A stretch of DNA of 64,000 nt, taken from contig MCFE01000476.1 of the NCBI GenBank assembly GCA_002104905.1, positions 1 through 64,000 on the forward strand. The letters run 5' to 3'. Numbering within the stretch: position 1 is the first letter of the stretch; each line of letters opens with the position of its first letter. This document shows positions 1 through 64,000 of the stretch, piece after piece. The notes beneath the pieces are model-generated. The model was not told the DNA's origin and made no database searches. It was given only the letters and a program-made list of their open reading frames with translations. Source of the stretch: Basidiobolus meristosporus CBS 931.73 (taxonomy: Eukaryota; Fungi; Basidiobolomycota). Made by a program: the position numbers and the translations under genes.

Positions 1-127
1 AGAAACTCAGCTTTGCCACAATGAATGTGATTTAGTAGTTGTCCACTGTATCTGGTGAATCTTGCCAAAGTGAAGAAGGAGCTATCCTTGCCAATTTCCT
101 TGACTTTTTGTGCCAATTACCTATTGC

Positions 128-570
128 TGTTGTTAGAGTTTTGGAGATATTGGCAGAGATTGGTAACACAAGTAGATTATGTGGTTCCTACTCAATGATT
201 TATTCAACATAAAAGTGGTATTTGTACTTTGACATGGCATTGGCAAAACACACACATACAATATGCTTAGGAAGGTCTAAAGTGCATGCTTGCAAAGATT
301 GGGAATGTTCGGGCAACCTACCAATATCACATGTTATGGGTACCTGGTGTTTTGGTGCAACTATTCCAAGTGAATCCTAACAAGAAATTTGGCCAGATTT
401 ATTTAAGTGACCAGTTTAGGTGAATATTTAGGTGTGATTACAAATGTACAATACTCCTCAAGAAAAAATTCTTATCATCTAGTCACAATTGCCATCTAAG
501 ATATTCAAATGCAACTCCTGCCAATGGTTGTATGCATTGTAAACTTTGTAATTATACCTAAATGATTGCC
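128..570 (-). mobile_element. Degenerate 3' end of a Copia-A element (LTR 128-453, PPT-like tract, RNase H tail)
   Basis: Homologous to 2472-2940; starts TGTTGT and ends TACAATA (CA>TA), followed by CTCCTC and a decayed pol C-terminus. Confidence 0.6.
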
Positions 571-574
571 TAGT

Positions 575-1640
575 CTAGTCACCTAGATTGCAGTCTACAA
601 GTTTCACAGATCTCTGACCAAATTCCTTGTTTGGATTTACTTGGAATTTTTCCACCAAAACATCAAGTACCCTGAACATGAATTCTTGATAAGTTGTACA
701 AACAGCCCCAAATTTTGCACAAATGCACAAACTGTTGTAAAAATTTGTATTTCCACCTAAATATTCACCTAACTTAGTCACTTAGATCATTACCTTCAAA
801 TCCTTAAAAAATACTGACCAAATTCCTTGTCGGGATTTACTTAGAATATTTTCACCAAACTACCAGGTACCCAGAACATGAAAATTCTCAAAGTTGTCCA
901 AACAGCCCCAAACTTTGCACACATGCTCTTGGGACCTTCCTTAACCTATTCTACGTGTTTGTTATGCCAAGACCAGGTAAAAGTATAAATACTACTTTTA
1001 CAATTAATAAATCATTAAGTGAAAAACACATAATCTACTTATTCTCCAAATCACTTCCAATATCTCCAAGACTCTTACAACACAAACAACCTTTCTATAT
1101 ATATCCTTTGTGCCTGTTTTGCCACAACCATGTATAAATACAAACACACTTTATATTTAATGAATCATCAAGCGCAAACTCATTCTCTATTTATTCTCCC
1201 AATCACTTCCAATATCTCTAATACTCTTACAAAAGGCTATGAGACCCAAGCTGTCACTCTGCGGAGTGACCATTATTGCATTTACTGGAGCATTTCCCTC
1301 TACTCAACAGTTGGACAGTTCCAACTACCAAGTCTAGAAGGTGAAGATGAAGATGCTGATGCAGGAAAGTTGCCTCTGGGATGTTGTCCTGGGAGAGGAA
1401 TGCCCTCACAAAGGTGTAGGGATAGAAGTCTTAAAGCACTAGAAGAAGCAACAAAGTTCCTTTAATCTCATTTGTCTTGATGCCCACCATAGGAAACTTA
1501 ATTGTGATGATTGTTGCATCCAAAAGAAAATGTAATCAAGCTCATGAATGGATTAACCTCTGTGAAAAATCTTAAACTTGGGATTCATCTAATTTTTAGC
1601 TGGCATTCTGACGGTGTTTTGCTGGTATTCAGTTGGTGTT
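575..1640 (+). mobile_element. Degenerate Copia-A 5' LTR, PBS and gag fragment, interrupted by a younger solo LTR
   Basis: LTR remnant ends at 1234, PBS-like GGCTATGAGACCC from 1235, then decayed gag similar to the reverse complement of 6500-6800. Confidence 0.65.
733..1082 (+). repeat. Copia-A solo LTR (350 bp), TSD CAAAC
   Basis: TGTTGT...ACAACA termini; CAAAC at 728-732 and 1083-1087; near-identical to the LTRs at 2472 and 6809. Confidence 0.92.
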
Positions 1641-2471
1641 TTTGGTTCAAATTTCAAATGCAATTTTTAATTGAGGTAATGGGTAGCTCATGACCAAGTT
1701 TGGTGTGGATGCTAGTTGGCCTGGTCTCCTCCTGGAGAATTTGCTTGCTTGCCTGCCCATCAGCTAACAACAGAAATATCAAGAGTTGTCAATTTGGAGA
1801 AACTTAAAATTCAGCTGATATCATGATGGTATTTTGCTGGCCTTTTCTTAATTTTTTTTCTTAGGGGTTTAACTGAACTATTGTCAGAGAGTGGCAGAAA
1901 TATTAGTAGAGAGATTCTGGTCCAATACTGGTCCTGTAAATAGCTGGGTTTGGCTATAATGGCAATGGAGTTGGTTTGCAATGAAGGCAAGGCTTGGTGT
2001 TCCTAGGAGTACTAGATATGCTAGGCTTGGGTAGAAACTAGAATGGAATTATTCAATTCTTAATTTTGCGGAGACACAACCCCTATGAAAAGTAATTTGG
2101 TCCCATGGGTGGATCCACTCCAGATCAGCCATCAAGATTCTGTCAGGAGACCACTATAATACCAGCAGCTTGGAATTAATGACCATCTACACAATCTTTT
2201 GCCAGGATTAGAACAGTGTTTGGCTAATTTTACAGCCAAATAAAGTTGAAAAACATAATAGTGTTTGTACAGTAATTTGCCAAGGGTGGGATGGCATTGT
2301 TGTGCTCTACAACCGTTTGAGTGGATCTAACTGGCCAGTACATCCAATTGCCTTATAAGGCAAAAAACTTGACAGTGTTTTGGCAGTAACTTTTCAAGCC
2401 TCTGATGGCATTATCATGGCAGTATGGTAGCCTACAGCTTGTTCTGTATGATGCTACTGTACTAATTTACC

Positions 2472-2821
2472 TGTTGTAAGAGTCTTGGAGATATTGGAAG
2501 TGATTGGGAGAACAAGTAGATTATGTGGTTTTCACTTAATGATTTATTGATTGTAGAAGTAGTATTTATACTTTTACCTAGTCTTGGCATAACAAACACG
2601 TAGAATAGGTTAAGGAAGGTCCCAAGAACATGTGTGCAAAGTTTGGGGCTGTTTGGACAACTTTGAGAATTTTCATGTTCTGGGTACCTGGTATTTTGGT
2701 GAAAATATTCTAAGTAAATCCCGACAAGGAATTTGGTCAGTATTTTTTAAGGATTTGAAGGTAATGATCTAAGTGACTAAGTTAGGTGAATATTTAGGTG
2801 GAAATACGAATTTTTACAACA
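2472..2821 (-). repeat. Copia-A1 3' LTR
   Basis: Direct repeat of 6809-7157; adjacent polypurine tract CTGAGTGGGAG (minus strand, 2822-2832). Confidence 0.95.
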
Positions 2822-2832
2822 CTCCCACTCAG

Positions 2833-5800
2833 CTAAATGTTCATACTGACTAGTCCTAATTTTGACCTAAGATATTCAAACTTGTCTCTAGCTAATGGTT
2901 TGGTAAATATGTCTGCAATCATTTCATCTGTAGGACAGTAAACTAAGCTAACTAAGTTATTCTCTATAGCTTCACGTATGAAATGATGTCTAATATCTAT
3001 GTGCTTGGTTCTAGCATGAAAAGTTGGATTTCTACCTAATTGTATACATCCTTGATTATCTTGAAATAAAGTAATAGGCGTTTTTTGACATAGGCCTAAA
3101 TCTGTAAAGAGCTTTCTTAGCCACATTGCTTCTTTTGTAGCTTCACAAGCTGCCCTATACTCTGCCTCTGTAGTAGAAAGTGCTACGGTTGGTTGCTTTC
3201 TTGAATTCCATGAAATTGCTCCTTTACAGTAAAGAAAGGTATATCCTGTGGTGGATCTTCTGTCTTCCAAATTTTGTCCCCAATCTGCATCAGAGTATCC
3301 CACAAGATCTTGTTCTGAGTCCTTATAAGTGTATCTTAAGCAAATATCAGCAGTTCCTTTTAGGTATCTAAAAATCCGCTTAACTGCTGCAATATGATCA
3401 GATCCATAGTTCTGATTATGTTGGCTGACAACTCCCACTGAATATGAGATATCTGGACGTGTTCCAAGCATGATATACATCAGACTGCCGACCATAGATT
3501 GATAAGGAAAGTCAGGGCTTTCAGATGGCACCATGCTCTCTTGATTTGGTTGAGTTTTGACCAAGTTAAGGTTTGTCTCCATTGGGGTAGCTGCCGGTTT
3601 ACAGTCTTCCATTTTGTACTTCTCTAGTATATCTTGAATATACTTGGATTGGCTTAGGGTAATAGTCTGGGTACTTCTGTCTATGGAGAACTTAATCCCT
3701 AAGTAGTAACTGAGTTCTCCTAGATCGGACATCTTGAACTCCTTGGATAGGCTGGATTTAGTCTCTTCCAATGTTTCTAGGTTATTTGCGGCTATAATAA
3801 GATCATCCACATATAGAGCTAATAGAACTGGATTTGCTCTATCTGGCTTATAGTATATATTATAGTCAGCATTACTCCTTTTGAAACTCAATGATTCCAA
3901 ATAAGAATCTATCTTGCAATTCCAGGCTCTCGGTGATTGTTTGAGACCATATAGTGACTTTTTAAGCTTGCAGACCAAATGGGGGTTATCTTGGTCAACA
4001 AACCCATCAGGCTGGTCCATATACACGTCCTCATCAAGTTCTCCATTCAAAAATGCAGTTTTTACATCCATTTGATGAATAAAAAACTTATATTTGGCTG
4101 CAATAGCCAATATTAATCTGATGGAATTAAACTTGGCTACAGGTGCAAAGGTCTCAGTATAGTCAAGTCCTTTTGTTTAAGAGTATCCTTTGGCTACAAG
4201 TCTTGCTTTGTATCTTTCAATTGTACCATCAGCCTTGTACTTTGTCTTAAAGACCCATCTGCATCCAATTGATTTTCGGTTGATTGGTAATTTGACTAAG
4301 TCCCAAGTTTGATTTTCCATCAGGGCCTGATATTCCTCCGTCATTGCAGATCTCCAAAACTTTGTCTGAGGGCTATTTAGGGCCTCTTTTACAGTCTGGG
4401 GTTCATCAATATGGACTGAATAGGCATAGGCTAAGTTTGTACCCTCATTGATATAGTAATTTGGGCTATTTCTTGTCCGATTGGATCTCTGGGCATTTGA
4501 TACTGGAATGATCACTTCTGGGATATTCCTGGGCACTGATTCTGGCTGAACCACGGTTGTAGAGTCCTCTGGAGTGAAAAAATTTTCATTGTTTTGCTCT
4601 GATTCAATCCTGAAAATTGGTGGACTTGAGATCAAATTTTTCGTCATCATCTGATGTCATTTTTTGTGAAAATCTTGAATTTTCATCAAACAACACATCC
4701 CTGGACTTGATCAGCTTCTTTGCTTTGGTATTGTAGAGTCTGTATGCCTTACTCTCATTGCAGTAGCCCAAAAATATGCATTTTACACTTTTTGGCTCAA
4801 ATTTTGACTGATTTCCGGCCAGTTTTTTGGCATATGCTGTACACCCAAATATTCTTAGATGTTCTGCACTTGGTCTGTATCCATACCATGCTTCAAATGG
4901 AGTAGAATCACGAAGTATTCTGTTTTAACTCCTATTTTTAAGGTATACAGCAGTGTCAACTGATTCCGCCCAAAAATCATAGGATAATTTTTGATCATGG
5001 ATCATAGATCTTGCCATATCAATTATTGATCTGTTAGCTCGTTCTGCTACTCCATTTTGCTGTGGGGAGTATGGTACAGTAGTCTCTTGCTTTATCCCAT
5101 GAATTTTGCAGAAGTGGATGAAGAGTTTTGAGGTATATTCTCCACCATTGTCAGATCATATTTTCTTGATTTTTCACCAGTTTCTCTCTCCACCATGGCT
5201 TTAAACTCCCTGAACTTAGACAGAGCTTCTTCCTTTCTCTCCATGAAGTAGACCCATGTGTATCTTGTATAATCATCAATAAAAGTGATTAAATACTTCA
5301 TCCCGCCTAAGGATAAATTTTGCATAGGTCCACACAGATCTGAGTGAATTAGATCTAATTTTTTCTTAGTTTTGATTAACCCAGAGCTCTTGAACGGTTG
5401 TCTGGCTTGTTTCCCATATATGCAGGCTTCACAGTGCTCCAAAATAGCTGGGGGATCAATTTTCACTCCAGAAATTAGCTGATCTTTGATCATTTTGCGC
5501 AAATAATCAAAATTGATGTGCCCAAATCTCCTGTGCCAAAGCATTGGTGTTTCTTCATTTAAGTTACTTATATTGGCTTCCAGATATGATGGAATATAAG
5601 TCAACTTGTATAGATTCTGATCTCTGATGCCCGAAGCAATATGAGCACCATTTTGATCAGTGATCCTGCATCCAGAATTGTCAAAACTGAAACTGAGTCC
5701 TTCTGCTGTGGCCTTGCTTACAGAGAGTAGGTTCTTGGCTATTTCTGGTACATAGAGTACTTCTTTAAAGGTCAGTGTATGGCTTCCTTCACTGCTTCTA

Positions 5801-6927
5801 AGGTTTACTTGGATAGTTCCTTCTCCCACTGCATCAAGTGTTCTATCGTCACCCATGAAAACCTTCTTAATTGGAATTTCTTGATATTGGGTAAAAAGTT
5901 CTTTTTGGTGTGTAAAGTGTTGAGAAGCTCCAGAGTCAATATACCATGTCTGAGAATCCTTGTTTGTGGTCATATTTAGTGCAGATATGAATAGTCTATC
6001 TTCAGTTGTTGCAGCATTTCCATATTCAGGCTTCTTTTGCTGATAATCTCTCTTTTTGAAACACTGGTCTGATGTGTGTCCTTTCCTTTTGCAGTAGTTG
6101 CAAAATAGGTTACTGTGGCCTTTGTAGGGTCTTGGGTACCTCCTTTGTTGGTTATCATTGCTTATTAAAGCATTTTCTTCTTCCTTCTTATTGGCGCTTG
6201 ATTTTCTTAATTCTTCATCCAGGAGCCTTCCATATACGTAATTTAAGGTCAAATCTTCAGTTCTGGACTCTAGGGCTGATACAAGGCCCTGAAACTTGTC
6301 TGTCAGGCTATTCAGGATAGTAACTATCACATCCTCATCAGTAGTTGGTATGCCCACAGATTCCATCTCATCTACCAGCAGGGTTATTCTGTTAATTAGA
6401 TTTTTCATTTCTTCTCCTGGCAGCATCTTTGTAGTAAAGAATTTTCTTCTCAGATACATTTTCTTGGCAGCTGAACATGACTGGTAGGTGTCTTCTAATG
6501 CCTTCCAGGCATTCTTTGCCGTTTTTGCTCTTGAGCATTGAATTAGCAATTTGTCCTTGACATTAAGGCAAATGCAGTTAAAGGCACTTTGTTCTTTCTT
6601 CTGGTACTTCAAGGCTTCCTCTCCCATGTTTTTAGGAGGGCATACTTCTCCCATGACAATATCCCAAAGGCCTCTTTCTTGTAGCAGCATCTTCATCTTC
6701 ACCTTCCACACTTGGTAGTTAGATCCATCCAACTTTTCAGCAGAGGGAAAAATTCCAGTAATAGCAGTAGTAGACATTGCAGAGAGTGATAGCTTGGGGC
6801 TCATAACCTGTTGTAAGAGTCTTGGAGATATTGGAAGTGATTGGGAGAACAAGTAAATTATGTGGTTTTCACTTAACGATTTATTGATTGTAGAAGTAGT
6901 ATTTATACTTTTACCTAGTCTTGGCAT
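2833..6927 (-). pseudogene. Copia gag-pol polyprotein (CCHC knuckle, protease, integrase, RT, RNase H), disrupted
   Basis: Motifs CNYCKRKGHTSDQC, WYIDSGASQH, HRRFGH...CEAC, IHSDLCGP, QMDVKTAFLNG, LYVDDL, GYSDADWG, TKHIDIRHHF. At least two 1-nt indels (about 5172 and 4640) and three premature stops (5156-5158, 4925-4927, 4177-4179). Confidence 0.95.
6796..6808 (-). promoter_or_regulatory. Primer-binding site GGTTATGAGCCCC (complementary to the anticodon arm of initiator tRNA-Met)
   Basis: Directly abuts the 5' LTR; same type as the Ty5 and Drosophila copia PBS. Confidence 0.85.
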
Positions 6928-7157
6928 AACAAACACGTAGAATAGGTTAAGGAAGGTCCCAAGAACATGTGTGCAAAGTTTGGGGCTGTTTGGACAACTT
7001 TGAGAATTTTCATGTTCTGGGTACCTGGTATTTTGGTGAAAATATTCTAAGTAAATCCCGACAAGGAATTTGGTCAGTATTCTTTAGGATTTGAAGGTAA
7101 TGATCCAAGTGACTAAGTTAGGTGAATATTTAGGTGGAAATACGAATTTTTACAACA
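6809..7157 (-). repeat. Copia-A1 5' LTR
   Basis: Direct repeat of 2472-2821, immediately followed by the PBS. Confidence 0.95.
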
Positions 7158-9466
7158 TTACAAAATGGTATTTCCTTTTTCTACCTCTGCTTGTGCAATT
7201 CACATATTCTTCTGTAGAATTATCCCTCTTTATTTGCTTACCCACTACTACCTTGGGCATTTTGCATATAGTTTAAATCAAAAAGTACTATGGCCTACTG
7301 TTTACCAACCACTACAAACATGCGCACCTACCAGAATTGAAATATGTCTATCACCTCAACTCTACAGCTTTTTAGTGTGATACTTGCAAAGTTGCCATGT
7401 ACCTTGTATTGCTGGTACCATATATATCTAGCAAGCATATGCTTAGTTGCCACCACTTCTGCCATGAATATCCATAAAGAACTTCTTGGTATTTAGCCAA
7501 TATATTCCTTCTCCCTACTGGTTTCTAGTCCCCCTTATAGGTGCATTCTAGCTCTTGTTTGTATGAATTCCATATTGAATGGTGTAGAAATTGGCTGGTG
7601 ACCAAGAGAAATCCAGCATACCTTGGTAGAGTTTTCCTAATAGAAATTAGATGCTTGTTGCACCCAACCCAACTTTGCATTACTCCACTGATTAACCATG
7701 CATGGGGCTGCTAAGCTTCTTAATGCAATAGGCATAGGTGTCTCCATGTGCACATCTGTCCTCAGTACTTCCAACTCTTCCTGGCTGTCCTCCATGTGCC
7801 AATTCATCACATCCATGATGGACTTAAAGGTAATATTTTTGATGAGATTGGGATATGGTAGTACCTGCAACTTAACTTGTCTTCCTATCTCCCCACGTAT
7901 CTGCTCCATAGGAAATTCCCAAAGGTGCAGCAAGGTCCAATATTCTCCACACACTAAGCAAGATGGAGTAGCAAATTGATACAGTAGTGGCAGAGATCCA
8001 TACATTTAGCTTTATGTTTGTAGTATAGGGGCTCAAATCCTATCACAAACTCTTCACAGCTGTAGCTGCATAAAGTTGGCATTGGTGATCTGCTTCCAGA
8101 TCAATATTTGTACAATGTCCACATTTGACTCCCAATGCTTCCAATGTACTCTTGGTAGAAATGGCTTCAGAAGGCCACTTGAATAAATACATATCTAGTT
8201 CATCCAGTCCTTGCACTTGTATTGTTGCATATGAGTATGAATATTGATTGGAGCCTGTGAGAAGTACTTAGAGTAGCAGCTACTCTGTAATATCTTGCCA
8301 ATTCTTTCAAATTTCTCAGGTATCTCAAAGGGCTCCTTGAGCTTGAAATGCCCCATGTACAACTTGGTCATCAGTATAGGGATATTATTCAAAAGCAAAT
8401 GCATTGCCCCCAATGGAAAGCTTTTGCTCTGACAGATACCCTCTATTTCAAGTACCTCCAGTTTACAATATATTCCATATTCTGGTCAATGGCTTATAGC
8501 TTGCCAACTTTGTTGCAATTGTGTGCCAACCTCTGTATGTTCTCTCTGCAGAAAGATGATGCTCTCAGTGTTGGTGTTTGGGTAATAATAATATGTGTGA
8601 GTTATGGAGTAAGTCCCCTGGATCTTACACATTTGATAGCAATACCATCCATTGTGCCCAGAAAAGCCATCTATCTCACTGATGGCCAGGGTATCTCCAA
8701 TACAGACAATAATATGCACATTGACATGATGGCCATTTACTGTTATCCTGCTGGAAAGAATACAACATTCATCCAGCAATAGATACAGGCAGCTATCCAG
8801 GTTGGATGGTGATTTAGGCCCAGATACCAGTGAGACTACCATCAGATTTCTGCTCTGGTGCTGTAAGATGAACGGAAAATTCAGGTTGATGAGAATCAGT
8901 GGCCAGCAGGATTTCCTGGTAGAGTACTTGCTTAATAAGAATCCATCAAGTGCCAAGGCAAAGGCATAGTCATATATACCTTCAAAATAGCCCTTGCTTC
9001 TTAGGTGTTTGTAATATTTGCCATCAAATATATTGGATATGTTTGTGCTTGATTGATACCAAGTGCAGTCTTAATAGCTTCACAATATTTGTCAGAATGC
9101 ATGAGCTTCTTTAGAGAGGGTATTACTGGAATATATCCAGAGTGTGAACAATGTTTTCACTCAATGGTGGCATTTTTTGATGTGAGTGCCATGCAACTGT
9201 TAACAAATGCTGGTATGCAGATGGTCTCTGAGTCATATGTTGCCAGCTGCATGACAATTGTCCATTCATACCATGTTCAGGGCATGTTGCATCCTAGAAT
9301 CATTTTGGCAAGAAGTAGTGGTAAGTCCTCAAAGCCCTAATTACTGATATTTGTGGAAACATGCCACTTCTCTAACCACAACATCACATTGTTCACCAGT
9401 AGTACAATTACTGGGCTCACTTGGCTCAATAAAGTATCCTTGATATTTTTTTCCATGGATAACATC
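7158..9466 (-). pseudogene. Decayed En/Spm tnp2-family (Transposase_21-like) transposase of CMC copy 1
   Basis: Fragments ALDGF...SCWPLILINLN...GPKSP, MHLLLNNIP, WEFPMEQIRG...PYPNL. Confidence 0.8.
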
Positions 9467-12400
9467 TGTGGTGGAAAATTTCTAATTCCACCTAAATATT
9501 CACCTGACTTAGTCACCTAGATCATAACATTCATATCTCAGGGAATACTGACCAAATTCCTTCTTGGGATTTAGCTAGAATATTTTCACCAAAATACCAG
9601 GTACCCTGAACATAAAAATTCTCAAAGTTGTCTATACAGCCCCAAACTTTGCACACAAGCTCTTGGCACCTTCCTTAGCCTATTCCATGTGATTATTTCT
9701 CTAAGACCATGTAAAAGTATAAATACTACTTTGACACTCAATAAATCATCAAGTGAAAACCATGTAATCTACATGTTCTCCCAATCACCTCCAATATCGC
9801 CAAAACTCTTACAACAGGTTATGAGCTCTAAGCTGTCACTCTCTGCAATGTCTACTACTGCTATTACTGGAATTTTTCCCTCTGCTGAAGAGTTAGTTGG
9901 ACCTAACTACCAAATGTGAATGGTGAAGGTGAAGATGCTGCCACAAAAAAGAGGCCTTTGGGATATTGTCATGGGAGAAGAATGATCCCCTCAATATGTG
10001 GGAGAGAAAGCCATAAAGTACCAGAAGAAAGATCAAAGTGCCTTTAACTGCATTTGCCTTAATGTTAAAGACAAATTACTAATTCAATGCTTAAGAGCAC
10101 AACTGACAAAGGATGCCTGGAAGGCATTAGAAGACACCTACCAGTAATGCTCAGCTGCCAAGAGAATGTATCTTAGACAAGAATTCTTTACTACAACAAT
10201 GCTGTCAGGAGAAGAAATGAAAAATCTAATTAACAGATTTACTCTGCTGGTGGATGAAAAGGAATCTGTGGGAATACCAACTACTGATGAGGATGTGATA
10301 GTGACCATCCTGAATAGCCTGACAGACAAGTTTCAGGACCATGTATCAGCCCTAGAGCCCAGAACAGAAGATTTGACCTTATATTATGTATATGAAAGGC
10401 TCCTGGACAAGGAATTAAGAAAATCAAGCTCCAATAAGAAGGAAGAACAAAATGCTTTCATAAACAGCATTAACCAACAAAGAAGATACCCAAGACCTTT
10501 CAAAGGCAACAGCTGTTGTAAGAGTCTTGAAGATATTGGAAGTAGATGGGAGGACAAGTAGATTCAATAGTTTTCACTTAATGATATACTGAATGCTAAA
10601 GTAGTATTTATACTTTTAGATGCTCTTGGCATGCCAAGCACGTAGAATAGGCTAAGGAAGGTCCCAAGCACATGTATGCAAAGTTTGGGGCTGTTTGCAC
10701 AGCTTTGAAAATTTTCATGTTCTGGGTACATAGTATTTGTTGAAAATATTCCAAGTAAATTACATGAAGGAATTTGAACAGTGCTCTCTAGGATTTTAAG
10801 GTAATAAGCTAGGTGACCAAGTTAAATGAGTATCTAGCTGGAATTACAAACTTTTACAACACTCCCACTCAGCTAAATGCTCATACTGACTAGTCCTAAT
10901 TTTGACCTAAGATATTCAACCTTGTCTCTAACTAATGGTTTGGTAAATATGTCTGCAATCATTCCATCTGAAGGACAGTAAACTAAGCCAACTAGGTTAT
11001 CCTCTATAGCTTCATATATGAAATGATGTCTAATATATATGTGCTTAGCTCTAGCATGAAAAGTTGGATTTCTACCTAATCATATACATCCTTGATCATC
11101 TTGAAATAAGGTAAAGGTATTTTTTTACATAGGCCTAAGTCTGTAAAAGCTTTCTTAGCCACATTGCCTCTTTTGTAGCTTCACAGGCTGCCATGTACTC
11201 TGCCTCTGTGGTAGAGAGTACCAGGGTTGGTTGCTTCCTTGAATTTCATCAAATTGCTCCTTTGCAGTGAAGAAAGGTCTATCCTGTGGTGGATCTTCTG
11301 TCTTCCATATTCTGTCCCCAATCAGCATCAGAGTATCCCACCAGATCCAGCTCTAAATACTTATAAGTGTATCTTAAGGAGATATCAGCAGTTGCTTTTA
11401 GGTATTAAAAATCCACTTAACTGCTCCAATATGATCAGATCCACAGTTCTAATGGTGCTGGCTGACATCTCCCACCAAGTATGGGATATCTGGACATGTT
11501 CCTAGCATGATATACATGAGACTTCTAACTATAGATTGATAAGGGAAGTTAGGGCTTTCAGATGGCACCAAGCTCTCTTGATTTGGCTGAGTTTTGACCA
11601 AGTTAAGGTTTGTCTCCTTTGAGGTAGCTATTGGTTTACAGTCTTTGATTTGGTACTTTCTTAGTATATCTTGAATATACTTGGATTGGCACAGGGTATA
11701 AACAGAGCCCTTCTACAGTGGCCTTGCTTACAGATAGTAGGTTTTAGACTAATTCTGGTAAATAGATTACTTCTTTCAAGGTCAGTGTATGGCTTTCTTC
11801 ACTACTTCTAAGGTTTACTTGGAGAGTTCCTTCTCCCACTGCATCAAGTGTTCTATTATTACCCTTTAAAACCTTCTTGATTGGAATTTCTTGATACTGC
11901 ATAAAAAGTACTTTTTGGTGTGTAAAGTGTTGAGATTCTCCAGAGTCAATGTACCACTTCTGAGATTCCTTGTTTGTGGCCATATTTAGTGCAGATACAA
12001 ATAGTGTATTTTCAGTTGTTGCAGTATTTCCATATTCAGGCTTCCTTTGTGGATTATCACTCTTTTTGAGACACCAGTTAAATATGTGTCCTTTCCTTTT
12101 GCTGCAGTTGCAAAACAGATTGCTATTGCCTTTGTAAGGTCTTGGATACCTACTTTATTGGTATCATTGCTTATTAAAGCATTTTCTTCTTCCTTCCTAT
12201 CGGTGCATGATTTTCTTAATTCCTCATCCAGGAGCCTTCCATACACATAATTTAAGGTCAAAACTTCAGTTCTGGGCTCTAGGGCTGACACAAGGCCCTG
12301 AAACCTGTCTGGCAGGCTATTCTGCATGGTTACCATCACATCCTCATTTGTAGTTGGTATGCCCACAGATTCCTTTTCTTCCATTGGCAGAGTAATTCTG

Positions 12401-15400
12401 TTAATTAGATTTTTCATTTCTTCTCCTGGCTGCATCTTTGTAGTAAGAAATTTTTGTCTCAGATACATTTTCCTAGCAGCTGCACATGATTGGTAGTTGT
12501 CATCTAGTGCCTTCCAGGCATTCTTTGCCATTTTTGCTCTTGAGCATTGAATTAGCAACTTGCCATTAACGTTAAGGCAAATGCAGTTAAAGGCACTTTG
12601 TTCTTTCTTCTAGTACTTTAAGGCTTCCTCTGCCACATTTTTAGGAGGGCATTCTTCTCCCATGACAATATCTCAAAGGCCTCTTTCTTGTAGCAGCATC
12701 TTCATCTTCACCTTCCACACCTGGTAGTTGTATCCATCCAACTTTTCAGCAGAGGGAAAAATTCCGGTAATAACAGTAGTAGACATTGCAGACAGTGACA
12801 GCCCAGAGCTTGTAACCTGTTGTTACAATCTTGGAGATATTGGAAGTGATTGGGAGGACAAGTAGATAATGTGGTATTCACTTACTGATTTCTTGAATGT
12901 AAAAGTAGAGTTTGTACTTTTACATGGTCTTGGTATAGCAAACATGTAGAACAGGATAAGGCAGGTTCCAAGAGCATGTGTACAAAGTTTGGGGCTGTTT
13001 TGACAACTTTAAGAATTTTCATGTTTGGGGTACCTGGTATTTTGGTGAAAATATTTTAAGTTAATCCCAACAGGGAATTTGATCAGTATTCTCAAGAGTT
13101 TGTAGGTAATGATCTAAGTGACTAAGTAAGGTGAATATTTAGGTGGAATTACAAATTTTTACAACAACAGCAATCTGTTTTGCAACTACTGCAAAAGTAA
13201 ATGACACATATCAGACTGGTATATTAAGCAGAGAGATAATCAGCAAGAGAAGCCTGAATATGGAAATGCTGTAACAAAAGAAAATAGACTATTCATATCT
13301 GCACTAAATATGACCACAAACAAGGATTTTCAGATGTGGTACATTGACTCTGGAGCATCTCAACACTTTACACACTAAAAAGAACTTTTTACCCATTACC
13401 AAGAAATTCCGGTTAAGAAGGTTCTAATGGGTGACAACAGCTCACCTGATGCAGTGAGAGAAGGAACAATCCAAGTAAACCTTAGAAGCAATGAAGGAGC
13501 CCATACACTGACCATTAAAGAAGTACTCCATGTACCAGAAATAGCTAAGAACATACTATCTGTAGGCAAGGCCACAGCAGAAGGACTCAGTTTCAGCTCT
13601 GACAATTTTGGATGCAAGATCACTGATCAAAATGGTGCTCCTATTGCTTTGGGTGTCAGAGATCAGACTCTTTATAAGTTGACTTATATTCCATCAAGTT
13701 TGGAAGCCAATATAAGTAACTTGAATGAATAAACACCAATGCTTTGGCACAGGAGATTTGGATATATCAATTTTGAATATTTGGGCAAAATGATCAAAGA
13801 TCAGCTAGTTTCCAGAGTAATAACTGATCCCCCAGCTAATTTGGAGCACTGTGAAGCCTGCAAATATGGGGAGCAAGCCAGACAACTGCTCAAGAGCTCT
13901 GGGTAATTCAAAACTAAAAAAAAAATTAGATTCAACTCACTCAGATCTGCAGGGACCTATGCAAAACTTATCCTTAGGCAGGATGAAGTATTTAATCACT
14001 TTTATTGATGATTATACAAGATATGCATTAGCCAACTTCATGGAGAGAAAGGAAGAAGCTCAGTCTAAGCTCAGGGAGTGTAAAGTCATAGAAGAGAGAG
14101 AAGCAGGTGAAGAAATCTAGAAAATATACTATGACAAAGGTGAAGAATATGCCTCAAACTCTTCAGCCACCTCTGCAAAATTCATGGGATAAAGTAAGAG
14201 ACTACTGTATCATACTCCCCATACCAAGGTGGAGTAACAGAGTGTGCAAAGAGATCAATAATTGATATGGCAAGATCTATGATCTGTGTTCAAAAATTAT
14301 CCCAAAATCTTTGGGCAGAGTCAGTTGCCACAGCTGTATTCCTTAAAAATAGGAGCTATAACAGAATACTTTGTGATTCTACTCCATTTGAAGTGTAGTA
14401 TGGATACAGATCAAGTGCAGTACATCTAGGAATATTTGGGCGTACAGCATATGACAAGAAACTGCCTGGAAATCAGTCAGAATTTGAGCCAAAAAGTGAA
14501 AAATAGATATGTTGGGGCTACTGCAATGAGAGTAAAGCATACAGCCTCCACAATACCAAAGCAAAGAAGCTAATCAAGTCCAGAGATATGTTGTTTGATG
14601 AAAATTCAAACTCTCACATAAAACAACATCAGATGATGACAAAAATTGGATCTCAAGTCCAGCAATGGTGAGGGTTCAATCAGAGCAAAACAATGGAAAT
14701 TCTTTCACTCCAGAGGGCTCTGTAGCTGTGGTTCAGCCTAAATCAGTGCCCAGGAGTATCCCAGAAGTGATTGTTCTAGTATCAAATGCCTGGAGATCCA
14801 ACTGGACAAAAAATAGCCTAGATTACAATATTAGTGAGGGTACAAACTTAGCCTATGCCTATTCAGTCCATATTGATGAGCACCAGACTGCAAAAGATGC
14901 CCCAAACAGCCTTGAGACAAAGTTTTGGCAATCTTCAATGACTGAGGAATTTCAGACTCTGCTGGAAAATCAAACTTGGGACTTAGTCAAATTACCAATC
15001 AACCAAAAATCAGTTGGATGCAGATGGTCTTTAAGACAAAACACAAGGCTGATAATACAATTGTAAGATACACAGCAAGACTTGTGGCCAAAGGATACTC
15101 CCAAACAAAAGGACTTGACCATACTGAGACCTTTGCACCAGTTGCCAAGTTCAATTCCATCAGATTAATGTTTGCTATTGCAGCTTAATATAAGTTTTAT
15201 ATATATATCAAATGGATGTATATTCATGATATACTAAAAAAGTACTAAATCAACAACTGTAAACCAACAGCTACCCAAATGGAGACAAATCTTAACTTGA
15301 TCAAAACTCAATCAAGTCAAGAGAGCTTGGTGCCATCCAAAAGCCCTGACTTTCCTTATCAATCTATGGTTTGCCATCTCATGTATATTACAATTGGAGC

Positions 15401-16386
15401 ACATCCAGATAACCCATATTTAGTCAGAGCTGTCAGCCAGCATAATTAGAGCTATGGTTCTGATTGGATTGCACCAGCTAAGCGGATTATTAGATATCTA
15501 AAAGGAACTGATGATATTTGCTTAAGATACATTTATCAGGACTCAGAACAGAATCTATGGGATACTCTTATGCTGATTTGGGACAAAATTTGGAAGACAG
15601 AAGATCCACCACAAGATACACCTTTCTTTATTGCCAAGGAGCAATTTCATGGAGTTCAAGAAAGCAACCAACTGAAGCACTTTTCATCTTGGAGGCAGAG
15701 TATATGGCAGCCTGTGAAGCAACAAAAGAAGCAATACACTTAAGAAAGCACTTTATAGATTTAGGTCAATGTCAAAAGACACCTATTATATTATTTCAAG
15801 ATAATCAAGGATGTATACCATTAGGTAGAAATCCAGCTTTTCATGTTAGAACTAAGCACATAGATATTAGACACCATTCTGTACACAAAGCTATAGAGAA
15901 TAATCTAGTTGGCTTAGTTTACTGTCCTCCAGATGAAATGATTGCTAACACTTGTACCAAACCAGTAGATAGAGACAAGCATGATAATCTTAGGTCAAAG
16001 TTAGGACTAGTCAATGTGAACATTTAGCTGTGTGGGAGTGTTGTAAAAATTTTTAATCCCACCTAAATATTCACCTAACTTAGTGACTTAGATCATTACC
16101 TTCAAATCCTTGGGAATACTGACTAAATTCCTTTTTGGGATTTACTTAAAAAATTTTCACCAAAATACCAGGTACCCTGAGCAAGTAAATTATCAACGGT
16201 GTCCAAACAGCCATAAACTTTGCATACATGCTCTTGGGACCTTCCTTAGCCTAATCCGCATGTTTGCTATGCCAAGACCATGTAAAAGTATAAATACTAC
16301 TTTAACATTCAATAAATCATCAAGTGAAGCCACATAATCTACTTGTTCTCCCAATCACTTCCAACATCTCCAGGACCCTTACAACA
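9467..16386 (+). mobile_element. Older Copia-A element (B1) with LTRs 9467-9816 and 16039-16386, heavily decayed
   Basis: PBS GGTTATGAGCTC at 9817, gag-pol fragments, PPT TGTGGGAG before the 3' LTR; part of RT deleted; flanks rejoin to the CMC host. Confidence 0.88.
10514..13166 (-). mobile_element. Internally deleted Copia-A element (B2) nested antisense in the B1 gag, TSD ACAGC
   Basis: LTRs 10514-10861 and 12818-13166; ACAGC at 10509-10513 and 13167-13171; RT joined to protease near 11700. Confidence 0.92.
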
Positions 16387-16770
16387 TTTTCCCAGTGCAT
16401 ATTGGGATTTGGCAAGGCTCATGCATGGTACTGTTGTTGGGGAGATAGACTCACAATTCATCAGTGTGCCTTCTTCTTCAGAGCTATCACTCTGCATGCC
16501 ATACTCAGAAGGCTGCAGTGAACCTCAAGGTGTCACAAACTCACATAACTCAGTTTGAGCAAGGTGACAAGTAAAGTTAAGTGCCATTATGGAAGTCTCA
16601 AGTGGCTGGCAAGATATTGTTAGCACAGTAGTGGCTGATCAATGGTCAAATATGACATGTGTTGCAAAACACTGTCCATGATCCTTGTTATACTTCCTAT
16701 GCTGTCAGCATGCCTCATGGCAGAAAGGCTTTTTACAATAGCCACATGGTCTTTTTTTCTTCTCTTACAG

Positions 16771-17839
16771 TGTGGTGGTGTATAGGTCTAAGGGAGAGAT
16801 ATGTCCAACACTTCTCAAGTATTTGTGTGTGGGGTGCTCACTGGGTGTGATAGCCTCTGGCAAAAGCTTGCTAGGAATACTTGGGTTCTGTCACTAATCT
16901 AATGTGATGGGGAACAAAGCCACAAACTTCTCAAGGGAAAACTATTGAGCTACAATCCCCAATTGAGTTGGCGTCTTAACAAAAGTATGTGCTGGGTTCA
17001 GTGTCCTTTGAGTAGACAATGTGCTAAAGCTTCCAAAGTCCAAACAGTTGTAGACTCCACCAGCAGGGACTAGATAAAATGCAGCTGTGGTCAATAGTTA
17101 CAAAGACAGAAAAGTATCTTTGACTGTACAAGAACAAACTTGGGAAAGAATCAAATATATTGAAAGATACCTACCCCAAGTATTGCTCATAATTAGTGCC
17201 TCTAAGGTCAGTTGGCTGTCAGCGTGGTTTCCTGGGAGTGTCCTGTAGTCTGGGGTTGGAAGTTCAGGTAGCAGCAGGTAGCAATGATCACACTAAGCAA
17301 CAAGTTGGTATATTGATAAAAGGGATGATGATTTATTGCTGAGGGATAACCTCCTTTATATACTTTTCTTACTGACAAAGTGATTACTAATCATAGTGTT
17401 CCAGAAGGTTCTGGATATCAATAGAGATCTTAATGACACCAGAATGACCTAAGAATGTTCTAAGTATGTGCCGGAAGGTTCCAAGAGGCACAGCACATCC
17501 AACCAATCAGGAATCAGTATTATGAAACCTGTGCAACATAGGGATAGCATATATGGTATGAAAGTGGTAGGGACGGTGCCATGGACTGGTCATGTGTCAC
17601 AGGTACTGGCGCAGGTACTTGCCTAATATAGAAACACTTATAGCTAGTAATCTAACCTAGAGTGACGGATAACTTATGCAATAAGGTAAGCAGCTATGAT
17701 AGTCAGCCAGCTTATGCAATAGTACTGATCAAGTAAGACAAATGGGATAAAACTAAAATAAGGGTAGTAGAGAAATAGGGAAGTAGAAAATATAAGAATG
17801 AGCACATCTGTCAGTGGGTGTCACTGTGACCCCACTACA
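16771..17839. repeat. LTR-X solo LTR (1069 bp), TSD ACAG/ATGG (ancestral ACGG)
   Basis: TGTGGTGG...CCACTACA termini; the empty paralogous site at 21562-21565 reads ACGG. Confidence 0.88.
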
Positions 17840-18921
17840 ATGGCATTGAATCAAAGCAGTCTTGTCCATGGGGCAAATAGTCCAAGGCTAAGCAGAATGG
17901 GCTTGACTTGTTGCATGACCATTATCCTTGATTCAAGCAAGCAAACAGATTTTAGGCCAGCATTGGTATTATAAGAAGGTTTCTTAAGAATAGCAGATAT
18001 TATCAAAGGTAGAAGAACAAGGGTGCCAAGGCTAAAAGCCTGCAGCTTCCCAAAGAGCTTGTCACAAGCAGGGCTAAAAGCTCCAAACAAGTGGCAATGA
18101 AACTACAGGAAGCCAGAACAGGCCAGTAATAGACAGGCAGGCAGAAACAGATGCACCAGTGCAGCATTTATCAAGGAGAAAACATAGTTCAATACAAGTA
18201 GTACTCAGTAACAGTAGCAATGAGGGACTTGACAGTGGTAAATACCCACGGCTTTCTCAGGAGCCTGTCACAAGCAAGGTTGATAGCTCCAAGCAAGCTG
18301 CAAAGAAATGTCAGGTTGATAGAGGAGTGCTGACAAGGAACAAGCAGGCAAAAATGGATGCACCAGTGCAGCATCCATCAATGCAAAAACAGAGTACAAT
18401 GCTAGAAGCACTTTGTGAAAGTAGCAGTGAAAGACTTGACAGTCATAACCCTACAAAAATAATTTGGTCCCACAGGTGGATCCAATCCGGATCATCCATC
18501 CAGATCCCATTTAGAGACCATCATAATAACAGCAGCTTGGAATTAGTGACCCTCCCAACAATCTAATAATAAGATCATGATGGTGTTTTGCAAATTTTAC
18601 AGCCAAATAAAGGGATAAAACTTGACAATTTTTAATTGGTGCTGTGACAATATTTGCATGGTATTGTTGCAGTCTTTCAGCGCTCTATTACTATTTTAAG
18701 TGGATCTAGTTGGCCAGGACTTCCAATTGCCTTATATGGCAAGAAACTTGATGGCAATTTGATGGCCTCACAGCTAGACTCTGATGGCATTTTTTGGCAG
18801 TATGATGGCCTACTGCTGGTTTTGTATAATGCCACTGTACCACTTTACCATATGATATTTCCTTTTTCTACCTCCCCTTGTGCAATTCATATATTCCACT
18901 GTAGAATCACCTTTCTTTACA

Positions 18922-21432
18922 CTACTGGGTATTCCACATATAGTTTGAATCAAAAAAAACTATGGCCTCCTGCTTACTAACCTTTACAAACACGCATACC
19001 AACCGCAATTGGGATACTTCTATCACCTCAACTTTACGGCTTTTTAGTGTGATACTTGCAAAGTTGCCATATACCTTGTACTGCTGGTAGCATATAAATC
19101 TTGCAAACATATGCTTGGTTGTTTCCACTTCTGCCATGAATATCTCCTGAATATTGGCAAAGAACTTCTTGGTATTTAGCCAATATACCTCTTCTCCCTG
19201 CTGGTTTCTAGTCCCCCTTATAGGTGCGCTCTGGCTTTTGTTTGTGTGAATTCTGTATTGAATGATGTAGAAGTTGGCCTGTAACCACAAGAAATCTGGC
19301 ATGTCCTGGTGGAGTTTTCCTGATAAAAATTAGTTGCTTGTTGCACCCAACCCAACTCTGCATTACTTAACTGATTACCCATGCATTTGGGCTGCCTAGC
19401 TTCTTAATGCCAAAGGTATAGGTGTCTCCATGTGCACATTTGTCTTCAGTATTTTCCAACTCTTTCTGGATGTCCTCCATGTGCCAACTCATCACATCCA
19501 TGATGGACTTGAAGGTAATACTTTTGAGGAGATTGGGATATGGTAGTACTTGCAACTTGACTTGTCTTCCTATCTCCCCCGCTCCATAGGAAACTCCCAA
19601 AGGCAAAGCAAGGCCCAATATTCTCCACACACCATGCAAGATGGAGTAGAAAATGGATACAGTAGCAGCTGACATCTACACATTCAGCTTTATGTTTGTA
19701 GTATAGCCGCTCAAATCCTGTCACAAATTCCTCACACAACAGCTGTAGATGCATCAAGTTGGCATTGGTGATCTGCTTCTGGATAAATATTACTACAATA
19801 TCCACATACAACTCCCAATGCTTCCAATATACTCTTGGTAGGAGTGACTTCAGAACACCACTTGAATAAATACATATCCAGTTCATCCAGTCTTTGCATT
19901 TGTATTGTTGTATATGCATTGGAATATCAATTGGAGCCTGTGAGAAGTACTTAGGGTAGCAGGCACTCTATAATACCTTGCCAATTTTTTCAAATTTCTC
20001 CGGTATCTTGAAGGCCTCACTTAGCTAGAAATGCCCCATGTACAACTTGGATATCAGTATAGGAATATTGTTGAGAAGCAAATGCATTGCTCCCAGTGGA
20101 AAGTCTTTGCTCCAACAGAAATCCCCTATCTTAAGTATCTCTGGTTTCCAATTGATTCCATATTCAGGCCAATGCCTTATAGCTTGCAAACTATGCGGCA
20201 ATTGCACACTTACTTCTGTACATTCTCTCTGTGGAATGATTATATTCTCAGTGCTGATGTTTGGGTAATAATAATATGTGTAACTCATGGAGCAAATCCC
20301 CTGGATCTCTCACATTCAACAGCAATACTTTCCATTGTGCCCAGAAGAACCTGCTATCTTGCTGATGGCTGGGGTATCTTCAATGCAGATAATAATATGC
20401 GCTTTACATGACAGCCATTTACCATTATCTGGCTGGAAAGCATACAAAATTCATCTAGCAATGGACACAGGTAGCTCTTCAGGTTGGACAGTGATTTAGG
20501 CCCAGATACCAGTGAGACTACCATCAGATTACTGCTCTGATACCATAAGATGGGCAGCAGATTCAGATTGATGAGAATCAGTAGCCGGCAGGATTTGCTG
20601 GCAGCGTACTTGTTTAATGAGAATCCATCAAGTGCTAAAGCAAAGGCATGGTCATACATACCTTCAAAGTGACCCTTGCTTTTTAGCTGTTTGTAACGTT
20701 TGTCATTGAATATATTGGATATGTTTGTGCTTGATTAATACTGAGTGCGGTACTGTATAGCTTTGCAATATTTGTCGGACTCCATCAGCTTCCTCAGATG
20801 GGGTATGACTGGAATATATCTGGAGTGTGAACAATGTTTTCCCTCAATGGTGGTGGATTCCTGACAATTTGGACATGTTGCAATGGTAGCATTTTTGGAT
20901 GTGAATGTAATGCAACTGTTAACACATGATGGAATCAGGACAGTCTCTAGATCATATGTTGCCAGCCACATGAGGGTTGTCCACTTGTACCATGTACATG
21001 GTAAGTTGCATCCCGGTATGATTTTAGCAAGAGGTAGTAATAAATCCTCAAAGCCCCATTACTGATATTAGTGGAAACTTGCCACTTCTCTAGCCACAAC
21101 ATTGCATCATTCACCAGTAGATGGATTACTGGACTCACTTGGCTCCATAAAGTCTCCTTGGTATTTCTTTCAATGGGTGTTGTCTCATTGCATATAGGGA
21201 TTTGACTGGGCTCATATGTGGTACTGTTGTTAGGGGAGATAGGCTCAAAATCCATCAGCAAACCTTCTTTGTAAGAGCTATCACTCTGCGTGCCATATTC
21301 AGAAGGCTGAGGTGAGCCTAAAGGTGTCACAAACTCACCTGACTCAGTTTGTGCAAGGTGACAAAGACAGCCAGGTGCCAATATAGAGGTATCAACTGGC
21401 CGGCAAGATAATATTGGTCCAGTAGTGACCAA
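18922..21432 (-). pseudogene. Decayed En/Spm tnp2-family transposase of CMC copy 2
   Basis: CVNSCITF...CPNC...YIPVIPHL, LALDGF...LLILINLNL...GPKS, MHLLLNN, WMNWICIYS...FERLYY...HFLLHLAW..IGP. Confidence 0.85.
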
Positions 21433-21975
21433 TGAATGATTGAATATGACTTAGGTGGCAAAACACTGACTGTGAACCTTGTAATATTTCCTAAGCTGTC
21501 TACGTACTTCATGGCCAAGAGGCTTGCCTCGATAGCCACATGGTCTTTTATCTCTTCTCTTACGGTGTTGAGTCAAATTAGTCTTGTCCATGGGGCAAAC
21601 AGTTTGACATTCAACAATGTAATGCTATTATATCACTTTTTGGTCAATACTCATGTGAACTTAAGACAGTCTTGTATTTGAGACATTGCACCTACATGAA
21701 TGTAAGATTCAATGATGACCTGCCATAGTAAGCATTCTAAATAAAGTTGTGGTACCACATACATATGTATATGTAACACTATTTCCCATTTGGTTTAACT
21801 CACTTCAATATATAAGCCGCCAACAAATAAAGCAATGTTGTCTGGTTCTCAACCAAGCCCCACTGCTGACGGCAACAGAAGAATGGTTGGACAACAGCTT
21901 GCTTTGACATTCAGTGTAACAAGCGGGGCTACATCCAAAAAAGGCACTGTGGAGAGTGTGCCCATTGAAGGTATT

Positions 21976-22709
21976 AGACTTGTTCCGTTGGATAGTGCCA
22001 CATTGAGCCATGAGTGCCAAACAATGCCATAGTGTGCCAGAGAGGTCAAGTGAGCCTATACTTGGCCACAGAGTGTGAAACATAGCTCTGCATCTTCATG
22101 TAAAGCAACCCCTGTGTTTCACCCATTGCGCAGGAGAAAATCCATTTTTTGACCTTTTTTTGTGGATCAATGTAGCTCAGGATGTGTAAGAGCACAGGAG
22201 AACTGAAGATATGCATCTGGTACTCAATACCCATGGCACTCTGAATCTAGCTCCTGTAGCTTGTATCATGTCACAAAAATGAATGGCACTATCTTGGTCC
22301 ACTGGTACTATCTGGCACTATATTTAAATATTAGCCCTAAAGTAAGATCTATACAAAGCACTTAGAGTGCCAGATAGTACCAGTGGACCAAGATAGTGCC
22401 ATTCATTTTTGTGACATGATACAAGCTACAGGAGCTAGATTCAGAGTGCCATGGGTATTGAGTACCAGATGCATATCTTCAATCTGCTTGTGCTCTAACA
22501 CATCCTGCACAACATTGATCCAAAAAAAAAGGTCCAAAAATGGATTTTCTCCAACACAATGGGTGAAACACAGGGGCTGCTTTGCATGAAGATGCGGAGC
22601 TATGTTTCACACTCTGTGGCCAGGTAGAGGCTCACTTGACCTCTCTGACACACTATGGCATCATTTGGCACTCATGGCTCAATGTGGCCCTATCCAACAG
22701 AACAAGTCT
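21976..22709. mobile_element. Fold-back MITE copy 1 (734 bp, about 347-bp inverted arms, 40-bp spacer), TSD ATT/AAT
   Basis: AGACTTGTTCCGTTGG...CCAACAGAACAAGTCT; the empty site near 41785-41805 supports a 3-bp duplication. Confidence 0.93.
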
Positions 22710-24136
22710 AATAATGTGGACTCCTCTGGCACTCAGTCAAGTAAGCAATTGAGAACCTCTGTGGAGCCACAAGCTGACCATTATGCTCAGGCAGATGAAA
22801 ATGTAGCAAACGCAGTACCCTCAGTGGAAGATCAGCAAGTGGCCATGATATCATCACCACCACCCATATTAGCAAGTATGTTGTCAGCTCATACCAAAGC
22901 ATTTATGTAGCAATTAGGTGCAGTGGCTGATAGTATAGATGCAATGGCCCAGGCAAATCAGGAAGTAGTCCAGAAACAGTATGAGTGGAAAATATTTGTA
23001 GAGCAATCAATATCCCAGGTAGAGAAAGCAGTGTCATTGCTGCAAAGAAGGAACTCAAGTAGCTCAATGACATAGCCAAGAATTGAGCCATTTCCCAATG
23101 TAACAGCAGAGGAACACTGTACAGTTGTTGAAGCACAACAACAGTGCCCAAAGATAAAGCCCACAGAAAAGCCTATCACTGTGTGGGAGGGAGACAATGT
23201 GGTACTTATACCAAAGCCTAAAAATCAAAAGACATTGAAGATCTGTTAAGCTGTTGAGTGCAATAATGAAGAATGGGCTAATATACAAGAGGCCATCAGA
23301 AGTCTAGCATGCCATCACCATACAGCTGGCATACCATGGGACCATCAGCAACTCAAGGCCATGCAGAATGCACTTGAATTGTTCCATGAGCATTAGACTT
23401 GTTCCATCGTACCATGCCAGGGCGCGCGGCGTGATCCGCGGTTGCAAAGAACAATCAGGCGCGATATTATAGCTACCAGAAGGCAGGATTGTTCTGGGAC
23501 AATTTCGCACTATGCGGGACAATCTTGCACACTATGGCACAATCTGACACAATGAGGTTGGCGTGGATGATTGCGCCAACTTGTAATGTTTGCATCACGT
23601 GCGCAATCGGATACCGCTATAATGGCAGGTAAAATCCGGTATTTGGATATGTTTCTTTAATGTAAATGGAAATAAATGTGTATCACACTATAAACTACAC
23701 TAATACTTACCATTTTGGTTACCCTCACTCCAATTGGACAGTATCTCAGTGGTTAATTGGTCCAAAAGTATCCTGAAGCTGGCAGCCCCCAATTGGCTCA
23801 TTGACTACTGAAAAGCTACCTGATTTGCCATCAAATATCCCATTTTGCCCATTGAACAAGTAAATCCCTGATCCTAGTGATTGGGCAAGGTGTCATAGCT
23901 AGCACGCAAGCAATTGTGTAGGTGCAAAACAGATCCAATAGCTGCACTAGTATTACAGATGACTTATATATATGCAGGGTGTTTATTTATAGGGGTTCTG
24001 TCTCAAATGTGAGACGACCTTGATATTACTTATATCAAAAATTTGATGATCTCTGATTTGCAATGGCTTGATTTGGATTGCAAAAAAAAAGGGTTGTTGG
24101 GATCATTACAAATGTGAGCGATTTAAAGCAATCGCA

Positions 24137-25384
24137 TCATCTTCTCCTGGGTTTTTTTCTCACAGGGATTACTACTGAAGCATTTGGTAGTGACTCACTT
24201 TGCACACCTATACTACTTCCTGGCTGACTATCATCTTGGCTACTTGTGTATTTGTAGTCAGTATTTTGCCTCCTAGTTAATGAGTGCGATGCTGCAGCTT
24301 GGCCACGCTGAATTGCTCTGACTGAACCAACTGAACCGGCCTGTTGTGCCACGCGCTGACGCGTTCTTTTACTTGCCAAGGGCTCCGGTGGTTGAGGCAC
24401 TTCATGTTGGTCATCATCAGTCAGTTCACCAGAAGTAACTTGCTGATGGTCAGGTGAAACGGCACGTGCAGGCGTGCCTTGATGTGTTGAGATGGCCCTT
24501 GGCTGAGTTTGATGTGATGCCGCATGTTGATGTGACTCGGTCCGCTCCAATGGACTTGTGTCTAAATGAGCAGTTTGGTGAGTTCTCGTAGTTTTGCTCT
24601 GAAGTGTGCGTGTTGACCCAACGCGCATTGACTCGATGCGGGGCGTTCTGGTAAAGGGTGTTGGTGTGGTCTGGACTGACGTTTGCCGGCACGCTGTAGT
24701 TGCAAGAGATGGTAGGGAATCCAGCAAGGCGTGCTGGTGTGATCTGGACAATGTTGCTCACGGTCTGTATTCTTCCTCCTGAAGCTCTCCATCTGATTCC
24801 TCAAGGTATTCACTTACCCTCTGTCTGATACTTTGGAGCTGTTGCCTGGATGATTCCTGTGTATATTGCTCTTGGAAGCCACTTAGCTCTACTAATATAT
24901 CACGTAGTACATTAGTCATTTGAGGCAAAAACTCATTCAAAATCTCTTTGGTTCCCAAAGTTGAGGCACAAACAGACGTGTCCAGCCCATACTGTGCAAA
25001 TTGCGCGCAAAATCGTTCCCGTGCGGCTTCTTTGTCAAATCCTCTCACTCTCAGCTCATTCTTGATTTCAATACTTGTCTTGTTATATATCTTTTTACAT
25101 ACATTGGCTGGCATCTTGATGTAGAACTCATGCCACAGCTTTCTACTCAAATTCTTCCATCTTTGTTGACTCTCTGAGGTATCTAGTTCTGCTAGATTAA
25201 TCAGTAGTGCCCAAATATCTGTATGAAGGCTCATCATAGACACTTGGGCCATACTAAAATCATTTGGCAAGAACTTGAACGGATCCAACATTGACTTTTC
25301 CGTTCCGGACCGCGTTTGTGAGCTGGGGGATGGGTTTTGTCTGGGTTGTACTAAAGATGAGTTGAGGCTTGGTATGGGGACCAT
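24137..25384 (-). CDS. ORF2 of the PHIS element (about 415 aa; one in-frame TGA at 24758-24760); helical N-half, disordered C-half, basic NLS-like tail
   Basis: ORFs 24758-25384 and 24137-24751 are in the same frame, separated only by TGA-GCA-ACA; ends PVRKKPRRR; tail conserved in the decayed copy at 58505-58930. Confidence 0.75.
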
Positions 25385-25715
25385 AGCAACAGATTTGGAT
25401 ACTTATACAGCAGTATATTGGCATCAACCTGGTCTTTTATGAAATATATATGAAAACTAAAGTGATTGTTGAATTTTCCATATATTATGCATGATGCATC
25501 TTGGATCGCGTTGATATGGATCAGATCACATCAATTGCAGATTTCCTATTTGATTATAGACCTATGATTAAAGCATCAATAAAAGTACCAAGGCATTGTT
25601 TGCGGATGATTTTTGCAACATAATGATGGGATACATGGCAATTGATGGAGATTTAACCATAATGTGTTAAAAATCAGATAAATAACGCAGATTGCGCCGA
25701 ATTGATTCAAACCGC

Positions 25716-26794
25716 TGTGGTGGTGTATAAGTCCAAAAGGGCAAAATACAGCCAACACTTCTCAAGTGTGAATGTGTGTGGGGTGTTCACTGGGTGCGAT
25801 AACCTCTGGCAAAAGCTTGCTAGGAATACTGGGTCTTTTATCTAATCTAAGTGATGGGGGATAAAGCCTCAAGCTTGTCAAGGGAAAACTATTGAACTAC
25901 AATCCCCAACTTAGTTGGCGTCTTAACAAAAGTTTATAATGGCTTCGACGTCCTTTGAGATGACAATGTACTAAAGCTTCCAAAGTCAAAACAACTGTAA
26001 ACTCCACCAACAGGGACTTGATAAGAATGCAGCTTTGACCAATAGTTACAAAGACTGAAAAGTATCTTTGCCTGTACAAGAACAAACTTGGGAAAACAAA
26101 CAAATATAATAAAATATACCTACTCTGAGTATTCCTCACGAGTGGTGCCTCCAAGGTCAGTTGGCTGTCAGCGCGGTTTCCTGGGAGTGTCGTCAGATCT
26201 GAGTCAGAAAATAGTGGTAATAGGTAGCGGTGATCTCGCTAATCAATAAGTCGGAATATTGGAAGAGGGATGATTTATTTTAAGGGATAGCCTCCCTTAT
26301 ATACTTTTTTGCTGCTCAATTTCTTGCTAGAAAATACTTTCCGGAAGTTTCCAGAAGGTAGTAGACAACCAATCATGTCTTTGTGTACTAAAAATAGCGC
26401 AAATTCTTGGCGGATTGTTCCATGAGACATAGTAGTACCTAGCCAATCAGGTAGTGGTAACATGAAACCTCTGTGTCATGTGGTTGCCTCTTATGGTAGT
26501 GAGATGGGGGATTATGAAACCAAGATGGTCACGTGACATGGGCACTGTTGGGGTACTTGCCTTATAAGGTAACTATCTTATCTTGGCATCTCGGCAAGGA
26601 ATAAGAATAGCTTGTGCAATGGGTTAATAGGGACAAATAGCTTGTCAGGTTGCATAGTAATAATCACATAGACAAAAATAGGAAATATTGCAAATTTGGG
26701 ATGATAATAATATAGGCGGGGTAATCCTTTTTAGGGAAGTGAATGCATAAGAATGAGCACATCTGCCTGTGGGTGTCACTGTGACCCCACTACA
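25716..26794. repeat. LTR-X solo LTR (1079 bp), TSD CCGC
   Basis: TG...CA termini; CCGC at 25712-25715 and 26795-26798. Confidence 0.92.
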
Positions 26795-26826
26795 CCGCCT
26801 CCATACAATCATCCATCAATTTTAAT

Positions 26827-27711
26827 ATGACTTACTCATCTGAATGGTCTTTTCTCATCAATCCCATCACTACCACTGGATTTCCTTTTGACACACTGGA
26901 GGAGATCTATTCCAAGTACTGTGGACCATCAACCCCAATCTACTCAAGGAGATCCCTTGTTAAGCTTCTCTGCTATTACAAGAACTATTGCCCTACAAGG
27001 TTTCATCCCACCATCCATGGCAACAAAAGTCCTAGAAGCTTTCATTCCCAGCTGACAGCAATGGAGAACCACCTTGCAGAGGGTATGAATGACTTAGAGC
27101 AAGCTTGGAATACTAGGTTCAGAAGCTCCAATAGACTTCCATATCCCAGAGTGTTCAGCAACAGGTTCCATATCAGGAGTATTTTGGATACCTTCCCAGT
27201 GAGGATTAACAGACCTTCTAGAGGGCAGAGGCACTTTTATTCTGGCAAGTACAAGGCACACTGTGTGAAGTTTCAAGCACTGTCTGACATTGAGGGTAAC
27301 ATCATCTGGTTTAGTGGGCCATTTGCTGGAAGTAGGCATGACAAAGCACTCTGGGTAGAGAATCATCCTGAATTCAGTAGAGGGGAGAAATGTATGGCAG
27401 ACTTGGCCTATATAGGAGAGAATTGTCAGAGATTAGGATGTATTACAGCTTATAGGAAGCCAAGGAATGGTGTGCTTAGCAGGAAGCAGAAGCTCTACAA
27501 TGAGATATTTGATCATTTCAGAGTAAGGGTAGAGCACACATTTGGATATCTGAAGAGATTCAGCATATTGGCAGGAAAATACAGAGGAAAGTCATATATA
27601 GGTGAAAACAGCAGAATAGGTAAAATAGTTAAGATACTTATTAATGCACAGTATGTTAATACAAGAAGACATCCACTGAGAGAAATGTGTCTGGAGCATT
27701 ATGAAGAGTAA
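26827..27711 (+). CDS. Intact DDE transposase, PIF/Harbinger-IS5-like (DDE_Tnp_4 type), 294 aa
   Basis: ILDTFPVRINRP, YSGKYKAHCVKFQ, SGPFAGSRHD, ADLAYIG, KPRNGVLS..Q.LYN, RVRVEHTFGYLKRFSIL..KYR. Confidence 0.93.
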   Translation: MTYSSEWSFLINPITTTGFPFDTLEEIYSKYCGPSTPIYSRRSLVKLLCYYKNYCPTRFHPTIHGNKSPRSFHSQLTAMENHLAEGMNDLEQAWNTRFRSSNRLPYPRVFSNRFHIRSILDTFPVRINRPSRGQRHFYSGKYKAHCVKFQALSDIEGNIIWFSGPFAGSRHDKALWVENHPEFSRGEKCMADLAYIGENCQRLGCITAYRKPRNGVLSRKQKLYNEIFDHFRVRVEHTFGYLKRFSILAGKYRGKSYIGENSRIGKIVKILINAQYVNTRRHPLREMCLEHYEE

Positions 27712-29629
27712 ATAAAGCAAGGAAAGCACTATTCTGAGCAACATAAGTAAGATTGAGTAAAATTACCAGTAACTGTATCATACCACTGGCATCATGGTAG
27801 AAACTATAGTGCCAGATAGTGCTGTAGAGTGCCAGATCAATCCGGCACTATAAACAGGCAGGCACTATGTGGCACTATCCAACGGAACAAGTCTATTATC
27901 CTGGATTCCAACAGGCAAATGGATTTTGGGCCAGCATTGGCATACTAAGAAAGTATCTTGAGAATAGCAGAAATTATCAAAGGCAGCAGAACAAGGGTGC
28001 CATGGCTAAAAACCAGCAGCTTCCTCAAGAGCCTGTTACAAGCAGGGCCAAGCAGGCAGTCATTGAAGCACCAGCACAATATTTATCAAGGAAAAAGTGT
28101 AGTACCACTCAAGAAGCCCCCAGTCAAAGTAGCAGTGAAGGATCTGGCAGTGATAAAAACCAGCTGCTGTTACTGGAGCCTGTCACAACTATGGTTGAGA
28201 GCTGAAAACAAGCTGAAAAGAAACACAGGTTGCCAGAAGAGTACCAGCAAGGGACAAGCAGGCCAAAACAGATGCATCAGAGCAGAATTTATTGAGGAGA
28301 AAATGTAGTTCTTTACAAGAAGCATTCAGACAAAGTAGCAGTGAAAGACCTGACAGTGATAAAGGAAAAGGTAAAGGGAAAAATGTCTACCCAAGCCTGA
28401 GACAGGGAGGCATGCAGAAGAAACTGCAGTTCTCCGCAATTAACACCACAAGCCAGGAACAGACTGAATCCCATCATAGCCAAGAAGAATTACCGACAAG
28501 AAAACAGCTGTTGGAAGCACAGCCAGTTCAGCTTCACTCCAGCAAGGTAGAAGAGTTTGATGAAAAAAGCAATTTGTCTACCACAGCATCCACATCCTCC
28601 ACAGCCTCCATTGTTGACAGAGTGGGGATCCCACTGCCAGACAAGGCTACAATGTCAAGAGCTCAAAAGACTATCACAATGCCTTCAGTGGAGCTTTGGA
28701 ACATTAATAGGCACACCAAGAGGTTGCAGCACTTCTTCAGGAGCAGTGCTCAAGAAAATGCACTGGAATATTGCAAGGATTTATTGCAAAGACTAGCAGA
28801 TAAGACGCTAGACCTTGCAGTGCTGGCTGAAGACCAGGATGTGTGGGAACCAGTGAATGAACAGTGGCATAAAGCCGTTGGGCTCCTGCCAAAGTCATGC
28901 AACCAGAGCATTACAACAGAAATACTTATTGAGTGGTGGATTTTAATGAAGTTACTTGCTGAGTGTGGGGTTGGGCTTAATGTTAGTGTAGGGTATAGAG
29001 ACTTGTATAGGTCTATACAATTGGCAATTGAGGTACAACTGAAGTTTCAATGGAAATAAATCAATTTGTATGCATGAAAAGTAAGAGAAATGGTTGAGGC
29101 AGGAACTAAGGAGTGTGAAAAAGAGGCAATAGCCAATTAACTCACACAAACATAGGAGGCAATAGAGTGTCTGGGATCAGAAAGTGAGCAAACTGACTGG
29201 GAACCAATCAAAAGGCACTTATACATTGTTGTGATGAAAAATTTTGACAAAGTCTTTTGTGAAATCTGGGGTGCAATTATTTTTCATTGGTCTCTGGACA
29301 GTGTCCTGACAAGATCAGTATCTCTTAGTCATGGGACATTAACTTTGTGAAGGCCTTTTGATGGGATCATCTCAATAGTTTTTCATAGGGATAATGGTAA
29401 AGGTAAACAGAAAAGGTCTTCCAAAGTCAGAGACAGGGAGCCTGAGGAAAAAGCAGCAGTTCTCAGCAGTTAATGCTGTCATCCCAGAACAGGCTGAGTC
29501 CCATCATAGCCCAGAAGAATTACCAACAAGACATTAGTTGTTTTCTCAAGTGTTGGAGGTGCAGCCAGTGGAACTGGGCTCCAGTGAGGTAGATGAGTTT
29601 GCAGAGAAAATCAATTTATCTGCCATCAC

Positions 29630-29985
29630 CTTTTATAATCACATGACATCCTTGACCTTTCATGATCTGGCCATATCATGTTGGTGAAGAATTCCCAGTT
29701 CTTTCTGGAGAGCTCTACTACATTTTAGCAACTCTTGGAGAGCTCCAAGTCAACAATTCACAATGAAATATTCTATGGAAGCTTCCCTTTGAAGTTTATG
29801 TAGCTCAAAACTATATATGGCCACTGCATGTCACATGACCTAGTCACATGATCAGCTGACCCTTGACATATCCACATGTGATGTTCTAATATGTTCTTCA
29901 GTATATTTTTATCTTAGAACAGTTGCTGTGCCTCACCCCAGAGCTCCATAAGTACTAGCCAATATCCCTGGGCATCCATATTGCC
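29630..29985. repeat. About 350-bp unclassified dispersed repeat (second copy reversed at about 39185-39543)
   Basis: Clear similarity between the two copies; boundaries uncertain; possibly a solo LTR. Confidence 0.5.
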
Positions 29986-30003
29986 AGAAGTATATAAATT
30001 CCC

Positions 30004-30348
30004 TGTTGTAGCAGTCTTGGCAATATTGAAAGTGAATGGGAGAACAAGTAGATTATGTGGTTTCACTTAATTATTTATCAATGTTAAGTAGTATTTATAA
30101 ATTTACTTGGTATTGGCATAACAAACATGTAGAATAGGCTTAGGAAGGTCCCAAGAGCATGTGTGCAAAGTTTGGGGCTGTATGGACAACTCAGAGAATT
30201 TTATGTTCTGGGTACCTGGTATATTGGTGAAAATACTCTAAGTAAATCCCAACAAGGAGTCTGGTCAGTATTCACTTGGATTGGAAGGTATTGATCTAAG
30301 TGACTAAGTTAGGCAAATATTTAGGTGGAATTACATACTTCTAGAACA
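30004..30348 (-). repeat. Copia-A solo LTR (decayed, no TSD match)
   Basis: Homology to 2472-2821. Confidence 0.85.
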
Positions 30349-31300
30349 GTTCTATCCCCCTTTATATGCTCTGCAGTCTGATAAATGTTGGTCATGAATA
30401 ACTAGCCTTGTCTTATTGATCAGCACCCAAGTCCTTTCCTGGTCCTCCCTAGCCCATCTCTACTCTTCTGCCTTAGATCCGCTGATAACACTATCCCCAC
30501 ACCTTCCACTGTAGGCAGAGTGGAGATCACACTGACGGACAAAGCAACAACATCAAGCACTCAAAGTCTATCACAATGTATAGGAACCAGTGAGTAAGCA
30601 GTGGCATAAAGCCACAGGGCTCCTACAGAAGTCATGGAAAACGGGACATTGCAGCATAAGTTCCTATTGAATAAAGATTTTTATGGAGTTGCTTTTTGAG
30701 TGTGGGGCTGGGCCTAGTGTTAGTGGTGAGTATAGGGACTTGCATAAGTCAATATAATTGGCAATTAGAGTAAAACTGAAGTTTCAACACAAATAAAGCA
30801 ACTTGTATGTATGCAAATTAAGAGAATTGGTTGAGTCAGGAAGTAAGGAGTATGAAAATGAGCCATTAGCTAATCATTGGACACAAGTGTAGAAGCTGAT
30901 TGGGTGTACATGATCAAAAAGTGAGAGAATTGGTGGGGACCATTCAGATGCCACTGTTGTATTGTTGTGGTGATGAGTTTTGACTCAGTTTTTTGCAAAT
31001 CTGGGGGGCAATTACTTGTCAACAGTGCTTGCATAGTGTCCTGATAGGATCAATACCTTGTAGTCACAGGACTTTATTCATGTGATGATCTTTTGATGGT
31101 GTGGTGAGGCATAAGTCCAAGGGAAAGATACATCCAACACTTCTCAAGTGTTTTGTGTGTGGGGTGTTCACTGGGTGCAAGAACCACTGGCAACAGCTTG
31201 TTGGGAATACTTGGGTTCTCTTTCTACTCAAACATGGAGGGGAATAAAGTCAAAAGCTTGTCAAGGGAAAGCTATTGAGCTACAATCCCCAACTCAGCGG

Positions 31301-32370
31301 TGTGATGGTGTATAAGTCCAAGGGAGAGATATGTCCAACACTTCTCAAGTGTTTTGTGTGTGGGGTGCTCACTGGGTGCAATAACCTCTGGCAAAAGCTT
31401 GCTAGGAATACTTGGGTTCTGTCTCTAATCTAATGTGAACAGGAATAAAGCCATAAGCTTGTCAAGGGACAACTATTGAGCTACAATCCCCAACTTAGTT
31501 GGCGTCTTAACAAAAGTATGTGCTGGGTTCAGCGTCCTTTGAGATGACAATGTACTAAAGCTTCCAAAGTCAAAACAACTGTAAACTCCACCAGCAGGGA
31601 CTTGATAAGAATGCAGCTGTGGTCAATAGTTACAAAGAAAGAAAAGTATCTTTGCCTGTACAAGAACAAACTTGTGAAAGAATCAAATATAATAAATTAT
31701 ACCTACTCTGAGTATTCCTCACCAGTAGTGCCTCCAAGGTCAGTTGGCTGTCAGTGCGGTTTCCTGGGAGTGTCCTGTGGTCTGGGGTTGGAAGTTCAGG
31801 TAGCAGCAGGTAGCAGTGATCACACTAATCAACAAGTTGGTATATTGATAAAAGGGATGATGATTTATTGTAGAGGGACAGCCTCCCTTATATACTTTTC
31901 TCACTGGCTAAGTGATTACTAATCATGGTGTTCCAGAAGGTTCCGGATATCAATAGAAATCTTATTGACATCAGAATGACCTAAGAATTTTCTAAGTAGG
32001 TGCCGGAAGGTTCCAAGAGGCACAGCACATCCAACCAATCAGGAATCAGTATTCTGAAACCTGCGTAACATAAGGATACCATATATGGTATGGAAATGGT
32101 AGGGATGGTGACACGGGTTGGTCATGTGCCGCGGGTACTGGCGCTGGAACTTGCCTAATATAGAAGCACTTATAGCTAGTAATCTTACATAAAGTGAGGG
32201 GTAACTTATGCAATAAGGTAAGCAGGTGTGATAGTCAACTGGCTTATGGGATAGTACTGATTGGGTAAGACAAATGGGATAAAACTAAAATAAGTGTAGT
32301 AGAGATATGGAAAGTAGAAAATAAGGGAATGAGCACATCTGTCAGTGGGTGTCACTGTCATCCCACTACA
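31301..32370. repeat. LTR-X solo LTR nested in LTR-X, TSD GCGG/GCAG
   Basis: TGTGATGG...CCACTACA; host LTR sequence resumes at 32375. Confidence 0.9.
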
Positions 32371-32742
32371 GCAGGCATCTTAATAAATGTATTTGCTGGG
32401 AGCAGCATCCTTTGAGATGACAATGTGCTAAAGCTCCCAAGGTCAGATCAACTGTAAACTTCACCAGCAGGGACTTAATTAAAATGCAGCTGTTGTCAAC
32501 AGTTACAAAGACAGAGAGCTAACTTTCCCTGTACAAGAACAAACTTGGGAAAGAACAAAATATAATAAAAGATTCCAACTCTGAGTATTCCTCACAAATG
32601 GTGCCTCCAAGGTTAGATGGCCATCAGTGAGGTTTCTTGGGAGTGTCCTATGGTCTGGGACTGGAAGTTTAGGTAGCAGCAGGTAGCAGTGATCACACTA
32701 ATCTACAAGTCAGTTTGTTGACAAAAGGGATGATGATTTATT

Positions 32743-33476
32743 AGACTTGTTCTGTTGGATAGGGCCACATTGAGCCATGAGTGCCAAATGATGCCATAGT
32801 GTGCCAGAGAGGTCAAGTGAGCCTCTACCTGGCCACAGAGTGTGAAACATAGCTCCGCATCTTCATGCCAAGCAGCCCCTGTGTTTCACCCATTGTGTTG
32901 GAGAAAATCCATTTTTGGACCTTTTTTTTTGGATCAATGTTGTGCAGGATGTGTTAGAGCAAAAGCAGATTGAAGATATGCATCTGGTACTCAATACCCA
33001 TGGCACTCTGAATCTAGCTCCTGTAGCTTGTATCATGTCACAAAAATGAATGGCACTATCTTGGTCCACTGGTACTATCTGGCACTATAAGTGCTTTGTA
33101 TAGATCTTACTTTAGGGCTAATATTTAAATATAGTGCCAGATAGTACCAGTGGACCAAGATAGTGCCATTCATTTTTGTGACATGATACAAGCTACAGGA
33201 GCTAGATTCAGAGTGCCATGGGTATTGAGTACCAGATGCATATCTTCAGCTCTCCTGTGCTCTTACACATCCTGAGCTACATTGATCCACAAAAAAAGGT
33301 CAAAAAATGGATTTTCTCCTGCGCAATGGGTGAAACACAGGGGTTGCTTTACATGAAGATGCAGAGCTATGTTTCACACTCTGTGGCCAAGTATAGGCTC
33401 ACTTGACCTCTCTGGCACACTATGGCATTGTTTGGCACTCATGGCTCAATGTGGCACTATCCAACGGAACAAGTCT
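32743..33476. mobile_element. Fold-back MITE copy 2 (734 bp), TSD ATT
   Basis: ATT at 32740-32742 and 33477-33479; arms 32743-33089 and 33130-33476. Confidence 0.95.
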
Positions 33477-34191
33477 ATTGTTAAGGAATTGCCTCCCTTG
33501 TATACGTTTTACGTTATCTAAGTGATCACCAATCATGGTGTTCCAGAAGGTTGTGGAGATCCATAGAAATCTCAATCTCATCAGAATGAGCTAAGAATGA
33601 CGTGAGTAGATGCTGGAAGGTTTTAAGAGACACAGCATATCCAACCAACCAGGATCAGTATTCTAAGATGTGTGCAACATAGGGATGCCATATATGGAAT
33701 GAAGAAGGTAGGGATTGTGACGCCATTTAATCAAATGCTACAAGTCCTGGTGGAGGTACTTGCCTAATATAGAAGGACTTACATCTAGTAATCTTACACA
33801 GAAGTATGGAGTAGGCCCATCTGTCAGTGGGTGTCACTGTGACCCCACTGCAACAGGATCATCACAATTATTATTTACAGGGACTCTAAAATAATGGTTC
33901 TGGAAACTTTAGCTATACTTTTCTGATAAAGCTTAACTAGTAAAGGCCAAGACACCAGATTAATTGAGATCCATTTTTGTGTTGATAGGTGTAGTAGATA
34001 AATGAGAATTGCATTATCAATCAACTGATATCTTGGCAACTGCCAAGTGTTTAGATAGATTTTAAAGGACTAATCACTTGGAAAGGCTTGGCAGAGCAGT
34101 TGATGGTCTAATGACCCTATGCAAATGGATCATATATACAGCTAAAAATAGGTTCTGAGACGGGATAAAATAAACTGTAACTGAAGTTAGT

Positions 34192-34924
34192 AGACTTGTT
34201 CCGTTGGAGAGTGCCACATTGAGCCATGAGTGCCAAATGATGCCATAGTGTGCCAGAGAGGTCAAGTGAGCCTCTACCTGGCCACAGAGTGTGAAACATA
34301 GCTCCGCATCTTCATGCCAAGCAGCCCCTGTGTTTCACCCATTGTGTTGGAGAAAATCCATTTTTGGACCTTTTTTTTTGGATCAATGTTGTGCAGGATG
34401 TGTTAGAGCACAAGCAGATTGAAGATATGCATCTGGTACTCAATACCCATGGCACTCTGAATCTAGCTCCTGTAGCTTGTATCATGTCACAAAAATGAAT
34501 GGCACTATCTTGGTCCACTGGTACTATCTGGCACTATAAGTGCTTTGTATAGATCTTACTTTAGGGCTAATATTTAAATATAGTGCCAGATAGTACCAGT
34601 GGACCAAGATAGTGCCATTCATTTTTGTGACATGATACAAGCTACAGGAGCTAGATTCAGAGTGCCATGGGTATTGAGTACCAGATGCATATCTTCAGTT
34701 CTCCTGTGCTCTTACACATCCTGAGCTACATTGCTCCACAAAAAAGGTCAAAAAATGGATTTTCTCCTGTGCAATGGGTGAAACACAGGGGTTGCTTTAC
34801 ATGAAGATGCAGAGCTATGTTTCACACTCTGTGGCCAAGTATAGGCTCACTTGACCTCTCTGGCACACTATGGCATTGTTTGGCACTTATGGCTCAATGT
34901 GGCACTATCCAACGGAACAAGTCT
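34192..34924. mobile_element. Fold-back MITE copy 3 (733 bp), TSD AGT
   Basis: AGT at 34189-34191 and 34925-34927; arms 34192-34538 and 34579-34924. Confidence 0.95.
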
Positions 34925-35049
34925 AGTTATGTTCAGGATAGGAAAATCACTTAGGGTGATAGATTTGCCATCAGAGTAAAATATGCTAAGTTATAAAAGT
35001 TTTGATACTCTCTGGGCTGCCCTGCATCTCCAATACAGATCAAAAATGG

Positions 35050-36620
35050 AAGCATCACCAACAATGGTGTATGGTTTCCAGGAGTTGTTTTTGGCATCCT
35101 AACCTTTACACTTGGCAAAATAGAGGCAATTTGGCTCTTCTCCATACTTATACTTTTACATGGTCTGGGCACAAGAGGTCCATAGAATAGGTCTGAGAGG
35201 GTCTTAAGAATATGGGTGCAAAGTTTGGGGTTGTTTGGACAGCTTATCAAAATTTTATGTTAGGGGCACCTAATATTTTGGTGAAAGTATTCCAACCAAA
35301 TCACAACAAGGAATTTGATCAGTATTCTCTAAGATTTTAGGTAATGATCTAAGTGACCTTGCTAGGCAGATATTTAGGTGGAATTACAAATTTCTACTAC
35401 ACTCCCACTCAACTAAATGTTCAAACTGACTAATACTAATTTTGACCCAAGATATTCAAATCTGTCTCTAGCTAATGGTTTGGTGAATATGTCTGCAATC
35501 ACTTCATCCAAAGAACAGTAAGCTAAGTTAGCTTTGTTACTCTTTAAAGCATCACATCTGAAATTGTGTCTAATATCTATATGCTTAGTTCTAGCATGAA
35601 AAGTTAGATTTCTATTTAATTTTATTAATCCTTGATTATCTTGAAATAAAGTTACAGGTGTTTTTGACATAGGCCTGAATCTTGAAAAAAGTTTCCTTAA
35701 CCACATTGCTTTTTCATAGCTTCACAGGTTGCCATATGTCTTTGTGCTAGAAAGGGCTACACTTGGTTGCTTTATTGAATACCATGAAATTCCTCCATTA
35801 CAGTAAAGAAAGGTGAATTCTGTGTTGGACATTCTGTCTTCCAAATTTTGTCCCAACTTGCACCAGAGTATCCAGCAAGATCTTGTTCTAAATGCTTATA
35901 GCTGTACCTAAAGCAGATATCAGCAGTTCCCTTTAGGTATCTAAATATCCACTTAACTGCTGTAATAAGATCAGATCCATAGTTCTGATTATGCTGGCTG
36001 GCAACTCCCACTAAATATGAGATATCTTGATGTGGTCAAAGCATGCTTTGTATCAGACTACCAGCCATAGATTGATAAGGGTAGTTGGGGCTTTTGAATG
36101 GCACCAAGCTCTCTTGAATTGGTAGAGCTTTGACCAAGTTAAGGTTTGTCTCCAATGGGTTAGCTGCTGGTTTACAGTCCTTTGTTTGGTACATGTTAAG
36201 TATATCTTGAATATAACTGCATTTGCTTAGGGTGATAATATGGGTACTTTGATCTATGGAGAACTTTATCCCCAAGTGGTAACTGAGTTCTCCTAGATCA
36301 GACATCTTGAATTCTTTAGATAGACTGGATTTAATCACTTCTAATGTTTCTAGGTTATTGCCAGCTATAATAATATCATTTGCATATAGAGCTACTAGAG
36401 CTGGATTTGCTCTATATGGCTTATTGTATATACTATAGTCAGTATTACTCCTTTTGAAGCTCAAAGATTTGAACTAAGAGTCTATCTTGCAATTCTAGGC
36501 ACTTAGTTATTATTCAAGACTGCACAGATTTTTTCAGCTTGCAAACCAAAGAGGGTTATATTGGTCAAGAAACCAATTAGGCTCATCTAAATACATGCCA
36601 TCATCAAGTTATCCATCCAA
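35050..36620 (-). mobile_element. Decayed Copia-A 3' part (LTR to 35401, PPT, RH/RT fragments)
   Basis: CTCCCACTC PPT after the LTR; ORF fragments TKHIDIRHNF and LYANDIII. Confidence 0.85.
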
Positions 36621-36629
36621 TCTTTGACA

Positions 36630-38524
36630 CTATTGGAAGTTTTGTATGAAATCACCTGGAAATCAATCAAAACTTGAGCCTAAAAGTATAAAATGCATAT
36701 CTTTAGGCTACTGCAATGCAAGTATAGCACACAAAATCTATAAAAGGAAGCAAAGTGGTTGATGAGGTTGAAGTATATTCCTTTTGATGAAATTTCAAAA
36801 TTCTCACAAATGGAGACACTGAATAATGATTAAATCTGATAGCAAGTATATCAGTAGTCAGGATGAAATCAGGACAAAATAATGAGAGTTTTTCCCCTGC
36901 AGAGGACTCTGCAACTATGGTCTGCCTAAATCTGTACCCAGGAGTATCCTAAGAGTATGCATTCTAGTACCTGAAACCAGATGATAAAACCTAACCAGAA
37001 ATAGCCCAATTTACTATGTCAGTGTGGGTATAAGCTTAGCCTATGCCTATTCAGTTCATAGTGATGTGCTGCAGACTGTAAAAGAGGCTCTTAATAGCCC
37101 CAAGAAAAGGTTTGGAGATCTGCAACAACTAAGGAGTATCAGGCCCTGATGAAAAATCAGACATGCAACTTTTCAAACACCAATTGACCCAAAGTTAACT
37201 GAATGCAGATGGGTCTTAAAGACAAATGCAAGGCTGAGAGTATAACTAAAAGATACCAAGCAGGACTTAGGGTCAAAGAATACTCTCATACAAAAGTACT
37301 TGACTATATTGACACCTTTCACTGGGAGTTAAGTTGAATATTATCAGAGTAATACTTGCTATTGCAGCCAAATATCAGATTTTTATTCATTGAGTGGATG
37401 TAACACTGCATTTTTCAATGAAGAACTTGATGAGAATGTGTATATGGGCCTGCTGGATGGGCCTGCTGACTAAAATAACTACCATTTGGTCTGCAAGATT
37501 CAAAACACCAATGAGGTCTGATACAATCACAAGCCTAAACTTGCAAGAGAGAATCTTATTTGGAATTAATGAGTTACCATAAGAGTACTGCTGACCATAG
37601 TCTGTATTTTAAGCCAGATAGAGAAATTCAGTTCCATTAGCTGTACATATGGATGATTGTATTTTAGCCACCATTGAACTATAAATATTGAAAGAGACTA
37701 AACCAGTCTATCTGAGGAGTTCAAGATATCCAACAAAGGTGAGCTCATTTACTACTTAGGGATAAAGCTTTGCATAAAAAGAAGTGCCCAGACAAATACC
37801 CTAAACTAATCCAACTATATCCAAGAAATACTAAAGAAGAACCATATCAAAAACTTTAAAGCAGCTGCTACCCCAATGAAGACAATCCTTAACTTGGCCA
37901 AAACTCAACAGAATCAAGAGAGCTTGGTACTATTTGAAAGCCCAGAATACCCTTACCAGTCTATGGGCAGCAGCTTAAAGTTTGGGTTATGTCTAGATAT
38001 CTCATATTTGGTGGGAGTTGTCAGCAAGCATAAGCAGAGCTATATATTCAATGCCATTGCAATAGTTAAGCGGATTTTTTGATACTAATAGGAACTACTA
38101 ACTTCTACTTAAAGCACTCCGTGGGGATTCAAAATAAGGTCTTGTTGGATACTCTGATGCTGATCAGGGACAGATTTAACAGACAGATGATGCACCACAG
38201 AATACACATTTCTCTACTGTACAGGAGTATTTTGATTTAATTTGCAAAAGCAGCTGACCATAGCACTTTCTCCCATAGAGGCAGAGTATAGGGCACCTGT
38301 GAGACAATGTGATTAAGAAAGCTCTTTAAAGTCCTATGTTCATGCCAAAAAATGCCTGTTACTTTATTTCAAGATAATCAAGGATGTACACAATCAGGCA
38401 GAAATATAACATCTCATGTTTGAACTAAGCATATATATTTTAGACCTCATTTCATATGTAGAGCAAAAGAAAGCAGCCTAGATAATATAGCTTACTGATA
38501 TACAGCTGAAATAATTGCAGACGT
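36630..38524 (+). mobile_element. Heavily decayed Copia-A INT-tail/RT/RH fragment
   Basis: Nucleotide similarity to the reverse complement of 2900-4800. Confidence 0.75.
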
Positions 38525-38890
38525 TGGAGTGGGGTCACAGTGACACCCACTGATAGATGTGCTCATTCCCATATTTTCTACTTCCCAATTTTCTACTACC
38601 TTAATATTACTTTTATCTCATTTGACTTACTTGAGCAGTACTATCCCATACACCAGCTGACTATCACACCTGCTTACCCTATTGCATAAGTTATCCCTCA
38701 CTTTATGTAAGATTATTTGATCTGAGTGCTTCTGTCCTAAGCAGGTGCCCATACCAGTACTTTTAACACATGACCAGAGTACTTTACCATCCCTGCCATT
38801 TACATACCATATATGGTATCCCTGTGTCACACAGGCTTCAGAATATTGATCCTTGATTGGTTGGGTGTGCTGTACTCTTGGAACAGCTGT
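38525..38890. repeat. Truncated LTR-X (reverse orientation), flanked by ACGT
   Basis: TGGAGTGGGGTCACAGTGACACCCAC terminus. Confidence 0.8.
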
Positions 38891-38899
38891 TTTCTTGTT

Positions 38900-40615
38900 T
38901 GTAATTCTTCTTGGCTATAATGGGATTCAGTCTGTTCTGGGCTTATGGTGTTTATTGCCAAGAACTGCAGACTTTTTATTATGCTGCCTTGTCACTGGCT
39001 TGGGTAGACTTTTCCCCTTTACCTTTTCCTTTATCACTGCCAGGTCTTTCATTGCTACATTGTCTGAGTGCTTCTTGTATTGAACTACATTTTCTCCTTG
39101 ATAAATGCTGCTCCAATGCATCTGTTTTAGCCTGCTTGTTCCTTGCTGGCACTCTTCTGGCTACCCAACATTTTTTTAGAATATGAATGCCCAGAGACAT
39201 TGACTAATACTGATGGGACTCTGGGGTAAGGCTCAGTGAGTGTGCCAAGATATAGATATAGTAAAGAACAGACTAAAACATCACATGAGGATATGTCAAG
39301 GGTCACCTAGTCATGTGACTAGGTCATGTGACATGCTATTGCTATATATGGTATTGAGCTACATACATTCCAAAGGGAAGCTTCCATAGGATACTCCATT
39401 GTGTATTGATGACTTGGAGCGTTCAAGAAGTAGCTGGAATGTATTAGAACTCTCTAGAAGGAACTGGGATTTCTTCACCAACATGATTTGGCTGGATCAT
39501 GAAAGGTCAAGGATGTCAAGTGAGCATGAGAGACTTCTTAAACAGAGCTATCACTCTGTGTGCCATTTTCAGAAGGCTGAGGTGAGCCTAAAGGCATCAC
39601 AAGCTCACCTGACTCAGCCTGTGAGAGGTGACAAGTATGGTTGGGTGCTGTAATAGAAGTATGAGGTTTCAACAGAAATAAAGCAATTTGCTGGTATGAA
39701 AAGTAGGAGAATTGGTTGATTTATTAAGTAAGGAGTGTGACAATGAGCTAATAGGCAATATATGTACAAAAATGTAGGAGGTGATAGAGTGTCTGGGATC
39801 AGAAAGTGAGAAAATTGGCAGAGAACTAATCAAATGCCACCTAGGTATTAATGTAATCAAAACTCTTGGCCAGGTTTTTTGTGAAATCTGGGGTACAATT
39901 CTTTCTAAGTGATATTTGCAAGGTGACCTAACAGCATCAACACCTCTTAGTCACTGGACTTAAGCTTTGTAATGGCCTTTTGACAGGATCACCAGGATTA
40001 TTTTTCATTTGGTGTGGTACTTTATAGCTTCAGAATATTTGTTGGTCAGCATGAGTTTCAGACACAGTATTGCTGGAAAATATCTAGAGTGTTATCAAAA
40101 TTTTTCTCCTGTGGTGGTAGATACTTGTAAGGTTGCACACCTTAAAATAGTCACATTTTCAAATGTGAATGCCATGCAGCTATGACCACATGCAGCTATC
40201 AGACTAGTCTCTGGTTCCTGTGTAGCCAGTCACATGATGGCACCACATTTATCACAAGGACATGGCAAGTTGCATCTTGGAATAATTTTGGCAATAAGTA
40301 GTAGTAAGTCCTCAAAACCCTCATTACTTGTATTGGTGGAAGTACATCATTTCTCTAGCCACAGCATCATATTATTAACCAGTATATGTATTACTGGGCT
40401 CACTTGGCTCCACAAAGTGTCCTTGACATTTTTTCTATGGGTGTTATCTCATTGAATATTGGAATTTTGCCAGTCTCATGCAGGGTGCATGGTGAGGGGA
40501 GATAGGCCCAATAGATCAGTAAGCCTTCTTCTTCAGAGCTATCACTCCACTGGCAAGATTCAGAAGGCTGAGGTGAGCCAAAGACTGCCACAAGCTCACC
40601 AGCATTGGTTTGCAT
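38900..40615. mobile_element. Scrambled CMC fragments (ORF-Y antisense piece, right-end tail, tnp2 N-terminal piece)
   Basis: Similarity to 28200-28400, 29060-29390 and 20870-21340. Confidence 0.6.
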
Positions 40616-41620
40616 TGTGGTGGTATATAAGTCCAAGGGAGAGATACATCCAACACTTCTCAGGTTTTTTGTGTGTGGGGTGTCCACTGGATGCAATATC
40701 CTCTGGCAAAAGCTTGTTAGGAATACTTGGGTTATGACTCTACTTTAATGTGAAGGGGAATAAAGCCACAAGCTTGTCAAGGAAAAACTATTGAGCTACA
40801 ATCCCCAACTTAGTTGGCATCTTTACAAAAGTATGTGCTGGGTGCAGCATGCTTTGAGATGAAAGTGTACTAAAGCTTTCAAGGTCAGAGCAACTGTAAA
40901 CCTCACCAGCAGGGACTTGATTAAAATGCAGCTGTTGTCAACAGCTACAAAGACAGAGAGCTATCTTTCCCTGCACAAGAACAAACTTGGGAAAGAATAA
41001 AATATAATAAAAGATTCCAACTCTGAGTATTCCTCACAAATGGTGTCTCCAAGGTTGGAGGGCCATCAGTGTGGTTTCTTGGGAGTGTCCTGTGGTCTGG
41101 GACTGGAAGTTTGGGTAGCCTCTTACATGAGCAAAATTGATCTATAATTAACAAAGTGGGGATGTTGCTTTGCTCCAGTAGATTGGATATATGTCAAACA
41201 CTAATCAAGTGTTTTGTGTGTGGTGTGTTTACTGCGTGCAATAACCGCTGGCAAAAGCTTGCTAGGCATACCTGGGTTCTGACTCTGCTCAAATGTGAAG
41301 GGGAACAAAGCCACAAGCGTGTCAAGGGAAGACTATTGAGCCACAATCCCAAAATTAGTTAGCATCTTTACAAAAGTATTTTCAGGGTACCGTGTCTTTT
41401 GATATGACAATGTACTGAAGCTTCCAAAGGCAAAACAACTCTAAACTTCACCAGCAGGGACTTGATAACAATGCAGCTGCTGTCAATAGTTACAAAGGCA
41501 GAGAAGTAACTTGACCTGTACAAAAACAAACTTGGGAATGAATAAATTATGATCAAAGATACAAACTATGAGTGTTCCTTGCAAGTAGCACCTCCAAGGT
41601 TAGTTGGCTATTGGTGTGGT
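40616..41620. repeat. Two tandem truncated LTR-X pieces (second is the variant subfamily)
   Basis: TGTGGTGGTATATAAG start; junction near 41118 to the variant end also seen at 45000-45092. Confidence 0.7.
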
Positions 41621-41659
41621 ATCTTGGGAGTGTTTATGTTGCCCAGAAATAAAGCAAAG

Positions 41660-42290
41660 TTGTCTGCTTCTTTATCAGTCCATACTGCTGAGAGCAGCAG
41701 AAGAACAGTGAGACAACAGCTTGTGCTGACATTTAGTGCAACAAGCAAGGATGCAGCCAAGAAAGGTCATGTTGAAGGTGTGCCCATTAAAGGTGATAAA
41801 GTGGACTCCTCAGGCTCTTAGTTTGATAGCTATTGCAGAGTCTCTAGGCTGCAGCAGGACAACCATAATGCTCAGGCAGAGGAAAATGTAGCAAATGCAG
41901 TATTTCTGCTGAAAGACCAGCAAATGACCATTATTATATCACCACCGTCATTTTCAGCAAGTATGTTCTCAGCTCATACCAAAGCATTAATGAGGCAAGT
42001 AGGTGCAGTGGCTGAGAGGATTGGTGAGATGGCCCAGAAAAATCAGGAAATAGTCCAGAGACAGATATAGCAGATAATACATAGAGAGCAATCCATATAA
42101 CAGGTAGAAAACGCAGTATTAGGTTACAAAGAAGAAGCTCAAGTAGCCCAATGTCACAGGCAAGAGTTGGGCCATGTTCCAATGAAAAAGCAGAGGAACC
42201 CCATACAGTCTTTGAAGTACAACAACAGTGTCCAGAGATAAAGCCCAAAGAAAAACATATTGCAGCATGGGAGGGAGAGACTCTGATCTT
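41660..42290 (+). pseudogene. ORF-Y N-terminal fragment without the MITE (empty-site paralog)
   Basis: Collinear with 21880-21975 plus 22710-23190. Confidence 0.65.
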
Positions 42291-42303
42291 AATAACTAAG
42301 GCT

Positions 42304-42627
42304 TAGTGAAAAAGCTATGAGTCCACCTAATTATTGATATATTATGAGCTAGCACTGAGTTGCATGACATACCAAGATAGTCACTAAGCAGCAGTTTATA
42401 TGACATTTGCTAATTGGTAGGATCTAATAAAGCAAAAAATCTTGGGAAAATCTGAAACTTGGCACATGTAGCCCTGAGACTCCCCTAAAAACAACCAAAT
42501 ACCAACATTTATGTAGTACTGTAACAACTAAAATAATGTGTTGCATCTCAATAATCAACAAGTAAACACCATGTAAATCATACAAATCTCCTATTCACCT
42601 CCCATACATTTCTCTAATATTTCAACA
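42304..42627 (+). repeat. Copia-D LTR (decayed) followed by a GGTTA-like PBS
   Basis: Reverse-complement homolog of 58542-58890; ends TATTTCAACA. Confidence 0.65.
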
Positions 42628-43977
42628 GGTTAAGGGGATTAAGCTTGCTATATCTTGGGTTGCTACTTTGCTCTGGTACTGTGTCTCTATTCTTGAGAAA
42701 GACTGCCTGGTCTACTTGAAGTTAAAAAAGACGGAAAAGTACTGCTGCTGTAAAGAACTGTTAAGTGAGATATATTGCATTAGAGTGGGGGCTTTGCCCT
42801 TTAAGAAGACCCCTAGAGAAGTAAAAGTTCATATGCTAAGGAGGTTATAGTTAGACAAATTCCAACTTATGCAATGTGTAGAGAGATGAAGCTCTGAAGA
42901 AATGAGCTATCCCAGCAAGGAGTCCAGATCAATAAGGGGCACTGTAGATAATATGTATATCCATGCTATGATCCCTATTATTGCAGCATAGAGGAGCTAT
43001 GTTCATAACTTATATATACCTGTATCTTGATGATATTATTTCAGTCATGCAAGTACATGCATTCCTGTAGCAAACTTGCACAAGTCTGTAGCCACATCAA
43101 ATGAAATGATACACAAGCACATTGAAGCTACCTGCAGCCCTAGTTTGGAGTGGTATTTGTGATATACCAGTGGTACTATTGGTAGTACCAATGATCCTGA
43201 GGCTCTATGGGACACTTATTGAACTAGCTGCATGTCTACATTAGGTACTAGAAACAGTGGCAGGAGATACATCCAGAGACTTCTCAATATGAATTACTAC
43301 TGTCATCAAGAAAAGTGCTGATGGGGATTGTGACCAAGGTAAATGCAAATAGTCTTTATATACACTGTAGGATATTACATCAAATACTACTGAGGTATGT
43401 ACTAGTTGTCTTACACCAGTACACATATCACCAGGCATATAGTGCTTGCTGATCATTTATGTAAACATGAATGAGATGTTAATCTTGCAATTATAATCAT
43501 ATCAGGCTACTTGCAGCTCCCAGTTACAGACCACAAGAAAGTAATGGTATGTGCCATCAAAATGCTGAGAAAAGTGGCTTTTCAAGGAGTTTAATTTGTT
43601 CAAATCCAATCAAGCCTGTGAAAAGGGATAACTGACTTAAATGGATAACCTATTAGAATGAAACATCTTAGATTCAAACTTCTCTGGACACAGGAGGCTT
43701 CTGAATGCTCCCAAGGATCAACAACCTGTGGATATGCTACCTGCATGATCCAGATCAAGATCATCAAGAAAAACTCAGCAGTCTGCTTCTTCAAGACCAG
43801 ATACTGGGCAAAGAAACTATCAGGAAGCACTCAGTTTCCAAACAGAGGTAGGTGATGCCTAAGCCAGATTAGGATTGTCCAGTATTCTATATAAACCAGT
43901 AGTCCTACTACACAAGGATAATGAGCAGTCATGCTATGGAAAGCAGCAGAGCAGTCCAGGGAAAACTACATATTTGG

Positions 43978-45092
43978 TGCAGAGAAGTCACAATGATACC
44001 CACTGACAGATGTGCTAATTCCCATATTTTATACTTCCCTATTTTTCTACTACCCTTATTTTAGTATTATCCCATTTGTCCTACTTGATCAGTACTATCC
44101 CATAAGCTGGTTGACTCTCATCACTGCTTACCTTATGGCATACATTATCCCTTACTTTATGTAAGATTACTTAATGTAAGTGCTTCTATATTAGGCAGGT
44201 ACCTGTGCTAGTACCTATGACACATGACCCAACTATGTCACCATCACTATCTTTTTCGCACCATATATGGTATCCCTTTGTTACACAGGTTTCAGGAAGC
44301 TAATTCCTGGTTAGTTGGCTATGTTGTGCCTGTTAGAACATTCCAGCATCTACTCAGAATGTTCTTAGCTCATTTTGATGTCATTAAGATTGCTATTTGA
44401 CTACCAGAGCCTTGTGGAACACCATGATTAGTAAGCACTTTGCCAGTGACCAAAGTATACAAGGGAGGTAATCCCTTAACAATTAATTATCATTGCTTTT
44501 ATCCTTATACCAACTTCTTGATTAGTGTAATCACTGCTACCAGCTGCTACCTGAACTTCAAATCCCAGACCTCAGGTCATTCCTAGGAAACTGAGCTGGC
44601 AGCCAACTGACCTTGGAGGCACTAGTTGTGAGGAATACTCATAATAGGCATCTTTGTATTTTATTCTTTCTCAAGTTTGTTCATGTACAGGTCAGGTTGC
44701 TTTTCTGCCTTTGTAACTATTGACAGCTGCTGCATTGTTATCAAGTCCCTGCTGGTGAAGTTTAGAGTTGTTTTGACTTTGGAAGCTTCAGTACATTGTC
44801 ATCTCAAAAGACACTGTACCCTGCAAATACTTTTGTTAAGATGCTAACTAAGTTTGAGATTGTGGTTCAATTGTCTTCCCTTGACACACTGGTGGCTTTA
44901 TTCCCCTTCACATTAGAGAAGAGCCAGAACCTAGGTATTCCTAACAAGCTTTTGCCGGTAATTATTGCACCCAGTAAACACACCACACATAAAACACTTG
45001 ATTAGTGTTTGACATATATCCAATATACTGGAGCAAAGCTACATCCCCACTTTGTTAATTATTGATTAATTTTGCTCAGGTAAGAGGCAGCA
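43978..45092. repeat. LTR-X variant (reverse orientation)
   Basis: Homology to LTR-X over about 1 kb; different terminal segment of about 110 bp. Confidence 0.7.
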
Positions 45093-47774
45093 GTAAGCCT
45101 GCAAGCACAGCTATCTAATAGTAGAGAGTATGCCTGAATATGCTCAGTATCTGAGAGCACTTGCTCTGATCAAGTGGCTGATGCTCATCTATACCTATTC
45201 TGTGATGAGATCAGAGTTCAGACTCCAAATAATCTGATCTGAAGTATCCAATCAACAGTATAGGCTTGTACTTGGTTATCATCCAACTTCTTCTGCTGTT
45301 ACTTGTGCTCAACTTTCTTTCCTGCTACTATACCCAAAAGCTTTCTTACCTCAAAGTGTATCTGCATCTTGATTCTCCAAAGTCTGTAGTCCTGTTGCAA
45401 GTCTTTATAGAAGAATTGTAGAGGAACACAGAGTTTAGTTAGTATTGTATTCACTAAAACTTGACATGATTTTTATTACAGTTCCAGCAGCCCTTTATAT
45501 TCAACTTGCCAGATCAATTACTGACTAATTGAATTTCCAAATGTAATTTGTGGCTGACAACTTATTTGACTGTATCATCATCATCCAATTAGATCCAACT
45601 TACTATATCTATTTCTGTTTGTTAAGGATCTGCTGAATCTTCTGCTGACTAATGATACTGAGTTGATAGATAATACTGATATACTGATAGGCTAAGCATA
45701 AAGCTAATTGCTTGAACTAAAAACTGATCTACCTAAACATGTAAGCAGTACATCTTATCATTCTCCCCTACTAAAGTTGAGGGGGTTGTCCTGAATCTCT
45801 TTTCTTGTAATACCAATATATATAGCTCAGTATTGTCAGTAAGTCCTGAAAGCCTGAGTCTGTCTCTGTGAGCCAAATGTTCCAGATATTTCCTTTTTTG
45901 TCCACTAGTTGGTAAGTTGCAAAAAGACATTCTCTGATGGTCTTGAGTGGTCCCATCCATTGTGACTGGAACTTCTTCCAAGTGTTGTTTCTCATTAATA
46001 CCAAGTTCCCAACAGCCAATGCTTCTGGTGATATAGTCTTATCAATTCTCTGCTTAGTCTTTTCTACACTTTGAGATACTGTGGCCTGTGCCTCTTGACA
46101 TCTTTATTCCAATTGCTGATGTCTACTTGACTGACTGAGCTCATCTTCTAAGGCATCTGTTAGCTTTGGTTGTGTGAGATATCCTGTAATCCTTGGTTTA
46201 CATTCATCCAATAAGTAAAATGGCAATTATTGGGTGGTGTTGTGCACTCTGACTCTGAGGGCAAAAAGTGCTTGGTCTATACACTCCTCCCATCTACTGA
46301 GAGCTCCATTTGCTTATGTAGTTAGCATTATTGCAAATAATTCATATAACTGCTCAGTGACTCCATTAATTCTAGCCTGATATGCCAAGGTTTTCAAAAG
46401 CTTGATCTGCTGCACTTCCAGGTACACTTCCAATGCCTTTGCCATATGGTATGCTTCTGTACCAGATGTAATTTCTACAGGGCATCCAAGCTTCATATGG
46501 ATCTTGCGGTAGAAGAAACTTGCAGCTTCTTGTTCACTGACTACAGGTAGAGCTTTGGCTACTGGCCATTTAGTGGCATGGTCAATTGCTACTAGGGTCC
46601 ATGGATTGCATTTCCTGGTGGTTGGTAGTCTTCTTGAAGAGTCAATCCCCCATCTCTCAAATGGTCTCACAGGCTCCAGCAGAAGGAGTTTGGTGTTTCT
46701 TTGTGGTTGGCCTTGGTTGATTTGGCAATATGGGCTTTTTTTCACTTGCTTCTCAATATCTTGTTTCATTCTGGGCTATCATGCTCTAGCATTTACCAGG
46801 CTATAGGTTACTACAATTCCAAGATGTCCATATCAATTGCATAGCTTATGTATTAAAACCAGGCAAGCACCAAAAGGGCAATAGGCAAAGGGTCTTCCAT
46901 TAACAATCTGGTACAGTATTTCATTCTGTACTACAAATTTGCTGGCTATGTCCCTGATTTTTCTTTTGATCTCTTCATCCACCTGATTAGGAGTGCCTTG
47001 GGCCTCCAAGTACTTTGGCAATAATCTAGGCCAATCTGAGTCATACACTAAGCTGAATTGTGCAACTTGTGCTGGTCTTGATAAGACATCAGCAACTGTG
47101 TTGTTCTTCTCACAGCAGAAGGCAATATCCAAGTCAAATTGTTGGGTGTATTCATTTAATCTTGTCATTTTTCTGCATAGTACTTTCTGAGTAAATATGT
47201 ACCTGAATGAGATGTGACCAGCTTTCAGAGTGCACTTCAGTCCCTCTATATAGCATCTCCAGATCTTCAAGCAGTGTATTATTGCAAATATCTCCTTCCC
47301 ATGTGCTTGGTAGTTCTGTTTTGCTGTGATCCAATTCCTCGATTCAGCAGCAACTGAATAGGGCTTTCCTTCATGTTTTTGGCTCAGTATTCCATCAATT
47401 GCATCCACTGAATCATCTGTGCACAGAGTAACCATTGTTATAAAGTCTGGAATTCTTAGGCTTGGCAGCTTAGCAGGTTTATTCTTGAGTGTTGGAAAGA
47501 CAGACTCACAGGCTATGTCCCACTTTAAGGTGTTGTCTTTCTTGAGGATATCAGTTTAAGAGGCCATAGTACTGACTAAGGACCTGACAAATCTCCAATA
47601 ATAGAAACTATACCAGGGAAGGATCTCAGTCCTGATATGCAATGGGGCTGCTACAGATTCTTGATGACTTTAACCTTCATGGGGTCTAAGGTCATTCTTA
47701 TGCAAGTCGCTATGTGACTCAGGTACTCAACATGTTCCTTCAAGAATTCACATTTTGCTAGCTTGCCAAATGGC

Positions 47775-50700
47775 TGTTGAAATATTGGACTATTTGGTAT
47801 CTTTCTGCAGCTAAAAATTTACTTAACAATTCTGGACTAGTCTTGGTCACTGTGGGACTAATTTACAGCTCTAACTTTGCCACTTTCTTCACATCTATGA
47901 TCTTATGATTTTCCCCTATAGTCAGGATTAAATTAGCACCAATACTAACTACTATGTACTAGCCCTGAAACTGTTATAGAATGCTCCTAAATATTGAGAA
48001 ACCTTCCTTACTTAGTGCTACAGCTGTATTACTTCTACAAAGGTATAAAGACTGAGCTTCTTTATTAATAAACAACAGTTCAGCTATTATCACTATTTCT
48101 TTATAAGTTCCTTATATCCAAATCACTTCTTAAATTGCAATAGGTTATCTGCCCCAATTGCCTGAATCTATTCTAAAGATGACTTCTACCAGCAAACAGA
48201 TCAACACAAACAGCTTCCCTGTAAAGGAGAGGTTTGATGGAAAGAACTACAGACTTTGGAGAATCAAGATGCAGATCCACCTTGAGGAAAGGAAGCTTTG
48301 GATGATAGTAACAGGAAAAGAAGTTGAGCCCAAAGGAACAGTGGAAGAAGTGGAGAAGTTTCAAGAGAAGGAGAGAAAGACCTTTAATGCCATATGTATC
48401 AATGTGCAAGATTCCTTCATTGGACAAATCCATGCCTCAAATACTGCCAAAGCAGCATGGGAATCCTTAGAGAAGATCTTTAGGGCAAAGTCAGTATCAA
48501 GCAAGCTTTATTTGAAACAGAAGTTCTTCAACATGAGGAAAAAGCCAGATGATGACATGCTGCAACTCATTACCAAAATGGAGACACTTGCAGAAGAACT
48601 TTACAGGTTCAATGCTGGTGTAGATGATGAAGAAAGATACTCTGTCTGCTTTACAGCCTACCTGACAAGTATGAGCCACTCATACTTTCTCTTGAAAGCA
48701 GAGAAGACAACTTGACTTTAGACTATGTCAAAGGAAAACTTCTCCATGAAGAAATCAGTTGTAATGATCAAGCAGAGAAAATTGAAGATAATGCTTTATT
48801 CAGTTCAGAAAGGCACTCAGAAAAGAAAGGAAAACAACAAAACCAAAGAAAACCTAGTTGCTGCAACTTTTGTAAAAATACAGGACACTGGGCAAGAGAA
48901 TGCAAGAAGAAACAAGCAGACAATAAACAGAAACTAGAGCAGGCAAACCGTATAAATACTGATGCACAGTTATTTGTAACTATACAAGAGAGGGCAAGTA
49001 ACCACAGTAATGAATGGTATATTGACTCTGGAAAATCACAGCAAATTTGTGGTATAAAGGAGTGGTTCAGCAACTTAAAAGCTATTCCCATAAGAAAGGT
49101 TAATCTAGGAGATAACTCTGCTCCGGAAGCTACCTCAAGTGGGTCTATACACCTAAATATGGGCAATAGCTCAGGGGCAACTACAGCAAGACTCACCAAC
49201 ATACTCTATGTACCTGGAATAGCTAAGAACTTACTCTCAGTCAGTAAAGCAACTGCTCAGGGACCGAAATATGTCTTTACTAAGATGAGCTGCTCAATAT
49301 TGAGTGAGAATGGACAAAAATTAGCTCTGGGAATCAGAGAACACAATATATACAAGTTACAATGCAAGGTCATTGTACCTGAGTATGTCAACATTGCTGC
49401 AACTGATGAAACCAACTAGGAGACGTGGCATTGGAGGCTAGGGCACATTAGCAAACAGAAAATGAGCCAATTGGTGAAAAATCAGCTTGTTTTGGGCCTA
49501 AAATACTCAATTCCAATCAAATTGAATGTTTGTAAGGGATGTTCATATGGCAAACAAGCTAGGCATTGATTTAAAAGCTCAGAAGGCATCAATACCACCA
49601 AAATATTGGCTATTGTACACTCAGACATATGTGGCCCCATGAGAATACTGTCCTTTGGAGCCAAGAGATACTTTATGACATTTATTAGTGACAAAACAAG
49701 ATATACATGGGTGTAGTTCCTCAAAACAAAGGATGAAACTTTAGAGACGTTTAAGCACTTCTAGAACATGGCAGAAACACAAACTATGTGTGAATTGAAG
49801 GAACTACAAAGTGACAATGGAGGAGAATACTGCTCAAAGGAGTTTGCAAAATACTGCTTGTCTACTGGTATACTTCTACAGACCACAGCTCCTCATACTC
49901 CACAGCAAAATGGTGTAGCAGAACATGCAAATAGAATAATAGTAGAGATGGAAAGATCTGTGCTACATGATAAGGGAATGGATTACAAGTTCTGGGCTGA
50001 ATCTGTTGCTATTGCAGTATACATCAGAAACAGAGGCTCAACAACAGCACTGCGTGATTCTACACCCTTTGAAGCATATATAGGCAAAAAACCAGATCTC
50101 CAGCACCTCAAGATCTTTGGTAGTGATGTTATTTATCACATCCCTGACAAAAAACGCTCTAAGTTGGAACCAAAGAGTAGGAAAGGGATCTTTCTTGATT
50201 ATTGTGAAGATATTAAAGGGAATAGAGTGTATGACGGCAAAATTTGGAAGCTGATCAAAAGCAGGGATGCTGTATTTAAGGAGAATTCAGATCAGAAAGC
50301 CACAGAAATCATTGGTCAGCAGCCTGATAATGCAATCAACACTAATGAAGAAGATACGTACCAAATCCAGCCAGACATGAAAGATACTTCTACCAGTTCC
50401 CAATCAGTACAGATTATCCCAGTTAGGAGATCTACCAAAATAAGAGATGCCCCTGGATCCTGGTGGCAGACATACAATGATCATAAAGAAGCTTATATTG
50501 CCTTATGTGCAAATCCTCAGATTCTGGAAAAGTCAATGCAAAGTCCAGATGCTACTAAGTGGCAACAAGCCATGCAGGAGGAGTACCAATCACTTATCAA
50601 GGCAAAAACATGGGAACTGGTAGATTTACCAAATAGGAGAAAGCCAATAGGATGTAGATGGGTCTATAGGATCAAGTTAACCTGAAATGGTGCCATTGAT

Positions 50701-52826
50701 AAGTACAAGGCTAGATTGGTGGCTAAAGGCTATTCATAGGTCCAGAGACTAGACTTTTAGGAAACATATGCTCCGGTTGCCAAGTTTAACCCTATTAGAA
50801 CAGTTCTAGCCCTGGCAGCTGTACATAGTCTAGATCTACACCAAATGGACATCAAAACAGCCTTTCTGAATGGGGACTTGCAAGAAACTATATATATGGA
50901 GCAACCAGAAGGCTTTACCAATCCAAAGGTACCCCATAAGGTGTGCAAACTTAGAAAATCACTGTATGGGCTTAAGCAGGCACCTAGAGCAAGGTTTAAC
51001 AAGATTGCCAGATATCTAGAGGAAATTGGGTTCTCTTGTAGCACTGCAGATCACAGTATATGTGAAACAGCTCAAAAGGGTGTGATCATCCTAGTTCTTT
51101 ATGTGGATGACCTAATTGTAGCTTCAAGTGACCAAGAGGCACTTAAACAGTCAAAATCAGATCTCTTCAGCAAGCTTGAGATGAAAGATCTTGGAAAATT
51201 GGGCTAATTTCTTGGAATTAAGGTCAAATTTGACATACCTACGCAACAATTGTGCTGAATCAGTCTACGTACAGCAGGGATATTCTTAGATGCTTCAAAA
51301 TGGAAAATAGCAAACCTGCAGCTACCCGTATGGACAATAACCTGAAATTAAGCAAATCTCAGCCAGTTATAGATGAAAACGGCTCAAATATGGACTAAAC
51401 CTTTCCTTATCAATCAGCGGTTGGTAGCCCAATGTACTTGATGGTGTCTACACGTCCAGATATTGCAGTGGCAGTTGGAATAGTCAGTCAACTCATGCAG
51501 AATTTGTTGCAATTTAAGAAGTGATTTGGATATAAGGAACTTATCAAGAAATAGTGATAATAGTTGAACTGTTGTTTATTCATAAAGAAGCTCAGTATTT
51601 ATACCTTTGTAGAAGTAATACAGCTGCAACACTAAGTAGGGAGGGTTTCTCAATATTCAGGAGCATTCTGTAACAGTTTCAGGGTTAGTACATAACGTTT
51701 GGTAATAGTGCTAATTTGATCCTGACTATAGGGGAATAATCATAAGATCATATATCTGGAGAAAGTGGCGAAGTTAAGGCAGTAAATGAGTCCTACAGTG
51801 ACTAAGACTAGCCTAGAATTGTTAAGTAAATTTTTAGCTGCTGAATGATACCAAATAGTCCAATATTTCAACAGAATTATGGATCAGATCAAATTGCACC
51901 AGTTAAGCAGATTTTCAGATATCTACAAGGTACCATAAATATGGTACACAAATACTCTGGAACAGCTAATAGGCAAATTTTTGATGGTTATAGTGATTCA
52001 GATTGGGGTAGGGATCTGATTGACAGATGCTCTACCATAGGCTATGTATTTCTTTATGCTGGAGCAGCTATTACTTGGAATTGCAAGAAACAACCAACTG
52101 TTGCCCTATCTACAACTGAAGCCAAATATATGGCTGCATGTCAAGCAACTAAGGAGGCTATATGGCTACAAAAATTATCCAAAGACTTAGGTTCTAATTC
52201 AGATGAACCAACATGTATTTACTAGGATAATCACAGTTGTATTTCATTAGCTAGAAATCCTACTAATCATGCCAGAACTAAGCACATTGATATAAAGCAT
52301 CACTTTGTGAGGGAAGCTGTAAAAAATAACTTAGTAGAGTAAGTGTACTGCCCAACTAACAAGATGGTGGCAGATATATTGACAAAGTACTAACTAGGCC
52401 ACAATTTGAGAACCTAAGAGAGTAATTAGGATTGAGAAATTATTTAGTTGAGGGGGAGTGTTGAAATATTGAACTATTTGGTATCATTCTGCAGCTAAAG
52501 ATTTACTTGACAATTCTGGACTAGTCTTGGTCACTGTGGGACTAATTTACAGCTCTAACTTTGCCACTTTCTTCACATCTATGATCTTATGATTTTCCCC
52601 TATAGTCAGGATTAAATTAGCACCAATACTAACTACTATGTACTAGCCCTGAAACTGTTATAGAATACTCCTAAAGAATGAGAAACCCTCCTTACTTAGT
52701 GTTACAGCTGTATTACTTCTACAAAGGTATAAAGACTGAGCTTCTTTACTAATAAGCAACAGTTCAACTATTATTGCTATTTCTTGATAAGTTCAATATA
52801 TCCAAATCACTTCTTAAATTGCAACA
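47775..52826 (+). mobile_element. Copia-C element (LTRs 47775-48142 and 52459-52826), decayed gag-pol
   Basis: PBS GGTTATCTGCCC, PPT AGTTGAGGGGGAG; motifs CNFCKNTGHWAREC, WYIDSG, LQSDNGGEY, MDIKTAFLNG, LYVDDL, GYSDSDWG. Confidence 0.93.
51505..51873 (-). repeat. Copia-C solo LTR nested antisense in Copia-C RT, TSD GAATT
   Basis: GAATT at 51500-51504 and 51874-51878. Confidence 0.93.
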
Positions 52827-55789
52827 TGCTTTGCCAAGTAAGCCTCCAATAGCTTGGTCATGAAGTTTGCTCTCTATTCAATAGAATCTCTTCAGGGCAT
52901 CCAAACCTCATAAAGATCTCTTGATCAATGAAACTGTCAACTGCTTGCTCACTGGCCACAGGTACCAGTTCAGCAATTCTCTGAGGTTGGCCTTGGTTGA
53001 TTTGCAATTTGGGCATATTTCACTAGCTTCTCAATATCTTGTTTCATTCTCTGCCACAATGTACTGGCTTTCACAAGGCTAAAGGTTCCTTTAATTCCAA
53101 GATATCATGTCCATTATGTAACTGATGTATAAAGCCCAGGCAAGCAACATAAGGATAATGGGCAATAAGCCTTCCATCAACAATTTGGTAGAATGTTTCA
53201 TCCTGTACTACAAATTTGCGGGCTTCATCCTGGATTATTTTTTGATCTGTTCATCTGCCTCATTATAAATGGCTTGGTTCTTGAAGTATTTGGGTAATAA
53301 GTTAGGCTGCTCTGATTCATGCACTCAGTTGAGTTGTGCAACTTATTCTAGTCTTGATAAAACATCAGCAACTGTTGTGTTTTTCCCTGGGCATTTGACT
53401 ATCTCAAAGTCAATTTGCTGCTTCATCTTGTCATTCTTCTGGATAATAGCTTTGTAGTAAATATATACTTGAGTGAGGTGTGATCAGTCTTCACAGTGGG
53501 CTTGACTCCTTCAATGTGGTATCTCCATGTCTTCAAGCAGTGCACTATGGCAAGCATCTTCTTCTCATGCACTGGATAGTCTTGCTCTGCTGAGCTCAAT
53601 TTCTTGTACTCAGAGGCACCTGAGTAGTTCTTTCCCTCATGTTCTTGGCTCAGTATTCCACCAATTGCATAATCTGAAGCATCTGTGCACAGAATAAACC
53701 CTTTTCTGAAGTCTGGGATTATTAAGCTTTGCAGCTGAGCAAGTTCATTTTTGAGAGTCTGTAAGACAATTGCACAGGCTAAGCTCCACTTTAAGGTGCT
53801 ACCTTTCTTCAGATCTTAGTTGAAGGGCCTGCAATACTTGCAAAAGACTTAACAAATTTCCAATAATAGGAAACCATTCCAAGGAACAATCTGAGATCTA
53901 ATATGCTATGGGGTTGCTTTAGATTCTTGAAACTTTCACCCTTCTTGGGGCCTGAGGTCACTCCTGTGATGTTCACTATGTGTCCCAGGTACTCAACATG
54001 TTTCTCCAAGAATTCTCAATTTGCTAACTTGCCATACAGCTTGTTCTCTCTTAGCTTATGCAAGAGCTTTTCAATGTGTACCAAGTGTTCCTATTCTTTC
54101 TTGCTCTATAGTAATAGGTTGTCTAGGTAGATTACCACAAACTTGTCCATGTACTTATGGAAGACTGTTGCATCAAAGTCATGAATGTTGCAGGGGCATT
54201 GGTAAGGCCAAAACTCACTAGTAAGACTTGTAATACACATATCTGGTCCTGATGTGGACCAACAGATGTCTTCTCATTTCACCCTAAACTGGTTGTATCC
54301 TTAGTTGAGGTCAATCTTGCTGAATATGGTGACTGAATTGAGTTGGTTAAAAAGCTCATCAATCCAGAGCACTGGGTACTTATTTTTTGCGGTAACTGAG
54401 TTGAGGGCTCTGTAGTCAATGTACATCCAGAGTGTTCCATCCTTCTTTATCTATGGGTAATGGTGATCCCCATGGTGACTTGCTGGGACTGCCATAGCCT
54501 TGCTCCAATAATTGACCTTTTTGTCTCCTCATCTTTTCCAACTTCAATGGACTTAACTGTGCAGTGTGTCTTACTCATTGGGGGGCTATCTCCTGTGTCA
54601 ATGTCATGGTCTATGTCTCTGACTGATGGTAGGCCTCTAAGTTCATCTAGAAACACAAGTGAGGACTCCTTCAAAAGAGCTTGGACCTCCTGGTGTGCTG
54701 GTGTAGAGGAATACTCCTGCAATACCATCATGAGGAACATTTGAATACATTTTCTAAGTGCCCCCCAGAACTGTGTCTTGCTAAGTTCACTTGTTTCAGA
54801 CACAATTCAATTGACCAGCTTAAAGTCTGGGCTAGCAGGTAATGGCTCATAGGTATTGTTGCCCTCCTGAATCTGAACTCTTTCAATTGGTCCAAGTAGA
54901 CATCTATATTGATACATGTACTCTTGAACCATTCCTTTTAGTCTGTGTGTCTTCAGCTTCCTTCTTAGCAGTATTTGCTGATGTGGGGTTTCAAAAGCAT
55001 CCTGAATTTCCAGCACAAACTCATCCCAGATAGAGATAGTAGCTCATCCCATTGTGGAGCTGGCCTGATCTTTTGTGGCACCACTGTAAAGCCACCTCTG
55101 TAAAGTAGGAAGTTGTGTAACATAAATTTCTCTGGGGAAATTCCCTTAGCCTTAAAAGCTTCTTCAATCTGGCAGAGCCAGGCTCCCAGGTTTCCATTTA
55201 CTCTGCCATAGTACTGGTTGACCTTAGCACAAGAGTTGCTCTTGATGGGGTTTTGCTGGCTCTGGGCCATGATGGTCATTCCCTATTGCTGCTGGATAAG
55301 AATCTGTAGTAACTGTGGCTGCATATTATTCTTCCATTGTTGATTTTCTAACATCTTGAGGAAAACTTCTTCTTTCTTCAGGGGGGAGGTTTCTGATTAT
55401 TGCTGCTACCAATGTTACAAGTCTTAATATAGGAGTTTTCAAGTAATTGCAAGTTTAGTTAGTATTGCATTTGCTAAAACTTGAACAGATCTTTATTGAG
55501 GTTCCAGCAGCTACTCATATACAATTTGTCAGATCAATTGCTGACCAATTGTATTTCATAATGTAAGTTGTGGCTGACAATGCATTTAATTGCACCATTG
55601 TCACCCAATGAGATCCAATTTAATATATCAATTTCTGTCCGGTAAGGATTAGCTGATTCATCTGCTGACCAATACTACGGATTTGATAGACAACAATAAT
55701 ATATTGAGAAGCTAAACATAAAACTAATTTATTTGATTAACTTGGTCTAACTTAAACATTGAAGCAGTAGATCATAGCATATGTTTGCC

Positions 55790-57762
55790 TCAGGAGCATC
55801 ATATGAGCATATGCCAGAGCAATTTGCCCTGTAAGCTGAAATTAACTTCAAACCCACCAAATCAACTTCAACTACAACAGCTGATGGGGACTCTTACACA
55901 GATAACCTTATGGCTCAGCCAGTAAGAATGAAGATCAATGACTATGAAGTGTACCCACAGGCCTGCATAAATGAGAACAGCAGGTTTGACCTTGCACCTG
56001 GGAAACTTGACTATTCTGTGGTATCTATCAATCAACTGCATAACACATGCCATGCAGATCCAAAAAGGCAATTAAAGTTATGAGCTCCTACCTGCCAGAC
56101 TGGACTTCACCTTGGTCAATTCCAGTGTGTGTGAAACAAGTAGCTTAACAATACACAGATCTGTGGAGCACTTAGAAAAGGTATGCAGATGTTTTCATAT
56201 ATATACTGCTGGAGAATTCCTGTACTCCAGTATCTCAGAAGGTCCAGACTCTTTTGAAGGAATTTTCAGATGTGTTTCCAGATGAGCTTTTTAGCCTACC
56301 ATCCAACAGAAACATGGATCATACCATTGACACAGGAAATAGCCCTCTAGTAAGCAAGATACCTTACAGAATGAGTACAGAGTTGCAAGAGACAAAGAGA
56401 CAAATAGATCAGTTACTGGAGCAAGGATACATCAAACTCAGCAAGTCACCTTGGTGAGCACCAGTTTCTTTTGTGAAGAAGAAGGATGGAATACTTTAGA
56501 TGTGCTTTGACTGCAGGGTGCACAACTCAGTTACTATAAAGAATAAGTACTCCATACCTTGGACTGATGAGCTTTTGGACCAACTCAATGCAGCCACCAT
56601 ATTCAGCAAGATTGACCTCATGTCAGGATACAACCAGTTTAGGGTGAAACTAGAAGACATCCCTGAGACTGCATTCAGAACCAGATATACACACTACAAG
56701 TACTTAGTTGTGAGTTTTGGCCCACCAATGCCCTTGCAATAGTTGTGACCTTTATGCAAGCCATCTTCCATCAGTACTTACACAAGTTTGAGGTAGTCTA
56801 CCTAGATGATATTGAAATATTGGACTATTTGGTATCATTCAGCAGCTAGAAATTTACTTAACAATTCTAGACTAGTCTTAGTCACTGTAGGACTCATTTA
56901 CTGCCTTAACTTTGCCACTTTCTCCAGATATATGATCTTATGATTATTCCCCTATAGTCAGGATCAAATTAGCACTATTACCAAACATTATGTACTAACC
57001 CTGAAACTGTTACAGAATGCTCCTGAATATTGAGAAACCCTCCCTACTTAGTGTTGCAGCTGTATTACTTCTACAAAGGTATAAATACTGAGCTTCTTTA
57101 TGAATAAACAACAGTTCAACTATTATCACTATTTCTTGATAAGTTCCTTATATGCAAATCACTTCTTAAATTGCAACAGATGACGTGTTGATATACAGCA
57201 AGACAGAAGAGGACCACTGGGTACTCATTGAAAAGGTCTTAAAGAAGCTAATAGAGAACAAGCTATATGGCAAGCTACCAAAGTGTCCATTTGTAAAGGA
57301 GCATGTTGAATACCAAGGACATACATTGACTAGCACAGGAGTGACCCTAGGCCCCAGGAAGATTGTAATCATCAGGAATCTGAAGCAGCCCCATTGCATA
57401 TTAGTACTCATATTGTTCCTTGAAATGGCTTGCTATTATTGGAGATTTGTCAAGTCCTTTGCAAGTATTGCAGCCCTTTAACTAAAATCTCAAGAAAGAT
57501 GGCACCCTGAAGTGAGACATAGCCTGTGAGACTGTCTTTCAGACTCTTAAAAATGAACTTGCTAAGCCACCAAGCTTAAGAGTCCCAGACTTCAGAAAGG
57601 AGTTTACTCTGTGCACAGATGCTTCAGATTATGCAACTGGTGGAATACCAAGGCAGGAATATAAGGGAATGCACTACCCAGTTGCTTCTGAGTTTAAGAA
57701 GCTGGACTCAACAGAACAAAACTATCCAGTGCATGAGAAGGGGATGCTTGCCACAATACAAT
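55790..57762 (+). mobile_element. Decayed Ty3/gypsy fragment G2 (same family as G1): PR-RT-RNase H
   Basis: [45 protein letters not shown]|DVLIYS, NYPVHEKG. Confidence 0.88.
56810..57178 (+). repeat. Copia-C solo LTR, TSD GATGA, inserted in the gypsy RT YLDD codons
   Basis: GATGA at 56805-56809 and 57179-57183. Confidence 0.92.
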
Positions 57763-58940
57763 AGACTTGTTCCATCATACTGTGCTAGGGTACACTGCAC
57801 AATTCACCGTTTCTAAGAACAATTGGGTGCAATATTGTAGCTACCAGTAGCCAGGATTGCTCTTGGACAATTTTGCACCATGTGGGACAGTCCTGCTCAC
57901 TATGGCACAGTTGGACACTATGAGGTTGGCACAGATGATTGCACCAACTGGTAATGGCTGCATTACATGCACAATTGGATACCACTATTATGGTCAATAA
58001 ACTCCAATATTTTGATATGTTTCTTTAATGTAAATGGAAGTAAATGTGTATCACACTACAAACTACACCAGTACTTACCATTTTGGCTCCCATCACTCCA
58101 ATTGGATAGTATATCAATGCTTAATTAGTCCAAAAGTATCCTGAAGCTGTCAGCCCCTAATTGGCTCTTTGACCAATACACAGGCTACCTGATTTGCAAG
58201 CAAATATTCCACTTTGTTCATTCAGCAAGTAATTCCCTGATCCTGGTGATTGGATAAAGTGTCATAGCTAGCACGCAACCAATCAGATATGTCCAAAACA
58301 GATAAAATGGCTGCACTGGTGTTACAGATGATGTATATATATGCAGGGTGTTTATTTATTGGGGTTCTGGCTCAAATTTGAAATGACCTGGATTTTATTT
58401 ATATCAAAAATTCAGTGACCACACATTTGCAATGGCTTAATTTGGATTGCAAAAAGAAATGTGTTGATTGGATTATGACCAACAATAGCAATTCAATGCA
58501 ATAGCATAATCTTCTCCTAGGTTTTCTTCACATAGAGATTATGTTGAAATACTAGAGAGATATATTGGAAGTGAATTGGAGAATTAGAAGATTTACATGA
58601 TATTCACTTGATGTTTTATTGAGTTGCAACACAGTATTTATACTTATTGCAGAACTACATAAATGTGACTACTTGGTCATTATCAGGGGAGTCTCAGGAG
58701 TGCATGTGCCAAGTTTCAGCTCATTTGGACAAGTTTTAGATTTTCCTAAAATTCTGTACTTCTCTATTTCCTAATAATTAGTAAATATCTTACAAACTAA
58801 TTTCCATGTTGATAATCTGAAATATATCAGTTCACTAAGTGCTAGCTCATAATATATTAATAATTAGGTGGACTCCGAATTATTTCAACAGATTACTGCT
58901 GAAGCATTTGGTAGTGATTCACTTTGCACACCTAAACTAT
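57763..58940. mobile_element. Decayed left part of a second PHIS element copy
   Basis: AAT then AGACTTGTTCCATC; collinear with 23395-24215 with CpGs mostly lost; right end not found. Confidence 0.88.
58542..58890 (-). repeat. Copia-D solo LTR (349 bp), TSD GATTA
   Basis: TGTTGAAATA...TATTTCAACA; GATTA on both sides. Confidence 0.92.
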
Positions 58941-59523
58941 TTTTTGATGGTCTTTGCATGGTGCTCTGATGGGATTATCATAATAATTTCTCATAGAGTA
59001 GTTTGTTGTTGACTACAGGGGAATAATCACAGGATGATAGAGATGAAATAGAGTGCAAAGTTGGGGCTGTAAATCAGTCCCACTGCGGCTGAGACTAGTC
59101 CTGAATTGCAAAGTAAATTTTTAGCTGCTGAATGATACCAAATAATCCAATATGCTGTAACTTTGTAGAGATTCTCATTACCTACTTGATTAAGAGCCTG
59201 AGGAGTCTGCATTATTACCATCAGTGGGAACACTGTCAACATGGCCTTTTTTGGATGTAGCCCTTCTTGTTGCACTGAATATCATAGCAGGCTGTTGCAA
59301 AATGCTCTTCTTCTTTCATGTGTGTTGGGTTTGCACTGGAACAACGCAAATTTATTTGATTGTTTTGGCAGCGTATATACGGAAGCTAGTCATACCAAAA
59401 GGGAAATACCATTTTTATATGTGTGTATTTGCTGCCACAACTCTATCTATAATATTCATGGTAGGGGGTTATCATTGAATCTTTCATGCATATAGGCATA
59501 CTGTCTTTTAAGGTATTGTTTCA

Positions 59524-61952
59524 CCCTGTGCAAATAGTATGGTTCCGCAGGTGGACCCAATTTATGTCTGCTGTCAGGATCCAAGAGTGAGGCTGTCATA
59601 ATTTCAGCAGCCTGGAATCCTCAACCCTCTGAACAGTCTTGTGGCAGGATTGTGATGGCAATTTGCTGTCCTCACTTCTAAATTTCAGGCAGTAACTTGG
59701 TGGTGTCTTTTGATGGAACATACATTGCATTCAGGTAGCTTTAATGTAGTCAACATTTATTTCAACAGCTATAACTGGCTAATACTTGCATTTGCCTTGT
59801 ATGGTAAAGACTTGACAGTGCTATCATAGTCTTGATGTAGACCTCTACTGACATTATGATAGTATGGCAACCTATAGCTGGTTCTGTATAGTGCTACAAT
59901 ACCTTTTTACCAAATGGCATTTTATTTTTCTACCTCTCCTTGCACCTTTCATTTATTTCACTACATAATCATGCCTCTTGATTTGCTTATTTACTGCTAC
60001 CATGGGTATTCCACAAGTAGATTGAGTCAGTTAAAGCTATGGCCTCCTGCTGGCAAACATGCAACTGACACAATTTCATCCCCTTAACTTACAGCTTTTC
60101 AATATGATACTTGCCAAGTTGCCAAGTAGTGTCTAGTACACCAACACCTCAAGGCCAGCATACTATGGGACTATTGGGAGCTCACGGCCAAGCTGAATGT
60201 GCTTGACTTGCTCCATGAGCATTATCCTGGACTTAAACAGGTAAATGGTTTTTGGGCCAGCAGTGGTATGCTAAGAAAGTATCTCAAGAGTATCAGAAAC
60301 TACTGAAGGCATAAGAACAAGGGTGCCATGGCTAAAAACCAGCAGCTCCTTAAAGAGCTTGTTACATGCAGGGCTGAAAGCTCCATATAAGTGGCAAAAA
60401 AATGTTGGGTTGCCAGAAGATTGCCATTGATGGCAAGCAGGCAGAAACGGATGCGTCAGTGCAGCATTGATAAAGGAAAAAACATAGCTCAATATAAGAA
60501 GCACTCAGTCAAAGTAGCAGTGAAGGACCTTGCAGTGATAAAAACCTGCAGCTTTCTCAGGAGCCTGTCAAAAACAGGGCTGAATGCTCAAATCAAGTGG
60601 CAAAGAAATGTCAGGTTGCCAGGAGAGTGCCATTCAGAGACACATGTATCAGTGCAGCATTTAGCATAGTTCTATATAAGAAGCACTCAGTTACAGTGGC
60701 TGTGAAGGAGCTGAGTGCAATACAGTCCTATGGCTTTCTCAGCAGCCTGACACAAGCAGGACTGAAAGCTCTAAATGTGTGGCAAAGAAACGTCAGGTTG
60801 CTGGGAGAGGGATGGCAAGGGACAAGCAGGCAAAAATGAATGCACCTATGCAGCATGCTTCAAGGAGGAAATGTGGTACAATTCAAGAAGCACTATGTCA
60901 AAGTAGTATTAGAAAACCTCACAGTGATAAAGGTACAGGTTAAGAGAGAGTGTCTACCCAGGCCAGAGACAGGGAGTCATGAGAAAAAGCTGCAGCTCTC
61001 ACCAATTAACACTGTCAGCCCAGAACAGGATGAATACCATTAAGCCAAGAAGAGTTACCAACAAGAAAACAGCCGTTTTTTCAAGAGCCAAAAGTGCAGT
61101 CAGTTGAGCTACACTCCAGTGAGGTAGATGAGCTTGCAGAGAAAAGCAGATTGTCTACCACTGCCTTCATGTCCTCCATTGAACACAGAGTGTAGATCCC
61201 ACTGACAGACAAAGCAACAGCATCAAGAGCTTAAAGACTATCACAATGCCTACAGAGTGAAATCTAGAATATTAATACTCACACCAAGAGGCTGCAGCAC
61301 TTCTTCTAGAGCAGGCTCAAGAAAATGAACTTGAACATTGCATGACTTATTGCAAAGACTGGCAAATGAGGTTCTAGACCTTGCAGTGCTGGCTAAAGAC
61401 CAGGACATATGGGAATCAGTGAATGAAGAGTGGCACAAAGTTTTAGGGTTTGCGCCAAAGTCATGGAAAAAGGGCATTGCAGTAGAAATGCTTTTGAGTG
61501 GTGGATTTAAATGGAATACTTGATGAGTGTGGGGCTGGGCTTAGTATTAGTGTTGGGTATAGGGACTTATATAGGTCAGTATCATTGGCAATTGAAGTTC
61601 AAAAGAAGCTTCAATGGAAATAAACCAAATTGTATGCATAAAAAGTAAGAGAATTGGGTGAGTTAGGTAGAAAGGACTATGGAAAAGAGGCAGTAGCCAA
61701 TCAATTGACACAAATGTAGGAGGTTACTTCTTGTCTGTGATCAGAAAGTGAGAGAGCTGGCAGAGTATTAACTAAAGGCCACTTTTCAATTGTTGCAACA
61801 AAGAATTTTGACTAAGCTTTTTGTAAAATCTAGGGTTCAATGATTTTTTATGGGCTTTCCGCAGTGTTCAGATAGGATCAATACCTCTTGGTGATGGGAT
61901 TTTCATTTTGTGACAGCCTTTTGATGGGATTTTCACAGTTATTTCTCATGGG
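59524..61952. mobile_element. Internally deleted CMC copy 3 (left end, tnp2 tail, ORF-Y, right end)
   Basis: Decayed termini CCCTGTGCAAA and TTTCTCATGGG; collinear with the ends of copy 2. Confidence 0.65.
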
Positions 61953-62139
61953 GGCGCTTACCTAATTTGAATATGATTGCATATCACAAAGTTGTGTAAC
62001 ACATGGTATATCCAATGCTGGTGACTAATCACAATGAGCAATACATGGGATAATACTGATAATATTGGCAGAGAATGGGAGAATTCTGATCAAGTTAAAT
62101 ATCAGCAGGCTTGCTAGAACTGCTATGTAAATAAACTTG

Positions 62140-62900
62140 TCTTTGAGAGGTATGTCTACCCTACTACAACACCACTCACTAATGGCAGGTATACTGTGGG
62201 ACCATCAGAAACTAATGGCCAAGCTATGCACACTTGACTTGCTACATGAGCATTATCCTAGACTGAAACAAGAAAATGGATTATGGGCCAGCATCAGTAT
62301 ACTGAGACAGTTTCTCAAGATTGGTGGTAGTCATTACGGGCAGAAGAACATGGGTGCCATGGCTGAAAATCAGTGGCTTTCTCAAAAGCTTTTCACAATT
62401 GGGATTTAAAGCTCCTAACAAAAGAGTGCAGACAAGAGATAAGCAGGAATAAATAGATGCACCAGTGCAGTATTTATCAAAGAGAAACATGGTACATTGC
62501 AATAATCACTCAGTTCAAGCATCAGCAATTGGCCTGTCAGTGATAAAAGTAAATGGAAAGGAAAAAAAGTCTACTCAAGTCAGAGACACAGAAGCATGAG
62601 AAAAGAGGCGCAGTTTTCACCAATTAATGCTGTCAACTTAAAGCTGTCTGCATCCTATACTAGCAAGGAAGAAATATCAGTCAGACAACAGCTGATTCAG
62701 TAGAGTTGAAACACTGCCTGCTCAGCTGCACTCTAGTGAGGCAGATGAGTTTGTAGAGAAAGGCACCATGTCTGCTACAGCCACTATGTTCTCCTTGTAG
62801 ACAGAAATGCTATGCTTTAAAATGCTAGCTGAAGACTAATATGTGTGGGAACTTGTGAATGAACAAAGGCATAAGGCTGTAGGGCTCACATATATTCTGA
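62140..62900 (+). pseudogene. Further ORF-Y fragment
   Basis: WDHQKL...LLHEHYPRLKQENGLWASISILRQFL. Confidence 0.6.
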
Positions 62901-63197
62901 GAGAATACAATATCAATTAGCACTCATGTCAAGCTTTGTAATCAACTACTCACTGCTTCTGTAAAGAATTACAACTAAACATATGAAGAAAAAGTGTCAG
63001 TCAAGTACTAGCAAAAAACTAGTTGAATACCAGCAGATTAATAGATGTATCCCAAGTGTGAATCATTTCATAGGGGCCTGGAACAGTCCAAATAACAAAT
63101 TTGCCACAAAGAATAAACAACAAGACAAAAGCTATCTTCTCTAAGTATGGAAGCTTCACCATATGCAACACACTGCATTGAGCTTGATAAGCTATCA

Positions 63198-64000
63198 GAG
63201 TTTTGACCAAGTTAAGGTTTGTCTCCATTGGGGTAGCTGCCGGTTTACAGTCTTCCATTTTGTACTTCTTTAGTGTATCTTGAATATACTTGGATTGGCT
63301 TAGGGTAATAGTCTGGGTACTTCTGTCTATGGAGAACTTAATCCCTAAGTAGTAACTAAGTTCTCCTAGATCGGACATCTTGAACTCCTTAGATAGGCTG
63401 GATTTAGTCTCTTCCAATGTTTCTAGGTTATTGGCGGCTATAATAAGATCATCCACATATAGAGCTAATAGAACTGGATTTGCTCTATCTGGCTTATAGT
63501 ATATACTATAGTCAGCATTACTTCTTTTGAAACTCAAAGATTCCAAATAAGAATCTATCTTGCAATTCCAGGCTCTTGGTGATTGTTTGAGACCATATAG
63601 TGACTTTTTAAGCTTGCAGACCAAATGGGGGTTATCTTGGTCAACAAGCCCACCAGGCTGGTCCATATACACGTCCTCATCAAGTTCTTCATTCAAAAAT
63701 GCAGTTTTTACATCCATTTGATGAATAAAAAGCTTATATTTGGCTGCAATAGCCAATATTAATCTGATGGAATTAAACTTGGCTACCGGTGCAAAGGTCT
63801 CAGTATAGTCAAGTCCTTTTGTTTGAGAGTATCCTTTGGCTACAAGTCTTGCTTTGTATCTTTCAATTGTACCATCAGCCTTGTATTTTGTCTTGAAGAC
63901 CCATCTGCATCCAATTGATTTTTGGTTGATTGGTAATTTGACTAAGTCCCAAGTTTGATTTTCCATCAGTGCCTGATATTCCTCAGTCATTGCAGATCTC
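63198..64000 (-). mobile_element. Young Copia-A RT segment running off the window; 3' part missing
   Basis: Nearly identical to 3548-4350; open frame, with CAA where A1 has TAA; abrupt junction near 63197. Confidence 0.92.

Follow-up and report, generated by a model that had tools for sequence, protein, structure and literature searches.

Three near-identical palindromes lie close to a 4.5-kb PIF/Harbinger-type element in a 64-kb window (the whole stretch of DNA that was analysed; Table 1). The locus raises the question of what these units are, whether each of them moves as a whole, and where their ends and their transposase come from. Our analysis indicated that they are probably copies of a non-autonomous, whole-element fold-back MITE of the PIF/Harbinger superfamily, which shares the right-end terminus and motifs of its neighbour and would be mobilised by a DDE transposase of the family. 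The window is eukaryotic but not human, being full of Ty1/Copia elements, which are absent from the human genome; a Copia gag-integrase in it has an 86% match in an ENA metagenome contig, and its named matches are plant or algal, at 25–29%. Scans of the window for tRNAs and Rfam families gave no matches.

Table 1. Positions, counted in the 64-kb window, of the MITE copies, the 4.5-kb element with its parts and the empty sites
Feature	Coordinates	Strand	Remarks
Fold-back MITE copy 1	21976..22709	-	734 bp; flanks ATT (21973-21975) and AAT (22710-22712); inverted relative to copies 2 and 3
Fold-back MITE copy 2	32743..33476	+	734 bp; TSD ATT/ATT; host sequence is a copy of an LTR-like repeat
Fold-back MITE copy 3	34192..34924	+	733 bp; TSD AGT/AGT
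4.5-kb PIF/Harbinger-type element	23395..27894	+	TSD ATT/ATT; unlike ends; nested solo-LTR-like insertion inside
Left end of 4.5-kb element	23395..23421	+	without strict motif copies
Right end of 4.5-kb element	27805..27894	-	subterminal motifs ATAGTGCC / TGGCACT
Two adjoining ORFs	24137..25384	-	208 + 204 aa, different frames; position of Harbinger second gene
Solo-LTR-like insertion	25716..26794	+	1079 bp, TG...CA, TSD CCGC; between two divergent genes
Transposase ORF	26827..27711	+	294 aa; DDE_Tnp_4; intact
Second left end, truncated family member	57763..58541	+	82% identical over 777 nt; same left-end type
Empty paralogous site for copy 2	31867..31869	+	single ATT
Further empty paralogous sites for copy 2	17335-17337 and 44481-44483 (minus strand)		single ATT each
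Empty paralogous site for copy 1	near 41794-41796		
Empty paralogous sites for 4.5-kb element	60221..60223 (+), second 62252-62254		single ATT

The 3 MITE copies in the window are 98.6–99.3% identical. Copy 1 must have the opposite orientation to copies 2 and 3, because pairwise differences as few as 5–10 in 734 positions are obtained after it is reverse-complemented. Each unit is composed of a 347-nt arm, a 40-nt spacer and the inverted arm, so the inverted arms take up 2 × 347 of 734 nt (a palindromic fraction of 94.6%), and the arms are 93% complementary to each other. The RNA was predicted to fold as a single, near-perfect 347-bp hairpin (−624.8 kcal/mol; z = −51 versus shuffles). The two arms differ at 21 fixed positions that are common to all three copies, and every one of these lies at positions 47–228 of the arm, between two clusters of a short motif described below; the calculated chance of such a distribution, assuming uniform placement, is ~8e-6. 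The longest wholly internal ORF of copy 2 is 68 aa, an exact look-up of two ORFs within the MITE found neither on record, and no protein-level similarity to the proteins of the 4.5-kb element was detected. The units thus have several properties of a MITE, being under about 800 bp, non-coding and homogeneous, with terminal repeats and a target-site duplication (TSD). MITEs are also marked by high genomic copy numbers; the 64-kb window contains 3 copies, and scans of public sequences returned none.

No copy is more than about 7 kb away from the 4.5-kb element, and the remaining 51 kb contain none, a clustering that was judged post hoc. Copies 1 and 2 have two derived changes in common in one terminus (positions 11 and 21); since they occupy different loci, at least two rounds of MITE movement must have taken place.

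The target-site duplications were 3 bp long: ATT/ATT for copy 2 and for the 4.5-kb element, AGT/AGT for copy 3 and ATT/AAT for copy 1. The empty paralogous sites within the 64-kb window break precisely at the element ends and show two independent single insertions, each with a 3-bp ATT duplication: that of copy 2 and that of the 4.5-kb element in its entirety (23395–27894). The palindrome is therefore mobile as one unit, as the common arm differences, the 3-bp duplication around each unit and the three paralogs empty of copy 2 demonstrate. The first-pass annotation had described three 733–734 bp fold-back copies with arms of about 347 bp and 40-bp spacers, about 95% palindromic, with fixed arm differences in all copies and copy 1 inverted, and had concluded that the unit transposes whole; the coordinates, alignments, duplications and single-ATT paralogs agreed with this description throughout. 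Recombination or inversion as the source of the mismatched duplication at copy 1 was rejected, the flanks of copy 2 being intact, and a point mutation is in better agreement with the diverged paralog.

We compared the MITE termini with both ends of the 4.5-kb element. The MITE ends are identical to its right end over 28 nt, and match over 34 nt with 2 mismatches, versus only 11 contiguous nt in common with its left end (23395). Allowing ≤3 mismatches, the terminal 28-mer occurred 7 times in the window versus 0 expected by chance, namely at the six MITE ends (three exact, one with 1 mismatch and two with 2 mismatches) and at 27867–27894 (exact). In addition, a 16-mer from the inner end of the MITE arm was found again at 27805–27820. 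These likenesses support a right-end identity for both MITE termini. In the 4.5-kb element itself, the left and right ends are equal in the first 11 nt and then in 8 of 16 (19 of 27 in total, counted by eye). That the distinct left end is a genuine terminus follows from the element's own empty sites and from the second left end at 57763.

The motif TGGYACT/AGTRCCA, a putative binding site, reached a density of 18 per kb in the MITE versus 0.37 per kb in the background, an enrichment of about 50-fold. The fold-back MITE contains 13–14 copies versus about 3 in the 4.5-kb element, where the motif stands 25, 67 and 87 nt from the right end. In each MITE arm, it forms two clusters, at arm positions 19–44 and 243–344. 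The right ends of related contigs, whose transposase is about 62% identical, have the same motifs and conserve the terminal 11 nt; cross-species relatives retain only about 11–13 terminal nt.

About 310 nt of each arm had no match in the 4.5-kb element, the second left end or four related contigs. Searches with the arm interior by local alignment, blastn (word size 7), nhmmer --max and blastx returned only the terminus (34 nt, E = 8e-8) and short motif matches, and beyond the terminal repeat the arm had no homology to the right subterminal region of the element. Because these nucleotides match nothing in the element, this 4.5-kb copy is not the direct parent of the MITE. For the same reason, the statement in the first-pass annotation that the unit is made of two right ends was overstated. 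What it had reported of the ends (28 nt with the right end versus 11 nt with the left) was reproduced in the 28-mer scan, its inner-arm sequence recurs where it had placed it, and both termini are of the right-end type, but only the 28–34 terminal nt and the 16-nt motif are held in common, the rest of each arm being unrelated. No autonomous element with two right-type ends was found in the 64-kb window, and two metagenome scans, one with the terminus and one with a degenerate right-end pattern, gave 0 matches each in a collection that may lack the host organism.

The transposase of the 4.5-kb element has an intact ORF and matched PF13359 (DDE_Tnp_4) at E = 3.3e-23 over residues 120–271, in keeping with the IS5/DDE_Tnp_4-type DDE/DDD transposase of the PIF/Harbinger superfamily. 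Three relatives were found, including a cyanobacterial transposase, and alignment with these relatives showed no variation at the D-D-E triad (D121, D192 and E236). PIF/Harbinger elements have a second gene, for a Myb/SANT/MADF-like DNA-binding protein. The ORFs at the position of this gene gave no Pfam match at E = 10 and no homologue in a word-based search, and a single-sequence AlphaFold (AF2) model had a pLDDT of 48.7; no DNA-binding domain was recognisable by these three approaches. Upstream of the transposase, 32 nt before its ATG, lies the end of the solo-LTR-like insertion, which may have disabled transposase expression.

Both the 4.5-kb element and the MITE have the 3-bp duplication of PIF/Harbinger elements, whose canonical target is TTA/TAA (TWA) and whose terminal repeats are 14–25 bp long with a G(N)5GTT tip (PMC2213677). 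The targets here (ATT, AGT and AAT, i.e. A-N-T) do not match TWA, and the element tip has GTT at positions 7–9 with A, not G, at position 1. A boundary parse with TTA as the duplication and a repeat starting at G was rejected; after the one-base shift, the duplications no longer hold and the empty sites no longer fit.

We propose the following course of events. Each MITE moved as one 734-bp unit, probably by cut-and-paste, and duplicated 3 bp of A-N-T target. Its termini are the right-end-type terminal repeat that is also found on the adjoining 4.5-kb element, and its arm is built as two clusters of the 7-mer around ∼200 nt of filler unrelated to the parent. Most likely, the family DDE transposase acts in trans, perhaps together with a partner protein: it would recognise the terminal repeat along with the motifs, and the palindrome would be excised and reinserted, often nearby. 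The palindrome itself probably had a single origin, when repair at the right end of some family member proceeded through template switching or fold-back synthesis; the filler would then have diverged, and amplification would have come later. Several observations count against this explanation: the unmatched part of each arm, the LTR-like insertion by the transposase ATG, the second gene split in two frames, the A-N-T target instead of TWA, and the presence of three copies in one window.

A possible but less probable explanation is that the MITE belongs to another autonomous partner elsewhere in the genome, whose two ends would both carry right-type repeats and whose subterminal regions would resemble the arm, in which case the 4.5-kb element would be a cousin. 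The unrelated arm interior fits such a partner, as do the diverged family members in the window (for example, the 82%-identical left end at 57763) and the LTR-like insertion in the promoter region of the local element. However, three of the six MITE ends are 28/28 identical to the right end of this very element, a length of identity to be set against the few terminal nucleotides kept by cross-species relatives, and neither the window nor the metagenome contigs (with the reservation on their coverage given above) contained such a partner.

It is also conceivable, although we consider it unlikely, that the transposition machinery needs the right-type end only, so that two right ends perform at least as well as the natural left/right pair and the fold-back unit, with its larger number of motif copies, out-competes or titrates its parent. 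If this is true, the locus would allow end asymmetry and self-regulation of PIF/Harbinger elements to be tested in a natural setting.

It is very doubtful that, as with Mu killer, the main role of the palindrome is to supply hairpin RNA, through read-through transcripts that would be diced and yield small RNAs against the transposon family, which would thereby be silenced. Mu killer of maize reportedly gives a long hairpin RNA and is an inverted duplication derived from one DNA-transposon end; it is said to contain transposase-gene sequence and not to be mobile itself. The palindrome described here, by comparison, has only the terminal 28 nt in common with the parent and is clearly mobile. Its RNA does fold as a single hairpin, and plant MITE hairpins have been documented as sources of small RNAs (PMC3086885, PMC9641971). 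However, the 21-mers common to the MITE and the element are confined to 27867–27894, the stop codon of the transposase ends at 27711, and there is zero coding sequence in common, in place of the substantial overlap with the transposase transcript that characterises a Mu killer-type locus. The earlier suggestion that the hairpin could feed siRNAs against the family was thus not supported, since the shared 21-mers are confined to the element's final 28 nt, starting 156 nt past the transposase stop; this overlap points at best weakly to silencing of the parent by the MITE. Finally, assembly artefacts (fold-back chimeric reads) or spread by segmental duplication are scarcely credible: some long-read libraries are known to produce long, near-perfect palindromes as artefacts and the region is repeat-rich, but the copies lie at three loci with different flanks and in two orientations, each with a 3-bp duplication and all 21 arm asymmetries, and the breakpoints at the empty paralogous sites coincide exactly with the element ends.

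Existing knowledge is left unchanged by these results, in that such elements and their likely origin have already been described and the silencing role is without backing from common sequence. Their value lies in a clean natural example, a near-perfect 734-bp palindrome transposing intact; the same 64-kb stretch also contains its empty sites, a candidate parent whose two ends differ and the repeated, conserved motif. The locus is therefore suited to the study of the end sequences needed by a PIF/Harbinger transposase and of the origin of fold-back MITEs.

Whole-element fold-back MITEs include Arabidopsis Hairpin (238 bp, 114-bp TIR, TSD CTWAR), PALTTAA1_CE and PALTTAA3_CE of C. elegans and the long-TIR CbmPIF1a of C. 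briggsae (PMC3814204; table in PMC5172404). As in these families, nearly the whole element is one inverted repeat, non-coding and mobile as a unit, with autonomous relatives that have short terminal repeats; the TSD of Hairpin has a TWA core and is PIF/Harbinger-like. Unlike them, the present MITE is larger (734 bp), has outer and inner motif clusters around unrelated filler, duplicates A-N-T, and adjoins a candidate parent with unlike ends. It also resembles mPing with Ping and Pong, in which a non-autonomous PIF/Harbinger element with a 3-bp TSD is moved in trans and its mobility is tuned by terminal repeat and internal sequences (PMC2836001, PMC9921582). mPing, however, is an internal deletion of Ping that keeps both ends, with 15-bp repeats and no palindrome, whereas here 28–34 nt of one end are common.

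For the origin of the palindrome, template switching in gap repair, as described for Goblin and Ozma of Aedes, offers a route to inverted duplication of one end and so to long repeats and hairpin MITEs (PMC3814204). Those elements are Tc1/mariner and their junctions are traceable to a parent; in our case, such an origin would have to be assumed for a unit for which the sequences searched offered no parent with a matching arm interior. Long terminal repeats with many copies of a short motif are likewise found in Galileo, Foldback and Tetris of Drosophila, and in Galileo the motif copies are multiple transposase-binding sites (PMC3688188, PMC4079207), although these elements belong to other superfamilies, with 7–9-bp duplications and kilobase-scale repeats made of tandem arrays. 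For the Emigrant MITE and Lemi1, which are pogo-like (Tc1/mariner), experiments established that element proteins bind the terminal repeats and subterminal repeated motifs (PMC1636448); in the present MITE, motif enrichment suggests comparable binding. Because whole-element fold-back MITEs, including those of PIF/Harbinger type, have already been described, we regard this MITE as a further family within a class that is already known.

The three fold-back MITE copies in the window are each 733–734 bp long, with two inverted 347-nt arms on either side of a unique 40-nt spacer, as the first-pass annotation had described. The arms are 93% complementary to each other. Copy 1 matched copies 2 and 3 once it was reverse-complemented, confirming that its orientation is inverted, and the copies then differed pairwise at 5–10 positions (98.6–99.3% identity). 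The reported fixed differences between the arms were recovered at 21 positions, identical in all three copies, which indicated that the palindrome is older than the copies and was copied whole.

Coordinates of the MITE copies, the 4.5-kb element and other features
Feature	Coordinates	Description
MITE copy 1	21976-22709	Inverted relative to copies 2 and 3; flanks ATT/AAT
MITE copy 2	32743-33476	Flanks ATT/ATT
MITE copy 3	34192-34924	Flanks AGT/AGT
Transposase ORF	26827-27711	294 aa; DDE_Tnp_4, E = 3e-23
Two adjoining ORFs	24137-25384	Different frames; strand opposite transposase; place of Harbinger second gene
Nested solo-LTR-like insertion	25716-26794	1079 bp; same strand as transposase; TG...CA ends; 4-bp CCGC duplication
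Second family member, truncated	57763-58942	Starts at 57763 with left-end type; 82% identical over first 777 nt
Right ends in Logan contigs	L001 1552-1765 (ERR14656578); L003 956-1214 (ERR14127509)	294-aa transposase about 62% identical
Further copies of ~1.1-kb LTR-like repeat	16771-17839; 31098-32375; 32374-33857; 40616-41633; 43976-45009	73-86% identical to copy nested in 4.5-kb element
ORFs, 112-255 aa	27867-29059	Immediately right of 4.5-kb element
Ty1/Copia elements and one Gypsy-type RNase H fragment	2833-6936; 48158-50685; 63019-63990; 35413-36464; 46833-47435	

Every unit is flanked by 3 bp on either side, and because the insertions sit in older repeats, paralogous empty sites are present in the window. 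Those of copy 2 (31867–31869, 17335–17337 and 44481–44483) are uninterrupted, with one ATT precisely at the position that ATT-MITE-ATT takes up in the filled site. A paralog of the copy 1 site near 41794–41796 (77% identical) lacks the MITE and has GAT at this point, consistent with a single later mutation in one of the two duplicates. An assembly artefact or segmental duplication was ruled out by the 3-bp flanks and the paralogous empty sites. Movement of the palindrome as one unit, claimed earlier, is thus upheld by the common arm differences, the flanks and the empty sites. At positions 11 and 21 of one terminus, copies 1 and 2 have two derived changes in common; the original bases survive in copy 3, in the other arm and at the right end of the 4.5-kb element. 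The units must therefore have moved in no fewer than two rounds, and both positions can vary. No copy is farther than about 7 kb from the 4.5-kb element, and the remaining 51 kb have none, a clustering that suggests local reinsertion (roughly P = 0.01, judged post hoc).

The 11-mer of the MITE termini also stands at 23395 on the plus strand and at 27894 on the minus strand, where it marks the two unlike ends of the 4.5-kb element; this 4,500-bp segment has ATT on both sides. Its empty paralogs at 60221–60223 and 62252–62254 have one ATT each, indicating that the element, odd left end included, is one insertion. Judged by its sequence, the transposase ORF looks intact, since its closest relatives, at 62% identity, are likewise 294 aa long and an alignment reaching a cyanobacterial transposase shows no variation at D121, D192 or E236. 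The ORFs on the opposite strand yielded no Pfam match, no homologue and no usable structure model, so the element is a candidate autonomous element. The nested LTR-like insertion, whose repeat family was found at five other places in the window, separates the two divergent genes, with its end 32 nt short of the transposase ATG. It may affect transposase expression, either by severing the gene from its promoter or by supplying a new one. In the truncated second family member, no right end was found, and the match is broken by a ~350-nt unrelated stretch (58542–58890) that includes a short stretch resembling part of a contig with a Copia gag-integrase gene.

We compared the MITE with the 4.5-kb element. 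As reported, the 28-nt MITE terminus recurs at the right end of the element, the left end matches over 11 contiguous nt, and the inner-arm 16-mer recurs at 27805–27820. The match to the right end is exact in three of the six MITE ends, with 1 or 2 mismatches in the rest, and reaches 34 nt with 2 mismatches; at the left end, 8 of the next 16 positions also match. However, the proposal that the MITE is made of two right ends did not hold. Past the termini, sensitive nucleotide and protein searches found nothing common to the two except short motif matches such as the 16-mer, which means that the arms do not duplicate the right end of this element. What MITE and element have in common, at the sequence level, is a signature of terminus plus the 7-mer TGGYACT/AGTRCCA. 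This 7-mer occurs 13–14 times per MITE (18 per kb, against a background of 0.37 per kb), at arm positions 19 and 38 in one orientation and, in the opposite one, at 243, 259, 309, 328 and 338. In the element, it lies 25, 67 and 87 nt from the right end, and its strict form has zero occurrences at the left end. The related 8-mer GGCACTAT has 11 plus-strand occurrences in the window, all in MITEs or the element's right end.

The right ends in the two Logan contigs, which come from other samples, have the identical terminal 11 nt and ATAGTGCC motifs, and the flanks past them begin ATT or AAT, indicating that both the A-W-T target and the layout of the end are kept across species. Conservation of the motifs and terminal 11 nt at only about 62% transposase identity argues for function, most likely as putative protein-binding sites.

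The 21 fixed arm differences are confined to positions 47–228, between the two motif clusters (calculated chance about 8e-6 if uniform). This middle part is 11.5% diverged. The outer 46 nt have a few copy-specific changes only, and the arms are identical over the inner 119 nt (arm positions 229–347; e.g. 32971–33089 and 33130–33248) in all copies bar two copy-specific single-base differences, at positions 345 and 348. The motif-bearing arm parts may be either kept symmetric by selection or homogenised by (hairpin-templated) repair.

As RNA, the MITE folds into one hairpin (-624.8 kcal/mol; z = -51 versus shuffles), in agreement with the suggestion that a read-through transcript would form a long hairpin, and plant MITE hairpins are described as small-RNA sources in PMC3086885 and PMC9641971. 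The further idea that such siRNAs act against the transposon family fared poorly. The 21-mers common to MITE and 4.5-kb element lie only in the element's last 28 nt, which begin 156 nt past the transposase stop codon, and allowing up to 2 mismatches added one motif site and nothing more. The MITEs themselves would thus be the main targets of any small RNAs made from the arms; action on the element is unsupported by these comparisons, although it might still reach the terminal repeat.

The surrounding region is eukaryotic and dense in repeats (window GC 0.37–0.43), with several Ty1/Copia elements, whose gag, integrase and RVT_2 are spread across separate ORFs, and one Gypsy fragment. The DNA is not human, since Copia elements abound in it and the human genome has none. 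One Copia gag-integrase had its best match (86%) in an ENA metagenome contig and only 25–29% identity to named plant and algal matches. Scans of the window for tRNA and Rfam families gave zero matches. Some copies of the ~1.1-kb LTR-like repeat have a ~200-bp internal tandem duplication (31098–31297, 31299–31498), and one copy is the host site of MITE copy 2. The region right of the 4.5-kb element is itself repeated, with a 206-bp tandem duplication (28044–28157 and 28250–28363) and paralogs at 17921–18448, 60221–60931 and 62252–62548; a Pfam scan of its 255-aa ORF, the single ORF scanned, found nothing. This region is probably an internal part of the older repeat into which the insertions went.

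The 4.5-kb element is PIF/Harbinger-like in its DDE_Tnp_4 transposase and 3-bp duplication; its terminal repeats, which are short and imperfect and have GTT at positions 7–9, and its putative divergent second gene would also fit. It departs from the canon in its target (A-N-T rather than TWA), in the first repeat position (A rather than G; PMC2213677) and in its unrecognisable second protein. In PIF/Harbinger-type MITEs, CbmPIF1a among them, the repeats are far longer than those of autonomous relatives, and some families, including PALTTAA1_CE, PALTTAA3_CE and Hairpin, have been called “essentially foldback structures,” for which an origin by template switching in repair synthesis has been proposed (PMC3814204). 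Arabidopsis Hairpin is 238 bp long, with a 114-bp repeat and a CTWAR duplication (table in PMC5172404), and mPing mobility is set by terminal as well as internal sequences (PMC2836001, PMC9921582). Since fold-back PIF/Harbinger-type MITEs have been described, the 734-bp family is new but its kind is known: it is a further family in an already described class.

Follow-up and report, generated by a model that had tools for sequence, protein, structure and literature searches.

The window, a 64,000-nucleotide stretch of a Basidiobolus meristosporus contig, carries a DNA transposon with terminal inverted repeats, a transposase gene and a divergently transcribed second gene (ORF2), accompanied by three MITEs and by a truncated, older copy of its left end (Table 1). 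A reading made from the sequence alone had described positions 23395-27894 as a full-length transposon. The terminal inverted repeats and the target site duplication are consistent with this, but the 4500 bp are interrupted by a nested solo LTR at 25716-26794. This LTR is flanked by a 4-bp duplication, CCGC (25712-25715 and 26795-26798), and sits between the two genes; it is in sense orientation and ends 32 bp short of the transposase ATG. Members of the same LTR family occur elsewhere in the window at 16771-17839, 31301-32370 and 43987-45017 (minus strand), the last preceded by a purine tract and lying downstream of a Gypsy-type RNase H open reading frame. The sequence-only reading overlooked both the nested LTR and the in-frame stop of the second gene. 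Less the LTR, the element measures about 3417 bp, and for annotation the 4.5-kb unit should be entered as two features, the 3.4-kb transposon and the solo LTR nested in it.

Table 1. Features of the transposon, its MITEs and associated sites in the window
Feature	Position	Strand	Remark
MITE copy 1, 734 bp, 89% self-complementary, flanks ATT/AAT	21976..22709	.	two empty sites: target AAT
Left target site duplication copy, ATT	23392..23394	.	single ATT at three empty sites
Left terminal inverted repeat, AGACTTGTTCC	23395..23405	+	
Left subterminal region, repeated CACTAT and (G/C)ACAAT motifs	23406..23560	+	82% identical to truncated copy at 57763
ORF2 second half, S/T/Q/R/P-rich, same frame as first half	24137..24733	-	exon 2 if intron real
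Candidate 84-nt intron (AGG|GTAAGT ... CACCAG|)	24734..24817	-	holds only in-frame stop
ORF2 first part, ATG at 25384	24818..25384	-	predicted all-helical
Left part of original divergent intergenic (promoter) region	25385..25715	.	
Nested solo LTR (TGTGG...CTACA), 1079 bp, TG..CA ends	25716..26794	+	not part of transposon proper
Single-exon transposase gene (294 aa), HTH-like helical region at N-terminus and RNase H-like DDE core	26827..27711	+	
Right subterminal array of 8-mer ATAGTGCC/GGCACTAT, both orientations	27790..27883	+	
Right terminal inverted repeat	27884..27894	-	
Right target site duplication copy, ATT	27895..27897	.	
MITE copy 2, 734 bp, ATT/ATT, within copy of nested LTR's family	32743..33476	.	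three empty sites
MITE copy 3, 733 bp, AGT/AGT	34192..34924	.	
Truncated older left-end copy, AAT before, interrupted by another repeat	57763..58939	+	57763-58541 and 58891-58939
Best paralogous empty site, single ATT	60221..60223	.	further ones 17921-17923, 62252-62254

The 11-bp terminal inverted repeats that had been claimed are perfect, and their 11-mer, allowing at most one mismatch, occurs 9 times against 1.7 expected. ATT stands on both flanks, and the empty site previously noted near 60225 is one of three paralogous sites that hold a single ATT. Comparison with empty sites gives a 3-bp gain for the full element (three sites) and likewise for the MITEs at 21976-22709 (two sites) and 32743-33476 (three sites). 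Moving the element ends by one base destroys the direct repeat. A 12-bp inverted repeat with a 2-bp duplication was ruled out because the flanks would then read AT and TT. The reported A-N-T flanks hold for all five family insertions in the window (ATT, AAT, ATT, AGT and a one-sided AAT), a target preference that rests on n=5 and includes the imperfect duplication of the MITE at 21976-22709, whose target was AAT by its empty sites and whose left duplication copy now reads ATT.

The intact 294-aa DDE transposase of the sequence-only reading is indeed present, with DDE_Tnp_4 (E 3e-23) and DDE_Tnp_1 as its only Pfam matches. Membership of the PHIS superfamily calls for a transposase that can be aligned with the catalytic region at E < 1e-4 and has an intact DDE triad; here the DDE_Tnp_4 match lies at the E value just given, and D121, D192 and E236 are invariant among 37 relatives. 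The AlphaFold model (pLDDT 93.3) found weak PDB matches in a fold search, nearly all of them DDE transposases or integrases with Tn5 the best, and a sequence search of the PDB gave no match. Purifying selection acts on the transposase: against a 62%-identical relative, dN is 0.29 and dS is saturated. Among NCBIfam models the IS5 family (NF033581) fits best, at 52 bits against a cut-off of 140, and in a tree the IS5-family group is set off by a long branch. In a profile search the nearest named proteins were cyanobacterial transposases, of the type that combines HTH_Tnp_4 with DDE_Tnp_4, and cyanobacterial IS transposases made up most of the matches because one such sequence stood in the query alignment; named eukaryotic reference transposases were not among the matches.

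Nearly all relatives of the transposase come from short contigs of metagenomes or read archives. The closest protein is 62% identical and the others at most 43%, all of them unnamed environmental sequences; an exact look-up found no identical sequence on record, and a word-index protein search returned three matches only. A metagenome scan with a closer alignment yielded seven short loci, a scan of IMG/VR gave no match, and one of 185,579 prokaryotic species gave partial, distant matches and no close copy. Four relatives have a divergent, head-to-head upstream open reading frame, and some carry a chromodomain or another C-terminal extension. One relative, L012, is complete at 2052 bp, with an 18-bp terminal inverted repeat (AGAGTTGTTCTGGTTTTT, beginning AGAGTTGTTC) and imperfect ATT/ACT flanks; AGA(C/G)TTGTTC termini are common to L012 and the element. 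Among the more distant relatives L004, L009 and L013-L016, a search for terminal inverted repeats found no convincing ends. The AGAGTTGT repeat of L009 was rejected as an end because it is part of a fold-back where the contig stops and shares sequence with the reading frame of the transposase.

ORF2 had been put forward as a head-to-head second gene. It is divergent and on the minus strand, as claimed, but its 415-codon frame is not simply intact: it holds one in-frame stop, a TGA at 24760-24758 (codon 209), and ORF2 is therefore either spliced or truncated. A consensus GTAAGT donor lies 57 nt upstream of the TGA with an in-frame acceptor, an arrangement with an estimated chance of about 0.003, and GGTAAGT occurs only 6 times on both strands of the window, suggesting that an 84-nt intron would remove the stop. 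The second half stays open for 207 codons, for which the estimated chance is about 1e-4 given the local base composition. The open reading frame at 24137-24751 was ruled out as a separate frame or compositional artefact, being in the same frame as ORF2. ORF2 matched no Pfam family at E up to 1, Myb/SANT included, and a homologue search detected none. It showed no similarity to the upstream open reading frames of relatives; the sole hint of a Myb/SANT/MADF-like domain is a tryptophan-spaced alignment to the one from L004, which is non-significant (E 9). The protein is predicted to be all-helical, in a single-sequence model of poor confidence (pLDDT 48.7).

The 8-mer ATAGTGCC/GGCACTAT has 18 exact copies in the window against 2.6 expected, all in the right end or the MITEs, and the array is also conserved in the relative L001. 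The MITEs have both the terminal inverted repeats of the autonomous element and this motif array; over their first 28 bp they are the same as the right end of the autonomous element, and the match is limited to those 28 bp. The three are near-palindromic and 98.5-99.3% identical to one another, and two keep perfect duplications. Their high identity indicates that the family moved recently, so the recent activity proposed earlier holds at the level of the family. The segments of the truncated copy are 82-94% identical to 23395-24215.

Han et al. (2015, Mobile DNA 6:12; PMC4482050) separate PHIS groups by the composition of their duplications, and for Pangu the defining duplication is 5'-ANT-3', in agreement with the sequence-only reading. 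In Pangu elements the terminal inverted repeats measure 11-40 bp and mostly begin with AG or GG, the length averages about 3487 bp, and there are two open reading frames, one for a transposase with no domain but DDE and one for a partner in which no motif is known; the group is placed next to IS5 (PMC4482050). The element resembles them in its ANT 3-bp duplication with empty sites, its 11-bp inverted repeat starting AG, its DDE_Tnp_4-type transposase with a motif-less ORF2 (bearing an in-frame TGA unless spliced), and a native size of about 3.4 kb. Its affinity to IS5, seen in the best NCBIfam model and the cyanobacterial nearest named proteins, fits the published position of Pangu beside IS5. 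It differs in that this copy has a nested solo LTR and in that the MITE is a 734-bp near-palindrome derived from the right end. Going by the published group description, the element very likely represents a new family of the known Pangu group within the PHIS (PIF/Harbinger-ISL2EU-Spy) superfamily. It is a new family of a described kind of cut-and-paste DNA transposon and not a new kind of element. Repbase lists many of the Pangu elements under the names Harbinger or Harbinger2. Of the two possibilities raised from the sequence alone, a Pangu-like element or a new PHIS lineage, the published traits support the former, and the latter is not needed for the data.

Other placements within and around the superfamily agree less well. 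We consider it improbable that ANT targeting arose independently of the Pangu clade in a PHIS lineage of its own, as yet unnamed, to which the element would belong, being Pangu by duplication and not by descent. The almost entirely unnamed close relatives on short contigs, the C-terminal extensions of some of them, the short transposase (294 aa) and the termini common to the element and L012 lend this some colour, but the groups are defined by duplication, the reported lengths of Pangu transposases, which have DDE_Tnp_4, span 268 to 537 aa (PMC4482050), and no observation conflicts with Pangu. We also doubt that the element stands for a distinct PHIS lineage, known to date almost exclusively from metagenomes and intermediate between IS5 of bacteria and the eukaryotic groups that have names, with this copy still mobile and the solo LTR driving its transposase; such a lineage may be characterized by ~290-aa HTH and DDE transposases, AGA(C/G)TTGTTC termini, subterminal ATAGTGCC arrays and a divergent partner gene that is hypervariable, with chromodomains in part of its members. 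A canonical PIF/Harbinger element whose ANT flanks arose by chance or from mis-set ends is very unlikely: A-N-T is found in 5/5 insertions where canonical elements have TWA (TTA/TAA), found in 0/5, and the boundaries and 3-bp gain are fixed by the empty sites. Canonical elements need a transposase plus an accessory protein, and they share with this one the superfamily, the Pfam domain DDE_Tnp_4, the two-gene architecture, a 3-bp duplication and MITEs (Tourist-like), but a Myb/SANT/MADF domain is found in their second protein, and ORF2 gave no Pfam match to one at E up to 1. ISL2EU, Spy and NuwaI/NuwaII all have a related DDE core. ISL2EU uses an AT target and carries THAP and YqaJ domains, none of which is present here; Spy makes no duplication at its AAATTT target, in contrast to the 3-bp gain at the empty sites; and the CWG and C|TNA|G targets of NuwaI/NuwaII are absent, their Myb/SANT second open reading frame having no counterpart in the Pfam matches of ORF2. 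A domesticated HARBI1-like gene was ruled out because terminal inverted repeats, duplications and empty sites are present. The idea that a bacterial IS5-family insertion sequence entered by contamination or recent transfer is scarcely credible, even with an HTH-plus-DDE transposase of about 300 aa, an IS5 model as best profile match and cyanobacterial nearest named proteins. The score falls far under the family cut-off, identity is about 35% over half of the protein, and IS5 elements are single-gene units of prokaryotes, whereas this element has two genes and accompanying MITEs, lies in a window packed with Copia and Gypsy retrotransposons, nested in and by them, and has only partial, distant matches among the prokaryotic species scanned. 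Bacterial contamination was accordingly rejected.

The state of this copy bears on activity and not on identity. It is quite possible, though somewhat less likely than not, that it is a dead relic in which the LTR severs the transposase promoter and ORF2 is truncated by its nonsense codon; the MITEs would then owe their movement to an intact copy at some other genomic site. Against a relic speak the intact transposase frame, DDE triad, inverted repeats and duplication, the splice donor and acceptor placed around the ORF2 TGA, and the sense orientation of the LTR, which could itself provide a promoter. In favour of a relic, the LTR stands 32 bp before the transposase ATG, the stop interrupts ORF2 at codon 209 of 415, the MITE ends equal only 28 bp of the right end, and the window has no further copy but the truncated one, at 82% identity. 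The nested LTR and the ORF2 stop make it uncertain whether this copy is still autonomous.

For the element as a Pangu family member, we propose the following history. The native element would have been about 3.4 kb long, with 11-bp ends and asymmetric subterminal arrays, ATAGTGCC on the right and CACTAT and ACAAT on the left, and with two genes, the 294-aa transposase and a putative fast-evolving helical partner, divergently transcribed from a central region of roughly 360 bp. If PIF/Harbinger and IS5 are taken by analogy as models, the ends and subterminal motifs would be recognised by the transposase, probably with the help of the ORF2 protein. Excision would be followed by integration at A-N-T through a 3-nt staggered cut, repair of which would leave the 3-bp duplication, again by analogy. 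Later, a Gypsy-type LTR retrotransposon would have inserted in the central region and collapsed to the solo LTR, and the same transposition machinery would recently have moved the 734-bp hairpin-like MITE, both of whose ends appear to be copied from the right end.

Pangu is thinly studied: of the 34 families listed, just two were considered potentially active, and the paper that describes the group contains no transposition assay for any of them (PMC4482050). The locus described here offers a copy with an intact transposase, clear empty sites, a young MITE partner and, in ATAGTGCC, a conserved motif that is a candidate for binding, and is suited to a first mechanistic look at ANT targeting in PHIS transposases. 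The element might also be developed into a new gene-transfer vector, a use to which Spy has reportedly been put.

The element at 23395-27894 begins with AGACTTGTTCC and ends with GGAACAAGTCT, a perfect 11-bp inverted repeat matched at both ends, as the sequence-only reading had held, and an ATT lies on either side. With at most one mismatch allowed, the terminal 11-mer is present nine times in the window (1.7 expected), a count reached by none of the shuffles, and its occurrences resolve into the 4.5-kb element, three shorter ones (733-734 bp each) and an isolated left end (table). We joined the flanks of the element, minus one ATT, and aligned them to other copies of the surrounding repeat. 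Three other copies match the joined flanks through the junction, each with a single ATT, indicating that the element is an insertion and that exactly 3 bp were duplicated. The perfect ATT duplication and the empty site reported near 60225 are thereby borne out, with two further empty sites alongside. The short element at 32743 likewise has ATT and a 3-bp gain relative to three empty sites, and the one at 21976 a 3-bp gain relative to two; both of the latter sites read AAT, so its left copy, now ATT, has mutated. AGT stands on each side of the short element at 34192, and AAT directly precedes the isolated left end. A-N-T is found at 5/5 insertions in the window (estimated chance ~6e-6 at window base composition), in agreement with the earlier claim. 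Shifting the element boundary by one base would give flanks of AT and TT, which form no repeat, leaving a 3-bp ANT duplication as the sole consistent reading.

The PIF/Harbinger-ISL2EU-Spy (PHIS) superfamily has been split by target duplication, which is TWA in PIF/Harbinger, AT in ISL2EU, none in Spy, ANT in Pangu, CWG in NuwaI and C|TNA|G in NuwaII (Han et al., 2015; PMC4482050). Pangu elements have a mean length of ~3487 bp, terminal inverted repeats (TIRs) of 11-40 bp starting with AG or GG, a DDE-only transposase, which Table S3 lists at 268 to 537 aa, another ORF lacking any known motif and a tree position next to IS5 (PMC4482050). Compared with Pangu by this published description, the element agrees in all tested features, so the statement that ANT is the Pangu signature was right, and placement by described features supports a new family of the Pangu group.

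The transposase was found to be intact, as had been proposed. Pfam assigns the single-exon ORF to DDE_Tnp_4 (E 3e-23), with a weaker match to DDE_Tnp_1. An exhaustive HMMER search of 1.84 billion representative proteins returned 1622 relatives at E <=1e-3 and 22 at E <=1e-30, the best 62% identical and likewise of 294 aa, the next ones <=43% identical. Because homologues align from residue 4-6 through the end, the ORF is full length, and D121, D192 and E236 are invariant among 37 aligned sequences. AlphaFold with the 37-sequence alignment yielded a model (pLDDT 93.3, pTM 0.92) with helices at the N terminus and an RNase H-like alpha/beta core after them. Foldseek against the PDB found no close structure (every E >0.05), and the weak fold matches were nearly all DDE transposases or integrases, with Tn5 the best (probability 0.94, TM 0.48). 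Relative to the 62% relative, dN is 0.29 with synonymous sites saturated (third-position identity 44%), which shows that the protein has evolved under purifying selection.

The claim of a head-to-head second gene stands insofar as a divergent minus-strand ORF is present, but what had been taken for the gene is the initial 208 codons of a 415-codon frame, ORF2, with one in-frame TGA at codon 209. ORF2 is either spliced and intact, or truncated. The 207 codons past the TGA stay open in the same frame (estimated chance ~1e-4 given local composition), and from the sequence such a stretch is unlikely to have arisen by chance. The consensus donor AGG|GTAAGT is found 57 nt before the TGA; given that GGTAAGT occurs only six times in the window on both strands, the estimated probability of a donor at that spot is ~0.003. 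Paired with the in-frame acceptor CACCAG|, this donor would define an 84-nt intron whose removal takes the TGA out of ORF2, and in-frame joins were checked by script for absence of stops. Transposase genes are interrupted in relatives on two contigs (L004 and L009), making introns plausible in these elements. The ORF2 pieces were searched separately: Pfam gave no family for either, a homologue search with the first found none, and the single-sequence model of the first was all-helical and poor (pLDDT 48.7). A second GGTAAGT, found past the stop of ORF2 and retained in the truncated copy, may point to one more intron or exon of the gene on the minus strand or may be fortuitous, the copies being 82% identical. 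A divergent upstream ORF is present in four relatives, indicating that the head-to-head layout is conserved, and these ORFs have no detectable similarity to the window ORF2.

Both ends of the transposon are there, as the sequence-only reading had it, but "full-length" overlooked a nested insertion. Window self-comparison placed 25716-26794 in a ~1.07-kb repeat family. This copy starts TGTGG, ends CTACA, has CCGC on each side and stops 32 bp before the transposase ATG. A purine tract precedes the minus-strand family copy, and an ORF bearing Gypsy-type RNase H domains is located upstream of it; this pairing identifies the family as LTRs, probably of a Gypsy-type element. On these sequence features we identify 25716-26794 as a solo LTR oriented in the same direction as the transposase. 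Subtracting the LTR and a single CCGC leaves an element of 3417 bp with a divergent intergenic region of ~360 bp, close to the 230-270 bp between the two genes of relatives. In the 62% relative (contig L001), the noncoding stretch before the ATG can be aligned, weakly but without a break, over the point where the LTR inserted (z ~2.7). One of the short elements is inserted in another LTR-family copy, around 32743.

The three short elements are 98.5-99.3% identical pairwise and 89% self-complementary, so that each is a MITE resembling a long hairpin. Over their first 28 bp they are identical to the right end of the 4.5-kb element; beyond that point the sequences diverge. The window contains 18 copies of the 8-mer ATAGTGCC, where 2.6 are expected: four in the 90-bp right subterminal region of the element, 14 in the MITEs and none elsewhere. 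An array arranged alike precedes the cut-off end of L001, where the last 95 bp share about three quarters identity with the element, far above the 44% at third codon positions. This conservation marks ATAGTGCC as a candidate, and likely, protein-binding site. Motifs at the left end differ (CACTAT, ACAAT), so the two element ends are asymmetric.

The window, eukaryotic and judged not to be human, is crowded with nested transposable elements, and many repeats recur across it; a scan found no tRNA and no Rfam families in it. The element is inserted in another dispersed repeat (copies 73-87% identical), whose 255-aa ORF has no Pfam match. Repeats of ~350 bp, 76-98% identical, flank Copia coding regions and for that reason probably represent the LTRs of Copia elements clustered here in nested or recombined form. 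Those of ~367 bp, 89-99% identical, are probably the LTRs of the elements whose Copia ORFs they surround; one fragment adjoins the truncated transposon copy.

Positions of features in the window
Feature	Positions	Strand	Remark
Transposase ORF	26827-27711		294 aa, single exon
ORF2 frame	ATG 25384, ends 24139	minus	415 codons
In-frame TGA of ORF2	24760-24758	minus	codon 209
Candidate intron	24817-24734	minus	84 nt
Second GGTAAGT	23705-23711; 58073-58079	minus	latter in truncated copy
Short elements (MITEs)	21976-22709; 32743-33476; 34192-34924		733-734 bp each
Isolated left end	57763		truncated copy
Empty sites, single ATT	60221-60223; 17921-17923; 62252-62254
Solo LTR in element	25716-26794
Other LTR-family copies	16771-17839; 31301-32370
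Other LTR-family copy	43987-45017	minus
Partial LTR-family copies	near 40610-41633; 31099-31495		latter tandem
Gypsy fragment	46833-47435		RNase H ORF
Copia elements	about 2833-6936; 48158-50685; 63019-63990
Copia coding regions flanked by ~350-bp repeats	2833-6936; 11986-12558
Dispersed repeat around element	27895-29616; 60160-61930; 17883-18448; 62191-62389
Dispersed repeat around element	38882-39177	minus
ORF in dispersed repeat	28292-29059		255 aa
~350-bp repeat, first set	733-1082; 2472-2821; 6809-7157; 9475-9816; 10513-10861
~350-bp repeat, second set	12818-13166; 16039-16386; 30004-30351; 35145-35401
~367-bp repeat	47774-48140; 51505-51873; 52459-52826; 56812-57178; 59010-59153		around Copia ORFs 48158-50685
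~367-bp fragment beside truncated copy	58939-59153

Nearly all transposase relatives lie on short metagenome or read-archive contigs. One of these, L012, carries a complete 2052-bp element with the TIR AGAGTTGTTCTGGTTTTT, which matches the window TIR at 9 of the first 10 bases, and flanks of ATT and ACT. In a quick maximum-likelihood tree the window protein pairs with P0001 (support 99) in a subclade with the L012 transposase, and a cyanobacterial group is set off by a long branch. Among named proteins, cyanobacterial HTH_Tnp_4 + DDE_Tnp_4 transposases come closest (~35% identity over half the protein); among NCBIfam models, NF033581 of the IS5 family scores best, well short of the cut-off for that model. 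A scan of IMG/VR found no relative, and one of 185,579 prokaryotic species (one genome each) only partial, distant actinobacterial matches. On L009 the contig end (2076-2598) folds back around a 323-nt loop (complementarity 96% over 72 nt and 97% over 30 nt), overlapping the 3' end of an intron-bearing transposase gene; it has the look of an assembly fold-back and was rejected as a TIR.

A chromodomain (Pfam Chromo, E 9e-11) forms the C-terminal part of the relative P0012, which is listed as a fusion together with P0009, P0010, P0011, P0014, P0018, P0026, P0027 and P0042. Many relatives share a ~60-aa C-terminal stretch with a W-W...V motif, matched by no Pfam family; the window transposase has neither this stretch nor a chromodomain. 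Such fusions hint at chromatin-targeted integration in part of the clade. Beyond its place as a new Pangu family, the element offers useful leads in the conserved ATAGTGCC array, in a transposase possibly driven by an LTR, and in a mostly metagenomic clade that includes chromodomain fusions.

Follow-up and report, generated by a model that had tools for sequence, protein, structure and literature searches.

The 64-kb stretch of DNA analysed here (hereafter, the window) contains a transposon in which a transposase gene without a single CpG dinucleotide lies beside a CpG-rich partner gene, ORF2. An earlier, sequence-only reading took the transposase to be the anomaly and proposed that long-term selection had made it resistant to the deamination of methylated CpG, while ORF2 either escapes methylation, is protected or was acquired more recently. 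The locus thus raises the question of which part of the element departs from its surroundings, and how the contrast between its two genes arose.

We identified the element as a 4,500-bp PIF/Harbinger transposon (23395-27894), delimited by terminal inverted repeats (TIRs), an ATT target-site duplication (TSD) and paralogous empty sites. The left TIR (23395-23419, plus strand) opens with AGACTTGTTCC and forms an inverted repeat with the right TIR (27870-27894), the termini matching perfectly over 11 nt. The left ATT (23392-23394) matches the ATT at the right end (27895-27897), and a single uninterrupted ATT is present at paralogous empty sites near 60221, 62252 and 17918. Because these three sites confirm it, ATT is a true target-site duplication. 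The insertion target was another repeat, which continues on the right side of the element (27895-29400) and has paralogs in the window (60131-61953, 62185-62887, 17921-18448 and 38878-40008). This recipient repeat contains a 255-aa ORF (28292-29059) without a Pfam match, of which degenerate paralogs occur at other places in the window.

Within the element, ORF2 (minus strand) and the transposase (plus strand) are divergently transcribed. The left subterminus (23405-23640) is CpG-dense and contains GCACTAT-type motifs. ORF2 follows, and then a native intergenic stretch that is a putative promoter region (25385-25715; CpG observed/expected ratio (o/e) of about 0.7). A nested solo LTR (repeat R; 25716-26794, plus strand) with TG...CA ends, flanked by the TSD CCGC at 25712-25715 and 26795-26798, separates this region from the transposase ORF (26827-27711, plus strand; 294 aa, DDE_Tnp_4) and ends about 30 nt upstream of its ATG. 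The right subterminal region (27712-27894, plus strand) again contains repeated ATAGTGC/GCACTAT motifs, and 20 of the 27 occurrences of these motifs in the window fall in the ends of the element and in its miniature derivatives (MITEs).

The assignment to PIF/Harbinger relies on a DDE domain (Pfam PF13359, DDE_Tnp_4, E=3.3e-23), on TIRs with a 3-bp TSD, and on three 734-bp MITEs with the same termini. The element also shares with the superfamily a complete DDE triad (D121, D192 and E236, invariant in the alignment with relatives), a separately transcribed second gene and repeated subterminal motifs. The palindromic MITEs (21976-22709, 32743-33476 and 34192-34924) each consist of two 351-nt inverted arms and are flanked by TSDs of ATT/AAT, ATT and AGT; as the copies are 98.5-99.3% identical to one another, the family has been recently mobile. 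Several features set the element apart. The TWA (TAA/TTA) target preference usual in the superfamily was not found among the TSDs (ATT, ATT, AGT and ATT/AAT), four sites being a weak test of it. The transposase, at 294 aa, is short and is encoded without introns, and its nearest database relatives are metagenome sequences only 35-49% identical to it. The partner protein lacks a detectable Myb/SANT domain and has no relatives beyond one sister family, described below. We conclude that the element represents a new family of Harbinger transposons, one whose MITEs have been active recently and whose partner protein is an orphan.

The interval assigned to ORF2 by the sequence-only reading (24137-25384) does contain the 38 CpG counted there (o/e 0.56), but it is not a single ORF. 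An in-frame TGA (24758-24760, minus strand) splits it into a proximal piece encoding 208 aa of the partner protein (24761-25384, minus strand; 13 CpG, o/e 0.46) and a distal open frame of about 204-206 codons that is rich in S, T, Q and H (24137-24757, minus strand; 25 CpG, o/e 0.64, GC 0.51). The TGA overlaps a GTGAG donor-like motif, for which several in-frame acceptors are possible, and is either a nonsense mutation or intronic. With this TGA and the nested solo LTR, the window copy may itself be inactive. When the two pieces were used separately, unjoined, as queries, a word search and a full HMMER search of 1.84 billion representatives returned nothing, no Pfam domain (Myb/SANT included) matched even at E<=10, and a sequence search of the PDB gave nothing of note. 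A single-sequence AlphaFold model of the proximal piece is predicted to be helical, at low confidence (pLDDT 48.7). A 'Myb-like' label for ORF2 is unsupported; apart from the sister-family ORF, no relatives or domains are detectable.

The counts reported earlier for the transposase are exact. The ORF contains no CpG, against 38.4 expected from base composition, and its 28 arginines are encoded by 16 AGA and 12 AGG codons and no CGN. The all-AGR arginines had been presented as a second observation; since each CGN codon includes a CpG, they are the same fact as the absence of CpG. The CpG-free state had also been held not to be simple post-insertion decay, and the intact DDE triad agrees with this. 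The supporting argument allowed CGN codons to decay only to stop, Cys, Trp, His or Gln, and so left out the synonymous single steps CGA to AGA and CGG to AGG.

Against its surroundings, the absence of CpG from the transposase is ordinary. The window as a whole has a CpG o/e of 0.107 with TpG (1.32) and CpA (1.36) in excess, and at the density found outside the element only about 2.7 CpG are expected per 885 nt. Windows of 885 nt with no CpG make up 13.8% of the total and 14.8% of those outside the element. The CpG-free run that includes the transposase (26797-27842, from about 30 nt 5' of the ATG to about 130 nt 3' of the stop) ranks only twelfth among the longest in the window, and the interval 34913-38071 has no CpG over 3.1 kb. 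Pooled, the Ty1/copia ORFs of the window use 110 AGR against 9 CGN codons, with CpG o/e from 0 to 0.26, and an open copia ORF on a related contig gives similar values (o/e 0.12; 22 AGR, 1 CGN). The transposase is therefore not the outlier, its CpG level being equal to that of the old junk and copia ORFs in the window. Among the outcomes that the earlier reading named as refuting it were host genes and transposon ORFs all equally CpG-free and AGR-biased, with an ORF2-like CpG content common; half of this picture is what the window shows, the baseline for the comparison being the 64-kb sequence and its copia ORFs.

The depletion acts on the dinucleotide and not on codon choice, because CpG across codon junctions is missing as well (0 in the transposase, against 12.4 expected by synonymous-codon permutation); codon preference is thereby ruled out as the cause. 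Protein constraint is ruled out also, because distant relatives are CpG-normal. In these metagenome sequences, at most 49% identical to the window protein, the transposase gene has a CpG o/e of roughly 0.6-1.2, and at the arginines that they have in common with the window protein they use 42 CGN and 7 AGR codons. The protein therefore tolerates CpG, and its arginines were recoded in the lineage of the window element. A plant-type CHG methylation signature is likewise ruled out, as CAG/CTG are not depleted (they are enriched 1.5-1.7). The CpG depletion of the window depends on context, with o/e of 0.03-0.04 for TCG/CGA, 0.10-0.11 for ACG/CGT and 0.15-0.18 for CCG/CGG/GCG/CGC.

What stands out in the 64 kb is the left 3.4 kb of the element, which has retained its CpG. 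The left 3,432 nt, of which about 1.08 kb is nested solo LTR and not Harbinger sequence, contain 85 CpG and the right 1,068 nt only 2 (Fisher p=2.9e-8), although GC content is alike in both halves and GpC is depleted in neither. The block at 23.4-26.8 kb has an o/e of 0.4-0.7, rising locally to 1.19, and 1-kb bins in the rest of the window stay at or below 0.25. The emphasis of the sequence-only reading is thus reversed: the transposase conforms to the genome norm, and the feature to note is the half with the partner gene and regulatory sequence, which has retained its CpG. By the same token, scans that flag CpG-free ORFs in such genomes will catch background, the informative signal being the places where CpG is retained.

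The CpG retention is graded. By the criteria of Gardiner-Garden and Frommer (a minimum of 200 bp in length, 0.5 in GC and 0.6 in CpG o/e), the 3.4-kb block as a whole falls below a CpG island, its segments having GC of 0.33-0.51 and o/e of 0.42-0.69. Island values are reached locally, in the left subterminus (23405-23640; 18 CpG, GC 0.51, o/e 1.19, the CpG density noted earlier being confirmed) and in the distal frame of ORF2 (24137-24757; GC 0.51, o/e 0.64). With an o/e of 0.46-0.65 and an excess of TpG and CpA, ORF2 has retained only part of its CpG and has thus itself decayed to some degree.

Such a block could be a local property of the chromosomal site, a host CpG island or a region of hypomethylation unrelated to the element, and it would fit this account that the nested solo LTR also retains more CpG (19) than its paralogs (0-11), which mostly have CA or TG at those positions. 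We nevertheless give this account only a very slender chance, because the left end of the element is exactly where the CpG-rich zone starts, with 2 CpG (o/e 0.04) in the adjoining kilobase of flank, and because the same architecture is found in sister-family contigs from other datasets.

An old truncated copy of the left end (57763-58942, plus strand; CpG o/e 0.07) reveals how these CpG behave in dead sequence. It is 82% identical to 23395-24175, the first 781 nt of the element, which contain 22 CpG; at the aligned positions (57763-58545) the dead copy has kept 1 of the 22. Among the lost sites, 12 are now CA, 5 TG and 1 TA. The CpG of the left end are thus ancestral and are decaying in dead copies. 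The truncated copy also carries a 350-nt insertion relative to the intact copy, and its homology ends inside the 3' end of ORF2. Youth by itself does not make sequence in this family CpG-rich: the young MITEs, which need no promoter, are CpG-poor, each with just 3 CpG (o/e 0.08-0.09), one of them in the TIR motif CCGTTGG.

Relatives of the element were identified on four contigs (L001, L085, L086 and L087) from four independent sequencing runs; being close copies, they amount to about two independent observations. The transposase of this sister family is 62% identical to that of the window, and its ORF has 0-1 CpG. Synonymous differences between the families are saturated (their proportion, pS, is 0.76-0.78), with a dN of 0.27; among the sister copies dN/dS is 0.08, and the transposase is under purifying selection. 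The CpG-free state is therefore old, being common to two families with saturated synonymous divergence, and lineage-specific, the distant relatives being CpG-normal. The right end is conserved between the window element and the sister family. L085, L086 and L087 encode an identical transposase protein, from which L001 differs at about 8 non-synonymous sites.

The sister family also has an ORF2. On L085, 407 nt separate the transposase from an upstream, divergently oriented ORF on the other strand, which runs to the contig edge. Its 86 residues, to which the sister-family evidence for ORF2 is confined, show 43% identity to the N-terminus of ORF2 (E=2e-20). This N-terminal segment has 11 CpG in 258 nt (o/e 0.79) and the 407-nt intergenic region has an o/e of 1.13, so that the 667 nt upstream of the CpG-free ORF contain 24 CpG (o/e 0.96). 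The contrast in composition is real and heritable.

These data bear directly on the proposal that ORF2 was acquired more recently. In its fullest form, ORF2 and the left half would have come recently from a CpG-rich source and been joined to an old resident transposase, which would explain the sharp composition boundary and the lack of ORF2 relatives outside the window and sister lineage. However, the sister family has a homologous, CpG-rich ORF2 in the same divergent position, and between the families that homolog has diverged further (43% identity) than the transposase (62%). Because the sister-family homolog is present and also CpG-rich, ORF2 is an old partner, neither a recent acquisition nor part of a recent chimera; a recent or chimeric origin is largely refuted by it, and we regard this account as barely credible.

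In both families the CpG-free zone extends from 16-31 nt before the ATG to 105-135 nt past the stop, with equivalent boundaries in L085 and L001. Since this is the span expected of a transcript, selection might act on RNA, the transposase mRNA avoiding CpG to escape a ZAP-type restriction factor that senses CpG in RNA. A CpG-rich ORF2 mRNA would be equally exposed to such a factor, however, and we consider the idea highly improbable.

Comparison of the sister copies extends the picture of CpG decay. Between L085 and L086, 1 of 885 ORF positions differs, against 19 of 294 upstream, and 8 of 12 upstream CpG are gone from L086. The CpG at L085 position 652 has survived in both L085 and L001, at a dS of 0.14 from each other, and L086 (now TG) and L087 (now CA), each only dS 0.005 from L085, have lost it in separate events. 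CpG is therefore highly unstable in certain copies but persists along the lineage that remains intact. As the upstream CpG decay in different directions among the sister copies, this dataset could be used for dating CpG decay.

The same comparison is relevant to selection. Selection at the level of the lineage could specifically have eliminated CpG from the transposase gene, so that its ORF would stay functional in copies that are silenced and methylated, a form of mutational robustness. Such robustness is visible in the L085/L086 contrast, and purging would explain why codon junctions lack CpG and why, in each of two diverged families, the CpG-free zone coincides with the limits of the ORF or transcript. 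When the families are pooled, a single CpG stands against about 5.4 expected at the density outside the element, a marginally low count. On the other side, the CpG content of the ORF is not demonstrably below that of neutral old DNA, where 14-15% of windows are at zero and 34913-38071 is empty. The copia ORFs are equally biased, and ORF2, which the element also needs, is left unpurged without explanation. We consider purging selection possible, though on balance unlikely. A passive equilibrium could also yield the absence of CpG from the window transposase and the 0-1 CpG of the sister-family ORF. That the CpG-free ORF is old thus stands from the earlier reading; that it was selected for resistance to deamination does not follow, as methylation equilibrium together with purifying selection gives the same picture. 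Selection specifically for deamination resistance is not needed, although the robustness that it would confer is real, as L085 and L086 attest.

The reading that we prefer, and to which we give about an even chance, is a two-part CpG architecture in which the transposase is at methylated equilibrium and the half with ORF2 and the regulatory sequence resembles a CpG island that is shielded in the germline. Under this scheme, the transposase transcription unit would long have been at the CpG-free equilibrium of germline-methylated, deamination-prone DNA, and purifying selection would have removed every copy in which a CGN codon had turned into stop, Cys, Trp, His or Gln, leaving only AGR arginines and CpG-free codon junctions. 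The left subterminus, ORF2 and the divergent promoter region would be unmethylated in the germline of competent copies, or their CpG would be otherwise maintained, for example by selection. Silencing of a copy would then be followed by fast decay of its left-half CpG. As a by-product, the transposase ORF would be immune to the main mutational process of the genome and could outlive the rest of the element. From the composition, its conservation in the sister family, the quick decay of CpG in dead copies and the purifying selection on the transposase, all described above, we infer the methylation states and the island-like protection that this architecture invokes. For ORF2, the earlier suggestion that it escapes methylation or is protected thus becomes the best remaining option, on inferential grounds, once recent acquisition is set aside.

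Several observations fit the two-part architecture poorly. An island over a bidirectional promoter should fade gradually on both sides, yet CpG vanishes in the last 30 nt or so before the transposase ATG, and ORF2 meanwhile keeps CpG over 1.2 kb, unlike a fading island. The partial CpG content of ORF2 and its TpG and CpA excess mean that any protection would be only partial, and the nested LTR and the TGA in ORF2 make the integrity of the window copy doubtful.

More active forms of protection may also be envisaged. Transposon proteins that counter silencing exist, VANC of VANDAL21 being one. HDP1 and HDP2 of Arabidopsis, derived from a Harbinger gene pair, have been described as anti-silencing factors (PMC5339849). 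By analogy, the ORF2 protein, or the transposase-ORF2 pair, might actively keep its own half of the element unmethylated, and the CpG retention across ORF2, the promoter and the left subterminus with its repeated GCACTAT-type motifs would suit such a role, as would the report of Harbinger-derived protein pairs in this function (PMC5339849). Like VANC and HDP1/HDP2, which are transposon-encoded or transposon-derived accessory proteins associated with hypomethylation of specific sequences, ORF2 could then be an accessory factor, a resemblance that offers a lead only. ORF2 differs from both in having no sequence similarity to either, nor any detectable similarity to known proteins or domains. Moreover, the right subterminus has the same motifs and is CpG-poor. 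As an argument purely from analogy, we judge this very unlikely. A broader version, a division of labour against a methylating host, would combine a CpG-purged, deamination-proof transposase with a self-protected CpG-island-like module serving as an on/off switch, possibly through binding of the orphan ORF2 protein to the GCACTAT-type motifs; this we hold to be doubtful and rather improbable.

In mammalian LINE-1 elements, a CpG-island promoter in the 5'UTR precedes CpG-poor ORFs. The two-part architecture preferred here appears to have its closest analogue in this pattern: in each, the regulatory part is CpG-rich in young copies and decays fast in old ones, coding sequence is CpG-poor, and the host is globally depleted in CpG. 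The difference is that LINE-1 is a retrotransposon with a single transcription unit, whereas the window element is a cut-and-paste transposon in which the division falls between two genes, one complete coding gene being in the CpG-rich part. Germline methylation and deamination have been reported as the cause of CpG depletion in transposable elements and host genomes (PMC12582260, PMC7431005), and the loss described in those sources resembles what we observe, with CpG becoming TpG or CpA in dead copies, an excess of TpG and CpA, and CpG kept only in island-like regions derived from transposons. The two sources describe genome-wide trends in sequenced vertebrates and other taxa, and not a conserved contrast between both genes of a single transposon family. 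Should differential germline methylation over the long term be what the split reflects, the element would be a compact natural case for the persistence of CpG-rich regulatory modules in a CpG-destroying genome, and would test neutral equilibrium against selection as the origin of 'deamination-proof' coding sequence.

The window is rich in other transposable elements. Scans for tRNA genes and Rfam families in the window gave no match. We take the sequence to come from a non-human eukaryote, a human origin being disfavoured by the open copia ORFs, by the intact Harbinger with its young MITEs and by the CpG o/e of 0.107. Several ORFs encode Ty1/copia gag, integrase and reverse transcriptase, with fragments at 2833-6936, 11986-12558, 46833-50685 and 63019-63990. 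One copia gag-integrase ORF is 86% identical to a protein of an ENA metagenome contig (L003). The named matches of the copia proteins, in plants, Klebsormidium and a fungus, are 22-30% identical, and one relative at 35% clusters with proteins of a jellyfish (Rhopilema). The nested solo LTR is one of at least five copies in the window (25716-26794, 16771-17839, 31098-32370, 40616-41633 and 43990-45020) of an LTR-like repeat that measures about 1.08 kb and has TG...CA ends. The copy near 31.1-31.5 kb includes a 200-bp tandem duplication.
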